The notes under the pieces: model-generated | What the model was told of the DNA's origin: nothing | Databases searched by the model: none | What the model saw: the letters and a program-made list of their open reading frames with translations, nothing else | In this document: positions 1 to 64,000 of the stretch, piece after piece | How positions within the stretch are numbered: the first letter of the stretch is position 1 | How the letters are laid out: each line of letters opens with the position of its first letter | NCBI GenBank assembly: GCA_965215505.1 | Contig: OZ244065.1 | Coordinates: forward strand, 288,001 to 352,000 | Length of the DNA: 64,000 bases | Reading direction: 5' to 3' | Source of the DNA: Capsulimonadaceae bacterium | Lineage (GTDB): Bacteria; Armatimonadota; Armatimonadia; Armatimonadales; Capsulimonadaceae | Translations under genes and position numbers: made by a program

Positions 1-1
1 C

Positions 2-1195
2 CGGTTCCGCCCCGTCACCTTCGTCGGCCAGCGCCTGTGGGACGAGCAGGTGCGCGCGGTGGACCGCGCCCTGCGGCACTCGCAGACGCCCCGGCAGTCG
101 CTCGACGCCGGGCAGGCCGCCGTGCAGAGCGAGCTGGACGGCGTGTACGGCCGCGAAACGCACCCGCTGCTGGCCTCCGGCCCGGTCGCGGTCGCCGTCG
201 GGCTGATCGTCCTGGCGGGCTTCGCGGTCCTCGGCATCGGCACGGCGCGCTGGATGGGCAGGCATCAGGAGGCGAGCCGGGCCGAGGCGCGGGCGGGCTT
301 CCTCTTCGTCCTGCCCTGGGTCTTCGGCTTCGTCGTCTTCACCCTGGGGCCGATCCTGGCCTCGCTCGTGCTGTCCTTCTGCGACTATGACGTCCTGCAC
401 GCGCCGCGCTGGGCGGGCGCGTCCAACTACCAGACTCTGGTGACCCAGGACCGGCCCCTGGTCCTGAAGAGCCTCGGGAACGCCGCGTACCTCGCCGCCG
501 TGGGCATCCCGCTGGGCATGATCACGAGCCTGACGATGGCCCTGCTGCTGAACACCAAGCTGCGCGGCCAGCAGTGGTATCGGACCTTCTTTTATGTGCC
601 CAGCATCGTGCCGGTCGTGGCGACCTCGGTGCTGTGGGCCTTCATCCTGAACTCCGACGCGAACCGGGGCCTGGTGAATGCCGCCTGGCAGGCGACCATC
701 TCGCACTGGTTCGGCCTGCCGCCGCCGGGCTGGCTCTCGGTGCCGGCCTGGGCGAAGCCCGGCCTGATCTTCATGGGCCTGTGGGGCGCGGGCGGGGGCA
801 TGATCCTGTGGCTGGCCGGCCTCCAGTCCATCTCGCCGACTCTCTACGAGGCGGCCTCACTGGACGGCGCGGGCTGGTGGTCCCAGTTCCGCCACGTCAC
901 GCTGCCGATGCTCTCGCCCTACATCTTTTTCAACCTGATCATGGGGACGATCGGAGCCTTGCAGACCTTTGAGACCGCCTACATCCTGGGCGGCACGAGC
1001 GGGGGCAGCAGCACGGGGCCGGACGACAGCCTGCTGATGCCGGTCGTCTACCTCTTCAACAACGCCTTCCAGTACTTCAAGATGGGCTACGCCAGCGCCC
1101 TCGCGTGGCTGCTGTTTATCTTGATACTCGGTCTGACCCTGGGCCAGCTCAAGATGGCACCGCGCTGGGTGCATTACGAAACGGGGGGGAAATAG
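2..1195 (+). CDS. Carbohydrate ABC transporter permease (MalF/UgpA-like), 5'-truncated by the window; probably fused to an upstream solute-binding domain
   Basis: Frame open from base 2 (RFRPVTFVGQRLWDEQV...); EAA loop 'LYEAASLDGAGWWSQFRHVTLPMLSP' and 'MGYASALAW'; soluble N-terminal part resembles an SBP C-terminus. Confidence 0.9.
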   Translation, partial: RFRPVTFVGQRLWDEQVRAVDRALRHSQTPRQSLDAGQAAVQSELDGVYGRETHPLLASGPVAVAVGLIVLAGFAVLGIGTARWMGRHQEASRAEARAGFLFVLPWVFGFVVFTLGPILASLVLSFCDYDVLHAPRWAGASNYQTLVTQDRPLVLKSLGNAAYLAAVGIPLGMITSLTMALLLNTKLRGQQWYRTFFYVPSIVPVVATSVLWAFILNSDANRGLVNAAWQATISHWFGLPPPGWLSVPAWAKPGLIFMGLWGAGGGMILWLAGLQSISPTLYEAASLDGAGWWSQFRHVTLPMLSPYIFFNLIMGTIGALQTFETAYILGGTSGGSSTGPDDSLLMPVVYLFNNAFQYFKMGYASALAWLLFILILGLTLGQLKMAPRWVHYETGGK

Positions 1196-1196
1196 G

Positions 1197-2297
1197 ATGG
1201 CGAACAATGCCCTCTTCTGGCTCCTCTCCGTCGTTCTCGGCTACGCCGCCCTCGCCTTCTGGGCCGCGAACGGCCTGCGCGCCCTGCGGCGGCGCGAAAG
1301 GCCGCTGACGGCCGGCCTGCTCGCGCTGCCGTTCCTCGTCGTCTTGGCCGCCGTCTTCCTCGCGCCCGGCCTGCGGCTCCTGCTGGCGGCCGTCCTGCTG
1401 GCGGGCGGGACCCTGGTCCTGACGCGCGCCCTCGCCCCGCGCGCCGCCCTGCTGCCCGAGCGGGAAACAAAGCTGACATTGCTGCATCTGGCCCTGATTT
1501 CCGGGTCGGCCCTGTTCCTGGTGCCGTTCGTGTGGCTCGTCGTCACGTCCCTCAAGACCGACGCCGAGATCGCCATCTACCCGCCGGTCTGGGTGCCGCA
1601 CCCGGTCTTGTGGCGTAACTACCCCGATGCCTTAAAGTTTTTACCGCCCGGCAGCGGCTACGGGCTGCTGAACTTGGGCAACACGCTCGTCATCGCGGTC
1701 ATGTCCGTGCTGGGGACCGTGCTGTCCTCGTCCTTCGTCGCCTACGGGTTCGCCCGGATGCGCTGGCCCGGCAAGGACTGGCTGTTCGGCGTCCTGCTGG
1801 CGACGATGATGCTGCCGGACGCGGTGACGATGATGCCGCGCTTCCTGATCTTCCGCCAGCTTCACTGGATAGACACCCTGCTGCCCCTGTGGGTGCCCTC
1901 GTTCTTCGCGTCGGCCTTCAGCGTGTTCCTCCTGCGCCAGTTCTTCATGGGCATCCCGCAGGAGCTGGAAGACGCCGCGAAGATAGACGGCTGTGGGCCG
2001 TTCACGACCTGGTGGCGCGTGATGATGCCGCTGGTCAAGCCCGCCCTGGCCGCCGTCACGATCATGACGTTTTTGGGTGCCTGGAAGGACTTCCTGGGGC
2101 CATTGATCTACATCTCGTCGCCCGAGAAGATGCCGCTGTCGTATGTGCTTCAGCTTTATAACGCCGCCCACGGCGGCGAGCCGGGCCTGCTGATGGCGGC
2201 GACAACATTGGTCGTGCTGCCGGTCATCGTGCTGTTCTTCTTCACCCAGCGGTACTTCATCGAGGGCGTCTCGTTTACGGGGCTGGGGGGGCGGTGA
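1197..2297 (+). CDS. Carbohydrate ABC transporter permease (MalG/UgpE-like) with extra N-terminal TM helices
   Basis: EAA motif 'IPQELEDAAKIDGC', C-terminal 'FFTQRYFIEG'. Confidence 0.92.
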   Translation: MANNALFWLLSVVLGYAALAFWAANGLRALRRRERPLTAGLLALPFLVVLAAVFLAPGLRLLLAAVLLAGGTLVLTRALAPRAALLPERETKLTLLHLALISGSALFLVPFVWLVVTSLKTDAEIAIYPPVWVPHPVLWRNYPDALKFLPPGSGYGLLNLGNTLVIAVMSVLGTVLSSSFVAYGFARMRWPGKDWLFGVLLATMMLPDAVTMMPRFLIFRQLHWIDTLLPLWVPSFFASAFSVFLLRQFFMGIPQELEDAAKIDGCGPFTTWWRVMMPLVKPALAAVTIMTFLGAWKDFLGPLIYISSPEKMPLSYVLQLYNAAHGGEPGLLMAATTLVVLPVIVLFFFTQRYFIEGVSFTGLGGR

Positions 2298-2386
2298 TGG
2301 CAGAGCGCCTGAATCAAAGATGTCACGCGGTAGCTCCGGCATCTGGGATGATCGGGTGACTCTGGCAAACGGTTCGGGCGTGTGAG

Positions 2387-2527
2387 GACGAGTGATTGAA
2401 ATCACTCGCTCCTCTCGGATTTGTCCAAGGGACAATCGGACAGAAGGAGGCTACCCTCGACTACCGTACTCCCTCTTCTGTCCCCTGGACAGGTCTGGCG
2501 CGCAGCGAGTGATTTCAATCACTCGTC
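2387..2527. repeat. ~141-bp nested-palindromic element, copy 1 (MITE/REPIN-like)
   Basis: Ends GACGAGTGATTGAAATCACTCGCT ... AGCGAGTGATTTCAATCACTCGTC; internal TGTCCNNNGGACA pair; flanks 2375-2386/2528-2539 also inverted. Confidence 0.9.
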
Positions 2528-2592
2528 CTCACACGCCCGGCGGCTGTGGCTGCCACAAGGCATTATCAGTAAAGATGACAGAAGCAAATGCC

Positions 2593-4728
2593 ATGACACA
2601 GAATGACCCCCCGCCCGCCGACCCCGGCCAAACCCTGGAGCGGACCTCGTTCCAGACGAGTGCGCCGTGGGACCCCGGTTTGCAGCTCGGGTCGGACGTC
2701 GCCATGTGCTACGGGATCGGGCCGGACCTCGCCGCGCGCATCGCGGGATGGAAGAGGCAGGGCTACCGGGTCCACGTCATGACCGGGGTGTCCTGGGGGG
2801 AGTATCAGGACTATCTGTACGGGCGGTTCGACGGCGTGAACCACGAGGACGAGGCGCAGCAGGAGCGAAATGGGCACAAGATCTCGCACGGCGGCGACGT
2901 GTACTACATGTCGCCGGGCGAGAGCTACGGCAAGTTCCTGTGCCTCGGCGTCAAGCGCGCCCTTGATGCCGGGGCGGAGGGCATCCACCTGGAGGAACCG
3001 GAGTTCTGGGTGCGGGCGGGCTGGAGTCCCGGCTTCAAGCGGGAGTGGAAGGCGTACTATAACGAGGAGTGGGTCGCGCCGGACTCGTCGCCCGACGCGC
3101 AGTACCAAGCCTCGCAGCTCAAGTATTTTCTCTACCGCCGGGCCTTGACACAGATATTCGACTTCGTGAAGGCGTATAACCGGGAACACGGGACGGGGGC
3201 CAAGTGCTATGTTCCCACGCACAGCCTGATCAACTACGCCCATTGGGGCATCGTCAGCCCCGAGTCGAGCCTGCTGGAAGTGGGCGCGGACGGCTTCATC
3301 GCGCAGGTGTGGACCGGCACGGCGCGCGAGCCGAACGTCTACGAGGGGCGCAAGAAGGAACGTACCTTCGAGACGGCTTTCCTGGAATACGGGGCGATGA
3401 TGAACGTCGTCCGGGCCAGCGGCAAGGCGGTCTGGTTCCTGAACGACCCCATCGAGGACAACCCCGACTACTCGTGGCGCAACTACCGGGCCAACTGGGA
3501 GAGTACCCTGACCGCCTCATTGCTGTGGCCGCAGGTGTGGCGGTTTGAGGTCATGCCCTGGCCGGAGCGCATCTTCCACGGGACGTATCCCACCCTGGAC
3601 CGTTCGGAGCGCAAGGCCGGCGCGACGGTCGAGAAGGAGGCTCTGCCGACGGCCTATGGCACCGAGCTGATGACGGTCATCAACGCCCTGAACGACATGG
3701 ACCATCCCGAGAGCGAGTGGGACTGCGGGACGCAAGGGGTGGGGGTCGTCGTCGCGGACACGCTGATGTTCCAGCGCGGCGGGCCATCCCCGTCCGACCC
3801 ACACCTGGGTTCCTTCTACGGCCTCGCCATGCCGCTCCTCAAGCGCGGCCTGCCGGTCGAGCCGGTGCAGATGGAGAACGCCGTCCTGCCCGGTGCGCTC
3901 GCCCCTTACAAAGTTTTGCTGATGACCTATGAGGGCATGAAGCCGCCGAGCGCCGAGGCGAGTGCCGCATTAGCGGAGTGGGTCAAGGCCGGCGGCGTGC
4001 TGGTGTTCGTGGACGATGACACGGACCCGTTTAACCGGGTCCACGCCTGGTGGAACACGGCCCCGCACCAGTACGCGACGCCGCGACAAGCCCTGTTCGA
4101 CCAACTAGGACTGGCCCGTGGCACCGGGCCGAGGGTATACCGCGTCGGGGATGGCATTCTCCTCTATGATGTCGCCAGCCCCGCCGCTCTGACGTACCGG
4201 ACGGATGGTGCCGGCCATGTCCGGGGCCTCGTCGAAGACGCCTGCCGCGTTGCCGGCCTCGCGTACCGGGAGACCAACTACCTGTCCCTGCGCCGAGGGC
4301 CTTACGTCATCGCGGCGGGCCTGGACGAGTCGCTGCCGGACGCCCCGCACACGCTCACCGGCCGCTTCCTGGACCTTTTTGACGCCGAGCTGCCTATCCT
4401 GGAGACGGTCGCCCTCGTCCCCGGCAGCCGCGCCCTGCTGCTGGACCTGGACCGGGTTCCGCCCCAAGGCCCTGTCATTCTGGCGGCGGCCTGCAAGACG
4501 CGCGGGGCGGAGGCCCCTCCCGGCGGCGGATTCCGGTTCCACTGCGCCGGGCCGGACGGCACCGAAGCCGCCATCCGCCTGCGCCTCGGCGATGCGCCGC
4601 GAGCGGTCACGCTGGACGAAGCGCCGCTGCCGCCGGGCGCGTCGGAGTGGGACGCGGCGACGCGGACGCTCCTGCTGCGCTTCCCGAACTCTGCGTCCGG
4701 GCAGTGGGTCACGCTGCGCCGAACATGA
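2593..4728 (+). CDS. Hypothetical glycoside-hydrolase-like protein (possible TIM barrel plus beta-galactosidase trimerisation-like domain)
   Basis: Long ORF; start chosen at ATG 2593 because the longer ORF runs through the repeat; 'GIHLEEPEFW' and 'ALAEWVKAGGVLVF' motifs; next to a sugar ABC transporter. Confidence 0.6.
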   Translation: MTQNDPPPADPGQTLERTSFQTSAPWDPGLQLGSDVAMCYGIGPDLAARIAGWKRQGYRVHVMTGVSWGEYQDYLYGRFDGVNHEDEAQQERNGHKISHGGDVYYMSPGESYGKFLCLGVKRALDAGAEGIHLEEPEFWVRAGWSPGFKREWKAYYNEEWVAPDSSPDAQYQASQLKYFLYRRALTQIFDFVKAYNREHGTGAKCYVPTHSLINYAHWGIVSPESSLLEVGADGFIAQVWTGTAREPNVYEGRKKERTFETAFLEYGAMMNVVRASGKAVWFLNDPIEDNPDYSWRNYRANWESTLTASLLWPQVWRFEVMPWPERIFHGTYPTLDRSERKAGATVEKEALPTAYGTELMTVINALNDMDHPESEWDCGTQGVGVVVADTLMFQRGGPSPSDPHLGSFYGLAMPLLKRGLPVEPVQMENAVLPGALAPYKVLLMTYEGMKPPSAEASAALAEWVKAGGVLVFVDDDTDPFNRVHAWWNTAPHQYATPRQALFDQLGLARGTGPRVYRVGDGILLYDVASPAALTYRTDGAGHVRGLVEDACRVAGLAYRETNYLSLRRGPYVIAAGLDESLPDAPHTLTGRFLDLFDAELPILETVALVPGSRALLLDLDRVPPQGPVILAAACKTRGAEAPPGGGFRFHCAGPDGTEAAIRLRLGDAPRAVTLDEAPLPPGASEWDAATRTLLLRFPNSASGQWVTLRRT

Positions 4729-4777
4729 GGCCGAAAAATGCCGCTAAAAACGGCGCGCGGCGGGTAAAATAACGGAG

Positions 4778-6457
4778 ATGACTAAACGCATAAGAACCCT
4801 CCTCTTCGCCGTCCTCTGCCTCGGGCTGCTCGGCGTGATCGCTTACCGACAGATCCAGAGCGCGAAAGCCGCCTCCCAGGTCCGCTACCGGACGGAAACC
4901 GCCGCCACCGGCGACGTCACCGACACGGTGGAAGCCAGCGGCGTCGTCCAGCCGCTGACCTCGGTGGATGTCAAGTCGCGGGCCGGCGGACGCCTGATCA
5001 AGCTCGCCGTGGACGTCGGCACCCGCGTCAAGCCGGGGATGCTGCTCGGCCGCATTGACCCCTCGGACACCCTCTCCGCCTACAACCAAGCGGCGGCCGA
5101 CCTGATCACGGCCCGCGCCCGGCTGTCCCAGACCCAGCAGCAGGCGCGGATGTCCGGGATGCAGGACACTTTGACCGTTTCGGGCGCGCAGCAGGGGCTG
5201 AGTTCGGCGCAGGCCAAGCTGACCCAGGCGGAGCGTCTGGCGGAGGTCCAGCCGGCACTCACGGACAACGCCATTTCCGAAGCCGAGGCCAACCTCGCCT
5301 CCGCCCAGCAGCAGTACGAGCAGCTTCGGGCCGCCGGCAACCCGCAGGCGCGCGCCTCGGCGCAGTCCGTCTATGCCCAGGCGCGCGCCAACGTCGTCGC
5401 CGCCGACGCCGCTTATGACCGCCAGAACTCGCTGGCCCAGAAGGGGTTCGTCGCCCAGCAGGCCGTGGACACCGCCCTGGCCTCCCGCGACGTCGCCCGC
5501 GCGACGCTGGATGAGGCCCGCCAAAGACTACGGACGATTGACGCCGACCAGAAGGCGTCGCTTGCCGGGGCCGCCGCCCGCGTCAGCCAGGCCCGAGGCG
5601 CTCTGCTCACCGCTCAGACCGACCGTTACGAGATCGGGACGCGCAAGCAGGACGTGACCGCCTCCCATGCCGCCTTGCTCCAAGCGCGCATGGCCGTCCA
5701 GAATGCCCAGGCCGGGCTGATGCAGAGCAGCATCCGCCAGTCCGACATTCAGGCGGCTCAGGCCGCCGTGTCCAAGGCGCAGGCGGAGGTCAACAACCGA
5801 CTGATCCAGCTCCACGACGCGACCATCTATGCGCCCCGCAACGGCGTCGTCCTCCAGAAGTATGTCGAAGAGGGGACGATCATCTCCAGCGGCGAGTCGC
5901 TGTCGTCCGATGGCACCAAGATCGTGCAAATCGGCGACGTCAGCACCCTCTTCATTGATGTGGGCGTGGACGAGTCCGATGTCGGCAAGATCGCCCTGGG
6001 CCAGAAGGTCCTGATCTCCCTGGACGCCGTGCCGCAGGCCAAGCCCGAGGGCCGCGTCGTGCGGATCGACCCGCAGGCGATCAACGACCGCGACGTGACG
6101 ACGGTCCACGTCCGCGTCGAGATCAAGAACCCGGACGCGGCGATCAAGCCCGGCATGAACGCCACCTGCCAGTTCGTCCTGCGCGACGTGCGGAACGTCC
6201 TCGTCGTCCCCAGCGATGCCGTGAAGGAGGGGCGCACCGGCGGGAACACGGTGCGCGTCCTGACCGGAGACAAGGCCGAGACGCGGACGGTCGAGGTCGG
6301 CGTCGTCGGCAGCGAGAAGACCGAGATCAAGAGCGGGCTGAAGGCCGGCGACAAGGTCATCCTGGGCATCCTCCAGCCCGCCCCCGACGGCGGCGGAGAC
6401 GCGGGAGCGCCGGGCGGCGGAGCCGGCGGCAAGGGCGGGGCGGGCGGCGGACACTAG
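4778..6457 (+). CDS. Efflux periplasmic adaptor (MacA/HlyD-like) with long coiled coil
   Basis: N-terminal TM; lipoyl halves 'VDVKSRAGGRLIKLAVDVGTRVKPG' and 'IYAPRNGVV'; 'IKPGMNA'. Confidence 0.9.
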   Translation: MTKRIRTLLFAVLCLGLLGVIAYRQIQSAKAASQVRYRTETAATGDVTDTVEASGVVQPLTSVDVKSRAGGRLIKLAVDVGTRVKPGMLLGRIDPSDTLSAYNQAAADLITARARLSQTQQQARMSGMQDTLTVSGAQQGLSSAQAKLTQAERLAEVQPALTDNAISEAEANLASAQQQYEQLRAAGNPQARASAQSVYAQARANVVAADAAYDRQNSLAQKGFVAQQAVDTALASRDVARATLDEARQRLRTIDADQKASLAGAAARVSQARGALLTAQTDRYEIGTRKQDVTASHAALLQARMAVQNAQAGLMQSSIRQSDIQAAQAAVSKAQAEVNNRLIQLHDATIYAPRNGVVLQKYVEEGTIISSGESLSSDGTKIVQIGDVSTLFIDVGVDESDVGKIALGQKVLISLDAVPQAKPEGRVVRIDPQAINDRDVTTVHVRVEIKNPDAAIKPGMNATCQFVLRDVRNVLVVPSDAVKEGRTGGNTVRVLTGDKAETRTVEVGVVGSEKTEIKSGLKAGDKVILGILQPAPDGGGDAGAPGGGAGGKGGAGGGH

Positions 6458-6478
6458 AAAGCGGCAAGAAACAGCGTT

Positions 6479-7810
6479 ATGAGTACACTCCTCCAAAGGC
6501 CCGAGCCGCCGACAGCGGCTGCCCCATTGCCCCCGCGCCGGCCCGACGCGCCGCACCGGTTCCAGAAGAACCGGACGCCCGCCCTGAACCTCGGCGAATG
6601 CGTCCACATCGCCTTACAGGGCTTGGCCGCCAACAAGATGCGCGCCATGCTGACCATGCTCGGCATCATCATCGGCGTCGGCGCGGTCATCACCATGATC
6701 GCCGTCGGGCAGGGCGCGCGCCAGAAGACGTTGGGCCAGATCCAGGCGCTCGGTACGAACGTCCTCATTATCCAGTCGGGCCAGACCAAGTCCGGCGGCG
6801 TCTTCGGCGGCGCGGGGTCCTTCCGCAACATCACCTTCGATGACCTCGACGCCATCCTGAAAAAAGCGCCCGCCGTCGCGGCCGTTTCGGGCGAGGACAT
6901 CACGCAGGCGCAGGTCAAGGGCGGCGGGACCAACACGAACACCAGCGTCATCGGAGTCGGCGCGGACTATGCCGACATCCGCAACTTCGCCATCGCCGAC
7001 GGCCGGTTTTTCACCCCGCGCGACCTGCGCGCCCGGTCACCCGTCTGCATCCTGGGTGCCAAGGTCGCCGGCGACTTCTTCAAGGGCAAGTCCGCCCTGG
7101 GCCAGCGCGTCCGCATCAACTCGTCTTCGTACCGCGTGGTCGGCGTCATGGCCCGCAAGGGGCAGGTCGGGTCGCAGAACGCCGACGACCAGGTCTTCCT
7201 GCCCCTCAGCACGTTCCAGGGCAAACTGGGCCGCTGGTGGTGGCGGGGGCGGGTCGCGACCGCCGACATCCAGGCGGTCAGCGCGGACAAGATGGACGAG
7301 GCATCCAGCCAGATCGCGGCCCTGATGCGCCAGCTCCACCATGTGAAGCCGGACCGGCCCGACGACATCACGATCAACAACCAGGCCGAGATCGCCGCCG
7401 TCGCCGAGCAGACCACGCGGACCTTCACCTTTCTGCTGGCCTCCATCGCGGGCGTCTCGCTGCTGGTCGGCGGCATCGGCATCATGAACATCATGCTGGT
7501 TTCGGTGACGGAGCGGACGCGCGAGATCGGCGTTCGCAAGGCCATCGGGGCGAAGCGGCGCGACATCCTGTGGCAGTTCCTGATCGAGAGCGTCGTCCTG
7601 TCGCTGCTCGGCGGCGTCATCGGCATCGCATTGGGCGTCGGCGGCGCGATACTTTTGGGCCGCCTCAGCACCGACTATACGCCCATCCTGACACTCCCGC
7701 CGGTCCTGCTGGCCTTCGGCTTCGCGGCCGCCGTCGGCATCTTCTTCGGATTCTACCCGGCCCAGAAGGCGTCCCGCCTCAGCCCGATAGAAGCACTGCG
7801 GTACGAGTAG
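6479..7810 (+). CDS. MacB/FtsX-family ABC permease
   Basis: 'LTMLGIIIGVGAVI', 'GGIGIMNIMLVSVTERTREIGVRKAIGA', 'PIEALRYE'. Confidence 0.95.
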   Translation: MSTLLQRPEPPTAAAPLPPRRPDAPHRFQKNRTPALNLGECVHIALQGLAANKMRAMLTMLGIIIGVGAVITMIAVGQGARQKTLGQIQALGTNVLIIQSGQTKSGGVFGGAGSFRNITFDDLDAILKKAPAVAAVSGEDITQAQVKGGGTNTNTSVIGVGADYADIRNFAIADGRFFTPRDLRARSPVCILGAKVAGDFFKGKSALGQRVRINSSSYRVVGVMARKGQVGSQNADDQVFLPLSTFQGKLGRWWWRGRVATADIQAVSADKMDEASSQIAALMRQLHHVKPDRPDDITINNQAEIAAVAEQTTRTFTFLLASIAGVSLLVGGIGIMNIMLVSVTERTREIGVRKAIGAKRRDILWQFLIESVVLSLLGGVIGIALGVGGAILLGRLSTDYTPILTLPPVLLAFGFAAAVGIFFGFYPAQKASRLSPIEALRYE

Positions 7811-7812
7811 GC

Positions 7813-8523
7813 ATGATCACGCTGACCGACATCACCAAGACGTACCAGACCGGCACGATGGCGCTGACCGTCCTGAAAGGGATCTCTCTGCACATCGCGG
7901 CGGGGGAGATGGTGGCAATCATGGGGCCGTCCGGCTCGGGCAAGTCCACGCTGATGAACATCATTGGCTGCCTGGACCAGCCGACCTCGGGGTCCTATGC
8001 GCTCGACGGCTACGAGGTCGCCTACCTGGAAGAGAATACGCTGGCCGAGATACGGAACTGCACACTGGGGTTCGTCTTCCAGCAGTTCAACCTGCTGGCC
8101 CGGACGACCGCCCTCCGCAACGTCGAGCTGCCCTTAATCTACTCGGGGGAACGCCAGCGCGAGGAGCGCGCCCGCCGCGCCCTGACCCGCGTCGGGCTGT
8201 CCGACCGCATGGACCACACGCCGTCCATGCTGTCCGGCGGCCAGCAGCAGCGCGTCGCCATTGCCCGCGCCATCGTCAACGACCCGCCCATCCTCTTTGG
8301 CGACGAGCCGACCGGGGCATTGGACAGCCGGACGGGCCAGGAGATCATGGCGATCTTCCAGGCCCTGAACGATGAGGGCAAGACGGTCGTGCTGGTGACG
8401 CACGAGGAAGACATCGCCGAACACTGCAAGCGCATCCTGCGCTTTAAAGACGGCGTGATCGTCAGCGACCAGCCCGTCGCCAGCCGCCGCATCGCCCCGC
8501 CTTCCGATCTGGTGAGCGTCTGA
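7813..8523 (+). CDS. ABC ATP-binding protein (LolD/MacB-like)
   Basis: Walker A GPSGSGKST, LSGGQQQRVAIARA, DEPTGALD; start ATG 7813 just after the upstream stop. Confidence 0.95.
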   Translation: MITLTDITKTYQTGTMALTVLKGISLHIAAGEMVAIMGPSGSGKSTLMNIIGCLDQPTSGSYALDGYEVAYLEENTLAEIRNCTLGFVFQQFNLLARTTALRNVELPLIYSGERQREERARRALTRVGLSDRMDHTPSMLSGGQQQRVAIARAIVNDPPILFGDEPTGALDSRTGQEIMAIFQALNDEGKTVVLVTHEEDIAEHCKRILRFKDGVIVSDQPVASRRIAPPSDLVSV

Positions 8524-8588
8524 TGTGAACCACTGTTGTGACGCAGTCTCTGTCACGGCATATGAGCGGGCCAAGGAGGGGGGGCCAA

Positions 8589-8735
8589 GACGAGTGATTG
8601 AAATCACTCGCTTCCGCCGGATTTGTCCAAGGGACAAGAGAACAGGAGGATGCCGGACGTCCCTCTGTCTGCATCCTGTCCCTCTTCTGTCCCCTGGACA
8701 GGTCCGCGCGTAGCGAGTGATTTCAATCACTCGTC
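8589..8735. repeat. ~147-bp nested-palindromic element, copy 2
   Basis: Same terminal and internal palindromes as 2387-2527. Confidence 0.9.
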
Positions 8736-8868
8736 TCGGCCCCCCCTCGTCTCGGCCCCCCCTCGTCTCGGCCCCCCCTCGTCTCGGCCCCCCCTCGTCT
8801 CGGCCCCCCCTCGTCTCGGCCCCCCCTCGTCTCGGCCCCCCCTCGTCTCGGCCCCCCCTCGTCTCGGC
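8731..8868. repeat. Tandem repeat, 16-bp unit TCGTCTCGGCCCCCCC x8 plus a partial unit
   Basis: Perfect units begin at 8731, 8747 ... 8843; partial unit at 8859. Confidence 0.97.
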
Positions 8869-8922
8869 TTCCTTGCCCGGCTCCCCTTAGCGCCTGTGGC
8901 AGCCCTTGCTGACGCAAGAGGC

Positions 8923-11049
8923 CTATTCCTCCAGCCACAGGATCGCCGTCACCCCGCGCGGGTAGTACCGGCTGCCGAGGACCTTGCCCGCGACCATCTG
9001 GTCGCTCCAAGCCCAGTAGGCGTTGTCCGGGTCGGTCAGCCAGGCGGCGTGGGCGGCGTCGGCGCGCGCCGTGACGGCATCCCCGCCGAAGCCCAGGAGG
9101 CGGCGGGCGATGAACTGGCAGAGGTAGACCTTGGAAAGCCAGGAGTTCCGGCTGGTCGAGCTGAGACGCCAGCCGCCGTCGTCGAACAGGCAGACACCCG
9201 GCACCAGCACCGTTTCTAGGTGCCGGCGCAAGGCCCCCAGGTAAGCGCCGAAGCGCCCGTCCGGGTCCAAAGCCTCGCGGCAGCCGGTGAGATAGGGGTA
9301 GATCAGCCCCTCGATGGCCGGGATGATGCGCGAGTCGCTCCCGCCGCCCAGCACGGCGGGGATGAAGCCGTCCGCCGTCATGTGACCGGTCACGGTGGCG
9401 GCGCAGCGCTGCGCCTGCTCGCCGGCCTGACGCGCCGCCTCCTCCCGCCCCAAGCCCCGGAACAGTTTTTCCAAGGCGACATAGCAGGCCCAGGTCTTCC
9501 CCGCCAGGTAGATGTTGCCGCGCGCCTGGCCGAGCGAGACGTCCAGGCTGTCATAGGTGGTGATCTCCGCCCCGCCCGCCGTGCGCGCGCTGTCCAGGGA
9601 CATGACCCCGTCGCGCTGTTCAGGGTCCGGATGGTCGCGGTTGACCAGGCTCTGGAGGCACGCCTCGAAGGTGTTCAGGTTCTCCCCCAGCCAGCCGGAG
9701 TCGCCGGTCTGAGTCACATAAACGGTGGCGCAGCAGAGCCAGTTGACGATCTGCTCGTGGGTCATGTACGAGAAGCAGCCGGTCAGGCCGGTCTGCTCGT
9801 AGCAGGAGTAGCCCGCCCGCGAGAAGACGCTGCCGATGCCCATGTCGTGCGTGAAGCCGATCCCGCCGGGGTACTCGGTCGGGTCGCCCGGCAGGCGGGC
9901 GGCGTCCTGGTAGCTGTAGCGCGCGACGAACAGGTCAAGCTCATTGCGGACCGCCCAGGGGTTCATCCGCATTTCAAAGAAGAGTTGGTCCACGGTCAGG
10001 TCGAACGTGTTCATCATCCGGTACTCGCCTTCGTTGACCAGCCAGACCGGACGGCCCTCGCGGGCGAGGAACTGCGTGCTGCCGTAGTAGGAGCGGATGG
10101 CGTGGGCGAGCATGAACTTCTGGTCGTCCGACAGCCTGCTCTCCTCCACCAGTGCGTCGCCGTCTCGGGCCGCCTGAACGAGCGCGTCAAAGTGGGCTAG
10201 GGCGTAGCGGGCGACGGCTTCGATGTCCGGGAAGAAGCGCGTATAGTAGTAGGTCGTGTCCCAGCCCGCCGTGGCGGTGCCGCCCCGGTGGAAGCAGACC
10301 GCGAAGCGGAAGGTCCTGGTCTGGCCGGCGGGGACGTCCATCAGCAGCGCGCCGCAGCCGCCCAGCCCGAACGCCATGTTCGCGGGGGCCGTCTCGGTCA
10401 GCAGTGTGCCGACGGCGAAGGCCTGCCCGGAGCGGACGCCGGGGTCGTCGGTGACGATGGCGGTGCCCAGCCCCTGCCCGACGCCGGCGAAGCCGGGCAT
10501 CGTGTCGTCCAGGCAGCGCATGGCGGAGTAGGGGTCGCTGCCGCCGTAGCCGAAGTAGGCCCGGCGCGGGCGCGTCCCCCGCGTGTTGTCCACGGTGATC
10601 TCGGCCAGGACGGCGGGCAGGACGGCGGCCATCAGGTCCGCGTCATCCCCCGCGTCCGGGTCGGGCACCGGGCGCACCGGCGAGTAGAGGGTGAACGTCA
10701 GGTCCCCCGCCGTCCAGGCGTCCGTGGCGGCCCGGAAGTCCCGGCGGATGGCGTCCGTCCCGAAGGCGGTGATCGGGACGCCCTGCCAGTCTGGCAGGGC
10801 CTGATTCGCCTGTTCCACCTCATAGCGGCGGCGCTCCTCGTCCGCCGCGTCGTCGGCCTGGAAGAACGGCAGGGCCTCATACGAGCCGCCCGCCCGCGTC
10901 TCCAGCCCGATGTAGACGCTCTGGTCGGCAGGCTTCCCCAACTCCAGGCCCAGGCCGCCTTTCGCCCCCGGCATGCCCAGCGTGAACGAGGCGAAGGCCC
11001 CGATGGGCGAGTGGTGCGCGTTGAAAAACGGGGTGTTCAAATCTCTCAT
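8923..11049 (-). CDS. GH52 beta-xylosidase
   Basis: N-terminus 'FFNAHHSPIGAFASFTLG', 'VNEGEYRMMNTFDLTVD', 'EITTYDSLD', C-terminus 'GSRYYPRGVT'; ATGA overlap with the upstream stop. Confidence 0.92.
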   Translation of the reverse strand: MRDLNTPFFNAHHSPIGAFASFTLGMPGAKGGLGLELGKPADQSVYIGLETRAGGSYEALPFFQADDAADEERRRYEVEQANQALPDWQGVPITAFGTDAIRRDFRAATDAWTAGDLTFTLYSPVRPVPDPDAGDDADLMAAVLPAVLAEITVDNTRGTRPRRAYFGYGGSDPYSAMRCLDDTMPGFAGVGQGLGTAIVTDDPGVRSGQAFAVGTLLTETAPANMAFGLGGCGALLMDVPAGQTRTFRFAVCFHRGGTATAGWDTTYYYTRFFPDIEAVARYALAHFDALVQAARDGDALVEESRLSDDQKFMLAHAIRSYYGSTQFLAREGRPVWLVNEGEYRMMNTFDLTVDQLFFEMRMNPWAVRNELDLFVARYSYQDAARLPGDPTEYPGGIGFTHDMGIGSVFSRAGYSCYEQTGLTGCFSYMTHEQIVNWLCCATVYVTQTGDSGWLGENLNTFEACLQSLVNRDHPDPEQRDGVMSLDSARTAGGAEITTYDSLDVSLGQARGNIYLAGKTWACYVALEKLFRGLGREEAARQAGEQAQRCAATVTGHMTADGFIPAVLGGGSDSRIIPAIEGLIYPYLTGCREALDPDGRFGAYLGALRRHLETVLVPGVCLFDDGGWRLSSTSRNSWLSKVYLCQFIARRLLGFGGDAVTARADAAHAAWLTDPDNAYWAWSDQMVAGKVLGSRYYPRGVTAILWLEE

Positions 11050-12665
11050 AACCTTTCGCTGACCCGGAAGTAGTCGAAGTCCACGGAGCCGCCCGCGGCC
11101 TTGGTCGCGTAGTGGAACAGCGCGAAACGGTAGCCCATGAAATGCGGGAGGGTGTAGACCATCTGGAGGGGCTGCCCGATCGGTGTCCACGTCTTCCCAC
11201 CGAGGCTATAGGAAAAATAGGCTTTGTCCGCCCGGCCCTTGTAGTCGCAGGCCAGCTTCAGGAACACGGTCTTTTGGGTGAGCGGGATGCTCTGCACCTC
11301 TTGCGGCGAGCCGGACCCGGCGCTGACCATGACGATAGAGGTGGCGTCGCCGACTCGCTTGACCCCGACGAACCCGTACTTCTTTTGCAGCGCGGCGAGG
11401 CCCGCGAAGTCGCCGTCTTTCAGGCCGCTCACGTCCACGGCGACCGTGCCCGAACACTCCGGTCCGAAGGTCCGCTGGGTCAAAGTGTTACGGGCCGACA
11501 GGAAATCGGCATCAACCCTGCCCGCCGTGAGCCGCAGGAAGCCGGGACGCTCGGTGAGGGACCAGTACCGGTCGTCCGGGTTATGGTTCCACTGCCAGGC
11601 CAGCGGCAGGGCGGGCTGACCGTGACCCCGGCTGAACTCGTCGGAGGCCACGATCCCAGCCGCGCCGCCGGCCCCCATCGTGCCGGCCGGGAGGGTCAAG
11701 GCCTTCGGCAATTTGCCTGCGACACCCATCACGGGCCAGCCGTCCTCCCATTTCACCGGCACGAGGAACGGGGTACGGCCAACCGCGCCGTGATCCTGGA
11801 AGAGCAAGGCATACCAATCCCCTTGCGGCGTATCGATGAGGCCGCCCTGCGCCACGCCCGCGTCCTGCAAAGCGACCCGGCCCTCATACGGGCCGGTGAG
11901 CCTGTCCGAGCGGAAGATGAGCTGCGTCCGCATGCCGCCGCGCGGCCAGGTGATGTTGGACAGGTAGTATCTCCCGCTGATCTTGCGGATCTGGGAGCCT
12001 TCCGCCGGCAGGCCGGCGTTGGGGCCGGCCACGAGTGTGGCGTTCGGGACGATGACCTGGTCCACCCCGCCCGGCTTGATGCCCGAGGCGTCTGCGGTCA
12101 GCTCGGTCAGGCGGATGTCCCCGCCGCCATGGACCATGTAGACGCGCCCATCGTCATCAAAGAACAGCGAGTGGTCGTGCAGGGCGGGGCTGAACGAGGA
12201 GGCCGTCCACGGCCCTTTCTCGATGTCCCTGGTCCGGTAGACGTGCGTTCTCCCCGTCGTGGCGGAGAACGTCGTGACGTAGAACGTGCCGTCATGGTAG
12301 CGCAGGCTGCTGGCCCACGACCCCTGGCCGTAGGCGTTCCTGCCGTTCTGGAGCGTCAGCGCGTCATTGTCGGCGAGGGTGTCGTAGGCATAGCCGACGA
12401 GCCGCCAGTTTACCAGGTCCGTGGACTTCATGAGGGGAAGTCCGGGGCTGAGGTGCATCGTCGTGCTGCTCATGTAGTACGTCTTCCCCACGCGGATGAT
12501 CGCGAGGTCCGGCACGTCCGCCCAGATGATGGGGTTCTGAGCCTCTTTGGCCTGGGCCTCTTGGGCGTGGGCAGCCGGGCCGGAGAAAAGGCTTATGACG
12601 GAAAACGCCGCCAGGGTCAAGGCCGCAATGGAGAGTGCCGCCGGGCACAAAAGCGACTTTTTCAC
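11046..12665 (-). CDS. GH43 beta-xylosidase/arabinofuranosidase, secreted
   Basis: Signal peptide; 'NPIIWADVPDLAIIR', 'WASSLRYH', 'EGSQ'; C-terminal ConA-like domain; GTG start inferred from GAGGG RBS. Confidence 0.88.
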   Translation of the reverse strand: MKKSLLCPAALSIAALTLAAFSVISLFSGPAAHAQEAQAKEAQNPIIWADVPDLAIIRVGKTYYMSSTTMHLSPGLPLMKSTDLVNWRLVGYAYDTLADNDALTLQNGRNAYGQGSWASSLRYHDGTFYVTTFSATTGRTHVYRTRDIEKGPWTASSFSPALHDHSLFFDDDGRVYMVHGGGDIRLTELTADASGIKPGGVDQVIVPNATLVAGPNAGLPAEGSQIRKISGRYYLSNITWPRGGMRTQLIFRSDRLTGPYEGRVALQDAGVAQGGLIDTPQGDWYALLFQDHGAVGRTPFLVPVKWEDGWPVMGVAGKLPKALTLPAGTMGAGGAAGIVASDEFSRGHGQPALPLAWQWNHNPDDRYWSLTERPGFLRLTAGRVDADFLSARNTLTQRTFGPECSGTVAVDVSGLKDGDFAGLAALQKKYGFVGVKRVGDATSIVMVSAGSGSPQEVQSIPLTQKTVFLKLACDYKGRADKAYFSYSLGGKTWTPIGQPLQMVYTLPHFMGYRFALFHYATKAAGGSVDFDYFRVSERL

Positions 12666-12711
12666 GGAAAGGTCCCTCTCATTCGAGAACTCATTCGCAA
12701 AGCTGCGATGT

Positions 12712-15084
12712 TCATGGGTGCGCCGCGTCAAAAAGACCGATCTCACTGAACTGCACCGCGTCGGGATGCTCGCCGCGCGTCTTCGTCACCAGGATGCGGT
12801 AGGACTTGTAGGCCGTGCCGTTGGGGAACGAAACCTGTTCCCCCCAGGCATTGCGGCCTGGGTCCCGTTCCAGCCCGCACGGGCCTTCATAGAGCAGATG
12901 AAAACCGGATGCGCCTGCTGCGGCGGCATCGGGGGCGTTGGACCCCTCGATGGTGAGCGCCAGCGGGTCCCTGGATTCCAGGTCGTTTGCGGTGGCGATG
13001 CGGAACGCCCTAATGACCGCCCGGCCGGAGCGGGGCGTGACCACGAAGCCTGCGCCGACCGGCGAGGCGCTGTTGAAGTGTTTCGTGTACAGGTCCCCGT
13101 CTATGAGGTTGCCGACGACCTGCTCGTTGGCCGGCAGCCCGCCGAACTCCCCCGCCACGGCCAACACATTCGGCCCGCCTCCCGTCGTCCGCTTGAGCGC
13201 GACGATCCGGTCTTGCGGGCTGAGGATGCCGGCATCCCTCCGCGCCGCCTCCGCCGCGCCCTGCACGGGTGCCGCGCAGGCTATTCTGAACACTGCCGCC
13301 GTCTTCAGCGGCATCGCCGCAGGGCAGACGACATGCAGCCCGTCGGGCTGCTGCTGCCAGCGCAAAGCGCCGGGGCTGCCGAGCAGGGCCACGGACCGGA
13401 TCGGCGCGTTGAGCAGCCCGGCCTGCGTACCGAGGGACGTGATTCTGAGCGCCGCTCCCGGCTCGGGCACGGTCAGGCAGAAGGCATAGAGCGCCCCGTC
13501 TTTGCCGACACTGAACCGGAAGTCCTGCGGACCGAACTTGAACTCGGCGTGTTCGCGGCCCAGCTTGCCGCCGGGCAGCATCCTCAGCCGGCCGCCGTTT
13601 TTCTCGCCCTCACCGGGGATGATCCAGGCGCGGCTCCCGTAGATGCCCGACCCGTTGACTCGCATCCACTCGCCGACTTCCTGAAGTAACCGCATGCTGC
13701 CGCCGTCGAGCGACCCGTCTGGCCGGAGCGAGACGCAGACCGCCGCGTTGCCGTCGCGGGCGACCGCTTCGATCAGGTAGCGCAGCATCATGCCCGATTC
13801 GTAAACGAAGCCGGGGCTGTAGTACCAGTCGCCGACGGGCGCTTCGGCGATCCAGGGCTGGTCGATCTTGATCGGCGGCTCGATGCCGAACTCCTGCGTG
13901 TTCACCGTGCCGTTCGTCCTCGGCCGGAACTTGATGATGCTGAAGGTGTCCACCTTGCCGCGCCGCGTGAGGCTCCGGTTGTAGTAGTAGGCGAGGACGC
14001 GCTGGATGGCGTCGCTCTTGTAGCCCGAACCGGACCCCGCCCCGCTGAACGGCTGCGTGCTGGTGCCGTCGGTGTAGATAAAATCCGGGTCGTAGTGTTC
14101 GATCACGTCCATGATACGCAGGGCGAACCGCGTGGAATACCAGCGCGCGTAGGCCAGGTGGTCGGTGAAGATGCCCTGACGCGGCGTACCCCACGGGTCG
14201 TCGGCCGCCTGAGAGACGCCCTCGTATTCGCGCAGATCAATGCCGTAGAGCAGGCGCGGGTCCAGTCCCTCCCACCACCGGCCCTTGCCCTCGGCGGGCG
14301 TGAGATGCCCGTCATAGGGGACGCCCGCTTTCGGCCCCTGCCTGTCCGCGCCGAAGGCGGTCTGCCACCAGTACCAGGTGTATTCGTCGTGGAAGCTGAC
14401 GCCGTACCGAAGGCCCGCCGCGTGCGCCGCCTTCGACCACTCGCCGAGCAGGTCGCGCTTCGGCCCGACCCGCGTGGAGTTCCAGGGCTGATAGCGCGAG
14501 TCCCAGAGGTCGTAATTGTCGCAGTGGACGCCCTGCACGATCAGGAACCGCGCGCCGGCCTGCTTGTAGATGCCGACCAGCTTCGCGGGATCGAGATTCG
14601 TCGGGTTCCAGGCTCTCAGCACGTCCTTGTAGCCGGAAACCGAAGGGTGGCCGAACTTCCGGAGGTGGTTTTCGTAGGCGGTGTATCCCTGCTTGTAGAG
14701 GTTACGCGCGTACCAGTCGCCGCTCTCGCCGGAGGCCTGCGGACCGAAGTGGACCCAGATGCCGAACTTCGCCTCCCGCAGCCAGCCCGGCGTGCCGGGG
14801 TAGTTCTTTTCGATGGACGCCCAGGTCGGCTGGAAAGGCCCCGCCCCGACGGGCAGCCCGAGCTTCACCTCGGGGAACCTGTTAGGGTCGCCCATCGGCA
14901 CGCTGTTGATCTGCCTGGGGGTCGGGACCGCCGGCATCGGCGCGGGCGGCGGGAGCGGGTCGCCGAGAGTCGTGCCCGCCGCCGCAGCCAGGCCGGCTGC
15001 GGCAAGCGCGAGAAACAGGCCGGCCCTCCCCAGCGTGTTGAGATCGAACATCATTTTGTTGTTCCAGGGCGCTCCGGGTCTCAT
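12712..15084 (-). CDS. GH29 alpha-L-fucosidase with C-terminal discoidin-like module
   Basis: 'WLREAKFGIWVHFGPQ', 'HCDNYDLWDS', 'DFIYTDG', 'GEWMRVNGSGIYGSRAW'. Confidence 0.85.
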   Translation of the reverse strand: MRPGAPWNNKMMFDLNTLGRAGLFLALAAAGLAAAAGTTLGDPLPPPAPMPAVPTPRQINSVPMGDPNRFPEVKLGLPVGAGPFQPTWASIEKNYPGTPGWLREAKFGIWVHFGPQASGESGDWYARNLYKQGYTAYENHLRKFGHPSVSGYKDVLRAWNPTNLDPAKLVGIYKQAGARFLIVQGVHCDNYDLWDSRYQPWNSTRVGPKRDLLGEWSKAAHAAGLRYGVSFHDEYTWYWWQTAFGADRQGPKAGVPYDGHLTPAEGKGRWWEGLDPRLLYGIDLREYEGVSQAADDPWGTPRQGIFTDHLAYARWYSTRFALRIMDVIEHYDPDFIYTDGTSTQPFSGAGSGSGYKSDAIQRVLAYYYNRSLTRRGKVDTFSIIKFRPRTNGTVNTQEFGIEPPIKIDQPWIAEAPVGDWYYSPGFVYESGMMLRYLIEAVARDGNAAVCVSLRPDGSLDGGSMRLLQEVGEWMRVNGSGIYGSRAWIIPGEGEKNGGRLRMLPGGKLGREHAEFKFGPQDFRFSVGKDGALYAFCLTVPEPGAALRITSLGTQAGLLNAPIRSVALLGSPGALRWQQQPDGLHVVCPAAMPLKTAAVFRIACAAPVQGAAEAARRDAGILSPQDRIVALKRTTGGGPNVLAVAGEFGGLPANEQVVGNLIDGDLYTKHFNSASPVGAGFVVTPRSGRAVIRAFRIATANDLESRDPLALTIEGSNAPDAAAAGASGFHLLYEGPCGLERDPGRNAWGEQVSFPNGTAYKSYRILVTKTRGEHPDAVQFSEIGLFDAAHP

Positions 15085-17051
15085 CCCGCCGTCAGGACGA
15101 GGACGGTGACGGAGTAGGCCGGGAGCGTGTGGCGAAAGTCCGGACTCAGGCCATGTATCCGCTGCATCTGCGGCACGATGTGGCTTGGGTCCGTGATGGT
15201 GTTCGTGTCCTGCGGGCCTGACCCACTCAGCACATAGGTCGTCCCCCGGTCCGCGACCGACTTGACCCCCGACAGGGTCACCCGGACGGCCTGCGGGGCA
15301 GGGGACGTGTTGACCAGCTTTACATACACCATGCCAGCGTGCGCGTCCCGCGTGACGCTCTCATACAGTCCCGTCCCGCCCGTCAGCGTCGCCGGCAGCA
15401 CCACGTCGCCGTGGAACCGGCTGAACATCACCTGCGCCCAATAGGAGGGCGAGCCATAGCTGCGGAGCGCGTCATAGCCGATCAGGTTGACGGCCCACTG
15501 ACGGCCGCCGGGGTTGACGTTCACGAGCAGGGGCGCATACGATTCCAGCACGACGATGTCGGAGTTGCGCTCCATCCCCGTCATCCAGGCCGCGTCCCCG
15601 AGCGCGGAGTTGAGCGTCGGCGTCGGCCCCTTCGTCTCGGGCCGCACCCAGGGGCGTTCCACGTCCTGGGAGGCCCACTCGCCCACGAAGATCTTCGGCC
15701 CCGAGCGCGGGTAGGAGTCGTAGTGGTGCGCGTCGCCCGCCATGGTCTGCGCGGAACGGTAGAAGTGTTCGTCGAGGAGGTCGGGCGTGCGGCTCTGGAC
15801 GGGCATCGTGGCGATGCACTGGAGCCGTGGGTGTTTCGCCTTGATGGCATCCAGGAACTGGGCGAACCGTCCGTCGTAGCTGTGCGAGCGGTCGAAGTTG
15901 TCTTCGTTGCCGATCTCCACATAGCGCAGCGGGAACGGCCTGGGATGTCCGTCCGCAGCGCGCCGCCGGCCCCAGGTCGTTTCCGGCCCGCCCGTGACGT
16001 ACTCGATCTCGTCCAGGGCGTCCTGCACATAGGGTGCGAGCGCCGGGCCGGGGTCGATGTGCTGGCCGCGCAGGGAGTACCCGGCGTAGACGGCGAGGAC
16101 CGGCTCCATTTTCAGGTCCTCGCACCAGGTCAGGAACTCCAGAAGGCCCGTCCCGTCCGACGACCGGTAGCCCCACGGCCCCCGGTGGCCGGGGCGCTCG
16201 GTCAGCGGCCCCAGCGTCTTCTTCCAGTCGAACCGCTCCTCAATGGTGTTGCCTTCCAGGTAGTTGCCCCCCGGCAGGCGCAGGAACGCGGGCTTCATGG
16301 CCGCCAGGGTCTCCATCAGGTCAACACGGTTCCCGTTCGGGCGGCCGTTATAGGTGGGCGGGAAAAGGGACACGAGGTTGAGCCAGACCGTACCCGGCCT
16401 CGACGCCGTGATGACGAGCCGGCCGAGCGCCGGGGCCGCCCGCCCGGTGCGGAGCATGACCTTCTGCTGTTTCCAGCCCGCCCCCGGTGCGGGGGCCGAT
16501 GCCTTCGCGTAGATGGTCGTCCCGTCGGCGCTCTCCAGGGAGACGGTCAGCGGCCCCGTCTTGCCGTCGCCGCGCGCGTAGAATGACGCCTGGTAGGGGG
16601 TGTCGGGCCGGACGGGCACGCCCCAATAGCCCTCATTGGCGGCCCCGACGCGACGGCCGCGCGAGGCCGCCGTCACCGCGACCTTCAGGCTCACCGGCAG
16701 GGCCGCGCTCAGGGGCTGGTCGGTGTCCAGGGCCATCGTCCCGGCCCCGCCGCCGTCCTGCACCAGCGACCAGTGGGCGGGCGCGCTCGGGTCATCCTGG
16801 AAGGAGCGGTTGCGGACCAGCTCGGCGTACAGGCCGCCGTCGTAGGAGAAGTTGATCTCCTCGGTCATCAGCCCGTAGAGGGTCGGGCTGACCGCCGGGC
16901 CGGGCCTGCCGGCGTCAATGTCGAGCGTGGCCGGGCCGTCCGCCCGGACCGGCACCGTCAGGCCGCAGCAGGCGGCGGCGAACAGAGTCCACGCGGTGGC
17001 GACGGCCGCCATTTTTTGTCTCGACTGTCTCGACTTCTTTGGTTTCAGCAT
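15081..17051 (-). CDS. GH51 alpha-L-arabinofuranosidase, secreted
   Basis: 'LYGLMTEEINFSYDGGLYAEL', 'LRLPGGNYLEG', 'EIGNED', 'FVGEWA', 'MERNSDIV'. Confidence 0.92.
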   Translation of the reverse strand: MLKPKKSRQSRQKMAAVATAWTLFAAACCGLTVPVRADGPATLDIDAGRPGPAVSPTLYGLMTEEINFSYDGGLYAELVRNRSFQDDPSAPAHWSLVQDGGGAGTMALDTDQPLSAALPVSLKVAVTAASRGRRVGAANEGYWGVPVRPDTPYQASFYARGDGKTGPLTVSLESADGTTIYAKASAPAPGAGWKQQKVMLRTGRAAPALGRLVITASRPGTVWLNLVSLFPPTYNGRPNGNRVDLMETLAAMKPAFLRLPGGNYLEGNTIEERFDWKKTLGPLTERPGHRGPWGYRSSDGTGLLEFLTWCEDLKMEPVLAVYAGYSLRGQHIDPGPALAPYVQDALDEIEYVTGGPETTWGRRRAADGHPRPFPLRYVEIGNEDNFDRSHSYDGRFAQFLDAIKAKHPRLQCIATMPVQSRTPDLLDEHFYRSAQTMAGDAHHYDSYPRSGPKIFVGEWASQDVERPWVRPETKGPTPTLNSALGDAAWMTGMERNSDIVVLESYAPLLVNVNPGGRQWAVNLIGYDALRSYGSPSYWAQVMFSRFHGDVVLPATLTGGTGLYESVTRDAHAGMVYVKLVNTSPAPQAVRVTLSGVKSVADRGTTYVLSGSGPQDTNTITDPSHIVPQMQRIHGLSPDFRHTLPAYSVTVLVLTAG

Positions 17052-17065
17052 GGTCTTCCTTTAAG

Positions 17066-19216
17066 CTAATGAGGGGCGGCGGCCTTGTGCCCCAACAGGG
17101 AAAGCATCTTCTCCCCGTAGCGCGTTCCCAATGTTCGGTAACCGGCCGGGGTGAAGTGCAGGTGGTCGGGGCGGCCGGGACAGCCCGCCGAGGAGACCAC
17201 ATAGGAATTGGGGATCGTCTTCGGCAGGTCGTCAATAATGGCGTTCATGCTTGCACACGCGCCGCTCTGGTCCGCGCCGAGGAGTTCGCCCGCCAGCAGG
17301 GGCACTTGTTTGGGATCGAGGTCCAGGTCTTTGATCAGGTTGTCGTAGACGCCCTTCACCTTGTTCGGCCACTCCCTATCATTCGTGTTGGACTCGCCCT
17401 GGTGCAGCAGGATGCCTTTGATGACGCCGTCTTTCTGTGCCACCTTCGCCATGTCCACGAGGCGCTGATAGGGGTCACCGCCGTAGGCCGCGATGATGCC
17501 CTTCATCCACGGCGGGGCGGTTTCCGCGTAAGACGTGTAATGGTCCTTGTCGAACATCTCGATCTTGCAGCCGGCGACGGAGACATTGACCACGCCGACC
17601 TTGATGCCGGCCGGGAGGTGGGCGGCCAAGGTCCGGCCGAAGTAGTCGGACGGGCCGATGCCGTTGCCGGGCCGGGCCAGCGGGGGGACTGCCGTGTACC
17701 ATTGCCCCTGCTGTCGGTCCTGATCCGGGAAGTCTACGGCCGCCAGGACTCGGAAGCGCGCATCCACCGGCCCCTTGTCCTGGTCTTCAACGCCCGGAAA
17801 GCCCTCCATGTTCGACTGCCCGAAGGACAGGAAAACATAGAAGTTCTTGTCGGGAACGCTTTTCTCCTGTGCCGAGGCGTTCACGTCGCCTTTGGCGGCG
17901 CGGATCACCGCGCCGAAGGCGGGCTTCGGCTGGTCGCCCGCGTCAAACAGCAATGGCTTGCCGGCGGCACGCCAGGAGACGCCGTCGTTGATGCCCCAGA
18001 AGGTGACGACCTTTACCGACTTGTGCTTCAGGAACGCCCTGAAGAGAGCGGCGTATTGATCGGCGAGATGCTGGTCGGCATCACTCACGAGGCCGCCCTG
18101 AGTCGTGGCGGCATTGTTGGCGACGTCCGCGCCGGTATTCTGCTGGCCGGCCTGGGCACCGTTCACATCGAGTTCCGTGACGTGGATGGGCAGGCCCAGC
18201 GTTTCCAGGTCCGTCAGCTCCTGGTCCTCTTCCGCGAAGCTCGGCGAGGAGACGCTGACATGGGTCTGCGTGCCGATCGCCGAGATCGGGACCTTCTGCG
18301 CCTGGAGCTGCCTGACCAGGGTGATGAATTTTTGGCGCTTGGCCGGGTTTTCCAGGCTGTAATCGTTGAGGCGGAGGATCGCCTTGGGGTCTGCCTCGTG
18401 GGCGTACTCGAAGGCTTTGGCGATGAAGTCCGGCCCGATGATCTGCCGCCAGAGCGAGTTCCGCAGGATGTCCGGCCCGCCGTCGGAGACGCACTCATTC
18501 ACCACGTCCCAGACCTGGATTTTGCCCTTGTATCGGCCGACGACCGTTTGAATGTGGTCGTGCATCCGCTGGAGCAGCTCCTCGCGCGTTGCCCGCGGCC
18601 CGTTATAGCCGAACCCGCCGCCGAACCCGCGCCTCCTCGGCCCGCCGGGGGGGACGGGGCCGCCCGGATTGCCGCCGGGGCCGTTTGCCGGCGGGAACGG
18701 GATCGGTGGGACGGGGGACGGGGGGCTGGCCGCTCCGGCTGGAGGCGGCGGGGCAGGCGGAGTCGTTCCGGTGCCGGCCGCGCCGGGCGGTGGGACCGCC
18801 CCGGAGAATACCCAGTTAGGGGTCTGTCCATGCCAGACGAGCGTGTGGCCCACGATGACCATGTGGTTCTTCACGCCGAACTCCACATAGGCGTCGGCGG
18901 GGCCGAAGTTGTAGCCGTCCGCGCCTTCGCGCGGGTGGATTGACTCCCATTTCAAGTCATTCTCCGGGGAGACCTGGTTGAACTGTTCCTTCGTCAGCGC
19001 GATGTCTTTGCCGACCTGCCCCGCTGGTCGGTTACCGAACCCAGGCGCTCCGCCGGTGACGATGGAGCGGTTGATGGCAACGCCGACAGAGAAGTGGCCT
19101 TTGTAGGCGTCTTTGAGGGTGGGGGCTTTGTCGGTCTGCGCCGTCGCGCCCGTGGCAAGGAAGAGCGCCGCGAGTAGGCCGATGTGTAAGCCGAGGCTTG
19201 AGGGAGAAGTCTTCAT
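17066..19216 (-). CDS. GH10 endo-xylanase fused to CE6/SASA acetyl xylan esterase
   Basis: GH10 'PENDLKW', 'GHTLVWHGQTP', 'WDVVNE', 'VTELDV'; esterase 'GQSNMEG', 'HQGESN', 'DHLHF'. Confidence 0.9.
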   Translation of the reverse strand: MKTSPSSLGLHIGLLAALFLATGATAQTDKAPTLKDAYKGHFSVGVAINRSIVTGGAPGFGNRPAGQVGKDIALTKEQFNQVSPENDLKWESIHPREGADGYNFGPADAYVEFGVKNHMVIVGHTLVWHGQTPNWVFSGAVPPPGAAGTGTTPPAPPPPAGAASPPSPVPPIPFPPANGPGGNPGGPVPPGGPRRRGFGGGFGYNGPRATREELLQRMHDHIQTVVGRYKGKIQVWDVVNECVSDGGPDILRNSLWRQIIGPDFIAKAFEYAHEADPKAILRLNDYSLENPAKRQKFITLVRQLQAQKVPISAIGTQTHVSVSSPSFAEEDQELTDLETLGLPIHVTELDVNGAQAGQQNTGADVANNAATTQGGLVSDADQHLADQYAALFRAFLKHKSVKVVTFWGINDGVSWRAAGKPLLFDAGDQPKPAFGAVIRAAKGDVNASAQEKSVPDKNFYVFLSFGQSNMEGFPGVEDQDKGPVDARFRVLAAVDFPDQDRQQGQWYTAVPPLARPGNGIGPSDYFGRTLAAHLPAGIKVGVVNVSVAGCKIEMFDKDHYTSYAETAPPWMKGIIAAYGGDPYQRLVDMAKVAQKDGVIKGILLHQGESNTNDREWPNKVKGVYDNLIKDLDLDPKQVPLLAGELLGADQSGACASMNAIIDDLPKTIPNSYVVSSAGCPGRPDHLHFTPAGYRTLGTRYGEKMLSLLGHKAAAPH

Positions 19217-19261
19217 GAGCGTTTACGCTTGGAATACCTTTCTGTCATAGGGAGGTCGTAA

Positions 19262-21418
19262 TCATCTTGCCGGGAACTCGTAGATGCTCACACTGAAGCG
19301 CGGCAGCGTCAGGGAACCGGGGATCGCCGCCACGGGCGCACTGCTGACCGCCGGATTCTGGCCGCCGGCTTCGGCGGACGCCAGCCGCCACAGGGTGCCT
19401 TTGCCGGCGAGATCGGCCCCGGCCATGACCAGGGTGAGCGGCTGCTCGACATCGGTGGGGTTTAGGATCGCCACCGTCAGCGTGCGGCGGTCGCTCGTCC
19501 ACGCCGCCACGACGTCGAGCGGGAACGTGGCACTGCCGGCGTTCACCGCCGGCTGCTCCCCGCCGGGCGGGTCGGCTGGCCTGGGCTGCGGGGAACTGCC
19601 CGAAACATCCACCGGAATCGTGCCGTAGTGGTCACGGTAGATCTTGAAGACCTGCGCGTTGTCGTTCAGCGCGTTGGTCGTCCCGTCCCGAGTCAGCAGC
19701 GACGTTGCGAACGTGTACGCGGCCATCTGCATGATGTCGCTGTGCCGGAACATCTCCTGGAACACCCAGGCGAGGGCCGGGTAGACCGGGTAGCGGTTGT
19801 TGGGCGTGTAGGCCCATTCATCAATGTTTAGCGGCTTGGGGTGGGTGACGAGCGGCGGGAACCGCTTCTCGTACTCCTTATACTCCTCGTACTTGATGCG
19901 GACGTGATTGGCCGGGCGGCGCATCCAGTCCGTGACCGGCTCATTGGGGTCGTTCGGGACCTGACGCCCTTCGGCCAAGCTGAAATGCGTCGCGCCGTAG
20001 TTGTAGTAGTGTTCGCTGATCAGGTCGAAGTTGTCGAAACACTTCGAGAACAGCATGCCGTCCCAGTCGCCGGGCGACAGATACGGTGCAACGAGGTCGG
20101 TGCCCAGGTTCAGGGACTCCTTGGAGCCCGTCATGGTGTCCGGCATGGCACCGCTGGCGATCAGGACGATGGACGGGTCCACTTTACGCATGGCCTTGGC
20201 GAACTCGTTGTGCTTGAACGCGAACTGGGCGGGCTTCATTGCGCCGTACTGATAGCTGATGCCCCACATCTCGTTGCCGATGCCCCAGAACTTCACACCG
20301 TAGGGTTTGGGGTGGCCGTTTGCCGCCCGCAATCTCCCCATCGGCGTGCGGGCATCGCCGTTCGTGTACTCCACATACTGGGCGGCGGACCAGGCATCCC
20401 CGGTCCCGGCGTTCACCGCGACATAAGGCTCGACATCGAGGAGCCTGCACAGCGTCATGAACTCATCGGTGCCGATGTCGTTGGGCTGAAGCGCGTTCCA
20501 GACCGGGTCCCAGGTGGGCGGACGCTTGTCCGGGTCGCCGATGGCGTTGCGCCACTCATGCGCCGAGACGAAGTTGCCGCCGGGAAAACGGTAGACGCCG
20601 GAGCGCAGGCTCTTGAGCGCGGCGATCGAATCGGGCCGGAACCCGCTGAGATTATCCGCAGGCGTCAGAGACACCGCGCCGACGTGGAACGAGCCGGCCC
20701 CGACGCCGACGATCTCAAACTGGGCAGGGCCGGACTGGTCGGCCTTGAACGAGAAGGAGACCTTCCTGTAGCGCGGCCCCACGCTGCCGAGTGGGACGAC
20801 CTGGCGGACCGCCTCCGGGCCGGTGCCCCAGACGATGTTGACGGCGACCTTCGCCATGGAATCGCCGGCCATCTGGATGCGGCCATTGTAGGCTACTCCC
20901 TGGACAAGACTCACCCCCGTCTGGCGTATGCCGCGCGGCTCCGCGCCGGCGAGTCTGACCAGCGGCGTGTGGTCGCCGGCAAAGGGGCCGTGGGCGTCCA
21001 TCACCACCGAGTCGGCCGGACCGATGGGGTTCCACCGCCCTGGCCCCACGCCGCGTCGGCGGCCAAAGCCGGGTCCCCCCGGCCCGCCCTGGACCCCATT
21101 GGGGTTGCCCTGTGGGGGCGGCTGGACTGCGTAATAGAACTTCCGGTCGTCCAGCAGTTCGCACCAAAGGCTGCTGTAGATGAGGCTTCCGGCATGCTCG
21201 ATGAACTGCCCGTAGAGGTAAGGAGAAATAGGCACCCCAACTTTCGAGGCGTCAATCGTCGCGGTCACGGCCTGGCCCCGCGGCGGGGCGGCCGATTGGG
21301 CTTGTGATCGCGTACCGCCGGCCAGGGCGGCGAGCAGCACCGCCGAGGCGGTGAGCGTCAGAGTGATGCGCTTCTTTGTCAACGTCATGCTTTTCGCCTT
21401 CATGCTTTTCGCCTTCAT
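19262..21418 (-). CDS. GH51 alpha-L-arabinofuranosidase, secreted
   Basis: 'ISPYLYGQFIEH', 'RFPGGNFVS', 'GTDEF', 'WGIGNEMWG', 'IDEW'. Confidence 0.9.
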   Translation of the reverse strand: MKAKSMKAKSMTLTKKRITLTLTASAVLLAALAGGTRSQAQSAAPPRGQAVTATIDASKVGVPISPYLYGQFIEHAGSLIYSSLWCELLDDRKFYYAVQPPPQGNPNGVQGGPGGPGFGRRRGVGPGRWNPIGPADSVVMDAHGPFAGDHTPLVRLAGAEPRGIRQTGVSLVQGVAYNGRIQMAGDSMAKVAVNIVWGTGPEAVRQVVPLGSVGPRYRKVSFSFKADQSGPAQFEIVGVGAGSFHVGAVSLTPADNLSGFRPDSIAALKSLRSGVYRFPGGNFVSAHEWRNAIGDPDKRPPTWDPVWNALQPNDIGTDEFMTLCRLLDVEPYVAVNAGTGDAWSAAQYVEYTNGDARTPMGRLRAANGHPKPYGVKFWGIGNEMWGISYQYGAMKPAQFAFKHNEFAKAMRKVDPSIVLIASGAMPDTMTGSKESLNLGTDLVAPYLSPGDWDGMLFSKCFDNFDLISEHYYNYGATHFSLAEGRQVPNDPNEPVTDWMRRPANHVRIKYEEYKEYEKRFPPLVTHPKPLNIDEWAYTPNNRYPVYPALAWVFQEMFRHSDIMQMAAYTFATSLLTRDGTTNALNDNAQVFKIYRDHYGTIPVDVSGSSPQPRPADPPGGEQPAVNAGSATFPLDVVAAWTSDRRTLTVAILNPTDVEQPLTLVMAGADLAGKGTLWRLASAEAGGQNPAVSSAPVAAIPGSLTLPRFSVSIYEFPAR

Positions 21419-21427
21419 GCCCTGCCC

Positions 21428-23713
21428 TCACGAATGCGCCGTCACCGTGATGACCTGCCGGGCGCGAATGTCGGTGGAGGAGGAGCCGATCTGGATCTCA
21501 TAAGGGCCAGGCTCCACCACATAAGCCTTCTTGGTCACGTCCCAATAACGGAACCGCGCGGGGGAGATGGTCAACGTCGCCGTGCGCGTCTGCCCTTTGG
21601 GAACGGACACGCGCTGGAAGGCGCAGAGGCTATGAATGGGCTGCGGCACTGCCGACTTGACGTGCCGGACGTAGACCTGGACCACTTCATCGCCGTCCCG
21701 CGCCCCGGTGTTACGCACCGGCACCGTGACCTGGAGCGTGTCCGTGGGACGGAGCTGCCGGGCGCTGAAGCGCGGCTTGCCGTAGGAGAAATCGGTGTAG
21801 CTCAGGCCGTAACCGAAGGGGAACAGCGCCTTCCCGGCGTAGTACCGGTAGGTGCGGCTGGCCATGCTGTAGTCCTGAAAGTCCGGCAGGGCCTCCGTGG
21901 AGGCGTAGAACGTCACGGGCAGCCGCCCGGAGGGGTTGTAGCGGCCCAGCAGGACGTCGGCCACCGCCGTGCCCCCGTTCTGGCCGGGATACCACGCCTG
22001 TAGGATGGCGGCCATGTGGTCCGCCTCCCAGGGGATCGCCATCGCGCTACCGCTGCAATTGACATACACGACGGGCTTGCCCACGGCGGCCACCGCTCTG
22101 AGGAGGTCTTCCTGCACCTGTGGCAGCTCGATGCGGGTGCGGTCACCGCCCGTGAAGCCCACCATTGTCACCCGCATCTCCTCCCCTTCCAGCCGCGCGG
22201 AGATGCCGCCGACGTAGATGACCACGTCGGCACTCTTTGCCGCCTCCACCGCCTGCTGGAACTCCGGCGAACTCGCGCCGGAGGTGTCGGCGGCATTGAC
22301 GGCCAGCGGGCAGCCGCGAACGTAGGTGACCTCTGCCCCCGTGCCGAGGGCGTCTTTGAGGCCCTGAAGGATGCTGATCGGGTGGGACGGTGTCCCGTTG
22401 TAGTTGCCCTGAAGCATCCGGATGTCGTCGGCATTGGCCCCGATGACGGCCACATGCTTGAGCTTGGCGGGGTCCAGCGGCAGCAGGCCGTCGTTTTTGA
22501 GCAGCACCATGGACTCGCGGGCCGCCCGCAGCGCCAGGTCGCCGTGCTGGGGCGTGTCGTTGTCCGCCGCCGTGATCTTCGCGTAGGCGTAGGTCGGCGG
22601 GTCAAAGAGGCCCAGCCGGAAGCGCTCCGTCAGGACGCGCCGCAAGGCCGTATTGATCTCGTCTTCGGAGATCTGCCCGCCGTGGACGGCCGAGACCAGC
22701 GCGCCGTAGGTGCCGCCGCAGTTGAGGTCGGTCCCGGCCTTGACGGCGTCCGCGGCGGCCTGCTCGCGGGTGTCGGCATAGTGATGGCCGCCGACGATGT
22801 CACCGACGGCATCGCAGTCGGAGACGACATAGCCGTCAAAGCCCCACTGCCCGCGCAGCAGGTCGGTCAGCAGCCACTTGTCCGCCGGGGCGGGGATGCC
22901 GTTGATGGCGTTGTAGGCGCTCATCACCTGGCCGACGTGTCCCTCGCGCACGGCGGCCTCGAACTGGGGCAGGTACGTCTCGTACAGGTCCCTTTCCGGG
23001 GGGTGGACGTCGAACCGGTGGCGCAGAGGCTCGGGGCCGCTGTGAACGGCGAAGTGCTTGGCGCAGGCGACGGCTTTCAGGTGCTGCGGGTCGTCGCCCT
23101 GCATCCCCTGGATGAAAGCGACGCCCATCCGGGCGGTCAGGAAGGGGTCCTCCCCGTAGGTCTCCTGCCCGCGCCCCCAGCGCGGGTCGCGGAAGATGTT
23201 GATGTTCGGGGACCAGATCGTCAGCCCGTTAAACCAGCCGTGGTCGCCCTCCACTCCCTTCGCGTTGAACTTGGCCCGCGCCTCCGTGGCGACCACATCG
23301 CCGATGGCGTGCAGGAGTGGCGGGTCCCAGGTGGCGGCATTGCCGATGGCCTGGGGGAACACCGTCGCGATCCCCTCATTGGCGATCCCATGCAGCCCCT
23401 CGCTCCAGTAATTGTAGGCGGGGACCCCCAGCCGGTGGATGGCGGGGGCACCGTTCTGGAGCTGCGCGGTCTTCTCCTCCAGCGTCATTTGGCCCATCAG
23501 GCTCTCCACCCGCGCCGCCAGCGGCCGGGAAGTATCCCGATAGGCCTGCGTTTCCGGGGCCGGGGCCGCGGGTGCCGCCGGGGCCGCGGCTGCGGCGTCC
23601 TGCGCCCGGACGGGCATGGGGCCGGCCAGCAGGGCGGCCCCGGCCCAAACGCCGGACAAGCTGGCGGCGAGGGCCAATGATTTTCCGAGGCGTACTTTTT
23701 TAAACGATGTCAT
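21428..23713 (-). CDS. GH3 beta-xylosidase/beta-glucosidase, secreted
   Basis: 'WSPNINIFRDPRWGRGQETYGEDP', 'KHFAVH', 'VVSDCDA', C-terminal Fn3-like domain. Confidence 0.95.
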   Translation of the reverse strand: MTSFKKVRLGKSLALAASLSGVWAGAALLAGPMPVRAQDAAAAAPAAPAAPAPETQAYRDTSRPLAARVESLMGQMTLEEKTAQLQNGAPAIHRLGVPAYNYWSEGLHGIANEGIATVFPQAIGNAATWDPPLLHAIGDVVATEARAKFNAKGVEGDHGWFNGLTIWSPNINIFRDPRWGRGQETYGEDPFLTARMGVAFIQGMQGDDPQHLKAVACAKHFAVHSGPEPLRHRFDVHPPERDLYETYLPQFEAAVREGHVGQVMSAYNAINGIPAPADKWLLTDLLRGQWGFDGYVVSDCDAVGDIVGGHHYADTREQAAADAVKAGTDLNCGGTYGALVSAVHGGQISEDEINTALRRVLTERFRLGLFDPPTYAYAKITAADNDTPQHGDLALRAARESMVLLKNDGLLPLDPAKLKHVAVIGANADDIRMLQGNYNGTPSHPISILQGLKDALGTGAEVTYVRGCPLAVNAADTSGASSPEFQQAVEAAKSADVVIYVGGISARLEGEEMRVTMVGFTGGDRTRIELPQVQEDLLRAVAAVGKPVVYVNCSGSAMAIPWEADHMAAILQAWYPGQNGGTAVADVLLGRYNPSGRLPVTFYASTEALPDFQDYSMASRTYRYYAGKALFPFGYGLSYTDFSYGKPRFSARQLRPTDTLQVTVPVRNTGARDGDEVVQVYVRHVKSAVPQPIHSLCAFQRVSVPKGQTRTATLTISPARFRYWDVTKKAYVVEPGPYEIQIGSSSTDIRARQVITVTAHS

Positions 23714-23775
23714 TTCTTGTCGTCTCCCGAATGATGCTGTCAGCGGTGTGTGACGGTATCAGCGCGGCACCGCGC

Positions 23776-26569
23776 TCATTCACGCACGGTCAGCGCCTTC
23801 CCCGTGTAAATCACGGTCTTTGTCGCGGCGGGCGCACCCATCGCCCCCGGCTTCTCCCAGACGATCCGGAAGGTGCGCTTCTGGAGCATCCCGGCGAACG
23901 AGCCTGTCCGCCTGCCCACCGTGAGCACCCGCCACTTGTCGTCCCAGGTGAAGGGGATGGTCGCTGACCGCCCCCGGAGATAGTTCGTGTTGTCTCCCTC
24001 ATCCTCGTAAAGCGTGAAGGCACCGTCCGCGCCGAGGTAGACGCGCAGCTCGATCGGGTCGGCCGCTTTCTGCGCGACGTACTGGAGTTCCGGCCCGAAC
24101 GGGATGATGGCGCCGTCGCGGATGAACAGCGGAATCTTCTCGACCGGCGCGGCGGCGGTGATCGTCTGCCCGCCGCGATAGTGTGTTCCGGTCCAGAAAT
24201 CCATCCAGCCGGTGCCGCCGGGCAGATAAACGGAGCGCGACACCGCGCCTGGTTTAATGACGGGGCAGACCAAAATCGAAGGGCCGAACAGAAACTCGTC
24301 CTGGGCATGGCAGGCCGTGGCGTCCTTCGGGAAGTCCATCACGAGCGCGCGCATGATCGTTCCGCCGCCATGCGTCACCTGCCAGGCCTGAGAGTAAATG
24401 TAGGGCATCAGGCGGTAGCGCAGGGTATCGTACTGAACCAGAGTCTTCTCCGTGTCCGGCCCGAAGCGCCAGAGTTCTTTGGGCGTGTCCGTGCCGTGAA
24501 CCCGGAAGAGCGGGCAGAACGTCCCGTACTCGAACCAGCGCGTGAACAGCTCCCGATAGGCAGGGTTGGAGGAGCCGCCCGGAAACGAACTGCGCGGGAC
24601 GAAGAAGCCGCCGATGTCGGTGGTCCAGTAGGGGATGCCGGACAGGCAGAAGTTCAGACCGGCGGGAATCTGCCGGGCAAAGACGTCCCAACTGGCGGTG
24701 ATGTCCCCCGACCAGGTCGCAGCCCCGGTGCGCTGCTGGCCTGCATAGGCCGAGCGGGTCAGGATGAAGACGCGCTTGTTCGGGGCCGCAAGCCGCTGAC
24801 CTTCCGAGACGCCCACCGTGTGCATGAGCGGCCAGGCGTTCAGCACCCGCGCGCCGAGGCCGGCGGCGGTCGTCGTCCGGCGGAACGCCGTCATGTTGAC
24901 CTCCGGCTCGGAGGCATCCAGCCACCAGGCGTCCACGCCCTTGGAGAACAGCGCGTCGCGCATCTGCCGCCAGTAGATCGTCCGCGCCTCCGGGCTGAAG
25001 GCGTCGTAGAATTGGTCCGGCCCACGGACGGAGGCCGGGTACAAAAAGCCTTTGGCGTTCATCTCATCGTAGTTGTCGTCGGGTTTGCCCGCCCGGCTCG
25101 CGTCGAACTTGCCCCAGACGGAGATCATGAGGTGCAGGTGGTCCTGATCGTGCAGGGCCTTGATGGTGCCCGCCGGATCGGGGTAGCGTTTCGGGTCGAA
25201 CTGGTGCGACCCCCAGGCGAGCGGGTCCCAGTAGAACCAGTCCTGGACGATGTTGTCGAGCGGCTCGTGCCGCGAGCGGTAGCCTTGGGCGACGTCGAGC
25301 AGTTCCTGCTGGGTGGCGTAGCGCTCTTTGCTCTGCCACAAGCCCAGCGCCCACTTCGGGATGAGCGGCGCTTCGCCGGTGGCGTGACGGTACTCGGCGA
25401 TCACCCGGTCCAGGGAGGGGCCGTAGAAGACGGTGTAGTCGAGCGTGTCGGCCGCCTCGGATGTCCACTGCACCCTCGGGTGGGTGCCCGGCTTGCTCCA
25501 GGAGAGGCGGACCAGGGCGTCGCCGCCGCCCTGGAAGTACTCCAGGCGGATCGCGTGCCGCGTGCCCGCCGCAAGGTGGACGGTCGCCTCGTCGGTGGCG
25601 GCGGGGTGGACCGACCAGTCATCAATCACGGGCTTGCCGTCTATCCACAGCCGCGCCCCGTCATCCGCCCTGGTCTGGAAGGCGTAGTCGCCCGCCTCCG
25701 CCGCCTGGACGAAGCCCGTCCAGCGCACGGAATAGTTGTCGTGCGGCAGCCCCGCCGGCGGCACGGCGGTCCAGAGGAAATCCACGCCGGGGTCGGTCTG
25801 CGTCCGGGCCGGACTCTCGAAGTTCGTTCCCAAGAAGTAGTGCGCCGTCAGGCCGCCCGGCTTGCCGTTTTCGTCTTCGAGTGCCGTGGCCGGGATGACC
25901 GCCGAGCGCGATCCGGCGGAGATCTCCGTGTGGGCGGCGTCGTTCCAGAGGAGGCCGTAGCCGCGATTGGAGACCAGAAACGGGATGCCGACCTCGCGGT
26001 TCCCCTGCTCCTCGATGACGGTCGTGCCCCGGTGGTCGAGGTGGCCGTCCTGGTGCTGCCCCAGGCCATAGATCGCCTCCCCAGGTGCCAGCGCGAACGT
26101 GTCCTCCGCCCTGAACGAGTCTTCATGGCTTCCCGGCCCCGAGGCCGGCAGGGTGATCGGAGTCAGGGAGCGGGCGCCGGGCGCTTCGTCCAGGACCGGG
26201 TGCCCGGAAGCATCCAGAAACCGGACCGCGCCAGTCCTGCGGTTGACACGCGCCTGTAGGTGGCCCGTGGCGAGCGTCACCGAGGCGGCATTGGCCGAGA
26301 CCCGGAACGCGGGCGGCGGGTCTTTCGCGATCAGGACCGGGACGCGCTGCGGCGGGAAGACGCCGTCCGCGCTGTCGCGGACGCGGATGACATCCGGGGC
26401 CAGGGCCTGGAGCCGGAGCGTATCATGGCCGAACGAGAGGATGACCCCATCGGGCTGTTTCTGCACGGACCGTACCGACTCGGCACGGGCGTGGGGACAG
26501 AGTGAGAGCGCGCACGCCGCGACCGCAGCACCGGCGCGCATACGCCCGATTGTGATTCCTGTACTTTTT
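23776..26569 (-). CDS. GH31 alpha-xylosidase with PA14 insert; main body of a gene whose original start (27400) is cut off by the IS; possible restart at ATG 26541
   Basis: 'NIVQDW', 'WWLDASEPE', 'WSGDI', 'YWTTDIGGF'; PA14 'ADDGARLWIDG'. Confidence 0.88.
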
Positions 26570-26620
26570 GGTAGTGGTTTCAAGGATGTTGTTGTCTCGT
26601 CCGCTGGGTAGACTCCGAAC

Positions 26621-26938
26621 ATGGTCATCCAAGTCCTTCACTGCGCCCACTGCCAGAGCCAGAACGTCATCCGCCACGGCAAAGACAAAGCCGACCGCCA
26701 GCGCTACCGCTGCCACGACTGCCGCCGCACCTTCCAGGACGCCCAGGAGCAGGCGAGCCGTCGCGCCCGGCGCGCGGAAACCCAAGCCCGCGCCCTCGCG
26801 GCCTACCAGGAGCGCGCCTCGATGCGCGGGGTCTGCCGCCTCTTCGGCATCGGGCGGAACACCCTGAGCGGCTGGCTAAAAAAAAGCCCGCCACTTACCG
26901 CCGCTCCCCGAGACGCTGGCCCCCGTCCGACGCGATGA
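26621..26938 (+). CDS. insA: IS1 transposase N-terminal part (InsA: zinc finger plus HTH)
   Basis: 'CAHCQS...RHG...QRYRCHDCRRTF', HTH 'SMRGVCRLFGIGRNTLSGW'. Confidence 0.9.
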   Translation: MVIQVLHCAHCQSQNVIRHGKDKADRQRYRCHDCRRTFQDAQEQASRRARRAETQARALAAYQERASMRGVCRLFGIGRNTLSGWLKKSPPLTAAPRDAGPRPTR

Positions 26939-27374
26939 CGTGCTGGAACTCGACGAACTCTGGTCGTTCGTCGCACGGCGCAAGAACAAGCGGTGGGTGT
27001 GGCTCGCCCTGTGCCGCCGGACGCGCCAGGTCGTCGCCTACGCCCTCGGGGACCGGGGCGTGCGGACCTGCCGCCTGCTGTGGGAGCGCGTCCCGCGTCG
27101 GCTGCGCCAGGCGCTGACGTTCACGGACTTCTGGGGGGCGTACCAGAAGGTGGTGCCGGAGGGGCAGCACGTCGCCTGCGGCAAGGGCAGCGGCCAGACT
27201 GATCATATCGAGCGGTTCAACAACACGCTGCGGCAGCGCCTCGCCCGGTTCGTGCGGCAGACGCTCTCGTTCAGCAAGTCGGAGGTGATGCATGAGGACT
27301 GCCTGCGGCTGTTCCTGCACCACTACAACACGCACATGGCTCCCGGCGTGGCTGCCAGCCAACAACACTCATGA
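26880..27374 (+). CDS. insB: IS1 transposase catalytic part (InsB, DDE), reached by frameshift at the A8 run 26878-26885
   Basis: 'ELDELWSFV', 'FTDFWGAY', 'HIERFNNTLRQRLAR..R.TLSFSK'. Confidence 0.9.
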   Translation, partial: KKARHLPPLPETLAPVRRDDVLELDELWSFVARRKNKRWVWLALCRRTRQVVAYALGDRGVRTCRLLWERVPRRLRQALTFTDFWGAYQKVVPEGQHVACGKGSGQTDHIERFNNTLRQRLARFVRQTLSFSKSEVMHEDCLRLFLHHYNTHMAPGVAASQQHS

Positions 27375-27435
27375 AACCACTACCTACTTTTTAATCTCAT
27401 AGCGTCTTTTTTGAGGTCTAGTGCCGCCGCGTGTC

Positions 27436-29502
27436 TCACCGGAACACGCGCTGAAGGAAATAGTACAGGTTGTTCTTCCACTCCGTGGCGTCGTGTGCGT
27501 GACCGTCCACGTTCCAGACGTGCGGGACGTCCTTCTCCTTCAGGTAGGCGTGTACCCCCTGGCTGATTCGCAGCAGCCCGTCCTGGCTGCCGCCCGAGAC
27601 CCAGAGCAGCTTCAGCCCCTTGCGCGCCGCCGCCGGGTCCGGCACGAGCTGCGCTGGGGCTTCCGTGTTCGGGGCCGCCGAGAAACCGCCCACCCAGGCA
27701 AACCTGTCGAGGTGCGCCAGCCCGAAGTCGAGCGACTGGCCGCCCCCCATGGACAGCCCCGCCAGCGCCCGATGCTCCCGGTCCGCCCGCACCGAGTAGC
27801 GCGACTCGATTGCCGGGATGACGTCTTGCAGCAGGTCCTGCTCGAACGCGGCGAACGCGGGCGCGGAGGCGTAAACGTTCCCCTCGGCCCGGTCGTTCTT
27901 CTGGGCGCGGCCGTTCGGCATCACGAGGATCATCGGGACCGCTTTGCCCGCCGCGACCAGGTTGTCCAGCAGGAGATCGGGCGTCGCGACCCGTTCCCAT
28001 TCCGTCTCATCGCCGCCGATCCCGTGCAGCAGATACAGCACCGGGTACTTCTTGGCCGGCGTGTAGCCGGGCGGCGTATACACCTGCATCTTGCGGCGCG
28101 TGCCGACGGTCTTGGAGTCGTACTCGACCATCTCCAGCTTGCCGTGCGGGATGTCTGCGCGGTTCGCGGCGATGTCGGCGGGCGGCTCGGGATAGACCTG
28201 CTTGTCGTCCGGGTTCAGCGTCACTGGGCCACCGAAGGCACTCGGCCCGATGCGCGGCTCGCCGGCGACGGGCCGGGGGGCGTCCGGCCCCTGGAACAGC
28301 AGGGGCGCGAATTCGTGCAGGTCGCGCCGCCAGGTCAGCCACTCGTGCGCGGTTCCGGGCGACTCGTAGTAGACGTTCTTGATTCCCGCCTGCTCCAGCG
28401 CCAGGTGGTAGCCGTGGACGCTGTTGTAAATAAACTGTGGCTCTGCCGTCCCGGCACCCAGCCAGAGGAGCCGCATCTTTTTGTTGAAGGCGTCCGGGTC
28501 CGCCATGACCCCGTTGTGATCGGTCTTCAAGTCCAAGGGGCCGCCGAACCCGCCACCGCCACCGCTGAAGCCGCCGATGGAAGCGAAAACGTCCGTGTGG
28601 TTTAGCCCGATCAGGTACGCCTGGAACCCGCCCATCGAGAGGCCCGCCAGCGCCCGGTGGTCCCGGTCGGGGACGGTCCGGTAGGTGGAATCAATCATGG
28701 GGATCAGGTCTTTGAGGAACACGTCGTCGAGCGCCGAGAACATCCGGCTGAAATCCGGTGCGCCCCCGCCTGGACCTCCCGGTCCGGGCGGGGTGGCCGT
28801 CTCGCCGGCCCGCCGGGCGTACCCGTTTTCCATGACCACCAGCATCGGCTTCGCCTTGCCCTCGGCGATGAGGTTGTCCAGGATGATGCCGACGCGCCCC
28901 TGGTTTCCCCAGCCGCGCTCGTCCTCGCCCGACCCGTGCTGGAGGTAGAGGACGGGGTAGCGGGCGGCCCGTCTGGTGTCGTAGTCGGGTGGGGTGTAGA
29001 CGAAGATGCGCCGCCACGACCCGGTCGTCTTGGAGAAGTACCGCCGCTCGCGCACCTCGCCCTGCGGCACGTTCTTGACCTGGTAGAAGTCCACGCCCTT
29101 TTCCGGGATCTCAATGCCGCTGGCCTCCTTGCCAGTGCCGTAGAAGGTCTCGCTGCCGGGGTCGTTGACCGAGACGCCGTCAATCACCAGGAAGTAGTAG
29201 TGGAAGCCGGGCACCTGCGGATCGGTCGTGGCGGTCCAGTTGCCCTCGCCGTCCTTTGTCGCGGCGTAATGCTTGCCCAGGTCGAATTCCACCTTCTGGG
29301 CGTCCGGTGCCTTGACGCGGAAGACGACGCGCAGGTCGGGCGTGAGGCGCGGGTACTCGGTTCCCGCAATGTTGGATGTCGCGGGAACGGCCTCCGCCGC
29401 ACTTGGGGTCGGCGGAGTATCCGCCGCCGCGGGCGGGCCGGCGGCCAGGGCGAGGGGCACGAGGGCGGCGATCTGCCATAGAGCTTGCCACGGGAGTTTC
29501 AT
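27436..29502 (-). CDS. Secreted double alpha/beta-hydrolase esterase (CE1-like feruloyl/acetyl xylan esterase) with N-terminal Ig/CBM48-like module
   Basis: Two 'YPVLYL.HG' and two 'ALAGLSMGG' motifs; signal peptide. Confidence 0.88.
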   Translation of the reverse strand: MKLPWQALWQIAALVPLALAAGPPAAADTPPTPSAAEAVPATSNIAGTEYPRLTPDLRVVFRVKAPDAQKVEFDLGKHYAATKDGEGNWTATTDPQVPGFHYYFLVIDGVSVNDPGSETFYGTGKEASGIEIPEKGVDFYQVKNVPQGEVRERRYFSKTTGSWRRIFVYTPPDYDTRRAARYPVLYLQHGSGEDERGWGNQGRVGIILDNLIAEGKAKPMLVVMENGYARRAGETATPPGPGGPGGGAPDFSRMFSALDDVFLKDLIPMIDSTYRTVPDRDHRALAGLSMGGFQAYLIGLNHTDVFASIGGFSGGGGGFGGPLDLKTDHNGVMADPDAFNKKMRLLWLGAGTAEPQFIYNSVHGYHLALEQAGIKNVYYESPGTAHEWLTWRRDLHEFAPLLFQGPDAPRPVAGEPRIGPSAFGGPVTLNPDDKQVYPEPPADIAANRADIPHGKLEMVEYDSKTVGTRRKMQVYTPPGYTPAKKYPVLYLLHGIGGDETEWERVATPDLLLDNLVAAGKAVPMILVMPNGRAQKNDRAEGNVYASAPAFAAFEQDLLQDVIPAIESRYSVRADREHRALAGLSMGGGQSLDFGLAHLDRFAWVGGFSAAPNTEAPAQLVPDPAAARKGLKLLWVSGGSQDGLLRISQGVHAYLKEKDVPHVWNVDGHAHDATEWKNNLYYFLQRVFR

Positions 29503-29505
29503 GGG

Positions 29506-31116
29506 TCATCGCTCCTTTCGGGTGAGCATGATCAGGTACACATCGTTCTCCCGCAGCGGCAGGCGGATCTGGAAGGGGCTGCCGGGTGTGACGGCGACGG
29601 TGCGCGTCAGGAACGGCACCCCGCCGTTCTTCCGCTTGATGAGCGCGACCTGCGGGCGGGTGAGCTGGCCGGGAGAGCCGAGGTCCCTGTAGGTGGCATA
29701 CGGGTCATTGGAGCGGTATCCGACCCGAGTGCAGCGGACGGTGTAGCGCCCGGACGGGAGGTGGGCGACGCGGAGCGCGACCTCGCCCTTGGGCCGGGCG
29801 GGGTGGTCCTCCTTGTAGAACGCCTGATCGTTCTCGGTGCCCGGCTGTGTGACGGTGAAGTCCCAGAGGAGGGCCTGGACGCCGCCGCGCGGGTCGCGGG
29901 TGACGAGGGAGGCGGCATCGCGGTTCACGAGTTCCGTGGGCCCCAGCTCGTTCAGGAAGCGGTAGGCGTAGAACGCGGGCTTGACGATGTCCTCGTAGTT
30001 GATCAGCCCGAAGCCGCCGTGGAAGGGGGTGGCGCGTGGGCCGGCCTCCTCGAAGATGTCGGTGAAGGTCCAGTAGGACATGCCGCTGACCGCCGGCCCG
30101 CCGTTCTTGACTTTGTCCAGGATGTAGGCGGCCTCGACGTAGTTGTCGTGGATGGGGTCGGCGGGCGTGTAGGAGGCGCTCCACTCGGTGTAGAAGAGCG
30201 GCAGGCGCGGCAGGGGCGAGGCGGCGACCTCGGCGCGGGTGCGGCGCATGTCGCCGGAGACGGCATCGGGGTCGCGGCTGACGACCGTGCCGCGGTTGCC
30301 CTCGGCGTCCAGGAACCCCTGGCCGACGCCGTATGTGTGGGTGCTGACGAAGTCCACCGGGACGTGGTTGTCGGCGCAGTAGCGGATGAAGTCGGTGATC
30401 CAGCCGTTGCCGGCGGTGGCCGGGCCGCCGACGCGGTATTGCGGTGAGACGGACTTGACGGCGGCGGCGGAGGCGGCGTAGAGCTTGAAATAATCCTGCT
30501 GGTCCCCCGTCCAGAAGCCGCCCTTCAGGTTCGGCTCGTTCCAGACCTCGAAGTACCAGTTCTTGACCTCCTCCTGCCCGTAACGCTCGGTCCAGTGCCG
30601 CGCGGCGGCGGCCACCAGGTCGTGCCACTTGTCGTAGTCTTTGGGTGGCGTGACGTTGCCGCGCCACCAGAAGATGGTCTGCCGCCCGCTGGCGAGGGCA
30701 CCGGGCATGAACCCAAGCTCGACAAAGGGGCGGACGTGGATGCTGAGGAGGAAGTCGTAGAGCCGGTCAACGTACTGCCAGTTGTAGACGGGTTTGCCGG
30801 ACTTGTCCTCGCTGTAGACGCCCATGTCGTCGGTGAAGAGGCCGTGCATGCGGATGTACTGGAAGCCGCACTTCTGCCGGGCATAGGCGAGCTGGTGCTG
30901 CCAGTCGGCGCGCAGCCCCTCATCGGCCCGCCCCGCGCCGATGCACTGCCGGTACACCTGGCTGGTCGGCCCCTTCACCTGGGCACAATCAACGGCGATG
31001 GTGCGTCGGGGGGCGGCGGACTGACTCGCGGCGCGGGCGTCCTCCGGCAGCAGAGGCGCGGCGAGGCAGAAGGCGGCTGCCGCACCGGCCGCCAGCGCTT
31101 TACAGCGGGATGTCAT
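29506..31116 (-). CDS. GH39 beta-xylosidase, secreted
   Basis: 'YIRMHGLFTDDM', 'PFVELGFMP', 'FEVWNEPN', 'YTEWS', 'SYWTFTDIFEE'. Confidence 0.92.
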   Translation of the reverse strand: MTSRCKALAAGAAAAFCLAAPLLPEDARAASQSAAPRRTIAVDCAQVKGPTSQVYRQCIGAGRADEGLRADWQHQLAYARQKCGFQYIRMHGLFTDDMGVYSEDKSGKPVYNWQYVDRLYDFLLSIHVRPFVELGFMPGALASGRQTIFWWRGNVTPPKDYDKWHDLVAAAARHWTERYGQEEVKNWYFEVWNEPNLKGGFWTGDQQDYFKLYAASAAAVKSVSPQYRVGGPATAGNGWITDFIRYCADNHVPVDFVSTHTYGVGQGFLDAEGNRGTVVSRDPDAVSGDMRRTRAEVAASPLPRLPLFYTEWSASYTPADPIHDNYVEAAYILDKVKNGGPAVSGMSYWTFTDIFEEAGPRATPFHGGFGLINYEDIVKPAFYAYRFLNELGPTELVNRDAASLVTRDPRGGVQALLWDFTVTQPGTENDQAFYKEDHPARPKGEVALRVAHLPSGRYTVRCTRVGYRSNDPYATYRDLGSPGQLTRPQVALIKRKNGGVPFLTRTVAVTPGSPFQIRLPLRENDVYLIMLTRKER

Positions 31117-31195
31117 TCGGGATTCTCCATGTCGGTTATCTTCTGGGGGCGGGTGTCCGGCTGAGTGCTGCATGCCGACCGGACCCCTCCGAGGC

Positions 31196-32278
31196 CTACG
31201 CCCGGACGGGAGGCGCGCAGGTCGCCCCGTCCAGCAGCCTCACCGGGACCACGCGGGCAGGCAGGGCGATCTCCGGGTTCTCCATCTTCGCCAGGAGCAT
31301 GTCCACGGCACCCTCGCCCACCTCGATCATCGCGTTGTACACGGTATGGACGGGAAGGAAAAAGCGGTCATCAATCCAGTGGTGGAACTGGACGATCGAG
31401 AGGTCTTCTGGGATTCGAAGGCCAAGAAGATGGGCGGCATGTACCACCGCCATGGATTCCGCCAGCTCATAGGCCAGCACCGCCGTCGGCCTGTCTGCCC
31501 GATCCAGCAGTGACCGCGCGGCCTCGACGCGCCGGTCCAAGTTCGGCTGCCCCGGCGCGCGCCAGTCCTGCGGGAGCCGATGTACGCGCGGCATCTTCCC
31601 CGCCGAAACCATCGCCTGCTCGTAGCCCGCTCTCCGGTCAAGGCGGCTGTAATGCGGGTCTTCCGGGACCTCGGTGTCCACATAGGCGATCCGTTCGTGC
31701 CCGAGATGCAGCAGGAACTCCACGGCGATTCGCCCGCCCATCAGGTCGTCGGGACGGATGCAGTCGAACTCCTGCTGCACATTCAGAAAGATCGCCGGAA
31801 TCCGCAGTCGGCGGATTCGCTCCATGAAAGGCTGAGAGGAGCCGACGTGCCGGTTGACCAGAACGCCGTCCACCGACAGCTCGCGCATGGTGTGCGGCAG
31901 ATACGAGGCGTCCTCGATGACGACATCCGGCACCTGCGTCAGCACCAGATGCAGGTCTTTGTGTGCGATCGCTTTCGTCAGCCCATGAAGCAGTTCACCG
32001 GGCATGTATTGACCCGACAGCGACTGGATCAACGCGATATTTCCGAAGCGGCCCGCCCGGATGGCACGCGCCGAGGCGTTGGCCCGGTAGCCAAGCTCCT
32101 GTGCGACCTCCAGGACGCGGCGTTGCGTCTCGGGCCGGATTCGCTGCTCCGCACCACGCCCGTTCAAGACATGCGTGACGGTCGCCCGCGACACACCCAT
32201 ATGTGCCGCGATTGTGGCGATAGTCGGATGAGCGGTACGGGCGGAGGACATCAGACCCGTTTCTTGTTCTTGTTCCAT
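31196..32278 (-). CDS. LacI-family transcriptional regulator
   Basis: HTH 'TIATIAAHMGVSRATVTHVLNG', hinge 'LGYRANASARAI'. Confidence 0.95.
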   Translation of the reverse strand: MEQEQETGLMSSARTAHPTIATIAAHMGVSRATVTHVLNGRGAEQRIRPETQRRVLEVAQELGYRANASARAIRAGRFGNIALIQSLSGQYMPGELLHGLTKAIAHKDLHLVLTQVPDVVIEDASYLPHTMRELSVDGVLVNRHVGSSQPFMERIRRLRIPAIFLNVQQEFDCIRPDDLMGGRIAVEFLLHLGHERIAYVDTEVPEDPHYSRLDRRAGYEQAMVSAGKMPRVHRLPQDWRAPGQPNLDRRVEAARSLLDRADRPTAVLAYELAESMAVVHAAHLLGLRIPEDLSIVQFHHWIDDRFFLPVHTVYNAMIEVGEGAVDMLLAKMENPEIALPARVVPVRLLDGATCAPPVRA

Positions 32279-32308
32279 GTCAGCTATTTCGCATTAGCGT
32301 GTTGCTAC

Positions 32309-32351
32309 TCCGTGTTAGCACGAGTATAACACGGAACTGCTGGGTTGTCAA
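32309..32351 (-). promoter_or_regulatory. Sigma70 promoter TTGACA-17-TATACT overlapped by inverted repeat TCCGTGTTA-N9-TAACACGGA (candidate operator)
   Basis: -35 at 32351-32346, -10 at 32328-32323; IR arms 32309-32317 and 32327-32335. Confidence 0.8.
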
Positions 32352-32411
32352 CCCCGTGAAGGAACCGGAGTAGGGGAGGCGGAAAGTGAGAGGAAAAGTC
32401 AGGATGGCATT

Positions 32412-33947
32412 CTAGGGAAGCGGCCGTGAACCCGGCCGCGCGAATCTGATGGTGACGACGGAGCGGGGCGTCAGCGTGACGACATTTCCGGTTGAAAGCG
32501 CGCCCAGCTCATGCCAGTGTTCCCCCGTTTCGCCCTCGCTGGATCGGTAGACGGCGGTGGCGGCATCATGGTAAGCGTCGCCGTCGGGGGTCAGCGTGAT
32601 CTGGTGAGGCTGGTTAGTCGGGTTGACAAGCACCGCCACGAGGTCGCCCTTGCGCGGGCCGATGTAGGCGGAGAACTTGATGCCGGGGTCGCTGCACTCG
32701 GCGGCGACTCGGTGCCAGCCCTCGCCGACGAACTCGGAGAACGCCTTGACCGCGTAGAACCGCTCCCGACGCTCCACGCTGCCGTCATCGGGGTTGTAGT
32801 AGACCAGAGCATAGCCGCCCGGCTGCTTGACGCTCCGGGCGGCGATCCAGACCAGATAAGCGCTGACGTCACCCTCGGTGAACGTGTCGCTGATGATCCC
32901 CGCCACCGCTGTCAGCGAGTCGCCCTCCAGGAACTCGGTCTGGAACAGCGGCTTGTCCACGCCGCCCGTTCGGTACGCCGCGCGGACTTCGTTCAGGCCG
33001 GCCTCGAACCGGGCCGGGTCCGGGCCGCCCTCGCCGCCCGCCGCCCCCGCGCCGTAGAGGTGGAACGAGACGCCGAAGAGACGGGTCAGGTCCGACTTGC
33101 CCGCCGCGTCCTTCGGGTTGATGTAGGCGGGGACGTGGTTTGGGTCCGCCGCGCTCGTCTTGAGTGAGAACGTCTCCGGGCCGACGATTTTAGGGGCCGA
33201 CGCGCCCAGCGCGCCAGTCAGCCGGTCGGAGACCGATGCCAGAGCGCGGTCATAGCCGGCGATCCTGTCGCCTTTGGGGTTCGTCCCCTCGGTCGGGAGG
33301 AACAGGCATCCCTCGTAGGTCGCCGGGAATTCCAGCTCGTTCTGGAGCGCGATGTAGTCGGGGTAGACGCCGGTGAGCGTCTTAAAGGTTTTGAGGCTGT
33401 CCAGCCACCAGTCGGCGTAGGGGCCGTAGGCGAAGTTCCCCGCCGCGTCCTGCCTCAGCGTGGCGTTCGCCAGCCCCTTGTCCGTGCCGTCGGAGCGGCC
33501 CGAGGCGAGGCCGTTGCTTTTGAGGGCGGGGGGCGGCGACCAGGAGGTGAACATCAGCCGGACCGGGGCCTTGCCGCCGCGCGTCTTCGGGTCGCCGCCC
33601 CATTTGAGCGCGCCGCCCGCGAACTCGCGCGTGACCTGCCCGAACTTCGCCTGCTGGCCGGGGTAGCCGTTGTAATTGCGGAGCCGGTAGATGTCTATCT
33701 TGAGGTCCTGGAAGAGCGCCTTGTAGACGGCATCCCGTCTGGGGAAGTCTGCCAGGCTGTCGCCCGCGTAGGTCTGCGAGCCGCCGAAGCCGTAGATCGG
33801 CTGATGCACGTCCGCCACATGGATCGTGCCGACGGCTGGGGGCGTCGGTATGGCGGGCGTCTGCGCGGCGACGGTGGCCGCCAGACCGGCCGCCAGGGCG
33901 ATGATGCCCAGGCGGGCGGTCAGGCGCAGCGATGGCCGTACTCTCAT
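32412..33947 (-). CDS. GH30-like glycoside hydrolase (possible glucuronoxylanase), secreted
   Basis: 'QPIYGFGGS', 'SWSPPPALKSN', 'IALQNE', 'FQTEF'; ATGA overlap with the upstream gene. Confidence 0.75.
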   Translation of the reverse strand: MRVRPSLRLTARLGIIALAAGLAATVAAQTPAIPTPPAVGTIHVADVHQPIYGFGGSQTYAGDSLADFPRRDAVYKALFQDLKIDIYRLRNYNGYPGQQAKFGQVTREFAGGALKWGGDPKTRGGKAPVRLMFTSWSPPPALKSNGLASGRSDGTDKGLANATLRQDAAGNFAYGPYADWWLDSLKTFKTLTGVYPDYIALQNELEFPATYEGCLFLPTEGTNPKGDRIAGYDRALASVSDRLTGALGASAPKIVGPETFSLKTSAADPNHVPAYINPKDAAGKSDLTRLFGVSFHLYGAGAAGGEGGPDPARFEAGLNEVRAAYRTGGVDKPLFQTEFLEGDSLTAVAGIISDTFTEGDVSAYLVWIAARSVKQPGGYALVYYNPDDGSVERRERFYAVKAFSEFVGEGWHRVAAECSDPGIKFSAYIGPRKGDLVAVLVNPTNQPHQITLTPDGDAYHDAATAVYRSSEGETGEHWHELGALSTGNVVTLTPRSVVTIRFARPGSRPLP

Positions 33948-35329
33948 TGCGGCGCTCTCAGATAACGACCGGCGAACGTCAGGAACGTCGGCCAGTTCGG
34001 GCCGGTGGTGTGGCCGCCGCTGTGCTGGCGGAAGGCCAAATCCCCGCCGATCAGCGCGGTTTCCATCGGCGGGAACTCGGTGGCTTCCAGCGGCTTCCGG
34101 CCCAGCAGCTTGTACACCGGGCCTGCGTCCACGGTCGCGAGGAACATGCCTCGGTCGTCCAGCCAGGTCCCTTCCACCGTCTGCGAGCCGCAGCTGATAA
34201 AGACCGGGCGCGGGGCGCACAGCGCGATCAGCTCGTGCGAGTCCACCGGCAGGTCGCCCGGCGTCAGCGGCCCGTCATACTTCAGGAAGTTTCCGGCCAT
34301 CCAGTGGTACTCGCCGCTCGACGCGATGTTGCCTTCGGTTTCGCCGTAGTTGCGACGCCAGAGCTTGGCCCCGCCCTCGCCCGACGAGCCGACGAAGACG
34401 ACGGCGAAACGCGGCTCATAGGCCATGGCGACAAGGACCGCCTTGCCGTAGCGCGAGAGGCCCTCCAGGCCCACCTGCCCAGCGTCCACGGCCTTGTCGG
34501 TCGCGAAATAGTCTAAGGCGCGGCTCGCCCCCCAGGCCCAGGCGCGCAGCGCCCCCCAGTCGTCGGGCCTGCGCGGCTGGCCCTTGTTGCACAGGCCGAT
34601 GATGCCCTGGGTCAGACCGGCCCCGTTGTCCGCCTGGAAGGAGGTCGGGACCAGAACGGCGTAGCCCCAGCCTTTCGCCAAAACCTGCTGCTGCCAGGTC
34701 GGGCCGGGGGGAGGGCGGAAACCGGGGAAGCCGCCGCGCCCGCCCGGAAAGGGCGGAAAGCCGAACTCCATCATGACCGGCACCGGGCCGCGCGCGTTTG
34801 CCGGCGTGGTCAGGGTTAGCTGGATATTGACCGTGATGGCCGGGTCGGCCGAGTTGTCCACATGGCCGACAAGCTGCTTGGTGATGACCGGCACGTCGCC
34901 GTTCGTCTCCGGCGTCGTCTTGACCACCTCCCAGGTCACTTTGGGAGTGGCCTTGGGGACGCGGCCGTAGAGTTCGCGGTCGAAGTCTTCTACGATCTCC
35001 GGGCGGCGCTGCGTCCACCACGCCTTTGCGTTCGTGACCTTCCTGCCGTTCTTCAGCACCAGTGGGTCCGGCAGGTTGGTGTAGCGGGTCGCCTTAGACT
35101 CGTCGGTGTTTGCCGCGTCGGGTGCCTTCGGGTTAAACCCGCCCGCGCCGGGCCGCAGGGAGGTGATATGGAGCCGATTCATCATTTCCTGATGGTCCTG
35201 TTCCGCCGTCCTCGGCGCGGGCGGGGGCACGGGATCGGCGGAGCGTGCCGAGGGGGCGGCGGCCAGGGTCAGGAGCGCAAAGGCTGCGCCCAGGGCGGCG
35301 AGGCCCCTTGTGGATGATATTCCGAGCAT
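33944..35329 (-). CDS. CE15 4-O-methyl-glucuronoyl esterase-like, secreted
   Basis: 'WGALRAWAWGASRALDY', nucleophile motif 'GLSRYGK', 'LPVDSHELIALCAPRP'. Confidence 0.85.
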   Translation of the reverse strand: MLGISSTRGLAALGAAFALLTLAAAPSARSADPVPPPAPRTAEQDHQEMMNRLHITSLRPGAGGFNPKAPDAANTDESKATRYTNLPDPLVLKNGRKVTNAKAWWTQRRPEIVEDFDRELYGRVPKATPKVTWEVVKTTPETNGDVPVITKQLVGHVDNSADPAITVNIQLTLTTPANARGPVPVMMEFGFPPFPGGRGGFPGFRPPPGPTWQQQVLAKGWGYAVLVPTSFQADNGAGLTQGIIGLCNKGQPRRPDDWGALRAWAWGASRALDYFATDKAVDAGQVGLEGLSRYGKAVLVAMAYEPRFAVVFVGSSGEGGAKLWRRNYGETEGNIASSGEYHWMAGNFLKYDGPLTPGDLPVDSHELIALCAPRPVFISCGSQTVEGTWLDDRGMFLATVDAGPVYKLLGRKPLEATEFPPMETALIGGDLAFRQHSGGHTTGPNWPTFLTFAGRYLRAPQ

Positions 35330-35345
35330 GAGTGGTTCCCCTTTC

Positions 35346-36227
35346 TCAGCGGACCCGGTGGGCGGACACGCCGCGCGAGCTTTCCAGGGCGTCGGCCCAG
35401 AGACGGTCCCAGGCGGCATGGTCGGTCAGCACCGATTCGGGGTGGGACCGGCTGCGGGCGACGAACTCCGGGTGGAAGGGCCGGCCCGTCGGCGTCCCGA
35501 CCGGCTGATAGCGCAGGTCCAGGCTCCAGCGGACGGCGTCGGTGAAGTTCGGGGTGGAACGGTGGGGCGTGTGGCGGTGCATGAACACGATGCCGCCTTT
35601 GCGGACCGGGACGGCGACCTGGGCCGTGTCCGGCAGCAGGTCGGGCCGGATGGTCGTCCCGCCCTCCGCCTGGTGTTCCCGGAAGCCCTGCGCCCAGACA
35701 TCGGGGATGACCTCCATGCAGCCGTTCTCGACGGTCGCGTCCACCAGGGCGAGCCAGCAGGTGACGATGTCCGCGCCGTCGGCCTCGGCCCACGTCACGC
35801 CGGCGTCCTGGTGCCAGGGGACATTGAAGAAGCCCGCCCCCTCCCCGGTCAGCGCGGCGGGCGGCTTGGCGCGGACGTGCTGGATGGGGCTGCACAGGAT
35901 CTCCGGCCCGATCAGGCTCTCGACGGCGTCCAGCAGGTTCGGGTTCCGCAGGAAGGCGAAAGTCGCCGGCCCGCGCATCTGCATGACGTCCATGCCGCTC
36001 GCGATCTCCGCCGACTGGGCGTACAGTCCGGCGAAGCGGTGCCCGAACGATTCGCCCGCGTGCAGGTCGCTGATCTTGCCCTCGGCTTGGAGCGCGCGCG
36101 CCCGCCGCTCGATCCACGCCTCGTATTCCTCAATGACGGGGGCGAGGTCGGCGTCGGTGACGACGCCCTCGGCGACCAGATAGCCGTCGGTCTGGAACGC
36201 CTGTACCTGCGTATCTGTCAGTTTCAT
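35346..36227 (-). CDS. Phytanoyl-CoA dioxygenase (PhyH) family Fe/2OG dioxygenase
   Basis: 'FQTDGYLV', 'PWHQD', 'ENGCMEVIP', 'HRSTPN', 'RWSLDLRY'. Confidence 0.9.
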   Translation of the reverse strand: MKLTDTQVQAFQTDGYLVAEGVVTDADLAPVIEEYEAWIERRARALQAEGKISDLHAGESFGHRFAGLYAQSAEIASGMDVMQMRGPATFAFLRNPNLLDAVESLIGPEILCSPIQHVRAKPPAALTGEGAGFFNVPWHQDAGVTWAEADGADIVTCWLALVDATVENGCMEVIPDVWAQGFREHQAEGGTTIRPDLLPDTAQVAVPVRKGGIVFMHRHTPHRSTPNFTDAVRWSLDLRYQPVGTPTGRPFHPEFVARSRSHPESVLTDHAAWDRLWADALESSRGVSAHRVR

Positions 36228-36277
36228 GGGGCCTCCCTTGCAGAATCTTGCCACATCGGGTAAATTGCAATCGTCCC

Positions 36278-36306
36278 ATTGTAGTTTATTCGGGACGCCC
36301 TGCCAA
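36278..36306 (-). promoter_or_regulatory. Candidate sigma70 promoter TTGGCA-17-TACAAT for the PhyH-like gene
   Basis: Hexamers at 36306-36301 and 36283-36278. Confidence 0.55.
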
Positions 36307-36361
36307 TGGAGTTGCTGACCAGACCTTTACACTTTTTGTTCACCCCTATACTTGCTTACCC

Positions 36362-37141
36362 ATGAATGATCCTGCCATCACATTCCTCGCGACGACGCGC
36401 GAGCCGCACTGCGACATCCACATCGACAAGCATCTGGACGGCTACAGCACCATCCAGTACATGTCGGCGGGGGGAGTCGCGCTGGCCTACGACGACCAGG
36501 CTCATCTTTTGGAGGGCGCGTGGTTCTGGCCCGCCTATCCCGGCCCGCGCACGCGCTTCCAGGCCGCGCCGGGGCACGCGAGCTGGTTCCATCGGCATGT
36601 CGGGTTCCAGGGGCCTCTGCTTCACCAGTGGGCCGCCGCCGGCCTGTGGCTGGAGGGGCCGCAGCCGGCCCCGCTGGGCCGGGAGTGGCCGGAGTTCTTT
36701 GACGCCCTCATCGTCCAGGCCAAGCGCACGGACCGGTGGGGAAGACTGCGGGCCGCGAACCTTCTGGAACAGCTCCTGTTGGAACTGGCCGAGGCGCGGG
36801 CACAGCCGGCGCACGGCGAAGCCAGGTGGCTGGACCAGGCCCTGGACGCGCTGGCCCAGGAGAGGCACCTCCAGCCCGACTACGACGCGCTGGCCTCGGA
36901 TCTGGGGATGGGCCTGAGTACGCTGCGGCGGCGGTTCAAGGCCGCGACGGGGCTTGCGCTGCACCAGTACGCGCTCCAGTCCCGGATGGCGTCCGCGCGC
37001 GCCCTGCTCGGCGAGACAGACCTGCCAATCAAGGCCGTCGCCGAGCGCCTGGGGTACGACAACGTCTACTTCTTCTCCCGGCAGTTCCGCCAGCATCTGC
37101 ACGTCACGCCCGGCGCGTACCGCAAGAGCCGCCAGACGTGA
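36362..37141 (+). CDS. AraC-family transcriptional regulator
   Basis: C-terminal 'LPIKAVAERLGYDNVYFFSRQFRQHLHVTPGAYR'; divergent from the PhyH-like gene. Confidence 0.93.
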   Translation: MNDPAITFLATTREPHCDIHIDKHLDGYSTIQYMSAGGVALAYDDQAHLLEGAWFWPAYPGPRTRFQAAPGHASWFHRHVGFQGPLLHQWAAAGLWLEGPQPAPLGREWPEFFDALIVQAKRTDRWGRLRAANLLEQLLLELAEARAQPAHGEARWLDQALDALAQERHLQPDYDALASDLGMGLSTLRRRFKAATGLALHQYALQSRMASARALLGETDLPIKAVAERLGYDNVYFFSRQFRQHLHVTPGAYRKSRQT

Positions 37142-37243
37142 CCGCAGGGTCAGTGGTATGAGGACTGCGTAAAATCAGTTCAAACCGACCGAGGGGCCGG
37201 TCTATTCGGATGGGCCGCCCGCGTCGGGACTTCGGATGTGTTT

Positions 37244-37268
37244 GTAGGGGCGCTGCTTGCTGCGCCCT
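37244..37268 (+). repeat. GTAG-type REP-like hairpin
   Basis: GTAGGGGCGCTGCTTGCTGCGCCCT; near-identical inverted copy at 59893-59917 and variant at 58708-58732. Confidence 0.75.
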
Positions 37269-37581
37269 CTTCTCCTGATGCAGCCGATTCAGGCCGGGGG
37301 GCACGGATTTAGGCCGGGGGGCACAGTTGGGTAAGGCTTACGCGAGAGGTCTAATGTAGTCCGCCGCTGTCTTGGTCGGACATACTTATGTAAAGCACTA
37401 GAGTTACTTACTGACTGACTGATGTTACGCGCGCCCCGGATCTTTTCTGCTTCCCTCCGCGTCCGAAGGACGGTTTCCTGCCGGGGCTTTCCACAGCCCA
37501 AGTACGGCGCTCACTCGTCTTCCGGTCGTGGACCGGTTGGCGTCTTCGCCCCCCCCAGGCCTGCCCCTCAGGGCGGGGTTC

Positions 37582-40500
37582 TCAGTTGATCGTCACCTGA
37601 TAGCGGACGAACCCGTAGGAGTTGTAAGGGGAGCCTGCCGAAGTGGCGGCGGGCAGGGCGGTGGGGCTGACGACGACGTTCACGACGACCACGCCGCTGA
37701 CGTTCTGGGCCGCCGTGCAGATGCCGGACACGGCGACGCCGGGGACGTAGAACGTCCCCCGGTCGGCGTCGGCGGCGTTGCTGAGGTAGACGGTGGGGGC
37801 GGAGGGGTAGGCGGAGGGACTGGCGGCCAACGCCAGGCCGGAAGGTCCCGTCCCGCCGTCCGTCGGCGTCAGGCCGCTGTAGGAGGTGGGGGCGAAGGTG
37901 ACGTGGGCGGGCAGGACGTTTGAAACCACGACGCTGGTCACGCTCCCGGAGCCTACGGCGAGGAAGTAGATCGTGTACTCTACCGTATCACCGGGTCTGG
38001 CGGTCGTGGCGGTCGCGCCGCGCAGGTAGGCGGCGGACGGCGCGGGCCAGTAGGCGTTGGCATCGTTCCCGGTGCCGTCGGAGACGAACCCGGTGAGGGG
38101 GACGCCGTTGATGGCGGTGATGCGCTTGGTCAGCAGCAGGGCGGGCATGGCGGGCGTGACCGAGGCCTGATTGGAGTTGGCACTCGTCCCGCCGTTGTTG
38201 GTCGCCGTCACGATGTAGTAGTAGACGGTGCCGTTGGAGAGCGCCGCGCCGCCGGTCGGGTCCGTGAAGGAGGTGCCGGAAAGCCCCGTCCCGCCTGTCA
38301 CCGCCGTGTAGCCGCTGCCGCTGGTGGTGGACCGCAGCACCGTGTAGGTGATCGTGCCGCCGCCGGTCGCCGCCGTCCAGGAGAGCGTCGCCCGCGTATT
38401 GCCGGGCACGGCGGCCAGCGCTGTCGGGGCCGCCGGCGGGGCGTTCGGCATGGTGCTTACTTCGTCGGAATGGGCACTCTCGCCGCTCGCGGTGACGGCG
38501 GCGACTTTGTAGTAGTAAGTGGTGCCGTTGGTCAGGCCGGTGTCGGTGTAGCTGGCCGAGGCCAGCCCGGTCTGGTACGGGGTGCCACCCTCCGTCCCCG
38601 GTGTCGTCGCCCGGTACAGGTTGTAGGAGGCGGCGCTGGGGAAGGCCGACCAGGTGACGGTCGCGTTCGCATTGCCGGACGCGGCGGCGGCCCCGGTCGG
38701 GTAGGCGCTGATGGTGGCGATCTCGGCGGCGGTGAGGACGCGGTTATAGACGCGCGCATCGTCAATGCGGCCGTTCACCCAGGCGAACGGGGCGGCGCTA
38801 TACAGCCCGCGCCCGACCAGCGTATGGCCTCCCGCGCTCACGGGGGCTGAAAACGCCTGGGTGGCCTCTAATGTCCCGTTGACATAGAGTTTGAGCTGGC
38901 CGTTCACGGCATCATAGATGCCCAGCAGGTGATACCAGGTCCCGGCGACCGGCGTCGTCGCCGAAGTCGCGGCCCCGCCGACGAGCGCGTTGCTGTCCGC
39001 CGAAGCCAGGGCCAGGGTGAACTTGCCGACCGGCTGGTTGTAGTAGAGCGAGAGGATGCTGACATTGACCCCGCTCTCGCTGATGAATATCTGGTAGTTG
39101 GATGTGCTGTTCATCCTGACCCAGCAGGCGACACTGAAGCTGTTGGCGGTGGCGACGACCCCCTTCCCCATGTCCACCACGCCCGATGTCCCGTTGAAGC
39201 TGCCCGCATACCCGCTGCGGCCCGTCGCCCAGCCCGCGCCCGCGAACGCCCCCGTATTGGCGAAGCCCGACGAGTCGTTGGCCGTCGTGCCGGCGTCCTC
39301 GTCCATCTTCCACCAGCCCAGCAGGCCGCTCGCCCCGCCCGGCGTCGCCGCCACCTCGGCGGAGTTCGCGCTGACGGCGGCCCCGTTGACGGCTTGGACG
39401 ACGTAGAAGTAAGTGTTGTTGGCGGCGGTAGAATCGGTGTAGCTCGTGCCGGTGGGGGTCCCGACCTGGGTGTAGGGGCCGCCGGGCGTCGTCGCGCGGC
39501 TGACGACGTAGCTTGTCGCGCCGGCTGTCGCCGTCCACGCCAGGGCCACCTGGGCGTTCCCCGGCGTCGCCGTCACCCCGGTCGGCGCGGTGGGTATGGT
39601 GAGTGAGGCTTCATTGGAGAGTGCGCTCTCGCCCTGGGCGTTGACGGCGACGACTTTGTAGTAGTAGGCCGTGCCCGCCGTCAGGCCGGTGTCAGTATAG
39701 CTTGCCGAGGCCAAGCCCGTGCGGTACGGGGTGCTGCCTTCGGTGCCGGCGGATGTGCTGCGGTAGAGGTCGTAGGTGGTCGCGCCCGACACGGTCCCCC
39801 AGGTCAGGGACGCGCTGGTGGGCGAGGCTTCCGTGGCCGCCAGGCTCACCGGGGCCGCCGTCACCGACCCGCCCAGCACTTCCAGGCCGTCTATCACAGG
39901 GGCGTTGGGGTTGGTGCTGAAAAGGACCGTGATGTTGCCGCTGCCGTCGGCGGTGGCGTTGAAGTTGCGGACGACGGCCTTGTTGGAACCCCAGGCGGCG
40001 GCATAGATCTCGAAGCCGGTCAGAACCGTAGTCCCATTGATGGAGACGTTGAACAGGCGATGACCAGACGAGCCGTAGTACTTCTCCGCCATGTGCAGGC
40101 GCACGACGTAGGACCCGCCGGCGGTAAGCCCCGGCAGGGTGTAGGTCATCCCGCTGCCGGCCCCGTCCCGGTCAACCTGGTACACGGCCTGCGGCGCGGC
40201 GTTGGCGGCGGTCACGTTGATGGTGTTGCCGGAGGTGCTGACGCTCCCACCTGGGTTCGAGTAATAGGCGTCTGCCGCGAAGGGGGCGATGGCGGCGATG
40301 TAGGTGACCCGGCCCGCGTTGATCTGGTAGTAGGGTGAGGCCGTGTTGACGGGGTCTACGGCGACCTCAGCCGATTGGCTGCTGGTGCCGCCGGCGTTGA
40401 CGGCGGCGACAGTGTAGTAGTACGTCGTGCCGCGCGCCGCCGTGGTGTCGCTGTAGGAGGTGCCCGCGACGCCCGTAGCGAGACTGGTTTCAGCGCCGGA

Positions 40501-41721
40501 GGTCGCGCCCCGGTAGACGGTGTAGCTCGTGGCCCCGGACACCGTGCCCCAACTGATGACGGCGGGGGTGGCCGAACTCGTCGTCCCCGAGACGCCGGTC
40601 GGCGCGGACGGCACGGCGGCAAAGGCGGCCTCATTAGAGAGGGCGCTCTCGCCCTGGGCGTTGACGGCGACGACCTTGTAGTAGTAGGTGGCCCCCGCCG
40701 TCAGGCCGCTATCGGTGTAGGCGGCGGACGTCAGGCCGGTCTGGTACGGGGTGCTTCCTTCGGCCCCGGCGGCGGTGCCCCGGTACAGGTTATAAGTGGT
40801 CGCGCCCGACACCGTGCCCCAGGTGAGGGACGCGCTCGTGGCCGAGGCCTGTGCCGCCGCCAGGCTCGCCGGAGCGGCCGTCACCGACCCGCCCAGGATT
40901 TCCAGCGCGTTGATCTCGAGCTGGTCGGCGCTGCCGTTGCTGAAGTTGACCGCGATGTTGCCGCTGGCATCGGCGGTGGCGTTGAAGCTGCGGACGACGG
41001 CCTTGTGGGGGGCATTGGCCGCCACCCAGACGTCGAACTGGGTCAGCACTGAGGTGCCGTTGATGGCGACATTGAACTTGCGCTGGCCCGCCGCGGACCA
41101 GTAGTTCTCTGCCATCTGAAGGCGCACGACGTAGGAGCCGCCCGGCGTCAGGCCCGGCAGCGTGTAGGTGATCGGGCCGCCGGACGCGGAATTGCGCTCC
41201 GTCTTGTAGACCGTCACCGGCGCGGCATTGATTGCCGTCACATCGTCTGTGTTGCTGGTAAACCCTCCATTCCCGCCGGAAAAGTAGGCGTCTGCGGCGA
41301 AGGGGCTGACAGCGGGACCACCGGCATTAATCTGGTAGTAAGGGGAGGCCGTGTTGACCGGGTCCACGATGACCTCGGACGACTGGGCGCTCTCGCCGCC
41401 GGCGTTGACGGCGGTGATGGTGTAGTAGTACGTCGTGCCGCGCGCCGCCGTGGTGTCGCTGTAGGAGGTGCCCGCGACGCCCGTAGCGAGACTGGTTTCA
41501 GCGCCGGAGGTCGCGCCCCGGTAGACGGTGTAGGAGGTGGCCCCGGACACCGTGCCCCAACTGATGACGGCCGGAGTGGCCGAACTCGTCGTCCCCGAGA
41601 CGCCGGTCGGCGTTGACGGCCCGGCGGCGAAGGCGGGGGCGGCCCAGAGGCACCCGGCGAACAATGCCAGGAGCCGGAGGATAAACCGGGGGGTGAGTCG
41701 GGGGCCGCGGTGCGTCTTCAT
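37582..41721 (-). CDS. Large secreted adhesin-like protein: Fn3 repeats, two malectin domains, LamG domain, C-terminal truncated DUF11-type domain
   Basis: Signal peptide; Fn3 'W..VSGATSY.VYR...YYY.V.AVN'; malectin 'YQINAG...VRL.MAE.Y...RKFNV.ING'; LamG 'WYHLLGIYD...LKLYVNG'; terminal 'LLLTKRI...PGDTVEYTIYF...VRYQVTIN'. Confidence 0.85.
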   Translation of the reverse strand: MKTHRGPRLTPRFILRLLALFAGCLWAAPAFAAGPSTPTGVSGTTSSATPAVISWGTVSGATSYTVYRGATSGAETSLATGVAGTSYSDTTAARGTTYYYTITAVNAGGESAQSSEVIVDPVNTASPYYQINAGGPAVSPFAADAYFSGGNGGFTSNTDDVTAINAAPVTVYKTERNSASGGPITYTLPGLTPGGSYVVRLQMAENYWSAAGQRKFNVAINGTSVLTQFDVWVAANAPHKAVVRSFNATADASGNIAVNFSNGSADQLEINALEILGGSVTAAPASLAAAQASATSASLTWGTVSGATTYNLYRGTAAGAEGSTPYQTGLTSAAYTDSGLTAGATYYYKVVAVNAQGESALSNEAAFAAVPSAPTGVSGTTSSATPAVISWGTVSGATSYTVYRGATSGAETSLATGVAGTSYSDTTAARGTTYYYTVAAVNAGGTSSQSAEVAVDPVNTASPYYQINAGRVTYIAAIAPFAADAYYSNPGGSVSTSGNTINVTAANAAPQAVYQVDRDGAGSGMTYTLPGLTAGGSYVVRLHMAEKYYGSSGHRLFNVSINGTTVLTGFEIYAAAWGSNKAVVRNFNATADGSGNITVLFSTNPNAPVIDGLEVLGGSVTAAPVSLAATEASPTSASLTWGTVSGATTYDLYRSTSAGTEGSTPYRTGLASASYTDTGLTAGTAYYYKVVAVNAQGESALSNEASLTIPTAPTGVTATPGNAQVALAWTATAGATSYVVSRATTPGGPYTQVGTPTGTSYTDSTAANNTYFYVVQAVNGAAVSANSAEVAATPGGASGLLGWWKMDEDAGTTANDSSGFANTGAFAGAGWATGRSGYAGSFNGTSGVVDMGKGVVATANSFSVACWVRMNSTSNYQIFISESGVNVSILSLYYNQPVGKFTLALASADSNALVGGAATSATTPVAGTWYHLLGIYDAVNGQLKLYVNGTLEATQAFSAPVSAGGHTLVGRGLYSAAPFAWVNGRIDDARVYNRVLTAAEIATISAYPTGAAAASGNANATVTWSAFPSAASYNLYRATTPGTEGGTPYQTGLASASYTDTGLTNGTTYYYKVAAVTASGESAHSDEVSTMPNAPPAAPTALAAVPGNTRATLSWTAATGGGTITYTVLRSTTSGSGYTAVTGGTGLSGTSFTDPTGGAALSNGTVYYYIVTATNNGGTSANSNQASVTPAMPALLLTKRITAINGVPLTGFVSDGTGNDANAYWPAPSAAYLRGATATTARPGDTVEYTIYFLAVGSGSVTSVVVSNVLPAHVTFAPTSYSGLTPTDGGTGPSGLALAASPSAYPSAPTVYLSNAADADRGTFYVPGVAVSGICTAAQNVSGVVVVNVVVSPTALPAATSAGSPYNSYGFVRYQVTIN

Positions 41722-41735
41722 CGGGGAGCGCTCCG

Positions 41736-42248
41736 TCAGCGGATACGCACCTCACAGCGGGCCGAGACGGACCCCATCGGCGGCAGATCACCCAGGAACG
41801 TCCAGCGGAGCGTCGTGTACCGCGAGGCCGGGGCCGGCTCGTCGTCGGTGCTGCCGTCAGGGTGGGTCACCCGGACCGTCGGCTTCTCGGCGAAGGTCTT
41901 GCCGCCGTCGAGGCTTGCGGTCAGCCGGGCGTCGCCGGAGGCCGACGCCGACGACGCTTGGTATTCCATGCCGCGCGGGACCGGCTGGGTGAGGACGAAG
42001 CCCCTGATGGGCCGTGCGAGGTGGCTGCTCGCGGTCACGGTGTACCGGAGGGCGTCGCCGGGCAGGACGACGGCCTTGCCCGAGCCGAGCGGGAGCCATT
42101 TTGGCTGTCCGTCCTGACCGGGCGGGGCCTTCTTCTCGACGGTCAGCAGCACGGCGACCGGTGCCGGGCCGGCGGGGGCCGCCCAGGCCGCAGGCAGGCA
42201 GAGCGCGGCGGCGAGCAGCATCAGTATGGAGTTGAAGCGGGTTTTCAT
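41736..42248 (-). CDS. Small secreted DUF11-type protein (paralog of 53493-54005)
   Basis: Signal peptide; 'PGDALRYTV', 'QPVPRGMEY', 'SLDGGKTF', 'YTTLRWTF'. Confidence 0.8.
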   Translation of the reverse strand: MKTRFNSILMLLAAALCLPAAWAAPAGPAPVAVLLTVEKKAPPGQDGQPKWLPLGSGKAVVLPGDALRYTVTASSHLARPIRGFVLTQPVPRGMEYQASSASASGDARLTASLDGGKTFAEKPTVRVTHPDGSTDDEPAPASRYTTLRWTFLGDLPPMGSVSARCEVRIR

Positions 42249-42303
42249 CGTGTTCCTTGTGTTCCTTCTTTTGTGTTCCTTCGCCGCTGACCCGTGGGCG
42301 CGG

Positions 42304-44697
42304 TCAGTTCAGCTTCCGACGGATCGTAAAGGTGCCGGAAGCGCCCGGCGCGATCGCGCCGGTGATGGTGTCCAGATACTTGGTGACATCCGTCGCCGCC
42401 GTCGTCCCGGTCTGGTCCGAGCAGCTCGTGGTCGCCGGGTTCCCGGAGAAGAACGTGACCACGCCGCCCGAGTCCACCGCCCGGCCCACGACATTGCTAG
42501 TGTCAATGATGCCGTTGCCGTCGTTGTCGAGCGCCCAGTTCGCGCCGCCGCCGATCCCGCTCCGCACCAGGACGACGTTGCTGGCGTTGAGCTGCTTGCA
42601 GTTCGTCCCGCCCGAGGACGAGATGTTCTGGTAGGTCACCTGATATTCCAGGAACCGGCCCGGCAGCAGGTTCGCCGGGGTCAATGTCTGCGTGTAGGCC
42701 TGGATGACGCTCGTGCCGTCGGTGCCCAGGATGCGCCCCAGCACGGCCAGCTTGAGGAAGCCCGTATACACCCGGTCCACGGTGTTCTCCGTGCCCTCGC
42801 CGCTATCATAGGTGCCGCTCCCGTTGCTGTCAATGAAGGCCTGGAGGACGACCGGGTAGCCCTTGCCGGTGTCGGTCGAGAGGGCGGTCGCGTTCGGGAG
42901 CTGCATGGAGGCGGTGATGTTGACCGTGCCGCCGGCGGCGATGTTCGTGGCCGAGATCGCCGTGCCGGACGTCTTGGTCCAGGCGGTGCCGTTGTAGGTG
43001 TAGAGCGGCGCATTGCCGCCGTAGGTCAGCGTGACGGTCGTCCCGCTCGGGAGGTCGGCCGCCTGGCCGCCGGGCAGGACGCTCGGGGGCAGGGGGACGA
43101 CGTAGATGGTGTTCGTGATCGTGGTCGAGCCGGTGTTCTTGATCGTGTTCGTGAAGGACACGGCGGCCGGGTTGATCGCATTCCCCGCCGTCAGCCCGGA
43201 CGGCACCGGGGACGAGAGGTTCGTGTAGTCGTCGTTGGCGTCGGTGGGGCCGACCGCCTGGGGTGAGCCGCTCGGCCCGATCGCGAGCGCGCCCGCCGGC
43301 TGGACCGTGTAGACGTTATCCTGCCCGCCCGCCCCTGAACCGGTGTTGTTGTTTGAAGCGTCCGTCCCGTCGCCTGCGGGGTTGGCGACGCCGCTCCGGG
43401 GCGTGTTGGACCCGTAGGAGCCGTCGTCGTTGAAGTTCGCCGGGTTGGCATCCCCGGACTCGTCGTAGCACAGCGCGCCGGTGACGTCGCCCGCCGAGTT
43501 GCCGAGGAGCTGCGCGAGGGCCGCGACCGTGGTCGGGGCGGTCAGGCTGACGCCGCTCGTGAGTACCGTGAAGGCGAACCCGGTCAGGCTGGTGCCCTTG
43601 GTGATGGGACCGGCGGCGACGAAACCGAGGCGCGTCGTGTTCGACAGCGGTGAGGGCGCTGTGGAAACCCAGGCCGCCGCGCTCGGCAGCGTGGTGGTGG
43701 CGCTGGTGGTATAAATCGCTGTCCAGCCGGAAGGGGCGGCGGGGGTGCCGGTAAGCACGGCCCCGGTGGGCACCGCGACCGAGATCAGGATGCGGCTGAC
43801 GGTGCTGCCGTCGAGGCTGATGCTGGTCGCGGTCAGGTCTGCGGGGACATACTCGGGCAGGGCGTTCGTCCACGCGCTCGAGTTGACGTTCAGGCCGAGG
43901 CTGTAGGCGAGGGTGTCATGCTGAGAGTCCACGCCCTGGGTCAGCGCCCCGTGCGTGAGCAGGACGGCGGCGAAGGCCTGCGGCTGCGAGCCGGCCGTCG
44001 TGGACTCGGTGGCGCTGGCCTCGCGGTTGCCGTTGACCGGCGATCCGGGGTCGGATGTATAGCACTTGCCCGCGCCGCCGGTCGGCGCGGTGGGGTAGGC
44101 CTGGTTCTGCGTTCCGGCGCTGTTGTCGTTCGGGCTGGTGTTACCGAGCAGCACGGCGATGGCGGCACCGGGGGCGGCGCTCGGAGTGACCGTGGCCGAG
44201 ACGCGCACCTGCACCGTGCCGCCCTCGGCGACGGTCGGCGTGGTAGCGCTGGCCCCCGAGACGGTGGTGTAGCTGGTGCCGCCGTTGGTGCTATACTGGA
44301 CGGAGGTCAGCGCGGCCGGGCCGGTGATGGCCACGGTGCCGGGGATGACGAACTGGTCGGTGTCGTTGCCGACGTTCGTGATCACATAGTCGTAGTACAG
44401 GACGTGGCCGGGCAGGATGTTGGCACCGCCCGTGTGGTCGGTGACGGCGGACCCCGTCAGCGTCATGCCCGCCACCTCGGCCACGGTCACGGTGACCGAG
44501 TTGGAAGGCGCGTTGACGGTCTGGCCGCTGTTGTTCGGGTCCACATAGCTCGCCGAAGCCGAGTCGGTGATGGGCGTGCCGGCCGCCGTCTGGGCGCGTG
44601 CGCCAGGCAGGGGCAGCAGCATCGCTGCCAGCAGCAGCGTGGGGAGGAGACCGCACAGCAGCCGTTCAGGGGGCCAAGTTTTTATCTTCGTGACCAC
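42304..44697 (-). CDS. Secreted beta-rich DUF11-type repeat protein (putative filament shaft, paralog of 54015-56396)
   Basis: Signal peptide; colinear similarity with 54015-56396 over the whole length. Confidence 0.82.
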   Translation of the reverse strand: MVTKIKTWPPERLLCGLLPTLLLAAMLLPLPGARAQTAAGTPITDSASASYVDPNNSGQTVNAPSNSVTVTVAEVAGMTLTGSAVTDHTGGANILPGHVLYYDYVITNVGNDTDQFVIPGTVAITGPAALTSVQYSTNGGTSYTTVSGASATTPTVAEGGTVQVRVSATVTPSAAPGAAIAVLLGNTSPNDNSAGTQNQAYPTAPTGGAGKCYTSDPGSPVNGNREASATESTTAGSQPQAFAAVLLTHGALTQGVDSQHDTLAYSLGLNVNSSAWTNALPEYVPADLTATSISLDGSTVSRILISVAVPTGAVLTGTPAAPSGWTAIYTTSATTTLPSAAAWVSTAPSPLSNTTRLGFVAAGPITKGTSLTGFAFTVLTSGVSLTAPTTVAALAQLLGNSAGDVTGALCYDESGDANPANFNDDGSYGSNTPRSGVANPAGDGTDASNNNTGSGAGGQDNVYTVQPAGALAIGPSGSPQAVGPTDANDDYTNLSSPVPSGLTAGNAINPAAVSFTNTIKNTGSTTITNTIYVVPLPPSVLPGGQAADLPSGTTVTLTYGGNAPLYTYNGTAWTKTSGTAISATNIAAGGTVNITASMQLPNATALSTDTGKGYPVVLQAFIDSNGSGTYDSGEGTENTVDRVYTGFLKLAVLGRILGTDGTSVIQAYTQTLTPANLLPGRFLEYQVTYQNISSSGGTNCKQLNASNVVLVRSGIGGGANWALDNDGNGIIDTSNVVGRAVDSGGVVTFFSGNPATTSCSDQTGTTAATDVTKYLDTITGAIAPGASGTFTIRRKLN

Positions 44698-44797
44698 GAC
44701 CGGTCCGATCTACAGTGGAAGCCGTAACAGTTGCCTCCGCAGGCGAAAGAGAGGGCGGAAGATGATGCTCGTGTTTTTGCGGAGTGTCCAGCACTCA

Positions 44798-44827
44798 TTA
44801 TCGGGGAAAGCTGTTATAACTATAGGG
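44798..44827 (-). promoter_or_regulatory. Sigma28 (FliA/SigD)-like promoter TATA-N15-CCCGATAA upstream of the second shaft gene
   Basis: Minus strand CCCTATAGTTATAACAGCTTTCCCCGATAA; matches the motif at 56503-56533. Confidence 0.6.
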
Positions 44828-44867
44828 CAGAAGGGTACGGATTTCTGCGGGATGAAAGGAAACTGCC

Positions 44868-46001
44868 ATGACGGAAACACCACTGCGGGTCGCCATCGTC
44901 GGGACCGCAAAACGCTCGGACTACCTCTACGGGCCGCTCTTGAGAGCCATGACCGGCGTCGAGCTGGTCGCCGTCTGGGGCCGGAGTGAGGGTTCTGCCC
45001 AGAAGCTCGGCGCGAGTCTGGGGGTGCCCGCCTACACGGACCTTGCCCGGCTGATTGCCGAGACCGGGGCCGAGATCGGCGTCGTCTCGGTCTCCTATGG
45101 CGCGAACGGGTCGGTCGGGCTGCTGGCCGTCGAACACGGCCTGCACGTTTTATTGGAGACGCCCATCGCCCACGAGCTGGCCGAGGCCGACGCCATCATC
45201 GCCGCCGCCGGTCTGCGCGGCCTGAAGGTGGAGGTGGCCGAGCAGTTCCACCGCCGCCCCCTGGAGGCGATCAAGCTGAAGCTGATCGCGTCGGGCCTGT
45301 TCGGGCGCGTCCACACCTCGTTCAGCGACTTCGCCGGCCACGGCTATCACGGGGTCAGCGTCATGCGCTCCTACCTCGGCTTCGACGCCAAACCGGTGCA
45401 GGTGACGGGGGCGGTCCGCTCCTACCCGCTGGCCTCGCACCGGCCTTACCTGGGCACATCGGACCGGGCGCGGGACGAGACGCAGGAACACGCGACGGTG
45501 GAGTTTGAAGACGGGCGGCTGGGGCTGTTCCACTGGACGAGCGTCGGCTACGACTCGCCGCTGCGCTGGTGGCGCTCCTCGCGGTTCCTGGCGGAGCGCG
45601 GCATGGGGGTGACGACGGGGATGTACCCGGACGTCCAGGAGTATCTGACCCTGCTGACGCCGGACGGGCAGGCCGCCCAGCCGGTCATGCTGGAGCGCCG
45701 CCTGGAGCGGGTGGACGGCGGGGCGCTGACGGCGATGGTGGCGCACACGGGCGACGCCGCCCTGCCCACGGTCATTTGGGAGAACCCGTTCAAGCCTGCC
45801 GTCCAGGGCCACGGCCCGCAGTGGCACGACGACGAGATCGGGGTGGCGGGGTGTCTCCAGAGCCTGATAGACGCCGTGCGGAACGACGCCGCGCCGAGCT
45901 ACGGGCCGCAGCAGGCGCGTCTGGACCAGGAGATCGTGCTGGCCCTGCATCGGTCCTCGAATGAGGGGGGCCGCCCGGTGCGGCTGGCGTCTTCCTTCTG
46001 A
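44868..46001 (+). CDS. Gfo/Idh/MocA-family oxidoreductase
   Basis: 'LRVAIVGT', 'GLHVLLETPIA'. Confidence 0.85.
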   Translation: MTETPLRVAIVGTAKRSDYLYGPLLRAMTGVELVAVWGRSEGSAQKLGASLGVPAYTDLARLIAETGAEIGVVSVSYGANGSVGLLAVEHGLHVLLETPIAHELAEADAIIAAAGLRGLKVEVAEQFHRRPLEAIKLKLIASGLFGRVHTSFSDFAGHGYHGVSVMRSYLGFDAKPVQVTGAVRSYPLASHRPYLGTSDRARDETQEHATVEFEDGRLGLFHWTSVGYDSPLRWWRSSRFLAERGMGVTTGMYPDVQEYLTLLTPDGQAAQPVMLERRLERVDGGALTAMVAHTGDAALPTVIWENPFKPAVQGHGPQWHDDEIGVAGCLQSLIDAVRNDAAPSYGPQQARLDQEIVLALHRSSNEGGRPVRLASSF

Positions 46002-46012
46002 GACGGACAGGA

Positions 46013-46157
46013 GACGAGTGATTGAAATCACTCGCTGCCCTCGGATTTGTCCAGGGGACAAGGGAACGGGATGATGCCGAACGTCCCTCGTCCCCGTCCT
46101 GCCCTCTTCTGTCCCCTGGACAGGTCCGCGCGTAGCGAGTGATTTTAATCACTCGTC
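46013..46157. repeat. ~145-bp nested-palindromic element, copy 3
   Basis: Same termini (one substitution) and TGTCCAGGGGACA/TGTCCCCTGGACA pair. Confidence 0.9.
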
Positions 46158-46193
46158 CTACCGGCGTGTGACATGAGCTACTTCACCCGGACA

Positions 46194-48437
46194 TCATTTC
46201 ACCCGGACGCGGAACCGGAGGAACCCGTAAGAGCCGGTCGGCGTGCCCGGCCCAGTGGCGCTGGGCAGGGTCGCCGGGGCGGGGGCGAGGGAGACGGCCA
46301 CGACGCCGCTCAGGTTGGGCTGGCCGCCGGGGTTCGCGGCGGCGGGGACCGCCGCGCCCGGCGCGTAGAACTGGCCTCGGTCGGCGTCGGCGACGTCGGA
46401 CAGGTAGTTGGTCGGGGCGGTCGGCAGGCTGGATGCGCTCAGGGCCAGGGCGATGCCCGAGTCCGCGCCGCCCGTGCCCCCGTCGGTCGGCGTCAGCCCG
46501 TCATAGGCCGTCGCTTCAAAGGCGGTGTCGGCGGGCAGGACGTCGGCCAGCAGGATGTTGGTGCCGGGGCCGCTGGTGTCCAGGAAGTAGATGGTGTATT
46601 CCAGCTCATCGCCGGGCTTGATGTTGGCGACGCTGCGGGTCCCGCGCAGGTAGGTGGCGGCCGGGGCGGGCCAGTAGGGGCTGTTGTCGTCGGCCGTGCC
46701 GGGGTCGTCGTCGAACCCGGTCGTGTTCGTCCCGTTGACGGCGGTGATGCGCTTGACCAGCAGGAGGACGGGCGGCCCCTGGACGTTGAGCGTGGACGAG
46801 GCGGCGGGGCTGGGGAAATAGGTCCACAGGTCCAGCCCCTTGGTGTCCCCGAACGAGCCGGTGTTGGGGACATTGGTGTTGCCGTTGTTCCCCGACTGCC
46901 CATAGGCGCGCTGGGCCGAGGAAAGATCGAAGCCGTTTATGGGGTCTGCGGCGATGACAGAGGGCGGGGCGATGCCGCCGAGCGGCTGCCCGACGTCGGC
47001 GGCGCTGCCGGAGCCGCCGACGCTGCTCTTGGTGACGTTGTAGCCGCCCAATGTCCGGTAGCCCCGGTCATCGTAGAATCCGACCGTGTAGGAGTGACCG
47101 CCCGCATTGGCGTGGTTGAGCAAAGAAATGTTCGGCCCGCCGGAGACGTTGTTCTCGGCGTCCAGCAGCGGGAAGTGGTACTCCCCGGCGTGGATCGTGG
47201 CCTGAACGCCGTAGCCGGTGCCGACGGGGAAGTTCGCCCCGCTGTTGTCCTTGCCGTCCCACGTCACGGTGTTCGACCCAGCCGCGCGCACCCCGCGCAG
47301 GCGGCGGTTCGCGGGCAGCGTCGGGTCGAAGTTCACGTTGTCGCGGCTGATCACGATGTCATAGACCGCGCTGAGGTTGCTGGTGAAGCTGAACGTGCCG
47401 CCCGTCCCGAGGCGGCTGTTGTTGCCGCCCGCCGTGCCGGAGAAGCCCAGGCCGCTGATGGTCGGGTCCTGGGGGATGGTCGCGATACCCGCCGCCATCA
47501 GGGTCTCGTTGGCGGCCGGGTGGAAGAAGAGCGGGTAGGTGGGCAGGGCCAGGTGACAGCCGCCCTCGATACTGGAGAGCTGGCCGTCCGCGCCCAGTAC
47601 GTCCTGGTAGAGCGGCGAGACGCCGTCACTGTCGTAGAAGCCGACCTGGTTGCCGTAGATGATGAAGCCGTTCGGGTCCAGCCCGTTCAAAGCCATCTGG
47701 TAGCGGTAGCCGTCGGTCGTCACGGCATAGAGGTCGCTGTAGAGGCAGCGCCCGTTGCCGCCGGTGAACAGGGCGAGGTAGTAGGCAAAAACGCGCCCGG
47801 TGATGTCGGTCGTGGAGGAGGCCGAGGCGCGCACGGCGACGTCCCAGGCGGCCACGCTGCTGCCCTGCGAGCTGTCGAAGTCGTTGGTGGAACCAAGGGT
47901 GATGTCGCCATAGGGGGCACCGGTGCCGGCCGTGTTCCCGCCCGCCGGGCCGTAGAAGACGACCTCGTAGATGCCGTCTTCGGGGGCGACGTAGGAGGCC
48001 GGCGCGTAGCCCGACGTGTTGCCGGTCCCGTCCTGACTCTTCGGCCCGGCAAGCTCCAAAGCGCGGCTGGTGATCTGACCCTTGCCGGCCTGCGAACTCG
48101 CCTGGAAGTCCGGCGATGCGGGCACGTTCTCGCTGCCGACCGCGCCGGTGACGCGGCCCGGCCGGTAGATCAGGATGTCGCCGCTGCCGACCCCGACGGC
48201 CGACGAGGCGACCAGGATGTATTCGCCGGTGTGGGCGTAGACGTGCAGCAGGGTCCGGCGCAGCAGCAGGCTCCCGTAGGTGTCCGTGCGCCATTCCAGG
48301 TTGGCGCGGGCTGCGCCGGGCCGCCCGTCATCGGAGGCGGGGTAGAGGTCGCGGCTGCCCGACGCCCCGGCCCGCAGGGGCAGCATGCAGGCCAGGAGAG
48401 CCAGCGCGAGCGCCCCCAAAGTTCTTCGCTGTGTCAT
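46194..48437 (-). CDS. Secreted protein with FlgD-Ig-like segment and C-terminal truncated DUF11-type domain (putative tip adhesin)
   Basis: Signal peptide from MTQRRT; 'GSNTVTWDGKDNSG'; terminal 'LLLVKRI...PGDELEYTIYF...LADVLP...LRFRVRVK'. Confidence 0.8.
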   Translation of the reverse strand: MTQRRTLGALALALLACMLPLRAGASGSRDLYPASDDGRPGAARANLEWRTDTYGSLLLRRTLLHVYAHTGEYILVASSAVGVGSGDILIYRPGRVTGAVGSENVPASPDFQASSQAGKGQITSRALELAGPKSQDGTGNTSGYAPASYVAPEDGIYEVVFYGPAGGNTAGTGAPYGDITLGSTNDFDSSQGSSVAAWDVAVRASASSTTDITGRVFAYYLALFTGGNGRCLYSDLYAVTTDGYRYQMALNGLDPNGFIIYGNQVGFYDSDGVSPLYQDVLGADGQLSSIEGGCHLALPTYPLFFHPAANETLMAAGIATIPQDPTISGLGFSGTAGGNNSRLGTGGTFSFTSNLSAVYDIVISRDNVNFDPTLPANRRLRGVRAAGSNTVTWDGKDNSGANFPVGTGYGVQATIHAGEYHFPLLDAENNVSGGPNISLLNHANAGGHSYTVGFYDDRGYRTLGGYNVTKSSVGGSGSAADVGQPLGGIAPPSVIAADPINGFDLSSAQRAYGQSGNNGNTNVPNTGSFGDTKGLDLWTYFPSPAASSTLNVQGPPVLLLVKRITAVNGTNTTGFDDDPGTADDNSPYWPAPAATYLRGTRSVANIKPGDELEYTIYFLDTSGPGTNILLADVLPADTAFEATAYDGLTPTDGGTGGADSGIALALSASSLPTAPTNYLSDVADADRGQFYAPGAAVPAAANPGGQPNLSGVVAVSLAPAPATLPSATGPGTPTGSYGFLRFRVRVK

Positions 48438-48466
48438 CGTGTGTCCTCGAAGGGTCCCCGCCGTGG

Positions 48467-51400
48467 CTAATCGCCGGCCCGCCCCGGCGTGCTGGATGTC
48501 GTAACAGCAGACTGCGTCGGCCCGGCGGCGTTCCCCGTCGGGGCGGGGGTGAAGCCGGCCGGGACGGGGCGGCCCTTGTCCGCCAGTGCGCCGCGCTCCA
48601 GCCCGAAGCCGTTGAAGAGCTGGTTCACCTTGGCGGTGAAGCCCAGATAGATGCCGCCCGCCGAGCGCGCCCCGCTGAAGTCGCGGTCGCCGACGCGCCC
48701 GAAGCTGTACCCCAGGCTCAGGCGCAGGTCGGGCGTCGCGAAGTAGCCCGTCTCCACCACCAGGCCCCGGCTGCTGTAGCCCGCCGTCGTCTGGCCGATC
48801 CAGCGCAGGTCGCCCACGAGGTCCATGTCCGACCGGAAGCGGTAGGTCGCCCGCATCTGGGCCAGGTCGATCCGGCTGACGCCCACATAGTCGCCGGCCA
48901 GGAAGGAGACGCTGTCGCGCCGGGCCAGCTTGCCGTAGAACTCCCACTGCCATTCGGGGGCGTAGATGCCCTCGACCGCGAACACTCCGTCGCGCGAGCC
49001 CGCCCCGCTGCCGACCAGGATGGTGTCCGGGATCGTCGCCGGGTTGCGCCGGTAGTCGTAGCGGAGCAGCAGGTTGACGTTGTCGCGGGCTGGGTCGCGG
49101 TAGGCCAGGCCCATCCGCAGCGTCACCGAGCGGCCCAATGACTCCAGCAGCTGGTTCGCGGCGTCCGACTCCTGGTAAGCACCCAGGGCGGTCAGGGCCG
49201 GCCCGATCTTGCCGGCCAGCGCCCCGGTGATGACCGTGTTCTGTCCCCCGGACGAGTCGCGCGTCTCATAGCGCGCGCTGGCTTTGAAGTCGCGCGAGCG
49301 CGTATACTCCAGGCCCGCGCTCAGGCCGCCGCCGCTGCCGACGCCGAGGCCCGAGGCGCTCTGGCCGACGGCGTAGGGCTGCGCGAACCGGTCCCCCGCC
49401 CCGGTGCGCCCGAAGAACGCGCCGGTGACGTGTTCATAGCCCAGGCTGAGGCCCAGACCGGGGACCAGAATCCAGCGCCTGCCCAGGCCGAGCGACTGCT
49501 CCAGGGCGAAGCCGTTTGCGCCCCCGGTGAGCGCGAACCGCTCCGACATCTGCGTCCCGTCCCCGCCCTTGTGTTCGGCGACCGTCTCCAGGCTGGTGAC
49601 GGCGTGGCCTTTGTACTGGCCGCGCCCGTAGACCTGCTCGGTGAGTTTGACGTCCACGCCGGGCTTCGCCTTCCAGTCCGCGCCCACCGAGGTCCGGTCC
49701 GTGTAGACCGGGTCCGTGCCCGCCGACAGCGTGGTGTCGTTCTGGGCCAGCAGGGAGACGTTTTTGGTGACCGGCGCGGTCAGCCGCGTCTCCACCTGGT
49801 CCGAACTGCCCGAAAGGCCCGACCCGGCGATGCGGTCGGTGCGGCTCCGGCTGGTCAGGGCGACGGACACCTCGGCCCGGCGCACCCGCTGCTGCACCCC
49901 GACCGAGTAGGTCTGAAGGCTGTTGTCCACGGGCGTCCCGGCGGCGGGCGTCGTGCCGGGGTCCAGGACGCCGATCAGGGCGGGGTCGGGCTGGGGCGCG
50001 AGGCCCTTGTTGTCCTCGTGGTCGGCCTGCACCCGCAGGCGCGTCGTCGGCGAGAGCGCGGCCGAGACCTCGCCGCCGTACCGGGTCTGGCCCGGCACGA
50101 ACGAGGTGGTGGCGTCATTGGAAAAGCCGGTCCCGGTGGAGTGCAGGTAGGCCGAGACCGAAACGGCCCGCGCCGGGGAGGCCTCGGCGGACAGGCGGTA
50201 GGCGGTCCCGGCGACGTTCCCCAGGCCCGCCGCGCTGTCGCGGCTGTCAGAGCGCGCGATCTCGGCGATCAGCCGGCCACGCCCGCCGAGCAGCGGCAGG
50301 GAGGCGTCCGCCCCGTACAGGTCGAACCCCTGCAAGCCCTGGTTCTGGCGCAGGAAGGTGACGCCGAAGAGGCCGCCCGCCTGACGCCCCGCGCCGCCCG
50401 CCAGTCCGTACTGCATCCGGCCCCCGTAGACATTGGTGCCCGCCCCGCCGGTCTCGTACTGGTAGGTGGTGACGATCCTTCGGACCAGGGCCTGCCCGTC
50501 CGGGCCGACGTCGGTCCGCAGGACGGGCTGGTGGAAGAGCAGTGTCCCCCGGTCGTAGTCGATCTCATAGTCCACGCCGCGCTGGGGGGCGGCGCGCTCC
50601 AGGACGGTTCCGGGCCGGTTGATGTCTTCCAGCTCGAAGAAGACGCTCTCGCTGCCGTAGACCAGGGGCCGGTGGGACAGGAAGTACAGCCCGCTCGTCC
50701 CGTCGGGCGCGACGGTGTCGCGCTGGAAGCCCTGGACGTCGTCGCCGTAGAATCCGGTCGCCTGCAAGCCGCCCGCCTGGTAGTTCGCCTTCAGGGCGTG
50801 GAAGGTGCGCGTGATGGCCGTGAACTCCTGCGACCGGCCCGCGAACTCGGCCGTCCCGTAGTCGCCCCACAGGATGTAGGTCTGGTCGCGTTCCAGCCGC
50901 AGGGCCAAGTTGTCGCGGGACTGGGCCAGGGCGAAGGCGGTGGAGCTGTCGCCGTAGACGGCATAGGGCCGCTCCTGCGCCTGCGTCTGCGTGTCCCGGC
51001 CCAGGCTGCTCGGCCCCGCAGCCGTCTGGTTCAGAGCGTGTTCGCTGTCGTAAGCGCCGAGGAACAGATAGTCGCCAACCTTGCCGGTCGCGAAGACGGA
51101 CGTGCGCCCGTGGAGCTTGGAACCATCGCTGACGTCGGGGCTGATGAAGTCTTGCAGGGGCCGGTCGTAGTCGGAGCGGCGGCTGCCGAGACGGAAATCC
51201 ACCACGCCGGTCGCGAGGGAGGGGCGCAGGTGCGTGGCGAACTCGACGGACGCGAACGCCTCCAGGTCGCCGCTGGCGGCCCGGACGCGGACGGTCTGCG
51301 CCTGCACCCCGGCCCGCAGGGTGGCGCGGAATCGGCCCCCCACGGTCCGGACCTGGAAGCCGGGCTGGTCCGGGTCGGCGTCCTCGCCCACCCACTCGCC

Positions 51401-51910
51401 CGCCCCGGCCGTCAGCGTGACCAGGCCGTCGTGGTGGGAGGGCCGGCCCCGCGCGTCCAGCAAAGCCCCGGTGAAGGCCAGCGTGGAGCGGCCGTCGGCG
51501 GGGAGGCGGCTGCCCAGGGCGCGCAATGTGAGCTGCCGAGGCGCGGACTGCACCTCGACGGTGCGCTCGGCCCGCGCGCCGCCCGGCCCGGTTTCGGCGA
51601 GCAGGGTGTTCGTGCCTTCCTTCAGGACGACGCCGTACCAGGTCTGCGTGACTGTCTTGGCCGCGCCGTCGGTCTCGGTCCGGCCGATGAGGGTGGGGCT
51701 GATCAAGGTCCCGTTGACCCGCAGCGTGACGGCCGCCCCGGCCGGGAAGCGGAGGACGACGGCGACGGCGGGGCTGTCCAGCGCGCCGTCCCCGCCGGGG
51801 GAGAGGATTGCCAGCCCGGATGACTGGGGCACGGTCGTCTGCCCGCAAGCAGGTCGGGGAACTGCGACCACAGCCGCAGATGCCAGCATGAGTGCGATCA
51901 GGTGCTTCAT
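48467..51910 (-). CDS. Large putative outer-membrane beta-barrel protein with N-terminal Ig-like domains
   Basis: Signal peptide; invasin-like 'LPADGRSTL'; several hundred residues of alternating amphipathic strands ending 'LRLSLGYSFG...GGIYLGFTAK'. Confidence 0.75.
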   Translation of the reverse strand: MKHLIALMLASAAVVAVPRPACGQTTVPQSSGLAILSPGGDGALDSPAVAVVLRFPAGAAVTLRVNGTLISPTLIGRTETDGAAKTVTQTWYGVVLKEGTNTLLAETGPGGARAERTVEVQSAPRQLTLRALGSRLPADGRSTLAFTGALLDARGRPSHHDGLVTLTAGAGEWVGEDADPDQPGFQVRTVGGRFRATLRAGVQAQTVRVRAASGDLEAFASVEFATHLRPSLATGVVDFRLGSRRSDYDRPLQDFISPDVSDGSKLHGRTSVFATGKVGDYLFLGAYDSEHALNQTAAGPSSLGRDTQTQAQERPYAVYGDSSTAFALAQSRDNLALRLERDQTYILWGDYGTAEFAGRSQEFTAITRTFHALKANYQAGGLQATGFYGDDVQGFQRDTVAPDGTSGLYFLSHRPLVYGSESVFFELEDINRPGTVLERAAPQRGVDYEIDYDRGTLLFHQPVLRTDVGPDGQALVRRIVTTYQYETGGAGTNVYGGRMQYGLAGGAGRQAGGLFGVTFLRQNQGLQGFDLYGADASLPLLGGRGRLIAEIARSDSRDSAAGLGNVAGTAYRLSAEASPARAVSVSAYLHSTGTGFSNDATTSFVPGQTRYGGEVSAALSPTTRLRVQADHEDNKGLAPQPDPALIGVLDPGTTPAAGTPVDNSLQTYSVGVQQRVRRAEVSVALTSRSRTDRIAGSGLSGSSDQVETRLTAPVTKNVSLLAQNDTTLSAGTDPVYTDRTSVGADWKAKPGVDVKLTEQVYGRGQYKGHAVTSLETVAEHKGGDGTQMSERFALTGGANGFALEQSLGLGRRWILVPGLGLSLGYEHVTGAFFGRTGAGDRFAQPYAVGQSASGLGVGSGGGLSAGLEYTRSRDFKASARYETRDSSGGQNTVITGALAGKIGPALTALGAYQESDAANQLLESLGRSVTLRMGLAYRDPARDNVNLLLRYDYRRNPATIPDTILVGSGAGSRDGVFAVEGIYAPEWQWEFYGKLARRDSVSFLAGDYVGVSRIDLAQMRATYRFRSDMDLVGDLRWIGQTTAGYSSRGLVVETGYFATPDLRLSLGYSFGRVGDRDFSGARSAGGIYLGFTAKVNQLFNGFGLERGALADKGRPVPAGFTPAPTGNAAGPTQSAVTTSSTPGRAGD

Positions 51911-53490
51911 CGCGCGCCTTCTTTCGGCATCGGCATGGACATCGGCGCGGGGGCGTCAGCGGGGACGACGCCGAAGTTCAGCCGGACCATGCCGCCCGGC
52001 TGGACGTTGACCAAGCGGGACTGGCTGTTGCGCTCTTTGAAGCGGCGGTTGCGGGCGATGACGTAGCCGGGAACGCTCTGCATGTCCAGGGCGGCGGTGT
52101 GGTAGCCGGCCGTGACCGAGGCCAGCGAGAACAGGCCGTTCGCGTCGGCGACGATGCGCGTCGAGTCGTCCAGGATGACGACGGCATTGGGGACGCCCGG
52201 CTCGCCGGCCTGCTGCTCGCCGTCGCGGCTGCGGTCCACCCAGACGCGCCCCAGGAGGGTGCCGGTGTCGGTCAATAATCCCTGGCGCACTTGCAGGGTG
52301 AAGACGGCGGGGCCGTCGGAGATCGGAGTAGTCATCGTGGTCCCATGGGAGACGGTCAAGACGTCGGCGGTGACGACGGCGGAGTTTTTGCCGTCGCCGC
52401 GCAGGGCGTCCGGCGTGAGCTGGACGGCGTAAGCCAGGGTGAGCGCCTGGCCCGGCGGGAGCAGGAAGCCGCCCGCGTCAAGCACGGTCGTCGGCCCGCT
52501 CCTTGATACTGCGATGGGGACGCTCTTGCCCGACGCCGACGCCCGCACCGAGTCGGGGCGCAGGTCGAAGCCGAGCGGCGGCGTGTCTAATACCTGGATG
52601 TGTTCCAGCGGCAGGGTCGTCGGGTTCTGGACGAGGATGCGGTAGATGACGGTGTCGCCCGGCTCCGCCGTGCTGCGGTCCCCGCTCTTGCTGATCTGAA
52701 GCTCGTGCGCCTGGCAGTCGCTCAGGGTCAGGTTCAGCCCGGCCAGCCCCGGCCCGGTCGGCGCGGCCATCAGCATGGCGTGAGGCCCGGTGAGCGCGCC
52801 GCCCATGCCGTTCACCGGCTCGCCGTCGAGCGAGGCGGCCGTGTAGGCGATGCTCGTGCCGTCCCGCGCCCCCAGGGTGATGCGGATGCGCCGCTGGCGG
52901 TAGGCCGAGCCGGGGGGCGGGGTGAGGACCAGGATGTAGACGCGGCCCGCGTCGAGCTGGCCCCGGCTCGGGTCCAGCATCAGGCTGAAGCGGCCCTTGT
53001 CCGTGTCGGACAGCGCGAACGGGTTGGCGTTAAGGGTGTTAGGCGGGACGCCCGCAGGCACCCCCGCCTCAACGGACAGGGCGGTCGCGGTCAGCGCGAC
53101 GGCCCCCTTGACCTCGGCCCCCGTCGGGTCGGCGGGGTCCGGCTGGTACAGGCCGATGGTGAAGCCCGAGTAGGAGGGCAGGGGGGCACCGTCGCAGCCC
53201 ATCACCGTGCCGCGCGGGTCCACGAGCAGGGAGCGGGTGGTCATCCCGCCCATCGCCATGCCCCCCTTGCCGTCGCTGTAGGAGAAGGAAGTCTGGTTGG
53301 AGATCTGGCCCCGGTCCTGCGCCCGCGCGGCGGGCACAAGGACTGCCGGCAGGAGCGATCCCGCCAGGAGCAGGCCGGCCGCCCGGCGCCCTGATTGTCG
53401 CGCGTAGTTTCGCATCGTCAGCCTTCGCATCGTCAGCCTTCGCATCGTCAGCCTTCGCATCGTCAGCCTTCGCATCGTCAGCCTTCGCAT
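51907..53490 (-). CDS. Secreted protein with a complete DUF11 domain and SdrD-B-like domain (putative base/anchor subunit); true start is one of six ATGs
   Basis: 'LQISKSGDRSTAEPGDTVIYRI...VLDTPP...GKNSAVV'; 'GRVWVDRSRDGEQQAGEPGVPN'. Confidence 0.82.
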   Translation of the reverse strand: MRRLTMRRLTMRRLTMRRLTMRRLTMRNYARQSGRRAAGLLLAGSLLPAVLVPAARAQDRGQISNQTSFSYSDGKGGMAMGGMTTRSLLVDPRGTVMGCDGAPLPSYSGFTIGLYQPDPADPTGAEVKGAVALTATALSVEAGVPAGVPPNTLNANPFALSDTDKGRFSLMLDPSRGQLDAGRVYILVLTPPPGSAYRQRRIRITLGARDGTSIAYTAASLDGEPVNGMGGALTGPHAMLMAAPTGPGLAGLNLTLSDCQAHELQISKSGDRSTAEPGDTVIYRILVQNPTTLPLEHIQVLDTPPLGFDLRPDSVRASASGKSVPIAVSRSGPTTVLDAGGFLLPPGQALTLAYAVQLTPDALRGDGKNSAVVTADVLTVSHGTTMTTPISDGPAVFTLQVRQGLLTDTGTLLGRVWVDRSRDGEQQAGEPGVPNAVVILDDSTRIVADANGLFSLASVTAGYHTAALDMQSVPGYVIARNRRFKERNSQSRLVNVQPGGMVRLNFGVVPADAPAPMSMPMPKEGAR

Positions 53491-53497
53491 CGTCAGC
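53409..53497. repeat. Tandem repeat, 15-bp unit TTCGCATCGTCAGCC x ~5.9, spanning a stop/start junction
   Basis: Seen directly; encodes MRRLT repeats. Confidence 0.97.
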
Positions 53498-54005
53498 GGA
53501 CCCGCACCTGGTAGGTCACGGCCAGGGTCGTCTTCGCCGCCAGGGCGGGGAAGCGCCAGCGCAGGGCGGCGTAGGACTCGGGCGGGGCGGGGACAGTCCG
53601 GGCCGCGCCGTCCGCGCCGAGGACGGTCCGGGTGGGCTGTTCGGAGAACCGGTGCCCGTCCAGGCTGTAGGTGACCTGGGCAGGCCCCGCCGCGTCCCCT
53701 TCCGCCGAGCGGGAGACGTAGACGGTGCCGGCCGGGACCGGCTCGGTGACGACCAGGCCGGTGACGGGGGCCGCGCCCGTGTTCTCCGCCTGCATCCGGT
53801 AGCGCAGGAGGTCGCCCGGCTCGACCGGTCCGGTGTTCGCGCCGGCCACCGAGAGGCGCAGCAGGACGGGCGCGCTTTTCGGGGCGGGCGCGGCCCTCGG
53901 GCCGGCCGGCGCGGGGGCGGCGTGGCCGACGGACCAGGCACCCAGGGCGGCCAGTGGGGCGACAAGGACGGCCAGAAGGCCGAGGCGTGTATGCTGCTTT
54001 ATCAT
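53493..54005 (-). CDS. Small secreted DUF11-type protein
   Basis: Signal peptide; 'VEPGDLLRY...NTG...VVTEPVPAGTVYV...YSLDG...LRWRF...YQVRVR'. Confidence 0.82.
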   Translation of the reverse strand: MIKQHTRLGLLAVLVAPLAALGAWSVGHAAPAPAGPRAAPAPKSAPVLLRLSVAGANTGPVEPGDLLRYRMQAENTGAAPVTGLVVTEPVPAGTVYVSRSAEGDAAGPAQVTYSLDGHRFSEQPTRTVLGADGAARTVPAPPESYAALRWRFPALAAKTTLAVTYQVRVR

Positions 54006-54014
54006 GGGAACCTA

Positions 54015-56396
54015 CTAGTTGATCCTGCGCCGGAAGGTGAAGGTGCGGGGCGTGCCTGGGGCGAGGCTGCCCGAGATGGTGTCCACATACTTGGTGACGT
54101 CCGTGGCCGCCGTCGTCCCCGACCGGTCCGTGCCGGGGGCGGGCGGGCCGCCGTTGTAGAAGGTGATGACGCCGCCGCCCGAGTCTACGGCGGAGCCGAG
54201 GACGTTGCTGGTGTCCAGGATGCCGTTGCCGTCCTGGTCCAGTGCCCAGTTGTTGCCGCCCGCCGTGCCGTCCTCGATGATGACGGCGCTGCCGGCGTTC
54301 AGGACCGTACTCCCCGTCCCGGCGGGCGCGGAGGAGACGTTGGTGTAGGTGATCTTGTAGTCAATATAGCGGCCCGGCTGGATGTTGGCCGAGGACGGCC
54401 CGGCGCTGTAGTCCTGGATGACCGTCGTGCCGTCGGCGGCCACGATGCGGGCGCTCTTGGTCACCTGGAGGAAGCCGGTATACAGCCGGTCTATGGTCAT
54501 GTTACTCGGCTCCCCTGGGTCCGGCACGCCGTTGCCGTTGGCGTCCACGTTCGCCAGGATGGGGACCGGGAAGCCTTTGCTGGTGTCCGTCGAGAGCGGC
54601 GTGTTGGCGGGGAGCTGGACCGTCGCCGTGTAGCTGAGGGTCGCACCCGCCGCCATGCTCGGGATAGAGATCGCCGTCCCGCTCGCCAAAGCCCAGTGCG
54701 CGCCGTCATAGCCGTAGACGGCGCTCGCCCCGCCGTAGGCCAGCGTGAGGTGCGTCCCGACGGGCAGGTCGGCGGCGGCCCCGCCGGGGATGGCGGCGGG
54801 CGGCTGCGGCAGGAGGAGCGTGTTGCCGCTGATCGGGGCCGCGCCGGGGTTTTGCAAAGTGTTGGTGAACGTGACGGCGGCGGGCGTGATCAGGGTGCCC
54901 GGCGGGGTTCCGGGGGGGACCGGGGTGGACAGATTCGAGAAGTCGTCGTTGCTGCCGTTCGGCCCGGTCGCGCCGGGCTGGCCGTTCGGCCCGTTCATCA
55001 CGACGCCCGCGGGCGAGACGGTGTAGACGTTGTCCTCGCCGCCCGGCCCGGTCCCGGTGTCGTTGTTGCCCGCGTCCGTCCCGTCCGTGCCGGGGGCGGC
55101 GACGCCGTTCGTCGGCGTGCTTCCGCCCCGGCTGCCGTCGTCGTTGAAGAGGCTCGGCGACTGGTCACCGGACTCGTCATACACAAGCGCGTTCGTGGCG
55201 TCGCCCGAGGTCTGCCCGAAGAGCTGGGCGATGTTGTTCACCGGGGTGGGGGCGGTCGCGCTGGCCCCGGTGGTCGTGACCGTGTAGGCGAAGCCGGTCA
55301 GCGTCGTCCCCCGGGTGACCGGGCCGGGGGCGATGAAGCCGACGCGGGTGACGGTGGTCAGGTCGGTCGGCGCGGCCGTCGTCCAGGCGGCGCTCTCGGC
55401 GACCGTGCTGGTCGGCGTGGTCGTATAAACGACGGTCCAGCCGGAGGGGGCGGTTGGCGTGCCGGTCAGGGTCGTCCCGGCCGGGATGGCGTTCGCGATC
55501 AGGACGCTGGGCGCGGACGCGCCGTTGACGGTCAGGGGGGCGGCGGCGAGGTCGGCGGCGGCCAGGGCGTGGGAGGCACCCGCGCCGGTCGGGACGCTGT
55601 TGTTGACGTTCAGGCCCAGGCCGTAGGTGAGGGTGTCGGCGGCGGGGACCGCGCCCTGGGCGAAGCCGGTCCGGGTCAGCAGCAGGACGGCCAACGCCTG
55701 CGGCTGCGTCCCGACGGTGCCGTTCTGGAAGGCGCTGGCCTCGCGCAGCCCGTTCTGGGCCGTGGTGGAATTCGTGTGGACGTCGGCGGCAGACGGGGTG
55801 GGGTCGGCGATGTTCTGGGTGTCGGTGTTGTTGTCGTTCGCGCCCGTGTCGCCGAGCAGCACCTTGATGACGTCGCCGGTCGCCGCCGAAGCCGCAACGG
55901 TGATGGGGACGCGCACCAGGACGGTTCCGTTCGCCGGGATGGCGGACGTGGCGACCCCGCCCGCCGGGATGTTGGTGAAGTGCGCGCCCCCGTCGGTACT
56001 ATACTGGAGCGCGCCCGCCGTGCCGGGGCCGGTGACGGTCGCCGCGCCGGGCAGGGTGATGGCGTTCGCGCCGTTGCCGATGTTGGTGACGGTGAAGTCG
56101 TAGTTCACCGTGTCGCCGGGCAGAATGTTGTTCGCGTGGCCGGGCGTCGTGTCGGTGACGGCCGCGCCGCCGGCCGAGAGGCCGGCGACCTCGGCGACCG
56201 TCACCGAGACGGTGTTGGAGGTCGCGTTGAGGGCCTGGCCCGCGTTGTTGGGGTCGTTGTAGGTGGCGGACGCGGTGTTGCTGATCGCCGTGCCCGCCGC
56301 CGTGCCCGCCGCCCGCGCCGGGCCGCCGTCCGTCAGGGTGCCTTCAAAGACCCCCCCGAACAGGACCGTCGCGAGGAGCAATCTGCGTGTCTGCAT
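54015..56396 (-). CDS. Secreted beta-rich DUF11-type repeat protein (putative major filament subunit)
   Basis: Signal peptide ending ARA; mature N-terminus 'AGTAAGTAISNTASATY...SNTVSVTVAEV'; C-terminus 'LQVTKS...PGRYIDYKITYTN...IIEDG...LAPG...TFTFRRRIN'. Confidence 0.85.
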   Translation of the reverse strand: MQTRRLLLATVLFGGVFEGTLTDGGPARAAGTAAGTAISNTASATYNDPNNAGQALNATSNTVSVTVAEVAGLSAGGAAVTDTTPGHANNILPGDTVNYDFTVTNIGNGANAITLPGAATVTGPGTAGALQYSTDGGAHFTNIPAGGVATSAIPANGTVLVRVPITVAASAATGDVIKVLLGDTGANDNNTDTQNIADPTPSAADVHTNSTTAQNGLREASAFQNGTVGTQPQALAVLLLTRTGFAQGAVPAADTLTYGLGLNVNNSVPTGAGASHALAAADLAAAPLTVNGASAPSVLIANAIPAGTTLTGTPTAPSGWTVVYTTTPTSTVAESAAWTTAAPTDLTTVTRVGFIAPGPVTRGTTLTGFAYTVTTTGASATAPTPVNNIAQLFGQTSGDATNALVYDESGDQSPSLFNDDGSRGGSTPTNGVAAPGTDGTDAGNNDTGTGPGGEDNVYTVSPAGVVMNGPNGQPGATGPNGSNDDFSNLSTPVPPGTPPGTLITPAAVTFTNTLQNPGAAPISGNTLLLPQPPAAIPGGAAADLPVGTHLTLAYGGASAVYGYDGAHWALASGTAISIPSMAAGATLSYTATVQLPANTPLSTDTSKGFPVPILANVDANGNGVPDPGEPSNMTIDRLYTGFLQVTKSARIVAADGTTVIQDYSAGPSSANIQPGRYIDYKITYTNVSSAPAGTGSTVLNAGSAVIIEDGTAGGNNWALDQDGNGILDTSNVLGSAVDSGGGVITFYNGGPPAPGTDRSGTTAATDVTKYVDTISGSLAPGTPRTFTFRRRIN

Positions 56397-56502
56397 GTCG
56401 TGCCTTCCGTTGCCGAATGGGAAAATGGCTGGGTGCTTGTGGCGTAGTCCGGGAGGATGACATCATGCCGCCCTGCTCCTGTCAAAACTACTGCTGGCAT
56501 AT

Positions 56503-56533
56503 TTATCGGGGCCGGGGGCAGGAAACTTTAGGG
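56503..56533 (-). promoter_or_regulatory. Sigma28 (FliA/SigD)-like promoter TAAAGTTT-N12-CCCGATAA
   Basis: Minus strand CCCTAAAGTTTCCTGCCCCCGGCCCCGATAA, ~105 bp upstream of the 56396 start. Confidence 0.65.
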
Positions 56534-56621
56534 GGAAGCGGGAACTCCCATAGCTGTGCGGCCATCGCGCAGTGCCTGGCCCCGGAGCCTTGGGGGTGCA
56601 TCACATGAAAGGGGCGAAACC

Positions 56622-57755
56622 ATGAAAAGCACGACCGGGCCGCTGGCCGCAAGCGTAGAACCATTCGTGGATGACCAGGTGATCGCAGGCGCGGTGCTGC
56701 TGGTGGGGGATAAAGACGGGGCCTCAGAGATCGAGACGCTGGGCTATGCGGACATCGCCGCGCAAAAGCCGATGCAGCGTGACACGCTGTTTTGGATCGC
56801 CTCCAACAGCAAGCAGATGACGGCGGCGGCCTTGATGCTGCTGGCGGACGAGGGGGAGATTGCGCTCGGCGACCCCGTTTCGCAGCACCTGCCGGAGTTC
56901 CAAGGGCAGATGTTCGTCGCCGAGGCGGATGACGAACACAAACTGCTCCGCAGGCCGACCCGCCCGCTTACGGTGCGCGACCTCCTCGCCCACACCGGCG
57001 GCGTCCTGCCCTGGTTCCACGACGGCCGGCTGAACGCCGGCTCGCTGCGCGAGCGGAGTTTGGCTTGCGCGCTGACGCCGCTGCGCTTTGAGCCGGGAAC
57101 GCGGTGGGAGTACGGCAACGGCGGCTTCGAGGTGGCCGGGCGGCTCATCGAGGTCCTGAGCGGCCTGCCTTACGATGCATTCCTACAGGCCCGCCTGTTC
57201 GACCCGCTGGGCATGGCCGACACGACCTTCTGGCCCTCCGACGAACAGCTCGGGCGGCTGGCGACGCCCCACGCGCCCGGCCCGGACGGGACGGGCCTGG
57301 CGGCGGCTGCCCTGCCGTTCACCTACCCCCTGTCCGGACTCTCCGGGTCGCCAAGCCCCGGCGGGGGCCTGTTCTCCACGGCCGGCGACTGCTACCGGTT
57401 CTGCCGCATGGTCGCCGGGGGCGGCGTGTTCGAGGGGAACCGCCTCTTGACCGAAGGCTCGGTCCGCGCGATGACGACGACTCAGACCGGCGACCTGCCC
57501 GGCCCGCCGGGCGGCGCGGGCGGCTACGGCCTGGGCTGGAACACCGCAAGCCGGGACCACGGCGGGCCGTGGCCGGAGGGGATCGGCCCGTTCCATCACG
57601 GGGGCGCGCACGGCACCAGCCAATGGGTTGACCCGCAGCGAGACCAGATCCGCGTCTTCCTGATCGCCCAGGCGGGCTGGGCACCGGGCGCGGACAGCGG
57701 CCGCCCCGTGCAGGCGTTCTGGGAGGCGTGCGACCGGACCGGGAAGCCGCTTTAA
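56622..57755 (+). CDS. Serine hydrolase (beta-lactamase/class C-like family)
   Basis: SxxK 'IASNSK', 'LLAHTGG', YxN 'WEYGNG', 'HGGAHG'. Confidence 0.9.
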   Translation: MKSTTGPLAASVEPFVDDQVIAGAVLLVGDKDGASEIETLGYADIAAQKPMQRDTLFWIASNSKQMTAAALMLLADEGEIALGDPVSQHLPEFQGQMFVAEADDEHKLLRRPTRPLTVRDLLAHTGGVLPWFHDGRLNAGSLRERSLACALTPLRFEPGTRWEYGNGGFEVAGRLIEVLSGLPYDAFLQARLFDPLGMADTTFWPSDEQLGRLATPHAPGPDGTGLAAAALPFTYPLSGLSGSPSPGGGLFSTAGDCYRFCRMVAGGGVFEGNRLLTEGSVRAMTTTQTGDLPGPPGGAGGYGLGWNTASRDHGGPWPEGIGPFHHGGAHGTSQWVDPQRDQIRVFLIAQAGWAPGADSGRPVQAFWEACDRTGKPL

Positions 57756-57848
57756 CCGAGTGGCAGGCCCGTTTACCTCGCGCGTGGGTGAAGGAATAAG
57801 AGCCAGTCGGGGGCGAAGATCGCCCCCGGCTGGAAGGAATCAGCACCC

Positions 57849-58649
57849 ATGAGCGATACAACGACAAAGCCGCTCGCCGTCGTGACCGGCGGCTCCAACG
57901 GCATCGGCTACGAACTCGCCAAGCAGTTCGCCCAGAACGGATTTGACCTCATCATCGCCGCCGAGCCGGACGGCTTGGCCCAGGCCGCCCAGAGCCTCCA
58001 GGGCCTGGGTGCGTCGGTCACGCCGGTAGCCACAGACCTCGCCGACCACGAGGGCGTCCACGTCCTTTACGACAAGATCAAGGCATCGGGCCGCCCCGTG
58101 GACGCCATCGCCATCAATGCGGGCGTGGGGGTCGGCGGCGACTTCCGCGAAACCGATCTGGCAGAGGAGATCAACATGATCAACCTCAACTGCATCTCGA
58201 CGGTCCACCTCGCCAAGCACATGGCCCAGGACATGACCGCGCGGGGCAGCGGGCGCATCCTGTTCACGGCCTCCGTCGCGAGCCTGATGCCCGCGCCGTT
58301 TGAAGCGGTCTACGGGGCGACCAAGGCGTTCGTTTTCTCATTTTCCGAGGCCCTGCGGAACGAGCTGAAGGATACGGGCGTCACGGTGACGGCGCTCCTG
58401 CCCGGCCCGACGGAGACGAACTTCTTCCACCGCGCGGACATGGACGACACGATGGTGGGCGGTGCCAAGAAGGACGACCCTGCGGACGTTGCAAAGGACG
58501 GTTTCGAGGCGCTGATGGCGGGCAAAGACAAGGTCATCGCGGGCAGCCTCAAGACCAAGGTGCAGGGCGTCATCAGCGAGCTGATCCCGCCGACCGCCTC
58601 AGCGGAGATGCACCGCAAGATGTCGGAGCCGGGTTCGGGGGAGAAATAG
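57849..58649 (+). CDS. Short-chain dehydrogenase/reductase
   Basis: 'TGGSNGIG', 'NAG', 'YGATK'. Confidence 0.95.
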   Translation: MSDTTTKPLAVVTGGSNGIGYELAKQFAQNGFDLIIAAEPDGLAQAAQSLQGLGASVTPVATDLADHEGVHVLYDKIKASGRPVDAIAINAGVGVGGDFRETDLAEEINMINLNCISTVHLAKHMAQDMTARGSGRILFTASVASLMPAPFEAVYGATKAFVFSFSEALRNELKDTGVTVTALLPGPTETNFFHRADMDDTMVGGAKKDDPADVAKDGFEALMAGKDKVIAGSLKTKVQGVISELIPPTASAEMHRKMSEPGSGEK

Positions 58650-58771
58650 GCGCGCGTAGCCGGTGTGTCCCGGCCCCTCGGGGCTTCGGATGGCATCCCC
58701 TGGCCGCGTAGGGGCGCGATTCATCGCGCCCTTTTCTCCCGTCCGCGCCCTCTTCTCCTGCCCGTGGCACG

Positions 58772-59695
58772 TCACCGCCCGGCGTCTGGCGGCGCACGGT
58801 CCGCCGCCGACTCGGGCCGGGCCGCCCCACGCCTGGCCGCCGCCAGGGCCGCCTTGAACCGCGCCACGCCGCTCAGATTGACGGCCTGCTGCCCCGTGCT
58901 GATCGCCGCGCCCCCGTCTCCCGTTGCCCCGGCCCCGCCGGTTGCCCCGGCCACCGCCCGCAGCACCGTCCCGAAAACCGTTCCCGTGACGCTCACCCCC
59001 CGCCTCGCGCCCCGGTCCGAGAAGGTGGGCCTTCCGGTAGTCCTCTCCGGGGTCCGGTCCGGGGAAGCCGAAGGCAGAACGGGCCTCGCGCGCGTCTGAG
59101 TTATTTCCTGCGTCTTCTCTGAGATGATCTCTGAAGTAGTTTGCGCGATCCCCGCAAACTGGCTTGCAGGAAACGCGCGAACAAGTGTTCGCGTTCCGCG
59201 CACTCCTGCTTGCGATAATGAAGTGCCCAGAGCCGCCGCGACCGCCGCCGCCTGCGCCTGAAGGTGCGCCCACAGCAGGCGCAGCACGGCGGCCATGTCC
59301 AGCCGGAAGTGGAGGGTGGCCGGAATGCCGCACAGCTTCTCCTCCAGCACGCCCTGCGCGCAAAGCCGCCGCCGGGCCGTCGCGGTCTCGGCGCGTGACA
59401 GGCCGGTCTCCTCGGTGATCTCGCGCTGCGCCTTCCAGAACCAGCCACTGGTGCGCGCCTGGACGGTAGGTGTGCCGGTCCAAAACCAGAACTGGGACAG
59501 GAGGACGCCGCAGGCCGCGCCGCCGAACAGCCGGGTAAAACAGGGGCGGAGGGCGACGACGCGGCCCGACCCGAGCAGGGCGTCGAGGGCGCGCAAAGCC
59601 TCCGGCGGCAGGGCCTCGGGCGTAGGCGTGGGGGCATCCGCCGGGGAGGCGGGGCGAGACTCGGGGGGCTGAGACGCGGGAGCGGACTGGAACAC
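58772..59695 (-). CDS. Hypothetical protein with a phage/plasmid replication-initiator-like winged-helix domain
   Basis: 'GVLLSQFWFW...GWFWKAQREITEETGLSRAETATARRRL...GVLEEK..GIPATLHFRL'; GGAGG RBS before GTG. Confidence 0.6.
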   Translation of the reverse strand: MFQSAPASQPPESRPASPADAPTPTPEALPPEALRALDALLGSGRVVALRPCFTRLFGGAACGVLLSQFWFWTGTPTVQARTSGWFWKAQREITEETGLSRAETATARRRLCAQGVLEEKLCGIPATLHFRLDMAAVLRLLWAHLQAQAAAVAAALGTSLSQAGVRGTRTLVRAFPASQFAGIAQTTSEIISEKTQEITQTRARPVLPSASPDRTPERTTGRPTFSDRGARRGVSVTGTVFGTVLRAVAGATGGAGATGDGGAAISTGQQAVNLSGVARFKAALAAARRGAARPESAADRAPPDAGR

Positions 59696-59892
59696 GGTGC
59701 GGACCCTCCTTGAAGCGCAGGCATGAAGCGCAGGCGAGTCCAGTATGGCAGGTTTGCGGGGTGTTTGTCTACTATCTGTCTACTATTCAGAAAATAAAAG
59801 GCAAATCAGGCAGCCACAGGGCTGGTCGCGGGAGTACCGGGTCGCCGTGCGGCCTAAGCGGCGGGGTCAGGGGCGGCATGGCGGGAACCAGG

Positions 59893-59978
59893 AGGGCGCG
59901 GCAAGCAGCGCCCCTACGGGCGTTCCCCAACCGCGCAGCGGTTTTCATTCCAGAGTAGCCCGGCCATTCATGGCCGGG
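59893..59978. repeat. REP-like hairpin cluster
   Basis: Inverted GTAG REP 59893-59917 and GTAGCCCGGCCATTCATGGCCGGG 59955-59978. Confidence 0.65.
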
Positions 59979-60017
59979 AACGTGCGCGCCGGGCCTGATC
60001 TGCCGCGCCGGGAGCCG

Positions 60018-60830
60018 TCACCCGAAGAACTGCCGCAGGGACTCGGCGATGTGCCGCAGGCCGAGTTCGGGGGCGGCGGGGTAGCCGCTGACCTCCGCCG
60101 TGACGAAGCCGCCGTAGCCGATGCCGTCCAGGGCGGCCCGCACGGCGGCCCAGGGCACGTCCCCTTGCAGGGGGTTGGCGAAGCCCTGGATGCTGCCGAT
60201 CTCGGCCTTGAAGTCCTTCACATGCACCTTCTTGATGCGCGGCCCTAAGATCTCGATCCAGTGCTGCGGGTATCCGTAGGACAGGATGTTGCCCGCGTCA
60301 AAGTAGACGCCGACCCACGGGCTGTTCACCTCGTCCACGAACCGCGCCATTTCGAGTGGCGACAGCAGGAACTTGTTCCAGACGTTCTCCACGCCGATGA
60401 AGACGCCGGAGGCTTCGGCCTCGGGGGCAAGCTCCCGGAGCGCGGCTTGGGAACGCTCGTAGGCGACATCATACCGGATGTCGGCACTGACGATGCCCGG
60501 CACGCACAGGACGGTGTCCACGTCCAGCCACCGGGCGGCTTGGAGCGCGGCGCGCACCACCTCAATGCCCCGGCGGCGCACGTCGGGATCGTTCGCCGTC
60601 AGCGGGTACTTCCAGCCCAGGCCGCTGGACAGGCTGGACAGCGTGATGCCGGCTGCGTGGGCGCTGTCGGCGAGGCCGCGCACGGCGGCTTCGGTGCTGG
60701 TCAGGGCCAGCTCGCCCGTCTCGGCGATGTTGACCTCGATGCTGTCGAACCCAGCCGTTTTCGCGGCCTTGAAGCACTCGGCCAGGCTCCACTCGGGCGG
60801 CATGGTCCAGCGGTTGATGCCGATCTTCAT
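60018..60830 (-). CDS. Sugar phosphate isomerase/epimerase (xylose isomerase-like TIM barrel)
   Basis: 'GVENVWNKFLLSPLE', 'YFDAGN', 'VHVKDF'. Confidence 0.9.
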   Translation of the reverse strand: MKIGINRWTMPPEWSLAECFKAAKTAGFDSIEVNIAETGELALTSTEAAVRGLADSAHAAGITLSSLSSGLGWKYPLTANDPDVRRRGIEVVRAALQAARWLDVDTVLCVPGIVSADIRYDVAYERSQAALRELAPEAEASGVFIGVENVWNKFLLSPLEMARFVDEVNSPWVGVYFDAGNILSYGYPQHWIEILGPRIKKVHVKDFKAEIGSIQGFANPLQGDVPWAAVRAALDGIGYGGFVTAEVSGYPAAPELGLRHIAESLRQFFG

Positions 60831-60850
60831 GTAATTGTTCGCCTCAGTAT

Positions 60851-61011
60851 CCCACGGGGCTGAAAACCCCGTGCTTTGATAGAGCAAATCCCCGCTTTTC
60901 ACTCCGCTACGGAGCGCAGCGACTAGGAGGCGCGGGCATCAGAATGTCCTGAATCTTCGCCCTTACCCTCGGGGGCTTGCACTTCTAAAGCCCAGGGGTT
61001 CAGCCCTGGGT
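60851..61011. repeat. Intergenic cluster of REP-like hairpins
   Basis: CACGGGG-CTGAAAAC-CCCCGTG, CTCCG-CTA-CGGAG, CCCAGGG-GTTCAG-CCCTGGG. Confidence 0.5.
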
Positions 61012-61017
61012 TGTGTC

Positions 61018-62010
61018 TCAGTTCTCCACCGCGACCGGCTGCCCCGTCTCGGCGGACCGGTAGGCGGCCAGGGCGACGGTGAGGGCGCGCAGGCCGTCCT
61101 CGCCGGTCGCGAGGTCCGGCGCGTCCTCGCCCGAACACCCTCGCAGGAAGTCGGCCACCAGCCCGGCGTCCATGCCGCTGCCCCAATGTGACCAGCCGAC
61201 GCGGCCCGCCGTGTCGTCATAGTGGATCAAGTTCTGGGCGAACATGTCCATGTCCAGGACGCCGCCCGTGCCGACCACCTGCATCGTCACGTCCCCCCAG
61301 GTCGGGAACGTCTTGGGGCGCGACCAGCTCGTGTCCAGCGTCGCGAACACGCCGTTGCCATACTTGATGCTCAGGAAGCCGGTGTCGTCCCACTCCTGAT
61401 GGTAGAAGCCGCTGCCGATCTCCGCCTGCACCTCGGTGGCCTCCCGCCCCAGCAGGACGCGGTTCAAGTCGGCCACATGGACGGTATGGTCAATCACCGC
61501 CCCCCCGCCCGAGAGCGACCGGTCGGTGAACCAGCCGCCCGGCATGGAACCCCGGTTGGTGCCTCGTATCGCCAGCACCTCGCCGATGGCCCCGGCCTGC
61601 ACACGCGCCCGGAGCCTCTGGAATGCGGGCGCGTAGCGGCAGGGGAAGGCGGTCGCCAGGCGTACCCCGCTTCCCGTGCAGAGCGTGACCATCGCCCGCG
61701 CGTCTTCCAAGGTGGTCGCCAGCGGCTTCTCGCACAAGATGGCTTTGACATTGGCGGCGACGGCCTTCTCGACAAGCGGCCGGTGGTGGACGTTCTCGCT
61801 AGTAATAATCACGCCGTCTAAGCCCTGGCCGAGCAGGGCGGCGTCGGTGTCAAAGTAGGCGGTCCCGAACTGCGTCGCCATCTTGACGCCGCGCGCCGGG
61901 TCCGGGTCGGCGATGCCGACGAATTCCGCGCCGGGGTGGGCGGCGAGCGCCGCCGCGTAGGAAGCGGCGTGCATGTGTGCGAATGAGAAAATGCCGATCT
62001 TGACTGTCAT
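61018..62010 (-). CDS. Gfo/Idh/MocA-family oxidoreductase
   Basis: 'ILCEKPLA', 'GGGAVIDHTVH'. Confidence 0.92.
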   Translation of the reverse strand: MTVKIGIFSFAHMHAASYAAALAAHPGAEFVGIADPDPARGVKMATQFGTAYFDTDAALLGQGLDGVIITSENVHHRPLVEKAVAANVKAILCEKPLATTLEDARAMVTLCTGSGVRLATAFPCRYAPAFQRLRARVQAGAIGEVLAIRGTNRGSMPGGWFTDRSLSGGGAVIDHTVHVADLNRVLLGREATEVQAEIGSGFYHQEWDDTGFLSIKYGNGVFATLDTSWSRPKTFPTWGDVTMQVVGTGGVLDMDMFAQNLIHYDDTAGRVGWSHWGSGMDAGLVADFLRGCSGEDAPDLATGEDGLRALTVALAAYRSAETGQPVAVEN

Positions 62011-63017
62011 GCCAGTGTCACCGCCTTTCCCGTCTCGATGGACTCCAGCGCGGCCAGGGCGATCCGGGCCGCCTCGCGGGCGTCATAGACCGTCACCGGT
62101 GCCGGGACGCCGCCGTCGAGTGCCTGAATAAACGCGCTCAGTTCCAGAAAGTAGGGATTGTCGCCCGCCGTGAGCGGGCTTTCCGGCACGGCCACTCCGC
62201 CCCCGCCGCCGACTGCCGCGAGCGGCGAGAAGGTCAGCGGCGCGCTCCGGGCGCTGTCATGCTCGATCAGGCCCGCGTCGCCCGCCACTTCCAGGGTCGT
62301 GCGGAAGCCGCCGGGATGCGCCCACGAGCCGGAGACATGAGACACGGCACCCGACTGATGCCGCAGCGTGACGAGCGCGTAATCGCGCTTCCCGGCGTGT
62401 TCGGGCTTGCCGTATAATCCCTGGGCGAAGACGCGCGTGACCGGGCCGAAGGTCCAACGCAGCCAGTCGAAGTCGTGGACGATCATGTCCAGGACGACCC
62501 CGCCGCTCTGGGCCGAGTCGCCGTACCATGTCTTCCCCCCGCCCGGCATCCCGGCCAGGCGGGCGGTGCGGATCGCGGCGGGCTTGCCGACGCCGCCCGT
62601 GTCTACAATCCGCTTCGCGGCGGCATACTCGGGAAAGAAGCGCAGGACGTGGCCCGCCATCAGCGGGACGTTCGCCCGCTCGACGGCCGCGACGATGGCG
62701 TCACAGTCCGCCAGAGTCCGCGCCAAGGGCTTCTCCACGAAGACCGCCTTGCCCGCCGCCGCCGCCCGTTCCACATACTCCCGGTGCAGCGGAGTCGGGA
62801 CGCAGACGTCCACGATGTCCGGACTAGTCTGCCGCAGCAGGGCGTCAAACTCTTCTCTTCCAAACGCGGGGCAGGCGGCGGCCTCGGCCACCTTCGCGGC
62901 CTCCTCCCGGCTCTCGGCCAGGACGCCGACGACCTTCACGTCCGGTACGGCCTTCCACTGCCGCCCGTGTTCCCCGCCCATCGTCCCCGCCCCGATCAGT
63001 GCGATCCGATACGTCAT
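62007..63017 (-). CDS. Gfo/Idh/MocA-family oxidoreductase
   Basis: 'IGAGTMG', 'VFVEKPLA', 'SGGVVLDMIVHDFD'. Confidence 0.93.
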   Translation of the reverse strand: MTYRIALIGAGTMGGEHGRQWKAVPDVKVVGVLAESREEAAKVAEAAACPAFGREEFDALLRQTSPDIVDVCVPTPLHREYVERAAAAGKAVFVEKPLARTLADCDAIVAAVERANVPLMAGHVLRFFPEYAAAKRIVDTGGVGKPAAIRTARLAGMPGGGKTWYGDSAQSGGVVLDMIVHDFDWLRWTFGPVTRVFAQGLYGKPEHAGKRDYALVTLRHQSGAVSHVSGSWAHPGGFRTTLEVAGDAGLIEHDSARSAPLTFSPLAAVGGGGGVAVPESPLTAGDNPYFLELSAFIQALDGGVPAPVTVYDAREAARIALAALESIETGKAVTLA

Positions 63018-63048
63018 GCTGTTTGATCCTCACATTAGCGTCGGTGGA

Positions 63049-63077
63049 ATTATAGGGGAGTTCAGGGCACTTGTCAA
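63049..63077 (-). promoter_or_regulatory. Perfect consensus sigma70 promoter TTGACA-17-TATAAT
   Basis: -35 at 63077-63072, -10 at 63054-63049, upstream of 63017. Confidence 0.85.
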
Positions 63078-63095
63078 CCGGGCTGCACGGCTAGG

Positions 63096-64000
63096 TCAGA
63101 GCAGGGCCGAGGCGACGACGTTGAGCCAGAGCCGGCGGAGGCGCAGGAAGCGGCTGCCGTCCTCGCCCCGGTTGACGACGCGGTTGGTGAGCAGCACCAG
63201 GGACGTGTCAACCGTCGGATCAATCAGCAAGGCCGTTCCGGTGAAGCCGGAGTGCCCGAAGGACTGGTCGGAGAAGAGGTCGCCCTGCGGCAGATAGTCG
63301 TTGCCGGGGCAGAACCAGCCGTAGGACTGCGCCCCGACCGAGGCGGGGATCTGGCTGGCCGCCATGCGCCGGGCCGAGGCGCGGGAAAGCAGCGGCCCGC
63401 CGCCGGTCCGGATCGCCTCGGCGTAGGCCAGGACGTCTTCCGCCGTCCCGAACAGCCCGGCGTGGCCCGCCACCCCGCCCATGTCCCGCGCCCGAGGGTC
63501 ATGCACGCGGCCCGGCGGCTCCGGCCCCGTCGGGGCGATGGAGCCGCGCTCACCTATCTGCGGCAGGAAGCCCAAAGTCTTCCGGCCGAGCGGGCCGGCG
63601 ACCCCGGCCTGGAAAAACGCCTCCAATGGCTGCCCAGCGATGCGGGCGATGATCTCCCCGAGCAGGATGTAGCCGGTATCCGAGTAGGTGTAGCCCGCCC
63701 CGGCGGGCCGCAGGGCGGGCGTCGTCAGGACGGCCTGGACCATGTCGCGCCGCGTAGGGTTCGTGCCCTCAGCAGGCCAGCGCGGGATGGGCGGCAGGCC
63801 CGAGGTGTGCGTCAGCAGGTGGCGAAGCTCCACGCCGCTCAGGTGGGGCAGGGGGCCGAACTCCGCTTCAAAGAACGGGTGGACCGGCTGCCGCAGGTGC
63901 AGTCGTCCCGCCTCGGCGAGCTGCAAGAGGCAGGTCGCGGTCGCCGTCGGCTTGGTGAGGGACGCCAGATCGAACCGCGTGTCGTCCGCCGCCGCCCCGA
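63096..64000 (-). CDS. Serine hydrolase (beta-lactamase family), 5'-truncated by the window
   Basis: 'FDLASLTK' near the window end, 'LLTHTSGL', 'YSDTGY', 'GVAGHAGLF', 'GHSGFTG'. Confidence 0.9.
   Translation of the reverse strand, partial: GAAADDTRFDLASLTKPTATATCLLQLAEAGRLHLRQPVHPFFEAEFGPLPHLSGVELRHLLTHTSGLPPIPRWPAEGTNPTRRDMVQAVLTTPALRPAGAGYTYSDTGYILLGEIIARIAGQPLEAFFQAGVAGPLGRKTLGFLPQIGERGSIAPTGPEPPGRVHDPRARDMGGVAGHAGLFGTAEDVLAYAEAIRTGGGPLLSRASARRMAASQIPASVGAQSYGWFCPGNDYLPQGDLFSDQSFGHSGFTGTALLIDPTVDTSLVLLTNRVVNRGEDGSRFLRLRRLWLNVVASALL

What the first reader, a model, noticed from the sequence alone, without database searches (positions are those of the whole stretch)
46194..56396. Candidate undescribed surface filament system: split-DUF11 pilus with tip, shaft, base, chaperone-like subunit and usher-like barrel
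Seen: five co-oriented, tightly packed genes, all with signal peptides. Sorting them by which half of a DUF11 Ig fold they carry gives a consistent assembly logic. 54015-56396 has an N-terminal 'ISNTA..Y...SNTV' hairpin and a C-terminal domain lacking that hairpin (donor plus acceptor = shaft). 46194-48437 has only the truncated acceptor (tip/cap). 51907-53490 has only a donor-like 'QISNQTSFSY' N-terminus (base) and overlaps by ATGA the 1147-aa beta-barrel gene (anchor/secretion pore). 53493-54005 is a lone acceptor (chaperone-like). Known: chaperone-usher pili polymerise by donor-strand complementation. No PapD/PapC, sortase or prepilin motifs are visible here. Inference: a distinct fimbrial class. 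Similar DUF11 operons are annotated as hypothetical in other phyla, and I know of no functional characterisation.
Basis: partly seen in the sequence, partly recalled or inferred. Interest (0 to 1): 0.92.

Follow-up and report, generated by a model that had tools for sequence, protein, structure and literature searches.

The report
Split-domain surface fibre gene cluster
A conserved five-gene cluster seems to build a cell-surface fibre whose subunits join by lending each other the missing hairpin of a folded domain, which I could not find described in print.

Summary
The five minus-strand genes are real. Their order (shaft, small, base, barrel) recurs in 74 of 74 complete related loci from Armatimonadota and Cyanobacteria.

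- Shaft and base start, just after the signal peptide, with a conserved "ISN.A...Y.D" hairpin.
- Shaft, tip and small all end where a DUF11 (CLIPPER) Ig domain still lacks its last hairpin.
- A complex model places the shaft hairpin into the tip's C-terminal domain (ipSAE 0.89, best control 0.00). This puts conserved donor Asn residues beside the acceptor's invariant Lys and Asp.
- Donor Asn40 and acceptor Lys647 are both kept in 111 of 113 shaft homologues and both lost in the other 2, in what look like independent lineages. That suggests an intermolecular isopeptide bond.

The barrel is a large outer-membrane barrel, not specifically an usher. In many distant relatives it is fused to a base-like passenger carrying the same N-terminal hairpin. 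Those loci hold small, shaft-like and tip-like genes too.

A second cluster (shaft2, small2 and a lectin-rich tip2) lies at 37582-44697.

No paper on this system turned up. Everything here is computational. Polymerisation, the covalent bond and the small protein's role remain inferred.

The parts
54015..56396 (-). Shaft subunit, 793 aa: signal peptide, N-terminal donor hairpin, Ig-like domains including DUF7925 (CnaA-like), and a C-terminal acceptor domain
   Evidence: ORF. Pfam DUF7925 at residues 236-415, E 4.9e-54. More than 700 homologues. AF2 model has mean pLDDT 80.3 and is all-beta and multi-domain.
56193..56291 (-). Donor hairpin of the shaft (residues 36-68, 'ISNTASATY...SNTVSVTV'), with candidate isopeptide Asn40 and invariant Asn61
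   Evidence: I38, A42, Y46, D48, S60, N61 and V63 are invariant, and N40 is kept in 81 of 82. These residues form the modelled interface with the tip domain.
54018..54479 (-). C-terminal acceptor domain of the shaft (residues 640-793), with Lys647 and Glu708/Asp709; ends '...TFTFRRRIN'
   Evidence: K647 is kept in 81 of 82 and position 708 is E or D in 81 of 82. N40 and K647 are lost together in 2 of 113 and kept together in 111.
53493..54005 (-). Small acceptor-only protein, 170 aa: the N-terminal part of a DUF11 domain without its last hairpin
   Evidence: Pfam DUF11 profile positions 9-58 of 114, 30.1 bits. hhalign gives 96% probability to the base's DUF11, first ~80 columns only. Present in 79 of 80 related loci and in 36 of 39 distant loci.
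53409..53497 (.). Perfect 15-bp x 5.9 tandem repeat across the small gene's stop and the base gene's start; it gives six in-frame ATGs (MRRLT x5)
51907..53490 (-). Base, 527 aa: signal peptide, N-terminal donor strand 'QISNQTSFSYSD' (residues 62-73), complete DUF11 (264-375), CnaB-like SdrD_B (415-486); no truncated acceptor
   Evidence: Domains. N65 is kept in 78 of 79, and the domain's own K268/D302/N369 in 77 of 79. Shaft N-terminus versus base N-terminus gives hhalign probability 91%.
48467..51910 (-). Barrel protein, 1147 aa: signal peptide, two Ig-like domains (~34-225), then about 45 long beta-strand elements (233-1094). Predicted giant outer-membrane barrel. Its start overlaps the base stop by 4 nt.
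   Evidence: AF2 model has mean pLDDT 64.6. Fold matches are LptD, MtrB, SlpA, SprA, porins, TonB-dependent receptors and FimD, all tied. The 4-nt overlap recurs in 71 of 75 related loci.
46194..48437 (-). Tip, 747 aa: signal peptide, N-terminal region of unknown family, and a conserved C-terminal acceptor domain (residues ~555-747, nt 46197-46775) with Lys562 and Asp632; ends 'YGFLRFRVRVK'
   Evidence: K and D are kept in 46 of 46. The N-terminal parts differ between orthologues while the C-terminal domain is kept. Complex model with the shaft hairpin scores 0.89, controls 0.00.
42304..44697 (-). Shaft2, 797 aa paralogue (52% identical): same architecture, but donor Asn->Asp, acceptor Lys->Val and Glu->Arg
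41736..42248 (-). Small2, 170 aa paralogue of the small protein
37582..41721 (-). Tip2, 1379 aa: fn3, two malectin domains, Laminin_G_3 and other Ig-like domains, then the same tip-type C-terminal acceptor domain (ends 'YGFVRYQVTIN'; Asn at the acid position)
   Evidence: Domains and sequence. It is one of only two matches to the tip C-domain profile in the whole genome.

Best explanation
The cluster encodes a modular cell-surface fibre of a diderm bacterium, built by completing a split DUF11/CLIPPER-type Ig domain between molecules.

Shown by analysis:
- Three proteins (shaft, tip, small) end in a domain that stops before its last beta-hairpin.
- Two proteins (shaft, base) carry such a hairpin at the mature N-terminus.
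- The set is conserved.

Supported by modelling:
- The shaft hairpin inserts into the tip's C-terminal domain.

Inferred:
- The chain runs, from the far end to the cell: tip (adhesin part outward), one or more shafts head-to-tail, then base.
- The base sits in, or is held by, the giant outer-membrane barrel, whose gene is translationally coupled to the base gene. In many relatives base and barrel are a single autotransporter-like polypeptide.
- Each junction is locked by a self-catalysed isopeptide bond between the donor Asn ('ISN') and the acceptor Lys, helped by the acceptor's Asp/Glu. This is the chemistry that complete CLIPPER domains use within one chain.
- The small acceptor-only protein binds free hairpins in the periplasm, as a chaperone or a cap.
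- The barrel is the route across the outer membrane.

The adjacent shaft2-small2-tip2 cluster supplies a second fibre type with a lectin-rich tip and without the bond-forming residues.
For: Conservation:
- The order shaft-small-base-barrel is found in 74 of 74 loci that hold all four genes (80 loci examined; Armatimonadota and many Cyanobacteria). The 4-nt base/barrel overlap recurs in 71 of 75.

Donor and acceptor features:
- The donor motif is near-invariant: shaft N40 in 81 of 82 and N61 in 82 of 82; base N65 in 78 of 79.
- In the 6.18-Mb genome the motif occurs only in shaft and base.
- The shaft and base N-termini match each other (hhalign 91%).
- The tip-type acceptor domain occurs only twice in the genome, in tip and tip2.
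- Tip N-terminal parts vary while the C-terminal domain is kept.
- Tip2 carries malectin and LamG lectin domains.

Complex model, shaft residues 30-235 with the tip's last 200 residues:
- ipSAE 0.89 (runs 0.88, 0.90, 0.89); best of 3 controls 0.00.
- This mark was reached by 58 of 80 solved complexes and 2 of 110 mismatched pairs. Those counts hold only roughly here, because my own alignments were used.
- The runs agree in at least 94% of contacts, and the partner's pLDDT is at least 87.
- The interface is shaft 38-52 and 55-68 (the hairpin) against tip strand A (including the Lys, model residue 15) and the strand bearing the invariant Asp (residue 85). Shaft residues 42 and 60-63 touch the Lys, and 42-46 touch residues 80-85.

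Candidate bond-forming triad:
- Tip Lys and Asp are kept in 46 of 46.
- Shaft K647 is kept in 81 of 82, and position 708 is E or D in 81 of 82.
- In 113 full-length shaft homologues, N40 and K647 are both present in 111 and both replaced in 2. These are shaft2 (D/V, with E708R) and P0027 (S/Q). P0027 is 59% identical to shaft but 48% to shaft2, so I read it as a separate lineage.

Base-barrel link:
- The barrel family has 3428 representative clusters at E<=1e-3.
- Many members of 1350-2600 aa are fusions of a base-like region and a barrel. Of 84 long members, 42 match a strict donor-motif pattern near the N-terminus.
- Named examples are from Smithella sp. and a Thermodesulfobacteriota genome assembled from a metagenome.

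Same parts list in distant loci:
- 64 loci have a barrel ORF, and 39 of these have at least 5 kb upstream.
- Of those 39: small in 36, a donor-bearing shaft-like gene in 34, a donor-less tip-like gene in 26, and all three in 21.
- All 51 donors detected by profile in non-barrel ORFs carry the Asn.
Against: - There is no experimental or expression evidence.
- Only the tip-shaft junction was modelled. Shaft-shaft, base-shaft, small-shaft and base-barrel were not.
- The coordinates of the AF2 shaft monomer cannot be seen, so I cannot say whether its hairpin (pLDDT blocks 77, 61, 57) folds back onto its own C-terminal domain. The Asn40/Lys647 covariation fits same-molecule (cis) as well as between-molecule (trans) pairing.
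- The complex model rebuilds what looks like an intact Ig domain. Its pass may reflect learned likeness to intact domains rather than real binding.
- Pfam does not recognise the shaft or tip C-terminal domains as DUF11, and the profile matches are weak.
- Which Asn (40 or 61) would bond is not resolved. The nearest modelled neighbours of the Lys are residues 42 and 60-63.
- The barrel model is of modest confidence (pLDDT 64.6) and resembles no particular transporter. How 80-kDa multi-domain subunits would cross the outer membrane is unknown.
- Shaft2 and tip2 lack triad residues, so covalent locking cannot be universal.
- The small protein's acid position is Gln in 77 of 80 close orthologues, Glu in the window and Asp in the two distant ones whose motif I read by eye (L087, L099). 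Its Lys register is ambiguous. A 'dead acceptor' reading is therefore not secure.
Confidence: 0.6

Rival explanations
1. A defined, short stalk rather than a polymer. One tip, one shaft and one base are stapled end to end on the barrel anchor, as a three-piece fibrillar adhesin, and the shaft does not homopolymerise.
For: Only the tip-shaft junction was modelled. Shaft C-domain and tip C-domain profiles are not detectably alike (hhalign 8.8%), so the shaft hairpin need not fit the shaft's own acceptor type. In fused relatives the anchor already carries a long passenger of DUF11 repeats.
Against: The shaft has both a donor and an acceptor. Its Asn40 and Lys647 co-vary, as expected if shaft hairpins pair with shaft-type acceptors. 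The base donor would also need a shaft-type acceptor.
Confidence: 0.2
2. Circular permutation within one chain. The N-terminal hairpin completes the same molecule's C-terminal domain, so shaft proteins are closed monomeric adhesins. The orphan pieces have other roles.
For: Self-complementation is known for other donor-strand subunits; passages read in PMC9715654 report it in predictions. A long, low-confidence linker (residues 416-500) could allow the chain to fold back. The Asn40/Lys647 covariation is equally compatible.
Against: Conserved orphan donors (base and fused anchors) and orphan acceptors (tip, tip2, small) have no partner in the same chain. The shaft hairpin is modelled into the tip's domain with high confidence.
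Confidence: 0.1
3. The C-terminal domains are sorting signals for a new outer-membrane translocon (the barrel), by analogy with type IX secretion C-terminal domains and SprA. The N-terminal hairpins are unrelated structural elements.
For: SprA appears among the barrel's fold matches (ranks 20 and 41). Variable cargo-like N-terminal parts are fused to a conserved C-terminal domain.
Against: Only two proteins in the genome carry the tip-type domain. Shaft, small and tip C-domains are not alike in sequence. No type IX family was found. The hairpin docks into the domain in the model.
Confidence: 0.06

Closest known systems
Chaperone-usher pili (type 1, P and archaic CupE pili)
   Same: Subunits have an incomplete Ig-like fold that is completed by an N-terminal extension from the neighbouring subunit. 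There is a tip adhesin with an acceptor but no donor, and a terminating subunit with a donor only. An outer-membrane barrel is encoded in the operon. (Recalled knowledge, plus passages in PMC9715654.)
   Different: No PapD-like chaperone or usher family is detected. The donor is a two-strand hairpin from a CnaA-like/DUF11 domain, not a single strand. Subunits are about 80-kDa multi-domain rods. The barrel is much larger than a 24-strand usher and is fused to the base in many relatives. The candidate 'chaperone' would accept rather than donate. A covalent lock is likely.
Archaeal thread filaments (Saci_0406, Sulfolobus acidocaldarius)
   Same: Head-to-tail subunits are joined by donor-strand complementation plus an apparent intermolecular isopeptide bond, with no dedicated polymerase, and a neighbouring gene is proposed to encode a cap (abstract and passages of PMC9715654).
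   Different: Threads are archaeal, with no outer membrane or barrel. They use small single-domain pilin-like subunits. The reported bond joins subunits n and n+2 through the N-terminal residue, not a Lys-Asn pair inside a reconstituted domain. Sequence relationship was not tested here.
CLIPPER (DUF11) and other CnaA-like intramolecular isopeptide domains; SpyTag/SpyCatcher as the engineered split version
   Same: The same domain class and the same Lys/Asp/Asn arrangement (passages and Table 1 of PMC12617251). The base's complete DUF11 keeps all three residues in 77 of 79 orthologues. The shaft's middle domain is DUF7925, listed there as a predicted isopeptide domain.
   Different: Here the last hairpin, with the Asn, sits on another polypeptide (or the other end of the chain), so the bond would be intermolecular. 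A natural split of this kind is not mentioned in the passages I read. SpyTag/SpyCatcher is recalled, not checked in a call.
Sortase-assembled Gram-positive pili
   Same: Covalent fibres of multi-domain CnaA/CnaB pilins, with a tip adhesin and a base pilin (recalled).
   Different: None of the window's fibre proteins ends in an LPXTG-plus-membrane-anchor signal. They end ...FRRRIN...VRVK...VRVR and so on. No sortase family is present in the cluster. The organism has outer-membrane-type proteins.
Autotransporters (type V secretion) and sheath-and-core barrels such as MtrAB and LptDE
   Same: In the fused relatives, an N-terminal passenger is followed by a C-terminal barrel. MtrB and LptD are among the fold matches.
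   Different: No autotransporter family is detected. The barrel has about 45 predicted strand elements, against 12 in classical autotransporters (the latter recalled). In this window the passenger (base) and the barrel are separate, translationally coupled genes.

Membership tests
Chaperone-usher pilus systems | PapD-like periplasmic chaperone (Pfam PapD_N/PapD_C) | tested here: not met
   A Pfam scan of all five proteins and the paralogue pair at E<=0.01 gave no such family. The small protein is a truncated DUF11 domain instead.
Chaperone-usher pilus systems | Usher (Pfam Usher; 24-strand barrel with plug, N- and C-terminal domains) | tested here: inconclusive
   No Pfam or NCBIfam hit. FimD appears at Z 15.1 (352 aligned, rmsd 12.8) but is tied with maltoporin, TonB-dependent receptors, MtrB and AlgE at Z 14-16.7. 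The model's pLDDT is 64.6.
Chaperone-usher pilus systems | Subunits with an incomplete Ig fold completed by a neighbour's N-terminal extension | tested here: met
   Met as a working principle only. The shaft hairpin is modelled into the tip C-domain (0.89 against 0.00), and orphan donors and acceptors are conserved. The fold family differs.
DUF11 / CLIPPER (PF01345, TIGR01451) | Sequence match above the curated cut-off | tested here: met
   Small: PF01345 30.1 bits (cut-off 24.6) and TIGR01451 38.8 (cut-off 24). Base: TIGR01451 35.9, PF01345 23.7 (just below cut-off). Tip: TIGR01451 21.4 (below cut-off). The shaft and tip C-domains got no Pfam hit at E<=10. Membership therefore holds for small and base, not for the shaft and tip C-domains.
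DUF11 / CLIPPER (PF01345, TIGR01451) | Lys-Asp-Asn isopeptide triad within one domain | tested here: met
   In the base's complete domain, K268/D302/N369 are kept in 77 of 79. In shaft and tip, Lys and the acid lie in the C-domain while the Asn lies in the separate hairpin. Bond formation itself is not testable with these tools.
DUF7925 (PF25546, CnaA-like) | Sequence match above the cut-off | tested here: met
   Shaft 183.4 bits and shaft2 157.6 bits (cut-off 26.5).
Sortase-dependent pili | C-terminal LPXTG sorting signal and a pilus sortase gene | tested here: not met
   The C-termini read directly show no LPXTG or hydrophobic tail. No sortase family is found in the cluster proteins scanned. 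The rest of the genome was not scanned for sortase.
Type V pili (FimA/Mfa1) | Lipoprotein precursors with a lipobox Cys; protease-released donor strand | tested here: not met
   The signal peptides of shaft, small and base have no Cys before the mature N-terminus. No FimA or Mfa family hit.
Type IX secretion C-terminal domain cargo | Por_Secre_tail-type C-terminal domain on many cargo proteins; SprA translocon | tested here: not met
   No such Pfam or NCBIfam hit. The tip-type domain occurs only twice in the genome. SprA is only one of many generic barrel matches.
Classical autotransporters | 12-strand C-terminal barrel (Pfam Autotransporter) | tested here: not met
   No Pfam hit. The barrel model has about 45 strand elements over about 860 residues.

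The most novel reading that the evidence does not exclude
This is a widespread, undescribed class of covalent pili in bacteria with an outer membrane. Subunits polymerise without sortase or ATP because a CLIPPER domain is naturally split. The acceptor carries the Lys and the catalytic acid, and the next subunit's N-terminal hairpin carries the Asn. Docking triggers a self-catalysed intermolecular isopeptide bond, a natural counterpart of SpyTag/SpyCatcher. The fibre is rooted in a giant barrel anchor of the autotransporter kind. The universal small protein acts as an 'inverse' chaperone that holds donor hairpins until they are handed to a bond-competent acceptor.
Probability: 0.4. Interest if true: 0.92.

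Novelty: new variant of a known kind. Interest (0 to 1): 0.8.

Why it matters
If confirmed, this would add a further pilus or fibre class to the few known in outer-membrane-bearing bacteria.

- **Reach.** It is present in 32 of 301 sampled cyanobacterial genomes. Barrel relatives number in the thousands of sequence clusters, and they reach other lineages such as Thermodesulfobacteriota.
- **Mechanism.** It would show that strand complementation and isopeptide chemistry, so far combined in archaeal threads, are also used by bacteria. The driving force would be built in, for assembly in a compartment without ATP.
- **Biology.** It offers a handle on adhesion, aggregation and symbiosis in Nostoc-type cyanobacteria.
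- **Applications.** It could supply a set of natural, orthogonal protein-ligation pairs.

The hypothesis can be tested directly with gels and mass spectrometry.

Tried and rejected
**Sequence searches against solved structures**
- No hit at E<=1 for shaft or barrel.
- The base gave only weak SdrD matches.

**Fold searches**
- Foldseek on the shaft model gave only generic strings of Ig domains: integrin legs, antigen I/II and CFA/I pilin fusions.
- Foldseek on the barrel gave generic large barrels, with no usher in the first 50 rows. VIA lists FimD, but tied with many others.
- The ESM Atlas returned unnamed or loosely named outer-membrane clusters for the barrel, and nothing at 0.9 or above for the tip's N-terminal part.

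**Expression and regulation**
Nothing can be said about expression.
- Promoter and terminator scans were uninformative: 3 and 12 sites, against 0.8 and 8.1 expected.

**The idea that the small protein is a 'dead' acceptor is left open**
- The acid position is Gln in 77 of 80 close orthologues.
- It is Asp in the two distant orthologues whose motif I read by eye (L087, L099).
- Three alignment registers place Leu, Ala or Lys at the Lys position.

**Papers checked and set aside as different systems**
- The cyanobacterial tubular pilus MrpC (PMC12397347; outline and sections 6 and 7 read).
- The Litorilinea grappling-hook protein made of DUF11 repeats (bioRxiv 2025.08.19.671072; passages).
- The F-ENA anchor with DUF11 domains (PMC12357932; passages).
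- Nodularia spore-coat-U-type fimbrial genes (PMC3610870; passages).
- A DUF11 signal peptide used in Synechococcus PCC 11901 (PMC13297417; passages).

**Limits**
Table S2/S3 of PMC12617251 may list these proteins among predicted isopeptide domains.
- A remote job of two full-length shaft copies exceeds the 1000-residue limit of complex prediction and was not sent.
Full report
**What is there.** Between 46194 and 56396, five minus-strand ORFs lie head to tail:
- shaft, 54015-56396 (793 aa)
- small, 53493-54005 (170 aa)
- base, 51907-53490 (527 aa)
- barrel, 48467-51910 (1147 aa)
- tip, 46194-48437 (747 aa)

The base stop and barrel start overlap as ATGA. Each protein opens with a basic-then-hydrophobic, signal-peptide-like segment. 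That is read from the sequence; no predictor was run.

Family scans give:
- Shaft: DUF7925 at residues 236-415 (183 bits). The only paper naming this family lists it among predicted CnaA-like intramolecular isopeptide domains (PMC12617251, passages read).
- Small: DUF11 over profile positions 9-58 of 114 only.
- Base: a complete DUF11 repeat (264-375) and a CnaB-like SdrD_B domain (415-486).
- Barrel: no family.
- Tip: only sub-threshold matches.

No PapD, usher, sortase, prepilin, autotransporter or type IX family appears.

Downstream on the same strand lie three more genes:
- shaft2, 42304-44697 (797 aa, 52% identical to shaft)
- small2, 41736-42248
- tip2, 37582-41721 (1379 aa)

Tip2 has fn3, two malectin domains and a Laminin_G_3 domain, and it ends in the same C-terminal domain as the tip. 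A profile of that domain finds only these two copies in the 6.18-Mb genome.

**The split-domain observation holds.** The shaft's mature N-terminus carries 'ISNTASATYNDPNN...SNTVSVTVAEVAG'. In 82 aligned shafts, I38, A42, Y46, D48, S60, N61 and V63 are invariant, and N40 is kept in 81. The base's mature N-terminus carries 'QISNQTSFSYSD', with N65 kept in 78 of 79. The two N-termini match profile to profile (91%). A regular-expression scan of all six frames of the genome finds this motif only in these two proteins. Shaft2 has Asp in place of the Asn.

On the acceptor side:
- The small protein aligns with the first ~80 columns of the base's complete DUF11 domain (96%).
- In the global alignment it stops at the strand equivalent to 'ALTLAYAVQLT'. 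It therefore lacks the final 'GKNSAVV...GPAVFTLQV' hairpin.
- Shaft ('...LAPGTPRTFTFRRRIN') and tip ('...TGSYGFLRFRVRVK') end at what looks, by eye, like the same point. Pfam does not call their C-domains DUF11, and the profile matches are weak (14% and 61%). For those two the family label is a reading, not a test passed.

**Conservation.** The shaft has more than 700 homologues, about 50% identical over their full length in Nostoc, Fischerella, Stenomitos, Leptolyngbya and other cyanobacteria. All are annotated as hypothetical or 'beta strand repeat-containing'. In 80 loci from named genomes (Armatimonadota and Cyanobacteria):
- Small is present in 79, base in 78 and barrel in 75.
- All four genes are in the same order in 74 of 74 loci that hold all four.
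- The 4-nt base/barrel overlap is found in 71 of 75.
- The misses are at contig ends, except L067, which has no small gene.
- A tip-like gene follows the barrel in 58 of 80. The remaining loci end 0-4.6 kb after their last recognised gene.
- The tip's N-terminal part varies in length and sequence while its last ~190 residues are kept.

DUF7925 passes its cut-off in 3 of 201 sampled genomes of the window's own phylum, all in one genus. It passes in 32 of 301 sampled genomes of the cyanobacterial phylum. The region's G+C content is 0.72, against 0.66-0.69 nearby. This patchiness is compatible with lateral transfer, which I did not test.

**Does the hairpin complete another protein's domain?** One complex job was available. 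I used it on the pair that can only be intermolecular: shaft residues 30-235 with the last 200 residues of the tip, each with its own alignment.
- Score 0.89 (runs 0.88, 0.90, 0.89); best of three controls 0.00.
- The mark was reached by 58 of 80 solved complexes and 2 of 110 mismatched pairs in the tool's calibration. Those counts hold only roughly here, because my own alignments were used.
- The runs agree in at least 94% of contacts, and the partner's pLDDT is at least 87.
- On the shaft side the interface is residues 38-52 and 55-68, which is the hairpin.
- On the tip side it is the first strand (model residues 8-17, with the Lys at 15), residues 76-91 (with the invariant Asp at 85) and parts of the last strands.
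- The best-defined contacts join shaft 42 and 60-63 to the Lys, and shaft 42-46 to residues 80-85.

The model supports binding; it does not show it. Because the result looks like an intact Ig domain, the pass may partly reflect likeness to solved intact domains.

**A candidate intermolecular isopeptide.** Complete CLIPPER domains hold a Lys (first strand), an Asp and an Asn (near the end) that form an internal bond (PMC12617251, Table 1 passage).
- The base's complete domain keeps K268/D302/N369 in 77 of 79.
- In the split domains, Lys and the acid stay with the acceptor. The tip keeps Lys and Asp in 46 of 46. The shaft keeps K647 in 81 of 82, and position 708 is E or D in 81 of 82.
- The conserved Asn residues lie on the hairpin.
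- In 113 full-length shaft homologues, N40 and K647 are both present in 111 and both replaced in 2. One is shaft2 (Asp/Val, together with Glu708->Arg). The other is P0027 (Ser/Gln).
- P0027 is nearer to shaft (59%) than to shaft2 (48%). I read the two losses as independent, but no tree was built.
- N61 is kept in all 113.

This pattern is what a bonded Asn40-Lys647 pair would give. It does not tell cis from trans, and the model's nearest neighbours of the Lys are residues 42 and 60-63 rather than 40. The identity of the bonding Asn is therefore open. Tip2 has Asn at the acid position and shaft2 lacks the triad, so the second cluster would be held together without the bond.

**The barrel and the base.** The AF2 model (mean pLDDT 64.6, pTM 0.42) shows two Ig-like domains at residues 34-225, followed by about 45 long strand elements up to residue 1094. 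Foldseek and VIA return large outer-membrane barrels of many kinds: LptD, MtrB, Deinococcus SlpA, SprA, maltoporin, AlgE, TonB-dependent receptors and FimD. Z scores are tied at 14-16.7, with large rmsd. It is an outer-membrane barrel of unknown family, and 'usher-like' is not established.

A profile search of 1.84 billion representatives finds 3428 relatives at E<=1e-3 and 1385 at E<=1e-30.
- Among the 150 best, most distant members (about 25-30% identical) are 1350-2600 aa long. They carry a region matching the base (its DUF11 and CnaB-like part) directly before the barrel. Several also match the shaft's N-terminal region at their own N-terminus.
- Of the 84 proteins longer than 1350 aa that were examined, 42 match a strict donor-motif pattern within the first 110 residues. 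Others show it by eye, for example '...PPGTPI.N.A.A.Y.D.NG'.
- In an alignment of 17 such fusions the donor Asn is invariant.
- Named examples come from Smithella sp. and a Thermodesulfobacteriota genome assembled from a metagenome.

Base and barrel are thus one autotransporter-like protein in many lineages, and two translationally coupled genes here. That argues they work as one anchor presenting a donor hairpin.

**The same parts list in distant systems.** A metagenome scan with the fusion alignment gave 71 loci. Of these, 64 contain a barrel ORF and 39 have at least 5 kb upstream. Among those 39:
- 36 have a small-protein gene, matched over most of its length (at least 95 of 147 profile positions) and ending at the protein's C-terminus.
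- 34 have a donor-bearing shaft-like gene that ends in a DUF11-type domain.
- 26 have a donor-less tip-like gene.
- 21 have all three.
- 33 anchors carry the donor motif.

The usual order there is tip, small, shaft, anchor. All 51 donors found by profile in non-barrel ORFs of these loci have the Asn.

**How it most likely works (inference).**
- After Sec export, tip, shaft and base/barrel meet in the periplasm or at the barrel.
- The tip's acceptor takes a shaft hairpin. Each shaft's acceptor takes the next shaft's hairpin. The base's hairpin fills the last acceptor and ends growth, leaving the fibre rooted in the barrel.
- Domain completion, and where the triad is present the isopeptide bond, would make each step irreversible and could drive export without ATP.
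- The small acceptor-only protein is nearly universal in the related loci examined (79 of 80 and 36 of 39). It is a good candidate for a hairpin-holding chaperone or cap, but I could not test it, and the state of its catalytic residues is ambiguous.

**Literature.** Seven full-text searches found no description of this operon, of DUF7925 proteins beyond the isopeptide survey, or of a naturally split CLIPPER domain. The closest analogues are chaperone-usher pili and the archaeal thread, which combines donor-strand complementation with an isopeptide bond (PMC9715654, abstract and passages). Subscription-only papers and supplementary files were not searchable.

**Verdict.** That core is a fibre built from split-domain donors and acceptors. 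The usher and chaperone labels, homopolymerisation and the covalent bond remain hypotheses. I rate the finding as a new variant of the donor-strand-complementation pilus principle, of high interest.

Noticed in passing
window 53409-53497: A perfect 15-bp tandem repeat (5.9 copies) spans the small gene's stop codon and the base gene's start. It gives six in-frame ATG codons, so the base's signal peptide could begin with one to six 'MRRLT' units. Copy-number change would keep the frame.
   Followed up: partly
window 37582-41721 (-): A 1379-aa secreted protein with fn3 repeats, two malectin domains and a Laminin_G_3 domain carries the same C-terminal acceptor domain as the tip. It looks like a carbohydrate-binding tip for the shaft2 fibre.
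   Followed up: partly
window 48000-56000: G+C content is 0.72 across the cluster, against 0.66-0.69 in most of the window. The shaft family passes its cut-off in only 3 of 201 sampled genomes of the window's phylum (one genus) but in 32 of 301 cyanobacterial genomes. This is a possible lateral acquisition; no tree was built.
   Followed up: partly
window 44868-46001 (+) and 56556-57755 (+): The two fibre clusters are separated by an opposite-strand GFO/IDH/MocA-type oxidoreductase gene. The main cluster is bounded upstream by a divergent beta-lactamase-family (serine hydrolase) gene. Neither seems to be part of the system.
   Followed up: no
window 33944-35419 (-): A 491-aa ORF with a glucuronyl-esterase-type domain (Pfam GCE_fung, E 8e-28) lies about 2 kb beyond the lectin-rich tip2, on the same strand. 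This hints at a plant-polymer setting.
   Followed up: no
L024 (Pseudanabaena sp., named genome locus): The barrel gene is split into two ORFs (barrel residues 33-914 and 921-1106) about 1.2 kb apart. This may be an insertion or an assembly break.
   Followed up: no

What the first reader, a model, noticed from the sequence alone, without database searches (positions are those of the whole stretch)
54015..56396. Isopeptide triad split between the two ends of the shaft protein: a natural SpyTag/SpyCatcher-like polymer
Seen: the intact DUF11 domain in the neighbouring gene has the order K (ISKS) ... D (VLDTP) ... N (GKNSA). In this protein the C-terminal domain keeps K647 (LQVTKS) and E708/D709 (VIIEDG) but stops at 'TFTFRRRIN', just before the Asn strand. 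The missing piece sits at the mature N-terminus: 'AGTAISN40TASATY'. Known: Lys-Asn/Asp isopeptide bonds catalysed by a nearby Asp/Glu form autocatalytically in CnaA/CnaB Ig folds, and as I recall DUF11 domains have been linked to the same chemistry intramolecularly. Inference: K647 of subunit n bonds to N40 of subunit n+1, giving an enzyme-free covalent head-to-tail filament. This would also be a possible protein-ligation tool.
Basis: partly seen in the sequence, partly recalled or inferred. Interest (0 to 1): 0.9.

Follow-up and report, generated by a model that had tools for sequence, protein, structure and literature searches.

The report
Split isopeptide domain links fibre subunits
This secreted 793-residue protein carries at its start the two beta-strands that its last domain lacks, so copies probably join head to tail, perhaps through a self-made Lys-Asn bond, into a surface fibre of a kind not yet described in double-membraned bacteria.

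Summary
The 793-aa protein (54015-56396, minus strand) has K647 (LQVTKS) and E708/D709 (VIIEDG), ends at ...TFTFRRRIN793, and has N40 in AGTAISNTASATY near its N-terminus.

In 228 relatives of 700-1000 aa, N40/K647/E708 reads N/K/E in 209 and N/K/D in 12.

In five longer relatives, the C-terminal domain runs on in the same chain into the N-terminal motif. The spacer is 7 residues in the four that measured. So the N-terminal hairpin (about residues 36-68) is this domain's missing last two strands.

A two-chain model docks residues 29-195 onto 625-793 with ipSAE 0.81, against 0.00 for the best of 3 controls.

The gene order is the same in 74-79 of 79 loci from Armatimonadota and Cyanobacteria. 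Other cluster members are donor-only (527 aa) or acceptor-only (170 aa, 747-aa tip protein), next to a large outer-membrane barrel. This argues for pairing between chains.

Best reading: a pilus-like fibre built by hairpin complementation and locked by a K647-N40 bond. Neither the bond nor the fibre is shown. A similar exchange-and-lock principle has been reported for BsaA, so I rate this a new variant of a known kind.

The parts
54015..56396 (-). Shaft subunit gene, 793 aa (A793); Pfam DUF7925 family
   Evidence: ORF. PF25546 hit at 183.4 bits against a cut-off of 26.5, residues 236-415. 700 relatives with E<=0.001 among 8000 candidates scored.
56310..56396 (-). Signal peptide, residues 1-29. 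The cleavage site after ARA29 is inferred, not computed.
   Evidence: Read from the sequence: MQTRR, a hydrophobic run, then ARA|AGT. Orthologues show the same layout, e.g. PVLA|EGT. pLDDT is below 50 for residues 1-30.
56187..56309 (-). Donor hairpin, residues 30-70: strand 37-47 (ISN40TASATY), turn DPNN, strand 55-66 (NATSNTVSVTV)
   Evidence: Strands. Residues 30-33, 36-50, 52, 56, 58-68 and 70 touch the C-terminal domain. I38, N40, T41, A44, Y46, N57, T59, S60, N61 and V63 are each 79/80 and A42 is 78/80.
56277..56279 (-). Codon of N40, the proposed isopeptide Asn
   Evidence: 79/80. 171 of 176 N-terminal donor-like strands have N here; the others are 2 D, 2 S and 1 spurious G. In the model it touches Y680, N715 and W717.
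55812..56180 (-). N-terminal Ig-like domain, residues 73-195 (GDxxNYxxxxTNxG motif)
   Evidence: Strands and pLDDT 82-93. Only residue 108 of this domain touches the C-terminal domain.
55152..55691 (-). DUF7925 domain, residues 236-415. Its own predicted K/D/N triad reads L240/N302/N388 in this copy.
   Evidence: The K/D/N triad is present in 161 of 228 relatives. The triad positions are those given for Q8YS00 in PMC12617251 (passage read).
54477..55034 (-). Third beta domain, residues 455-640, ending in the conserved TIDRLYTGF
   Evidence: Strands and pLDDT; conserved motif.
54018..54476 (-). Acceptor domain, residues 641-793. It stops right after the strand RTFTFRRRIN.
   Evidence: Interface residues are 639, 641-649, 665-667, 669-675, 678, 680, 682, 684, 697, 699-710, 713-717, 721-722, 724, 726, 728-729, 774, 777, 786 and 792-793.
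54456..54458 (-). Codon of K647, the proposed isopeptide Lys on the first strand
   Evidence: 80/80. Touches S60 and V63.
54273..54275 (-). Codon of E708, the proposed catalytic acid
   Evidence: 78 E plus 2 D of 80. Touches A42.
53493..54005 (-). B170: 170-aa secreted single DUF11-type domain that ends after its F strand (..TYQVRVR). Acceptor only. Cap or chaperone role is a guess.
   Evidence: DUF11 hit at 30.1 bits, TIGR01451 at 38.8 bits. Ends ..Y.V.VR in 20 of the 22 orthologues printed. The acid position is Q in at least 90% of 79 (this window's copy has E), and this copy has no Lys.
51907..53490 (-). C527: donor-only protein. It has an N-terminal strand QISN65QTSFSYSD, an intact DUF11 domain (K268/D302/N369), an SdrD_B-like domain and a conserved tail. 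Proposed terminator or anchor.
   Evidence: N65 75/75, Y71 75/75, A67-column A in 72/75. K268, D302 and N369 each 75/75.
48467..51910 (-). D1147: two N-terminal Ig-like domains followed by about 40 long antiparallel strands. Proposed outer-membrane barrel and export or assembly pore.
   Evidence: AF2 pLDDT 67.7, pTM 0.46. Foldseek matches to TonB receptors, LptD, MtrB, PapC, SlpA and SprA, all with TMq<=0.25 (TMt up to 0.28). No Pfam barrel family and no PDB sequence match. It is the best-conserved member of the cluster, 45-54% identity to the cyanobacterial copies.
46194..48437 (-). E758 (747 aa from M at 48437): variable N-terminal part plus an acceptor domain with K562 (LLLVKRIT) and D632 (LADVLP), ending YGFLRFRVRVK. 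Proposed tip adhesin.
   Evidence: K and D are each at least 90% in 46 ORFs. The N-terminal part diverges between loci.
37582..44697 (-). Second, partial set of genes. A2 (42304-44697, 797 aa, 52% identity) reads D45, V652 and R712 at the triad positions. B2 (41736-42248) is 170 aa. X1379 (37582-41721) has malectin, Laminin_G_3 and fn3 modules plus an E758-like acceptor end.

Best explanation
**What it is.** The 793-aa protein is the shaft subunit of a pilus-like surface fibre.

**Proposed steps.**
1. After Sec export and signal-peptide removal, the protein starts with a beta-hairpin (residues about 36-68).
2. That hairpin supplies the last two strands that the C-terminal Ig-like domain (641-793) lacks.
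3. The hairpin of one subunit inserts into the C-terminal domain of the previous subunit. Its second strand lies parallel to that domain's first strand. So the next subunit's N-terminal domain leaves from the far pole, and the chain extends linearly.
4. Insertion brings N40 on the penultimate strand into the core next to K647 (first strand) and E708. A CnaA-type Lys-Asn isopeptide bond then forms without an enzyme and locks the joint.

**Other cluster members.**
- The 747-aa protein, or the lectin-bearing X1379, has only an acceptor domain and would sit at the tip.
- The 527-aa protein has only a donor strand and would end or anchor the fibre.
- The 1147-aa barrel would export or assemble the fibre at the outer membrane.
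- The 170-aa acceptor without a conserved acid would bind a donor hairpin reversibly.

**Shown and inferred.** Shown: the motifs, their conservation, the fused relatives, the shared gene order, and a docked model that beats its controls. Inferred: cleavage site, pairing between chains, bond formation, polarity, roles of the partners, and that a fibre exists at all.
For: 1. **Triad conservation.** N/K/E in 209 and N/K/D in 12 of 228 relatives. The protein's own internal DUF7925 triad is kept in only 161 of 228 and is lost in this copy.
2. **Coupled loss.** K647 is replaced in 2 of the 3 proteins whose N40 is replaced (P0027 S/Q/E, P0040 D/V/R). It is replaced in 0 of the 221 that keep N/K and an acid.
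3. **Fused relatives.** P0147, P0153, P0168, P0243 and P0247 continue from ..F.F.R.VN into ..I.N.A.ATY.. in one chain. The spacer is exactly 7 residues in the four the regex caught. P0243 keeps only the hairpin and then switches to cadherin and RTX domains. The mature N-terminus here has 8 residues before I38.
4. **Docked model.** ipSAE 0.75, 0.81 and 0.81 against 0.00 for the best of 3 controls. That mark was reached by 58 of 80 solved complexes and 2 of 110 mismatched pairs. Partner pLDDT was 80-84 and the runs shared at least 96% of contacts. Pairs 707:43, 706:44, 705:45 and 704:46 are antiparallel. Pairs 645:58, 647:60 and 647:63 are parallel to the first strand. Other pairs are 708:42, and 40 with Y680, N715 and W717.
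5. **Known topology.** The solved CLIPPER/DUF11 domain has nine strands and a Lys715-Asn806 bond, with a further strand (strand 9, Cys818-821) after the Asn (PMC12617251, section 2.4 read). This is the same order as here. That paper also describes aromatic caps (section 2.1). Y680 and W717 are invariant in 47 sequences.
6. **Operon valence.** Donor-only C527 has N65 in 75/75. Acceptor-only E758 has K and D at 90% or more in 46 ORFs and a truncated end. B170 is also acceptor-only. These can only be completed by another chain.
7. **Gene order.** Best hits to B170, C527 and D1147 follow A793 in the same order wherever present: 79, 77 and 74 of 79 loci.
8. **Adhesin modules.** X1379 has malectin, Laminin_G_3 and fn3 modules on an acceptor end.
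Against: - **No bond or fibre shown.** There is no experimental evidence for either.
- **K647-N40 pair not listed.** It is not among the 25 least-error pairs. By register (46 with 643, 44 with 645), A42 faces K647 and N40 lies one step further on. No coordinates were available, so no distance could be measured.
- **Weak hairpin confidence in the monomer.** The hairpin has pLDDT of only 56-72 in the AF2 monomer model.
- **Family membership.** The C-terminal domain is not a Pfam DUF11 match, even in fused relatives. The profile comparison gives only 18.9% probability.
- **Assembly may not need the bond.** Paralogue A2 keeps the hairpin and the truncated end without K or E. P0212 has S at position 40 but keeps K and E.
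- **Fused relatives do not settle the question.** They fit intramolecular closure equally well.
- **Possible memory effect.** A model can rebuild an Ig fold from two pieces from memory of intact folds.
- **The barrel is unclassified.** It has no detectable relation to ushers, and Foldseek TM scores were at most 0.28.
Confidence: 0.6

Rival explanations
1. The fibre forms by hairpin complementation alone, with no covalent bond. N40, K647 and E708 are conserved because they form a buried hydrogen-bond or salt-bridge cluster that fixes the register.
For: Paralogue A2 in this window keeps the donor hairpin and the truncated acceptor but reads D45, V652 and R712. B170 lacks the acid in at least 90% of 79 copies. 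The K647-N40 pair is not among the listed contacts. The BsaA N35A oligomer is reported to survive SDS without the bond (PMC11580942, passage read).
Against: A buried Lys, acid and Asn on the first, a central and the penultimate strand is the signature of CnaA-type bonds (PMC12617251). The only replacements seen at position 708 among proteins that keep N and K are E to D. K is lost only where N is lost. The triad is kept more strictly (221 of 228) than the protein's internal triad (161 of 228).
Confidence: 0.15
2. The pairing is intramolecular. The N-terminal hairpin folds back onto the same chain's C-terminal domain, a circularly permuted CnaA-like domain. This closes the four-domain protein into a ring, with or without a bond. 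No polymer forms.
For: Circularly permuted relatives exist, which is what adjacent termini would allow. Coevolution and docking cannot tell within-chain from between-chain pairing. Two low-confidence linkers (about 190-235 and 400-455) could allow a loop.
Against: Strand 2 of the hairpin runs parallel to the first strand. So the N-terminal domain and the third domain leave opposite poles through linkers of about 6 and 3 residues. C527 has a donor and no open acceptor. E758, X1379 and B170 have open acceptors and no donor, so trans pairing must occur in this system. The hairpin's pLDDT is 56-72 in the monomer model, against a whole-partner mean of 80-84 in the two-chain model.
Confidence: 0.13
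3. There is no complementation. The N-terminal strands belong to the N-terminal domain, the C-terminal domain is a complete smaller Ig fold, and the motifs are conserved for export or recognition by the outer-membrane protein.
For: The C-terminal ..F.F.R..N end is as conserved as a sorting signal would be (F786 80/80, R790 80/80, N793 78/80). There is no DUF11 HMM match.
Against: P0243 keeps the hairpin directly after the C-terminal domain and has no N-terminal domain after it. Docking gave 0.81 against 0.00, with only residue 108 of the N-terminal domain at the interface.
Confidence: 0.05

Closest known systems
BsaA of Clostridium perfringens (TasA family), donor-strand 'exchange and lock' (PMC11580942, bioRxiv 2024-25; abstract and passages read)
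   Same: An N-terminal strand of one subunit inserts into the next subunit's sheet. Asn sits on the donor (N35) and Lys and Glu on the acceptor (K74, E56). The bond is self-made and the product is an extracellular fibre.
   Different: The fold is unrelated: A793 has no TasA/camelysin Pfam hit. The host is monoderm and uses a SipW peptidase. BsaA is a single-domain subunit and has no outer-membrane barrel. Here the donor is a two-strand hairpin completing a CnaA-like domain in a four-domain subunit, with separate tip and terminator genes.
SpyTag/SpyCatcher and SnoopTag/SnoopCatcher (engineered split CnaB2 of FbaB and RrgA D4; recalled, not read here)
   Same: An isopeptide Ig domain is split into a strand carrying Asp or Asn and a remainder carrying Lys and Glu. 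The two parts reconstitute and bond without an enzyme.
   Different: Those are man-made splits. This one would be natural, with tag and catcher at the two ends of one chain so that it polymerises.
CLIPPER/DUF11 and other CnaA-like intramolecular isopeptide domains (PMC12617251; PDB 9IFR as cited there)
   Same: Same order of Lys (first strand), acid, then Asn (penultimate strand) followed by a final strand. Aromatic residues sit near the bond. An intact example lies two genes away (K268/D302/N369).
   Different: In those domains all three residues are in one chain. The survey scanned monomer models for intramolecular bonds, and none of its 'intermolecular' passages shown concerns a split domain. 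The C-terminal domain here is not a Pfam DUF11 member.
Chaperone-usher pili (type 1, P pili)
   Same: An incomplete Ig fold is completed by the N-terminal extension of the next subunit. There is an acceptor-only tip adhesin and a donor-only terminator. Assembly depends on an outer-membrane barrel and the genes sit in an operon.
   Different: Those joints are non-covalent and use one strand. There is no PapD-like chaperone or PF00577 usher here. The barrel is larger, at about 40 strands.
Archaeal threads, Saci_0406 (PMC9715654, passages read)
   Same: Donor-strand complementation plus a proposed covalent inter-subunit isopeptide bond.
   Different: There the bond joins the N-terminal alpha-amine of Asp24 to Asn57 of subunit n+2. 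There is no Lys or acid triad, and the host is an archaeon with one membrane.
Sortase-assembled Gram-positive pili
   Same: Covalent shaft made of Ig-like CnaA/CnaB domains.
   Different: The inter-subunit bond is made by a sortase between an LPXTG Thr and a pilin Lys. This protein ends in RRRIN with no LPXTG.

Membership tests
CnaA-like autocatalytic isopeptide domain | Ig-like beta-sandwich | tested here: met
   All-beta model with pLDDT 84-93 over most of 641-793. Whole-protein Foldseek hits are to the Ig-like domains of PrgB and to the antigen I/II C-terminal domains, at E 5e-12 to 3e-7 but TM<=0.24.
CnaA-like autocatalytic isopeptide domain | Lys on the first strand, pointing into the core | tested here: met
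   K647 lies in strand 643-652 and is 80/80. V645 and K647 touch hairpin residues 44, 58, 60 and 63.
CnaA-like autocatalytic isopeptide domain | Asp or Glu on a central strand next to the bond | tested here: met
   E708 lies in strand 704-709; E or D in 80/80. It touches A42.
CnaA-like autocatalytic isopeptide domain | Asn or Asp on the penultimate strand of the same domain | tested here: inconclusive
   Absent from 641-793, since the chain ends after the preceding strand. N40 supplies it in the docked model, and the same chain supplies it in five fused relatives. The K647-N40 distance was not obtainable.
CnaA-like autocatalytic isopeptide domain | Covalent bond forms (loss of NH3, 17 Da) | not testable with these tools
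   Needs mass spectrometry or a structure.
Pfam DUF11 (PF01345, CLIPPER) | HMM match over the gathering score | tested here: not met
   No DUF11 hit on A793 at E<=0.1, nor on the fused relatives P0243, P0147 and P0153. hhalign against the intact domain of C527 gives probability 18.9% over 24 columns.
Pfam DUF7925 (PF25546) | HMM match over the gathering score | tested here: met
   183.4 bits against 26.5, residues 236-415.
Pfam DUF7925 (PF25546) | Predicted intramolecular Lys/Asp/Asn triad (Q8YS00 K264/D326/N415, PMC12617251) | tested here: not met
   This copy reads L240/N302/N388. K/D/N is present in 161 of 228 relatives.
Chaperone-usher pili | Usher (PF00577) and PapD-like chaperone (PF00345) in the operon | tested here: not met
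   No such Pfam or NCBIfam hit on the five cluster proteins. D1147 has no PDB sequence match at E<=1. PapC appears only at TMq 0.19.
Chaperone-usher pili | Subunit fold completed by the N-terminal extension of the neighbouring subunit | tested here: inconclusive
   Supported by the docked model and the donor-only and acceptor-only partners. Between-chain pairing is not shown directly.
Sortase-assembled pili | C-terminal LPXTG sorting signal | tested here: not met
   The protein ends ...PRTFTFRRRIN. No sortase family was found among the five cluster proteins. The rest of the genome was not searched for a sortase.
TasA/BsaA exchange-and-lock fibres | TasA/camelysin-type fold or family match | tested here: not met
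   No such Pfam hit. The resemblance is in mechanism only.

The most novel reading that the evidence does not exclude
A new class of pilus in double-membraned bacteria (many Cyanobacteria, a few Armatimonadota). In it, tip adhesin, shaft subunits and anchor are all joined by two-strand hairpin complementation of naturally split CnaA-like domains. Each joint is locked by a self-made Lys-Asn bond, and a roughly 40-strand outer-membrane barrel unrelated to ushers exports the fibre. The cluster would also supply several natural Tag/Catcher pairs (A793 with A793, A793 with E758, C527 with A793).
Probability: 0.5. Interest if true: 0.88.

Novelty: new variant of a known kind. Interest (0 to 1): 0.8.

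Why it matters
- **A new way to build a covalent fibre.** It would show that double-membraned bacteria can make one without sortase, by splitting an isopeptide Ig domain between the two ends of a subunit.
- **It gives a function to an uncharacterised gene cluster.** The five-gene set is strictly ordered and common in filamentous cyanobacteria such as Nostoc, Fischerella and Leptolyngbya. 501 of 599 scanned stretches encoded a relative. Sources name these proteins only as 'hypothetical', 'DUF7925' or 'beta strand repeat-containing'.
- **It extends the exchange-and-lock principle.** The principle has been reported for BsaA, and this would carry it to another fold and another envelope type.
- **It offers natural, probably orthogonal peptide-protein ligation pairs.**
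- **It comes with an internal control.** The paralogue without the triad (A2) can serve to measure what the bond adds.

Tried and rejected
- **Pfam and NCBIfam on the C-terminal domain.** No DUF11 or other family was found.
- **hhalign of the C-terminal domain against the intact DUF11 domain of C527.** Only the PGDxxxY strand aligned, at 18.9% probability. This was too weak to map K, E and N by profile.
- **Foldseek of the whole 793-aa model.** It gave only generic Ig-array hits with TM<=0.24. This is no use for classifying single domains.
- **Model coordinates.** They are not exposed in the script box. So I could not measure the K647-N40 distance or see whether the hairpin docks in the monomer model.
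- **D1147.** No PDB sequence match. The ESM Atlas gave only 'outer membrane protein / TonB-dependent receptor'-type names as leads. Foldseek placed it among large outer-membrane barrels without a clear family.
- **AXA-site heuristic for signal-peptide cleavage.** It was too permissive to be informative, so the cleavage site stays an inference.
- **First regexes.** The one for the C527 donor (2 of 78) and the one for the E758 end (2 rows) were too strict. They were replaced.
- **Literature.** Searches found no paper on this cluster or on a natural split CnaA-type domain. DUF7925 occurs in one paper only.
- **Only one complex job was available.** The pairs C527-A793, A793-E758 and B170-hairpin were not modelled.
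Full report
**1. The observation**

The ORF at 54015-56396 (minus strand) encodes 793 aa. A GGAAGG lies a few bases upstream of the ATG.
- LQVTKS at 643-648 (K647)
- VIIEDG at 705-710 (E708, D709)
- TFTFRRRIN at 785-793, the C-terminus
- AGTAISNTASATY at 34-46 (N40)

Its residues are K268, D302 and N369, each 75 of 75 in that family's alignment.

**2. What the protein is**

- **Family.** Pfam gives one hit, DUF7925 (PF25546), at 183.4 bits over residues 236-415.
- **What is known of it.** That family was created in a 2025 survey of intramolecular isopeptide bonds, from Nostoc protein Q8YS00, with a predicted K264/D326/N415 triad (PMC12617251, passages read). It is the only paper in the library that holds the word DUF7925.
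- **Relatives.** They number 700 at E<=0.001 among 8000 scored, and 498 cluster representatives at E<=0.001.
- **Taxonomy.** The closest named records are Armatimonadota (Capsulimonadaceae, Armatimonadales, 59-85% identity). Most others are Cyanobacteria at 43-53%.
- **Within the window's phylum.** The family is rare: 2 of 151 genomes over the cut-off, counting the window's own.
- **Structure.** An AF2 model (47 sequences, pLDDT 82.1, pTM 0.50) is all-beta. It shows a hairpin (37-47, 55-66; pLDDT 56-72), an N-terminal domain (73-195), the DUF7925 domain, a third domain, and a C-terminal domain (about 641-793).

**3. The triad is conserved, and lost together**

- In 80 ORFs from the window and 79 loci: N40 79/80 (one gap), K647 80/80, E708 78 E plus 2 D, D709 72/80.
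- In 228 family proteins of 700-1000 aa, the three positions read N/K/E in 209 and N/K/D in 12.
- Four of the other seven are artefacts: three have a gap at N40 (truncated or permuted) and one permuted protein is misaligned.
- The three true exceptions are P0027 (S/Q/E), P0040 (D/V/R) and P0212 (S/K/E).
- So K is replaced in 2 of the 3 proteins that lack N, and in none of the 221 that keep N, K and an acid.
- By contrast, the protein's internal DUF7925 triad is K/D/N in only 161 of 228. It reads L240/N302/N388 in this copy.
- The joint at the termini is therefore under tighter constraint than the mid-domain bond.

**4. Fused relatives show where the hairpin belongs**

- Of 160 family proteins with the end motif, 140 stop exactly there. 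Another 16 have tails of 1-23 residues that are mostly Pro/Gly/Thr/Asn-rich.
- Four (P0153, P0168, P0243, P0247) continue after exactly 7 residues into the donor motif. P0147 does the same by eye.
- P0243 keeps only the hairpin after the C-terminal domain and then runs into cadherin and RTX repeats.
- The hairpin is thus structurally part of the C-terminal domain.
- In this protein, the predicted mature N-terminus (after ARA29) lies 8 residues before I38. So the natural break sits about where the signal peptide is removed. The cleavage site itself is inferred.

**5. Docking**

- **Setup.** Residues 625-793 and 29-195 were folded as two chains, each with 47 alignment rows.
- **Score.** ipSAE was 0.75, 0.81 and 0.81; the best of 3 controls was 0.00.
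- **Calibration.** The mark was reached by 58 of 80 solved complexes and 2 of 110 mismatched pairs. These counts hold only roughly, because my own alignment was used.
- **Consistency.** Partner pLDDT was 80-84 and the runs shared at least 96% of contacts.
- **Strand 1** (42-46) pairs antiparallel with 704-708.
- **Strand 2** (58-63) pairs parallel with the first strand (645-647).
- **Other pairs.** E708 touches A42. N40 touches Y680, N715 and W717.
- **Invariant aromatics.** Y680 and W717 are invariant in the 47-sequence alignment.
- **Match to a solved domain.** The solved CLIPPER/DUF11 domain has nine strands, a Lys715-Asn806 bond and a further final strand after the Asn. The paper also notes aromatic caps over such bonds (PMC12617251, sections 2.1 and 2.4 read). 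The layout here matches: Lys on the first strand, acid on a central strand, Asn on the penultimate strand, then a last strand.
- **Limits.** The K647-N40 pair is not among the 25 pairs printed. By register A42 faces K647 and N40 lies one step further on. No coordinates were available. A model can also rebuild an Ig fold from memory.

**6. Between chains or within one chain?**

The fused relatives and the docking fit both readings. Three things favour pairing between chains.

(a) *Geometry.* Strand 2 runs parallel to the first strand. So the next N-terminal domain leaves the pole opposite the third domain, through short linkers, giving linear extension. This is my inference from the contact list.

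(b) *Operon valence.* The five genes keep the same order, A793, B170, C527, D1147 and usually E758. Best hits to B170, C527 and D1147 are present in that order in 79, 77 and 74 of 79 loci, and an E758 hit in 55.
- C527 has a donor strand right after its signal peptide (QISN65QTSFSYSD): N65 75/75, Y71 75/75, and 75 of 78 ORFs match a relaxed motif. It has no open acceptor, because its own DUF11 domain is complete.
- E758 has an acceptor domain with Lys (LLLVKRIT) and Asp (LADVLP), each at least 90% in 46 ORFs. It ends YGF.RFR.. with no Asn strand and no N-terminal donor motif.
- B170 ends ..Y.V.VR and has no donor motif. Its acid position is Q in at least 90% of 79 copies.
- These proteins can only be completed by another chain.

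(c) *Model confidence.* The hairpin is less confident in the monomer model than the docked partner is overall. This is weak evidence.

I put pairing between chains at about 0.75-0.8.

**7. The rest of the system**

- **D1147 (barrel).** It models as two Ig-like domains plus about 40 long antiparallel strands (pLDDT 67.7). Foldseek places it among large outer-membrane barrels (TonB receptors, LptD, MtrB, PapC, SlpA, SprA), all at TMq<=0.25. It has no Pfam barrel family and no PDB sequence match. An export or assembly role is inferred from position and conservation only.
- **Second gene set.** The window holds a partial second set on the same strand.
  - A2 (42304-44697, 52% identity) reads D45, V652 and R712 at the triad positions.
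  - B2 (41736-42248) is a second 170-aa protein.
  - X1379 (37582-41721) has two malectin domains, a Laminin_G_3 domain and four fn3 repeats in front of an E758-like acceptor end. That end has K present, the acid replaced by N, and finishes YGFVRYQVTIN.
- **What this adds.** Lectin modules on an acceptor-only end fit a tip adhesin.
- **Proposed order.** Tip (acceptor), then shaft copies, then C527 (donor only). This is the polarity of chaperone-usher pili, with growth at the base.
- **Open point.** The role of B170 (cap or holder of a free donor hairpin) is a guess.

**8. Comparison with what is known**

- **Same chemistry and split logic.** Engineered SpyTag/SpyCatcher and SnoopTag/SnoopCatcher (recalled, not read here).
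- **Same principle in nature.**
  - BsaA of C. perfringens: N35 on the donor strand, K74 and E56 on the acceptor. Alanine mutants lose oligomers (PMC11580942, abstract and passages read).
  - Archaeal threads: donor-strand complementation plus an Asp24 amine to Asn57 link (PMC9715654, passages read).
  - Auto-crosslinking spore fibres: seen only as a search listing and the start of the abstract (PMC13111695).
- **Not a member of those families.**
  - No TasA-type, usher, chaperone or sortase family match among the cluster proteins.
  - No LPXTG.
  - No DUF11 HMM match for the acceptor domain.
- **Not in print.** I found no description of this cluster or of a natural split CnaA-type domain. Supplements were closed.

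**9. Verdict**

- My confidence for the full statement (between-chain hairpin complementation plus a K647-N40 bond) is about 0.6.
- The structural complementation alone is about 0.9.
- Novelty: a new variant of a known kind, because exchange-and-lock has been reported for another fold and envelope.
- Interest is high: the cluster is widespread, uncharacterised and directly testable, and would yield natural Tag/Catcher pairs.

Noticed in passing
window 53409-53497: A perfect 15-bp tandem repeat with 5.9 copies and 100% matches spans the B170 stop and the C527 start. Each unit holds a TGA and an ATG. In frame it encodes MRRLT five times at the start of the C527 ORF. It may vary the start site or the length of the signal-peptide n-region.
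   Followed up: partly
window 37582-44697 (-): A second, partial gene set: shaft paralogue A2 without the Lys and acid, a second 170-aa protein, and a 1379-aa malectin/Laminin_G_3/fn3 protein with an E758-like acceptor end. It has no second donor-only protein and no second barrel gene, so it may share those of the first cluster.
   Followed up: partly
window 55152-55691 (-), residues 236-415: This copy's DUF7925 domain lacks the Lys and Asp of the intramolecular triad predicted for the family (L240/N302/N388). 161 of 228 relatives keep K/D/N. Most of the close Armatimonadota-type relatives have Leu at the Lys position.
   Followed up: yes
window 46000-56400 compared with its flanks; whole phylum: The cluster region has 72% G+C against about 66-70% elsewhere in the window. 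The family was found in only 2 of 151 genomes of the window's phylum but is common in Cyanobacteria. This patchy distribution suggests horizontal transfer; no tree was built.
   Followed up: no
proteins P0147, P0153, P0168, P0247, P0243: These relatives are circularly permuted or embedded. The third domain, acceptor domain, hairpin and N-terminal domain sit inside giant multi-domain proteins with Calx-beta-like, beta-helix, cadherin and RTX parts. Some are cut at contig ends.
   Followed up: partly
window 51907-52100 (-), C527 C-terminal tail: A strongly conserved tail..ERNSQSRLV.L.PGG..R.NF.V.P, follows the SdrD_B-like domain in all 22 orthologues printed. It is a candidate site for docking to the barrel or the cell wall.
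   Followed up: no
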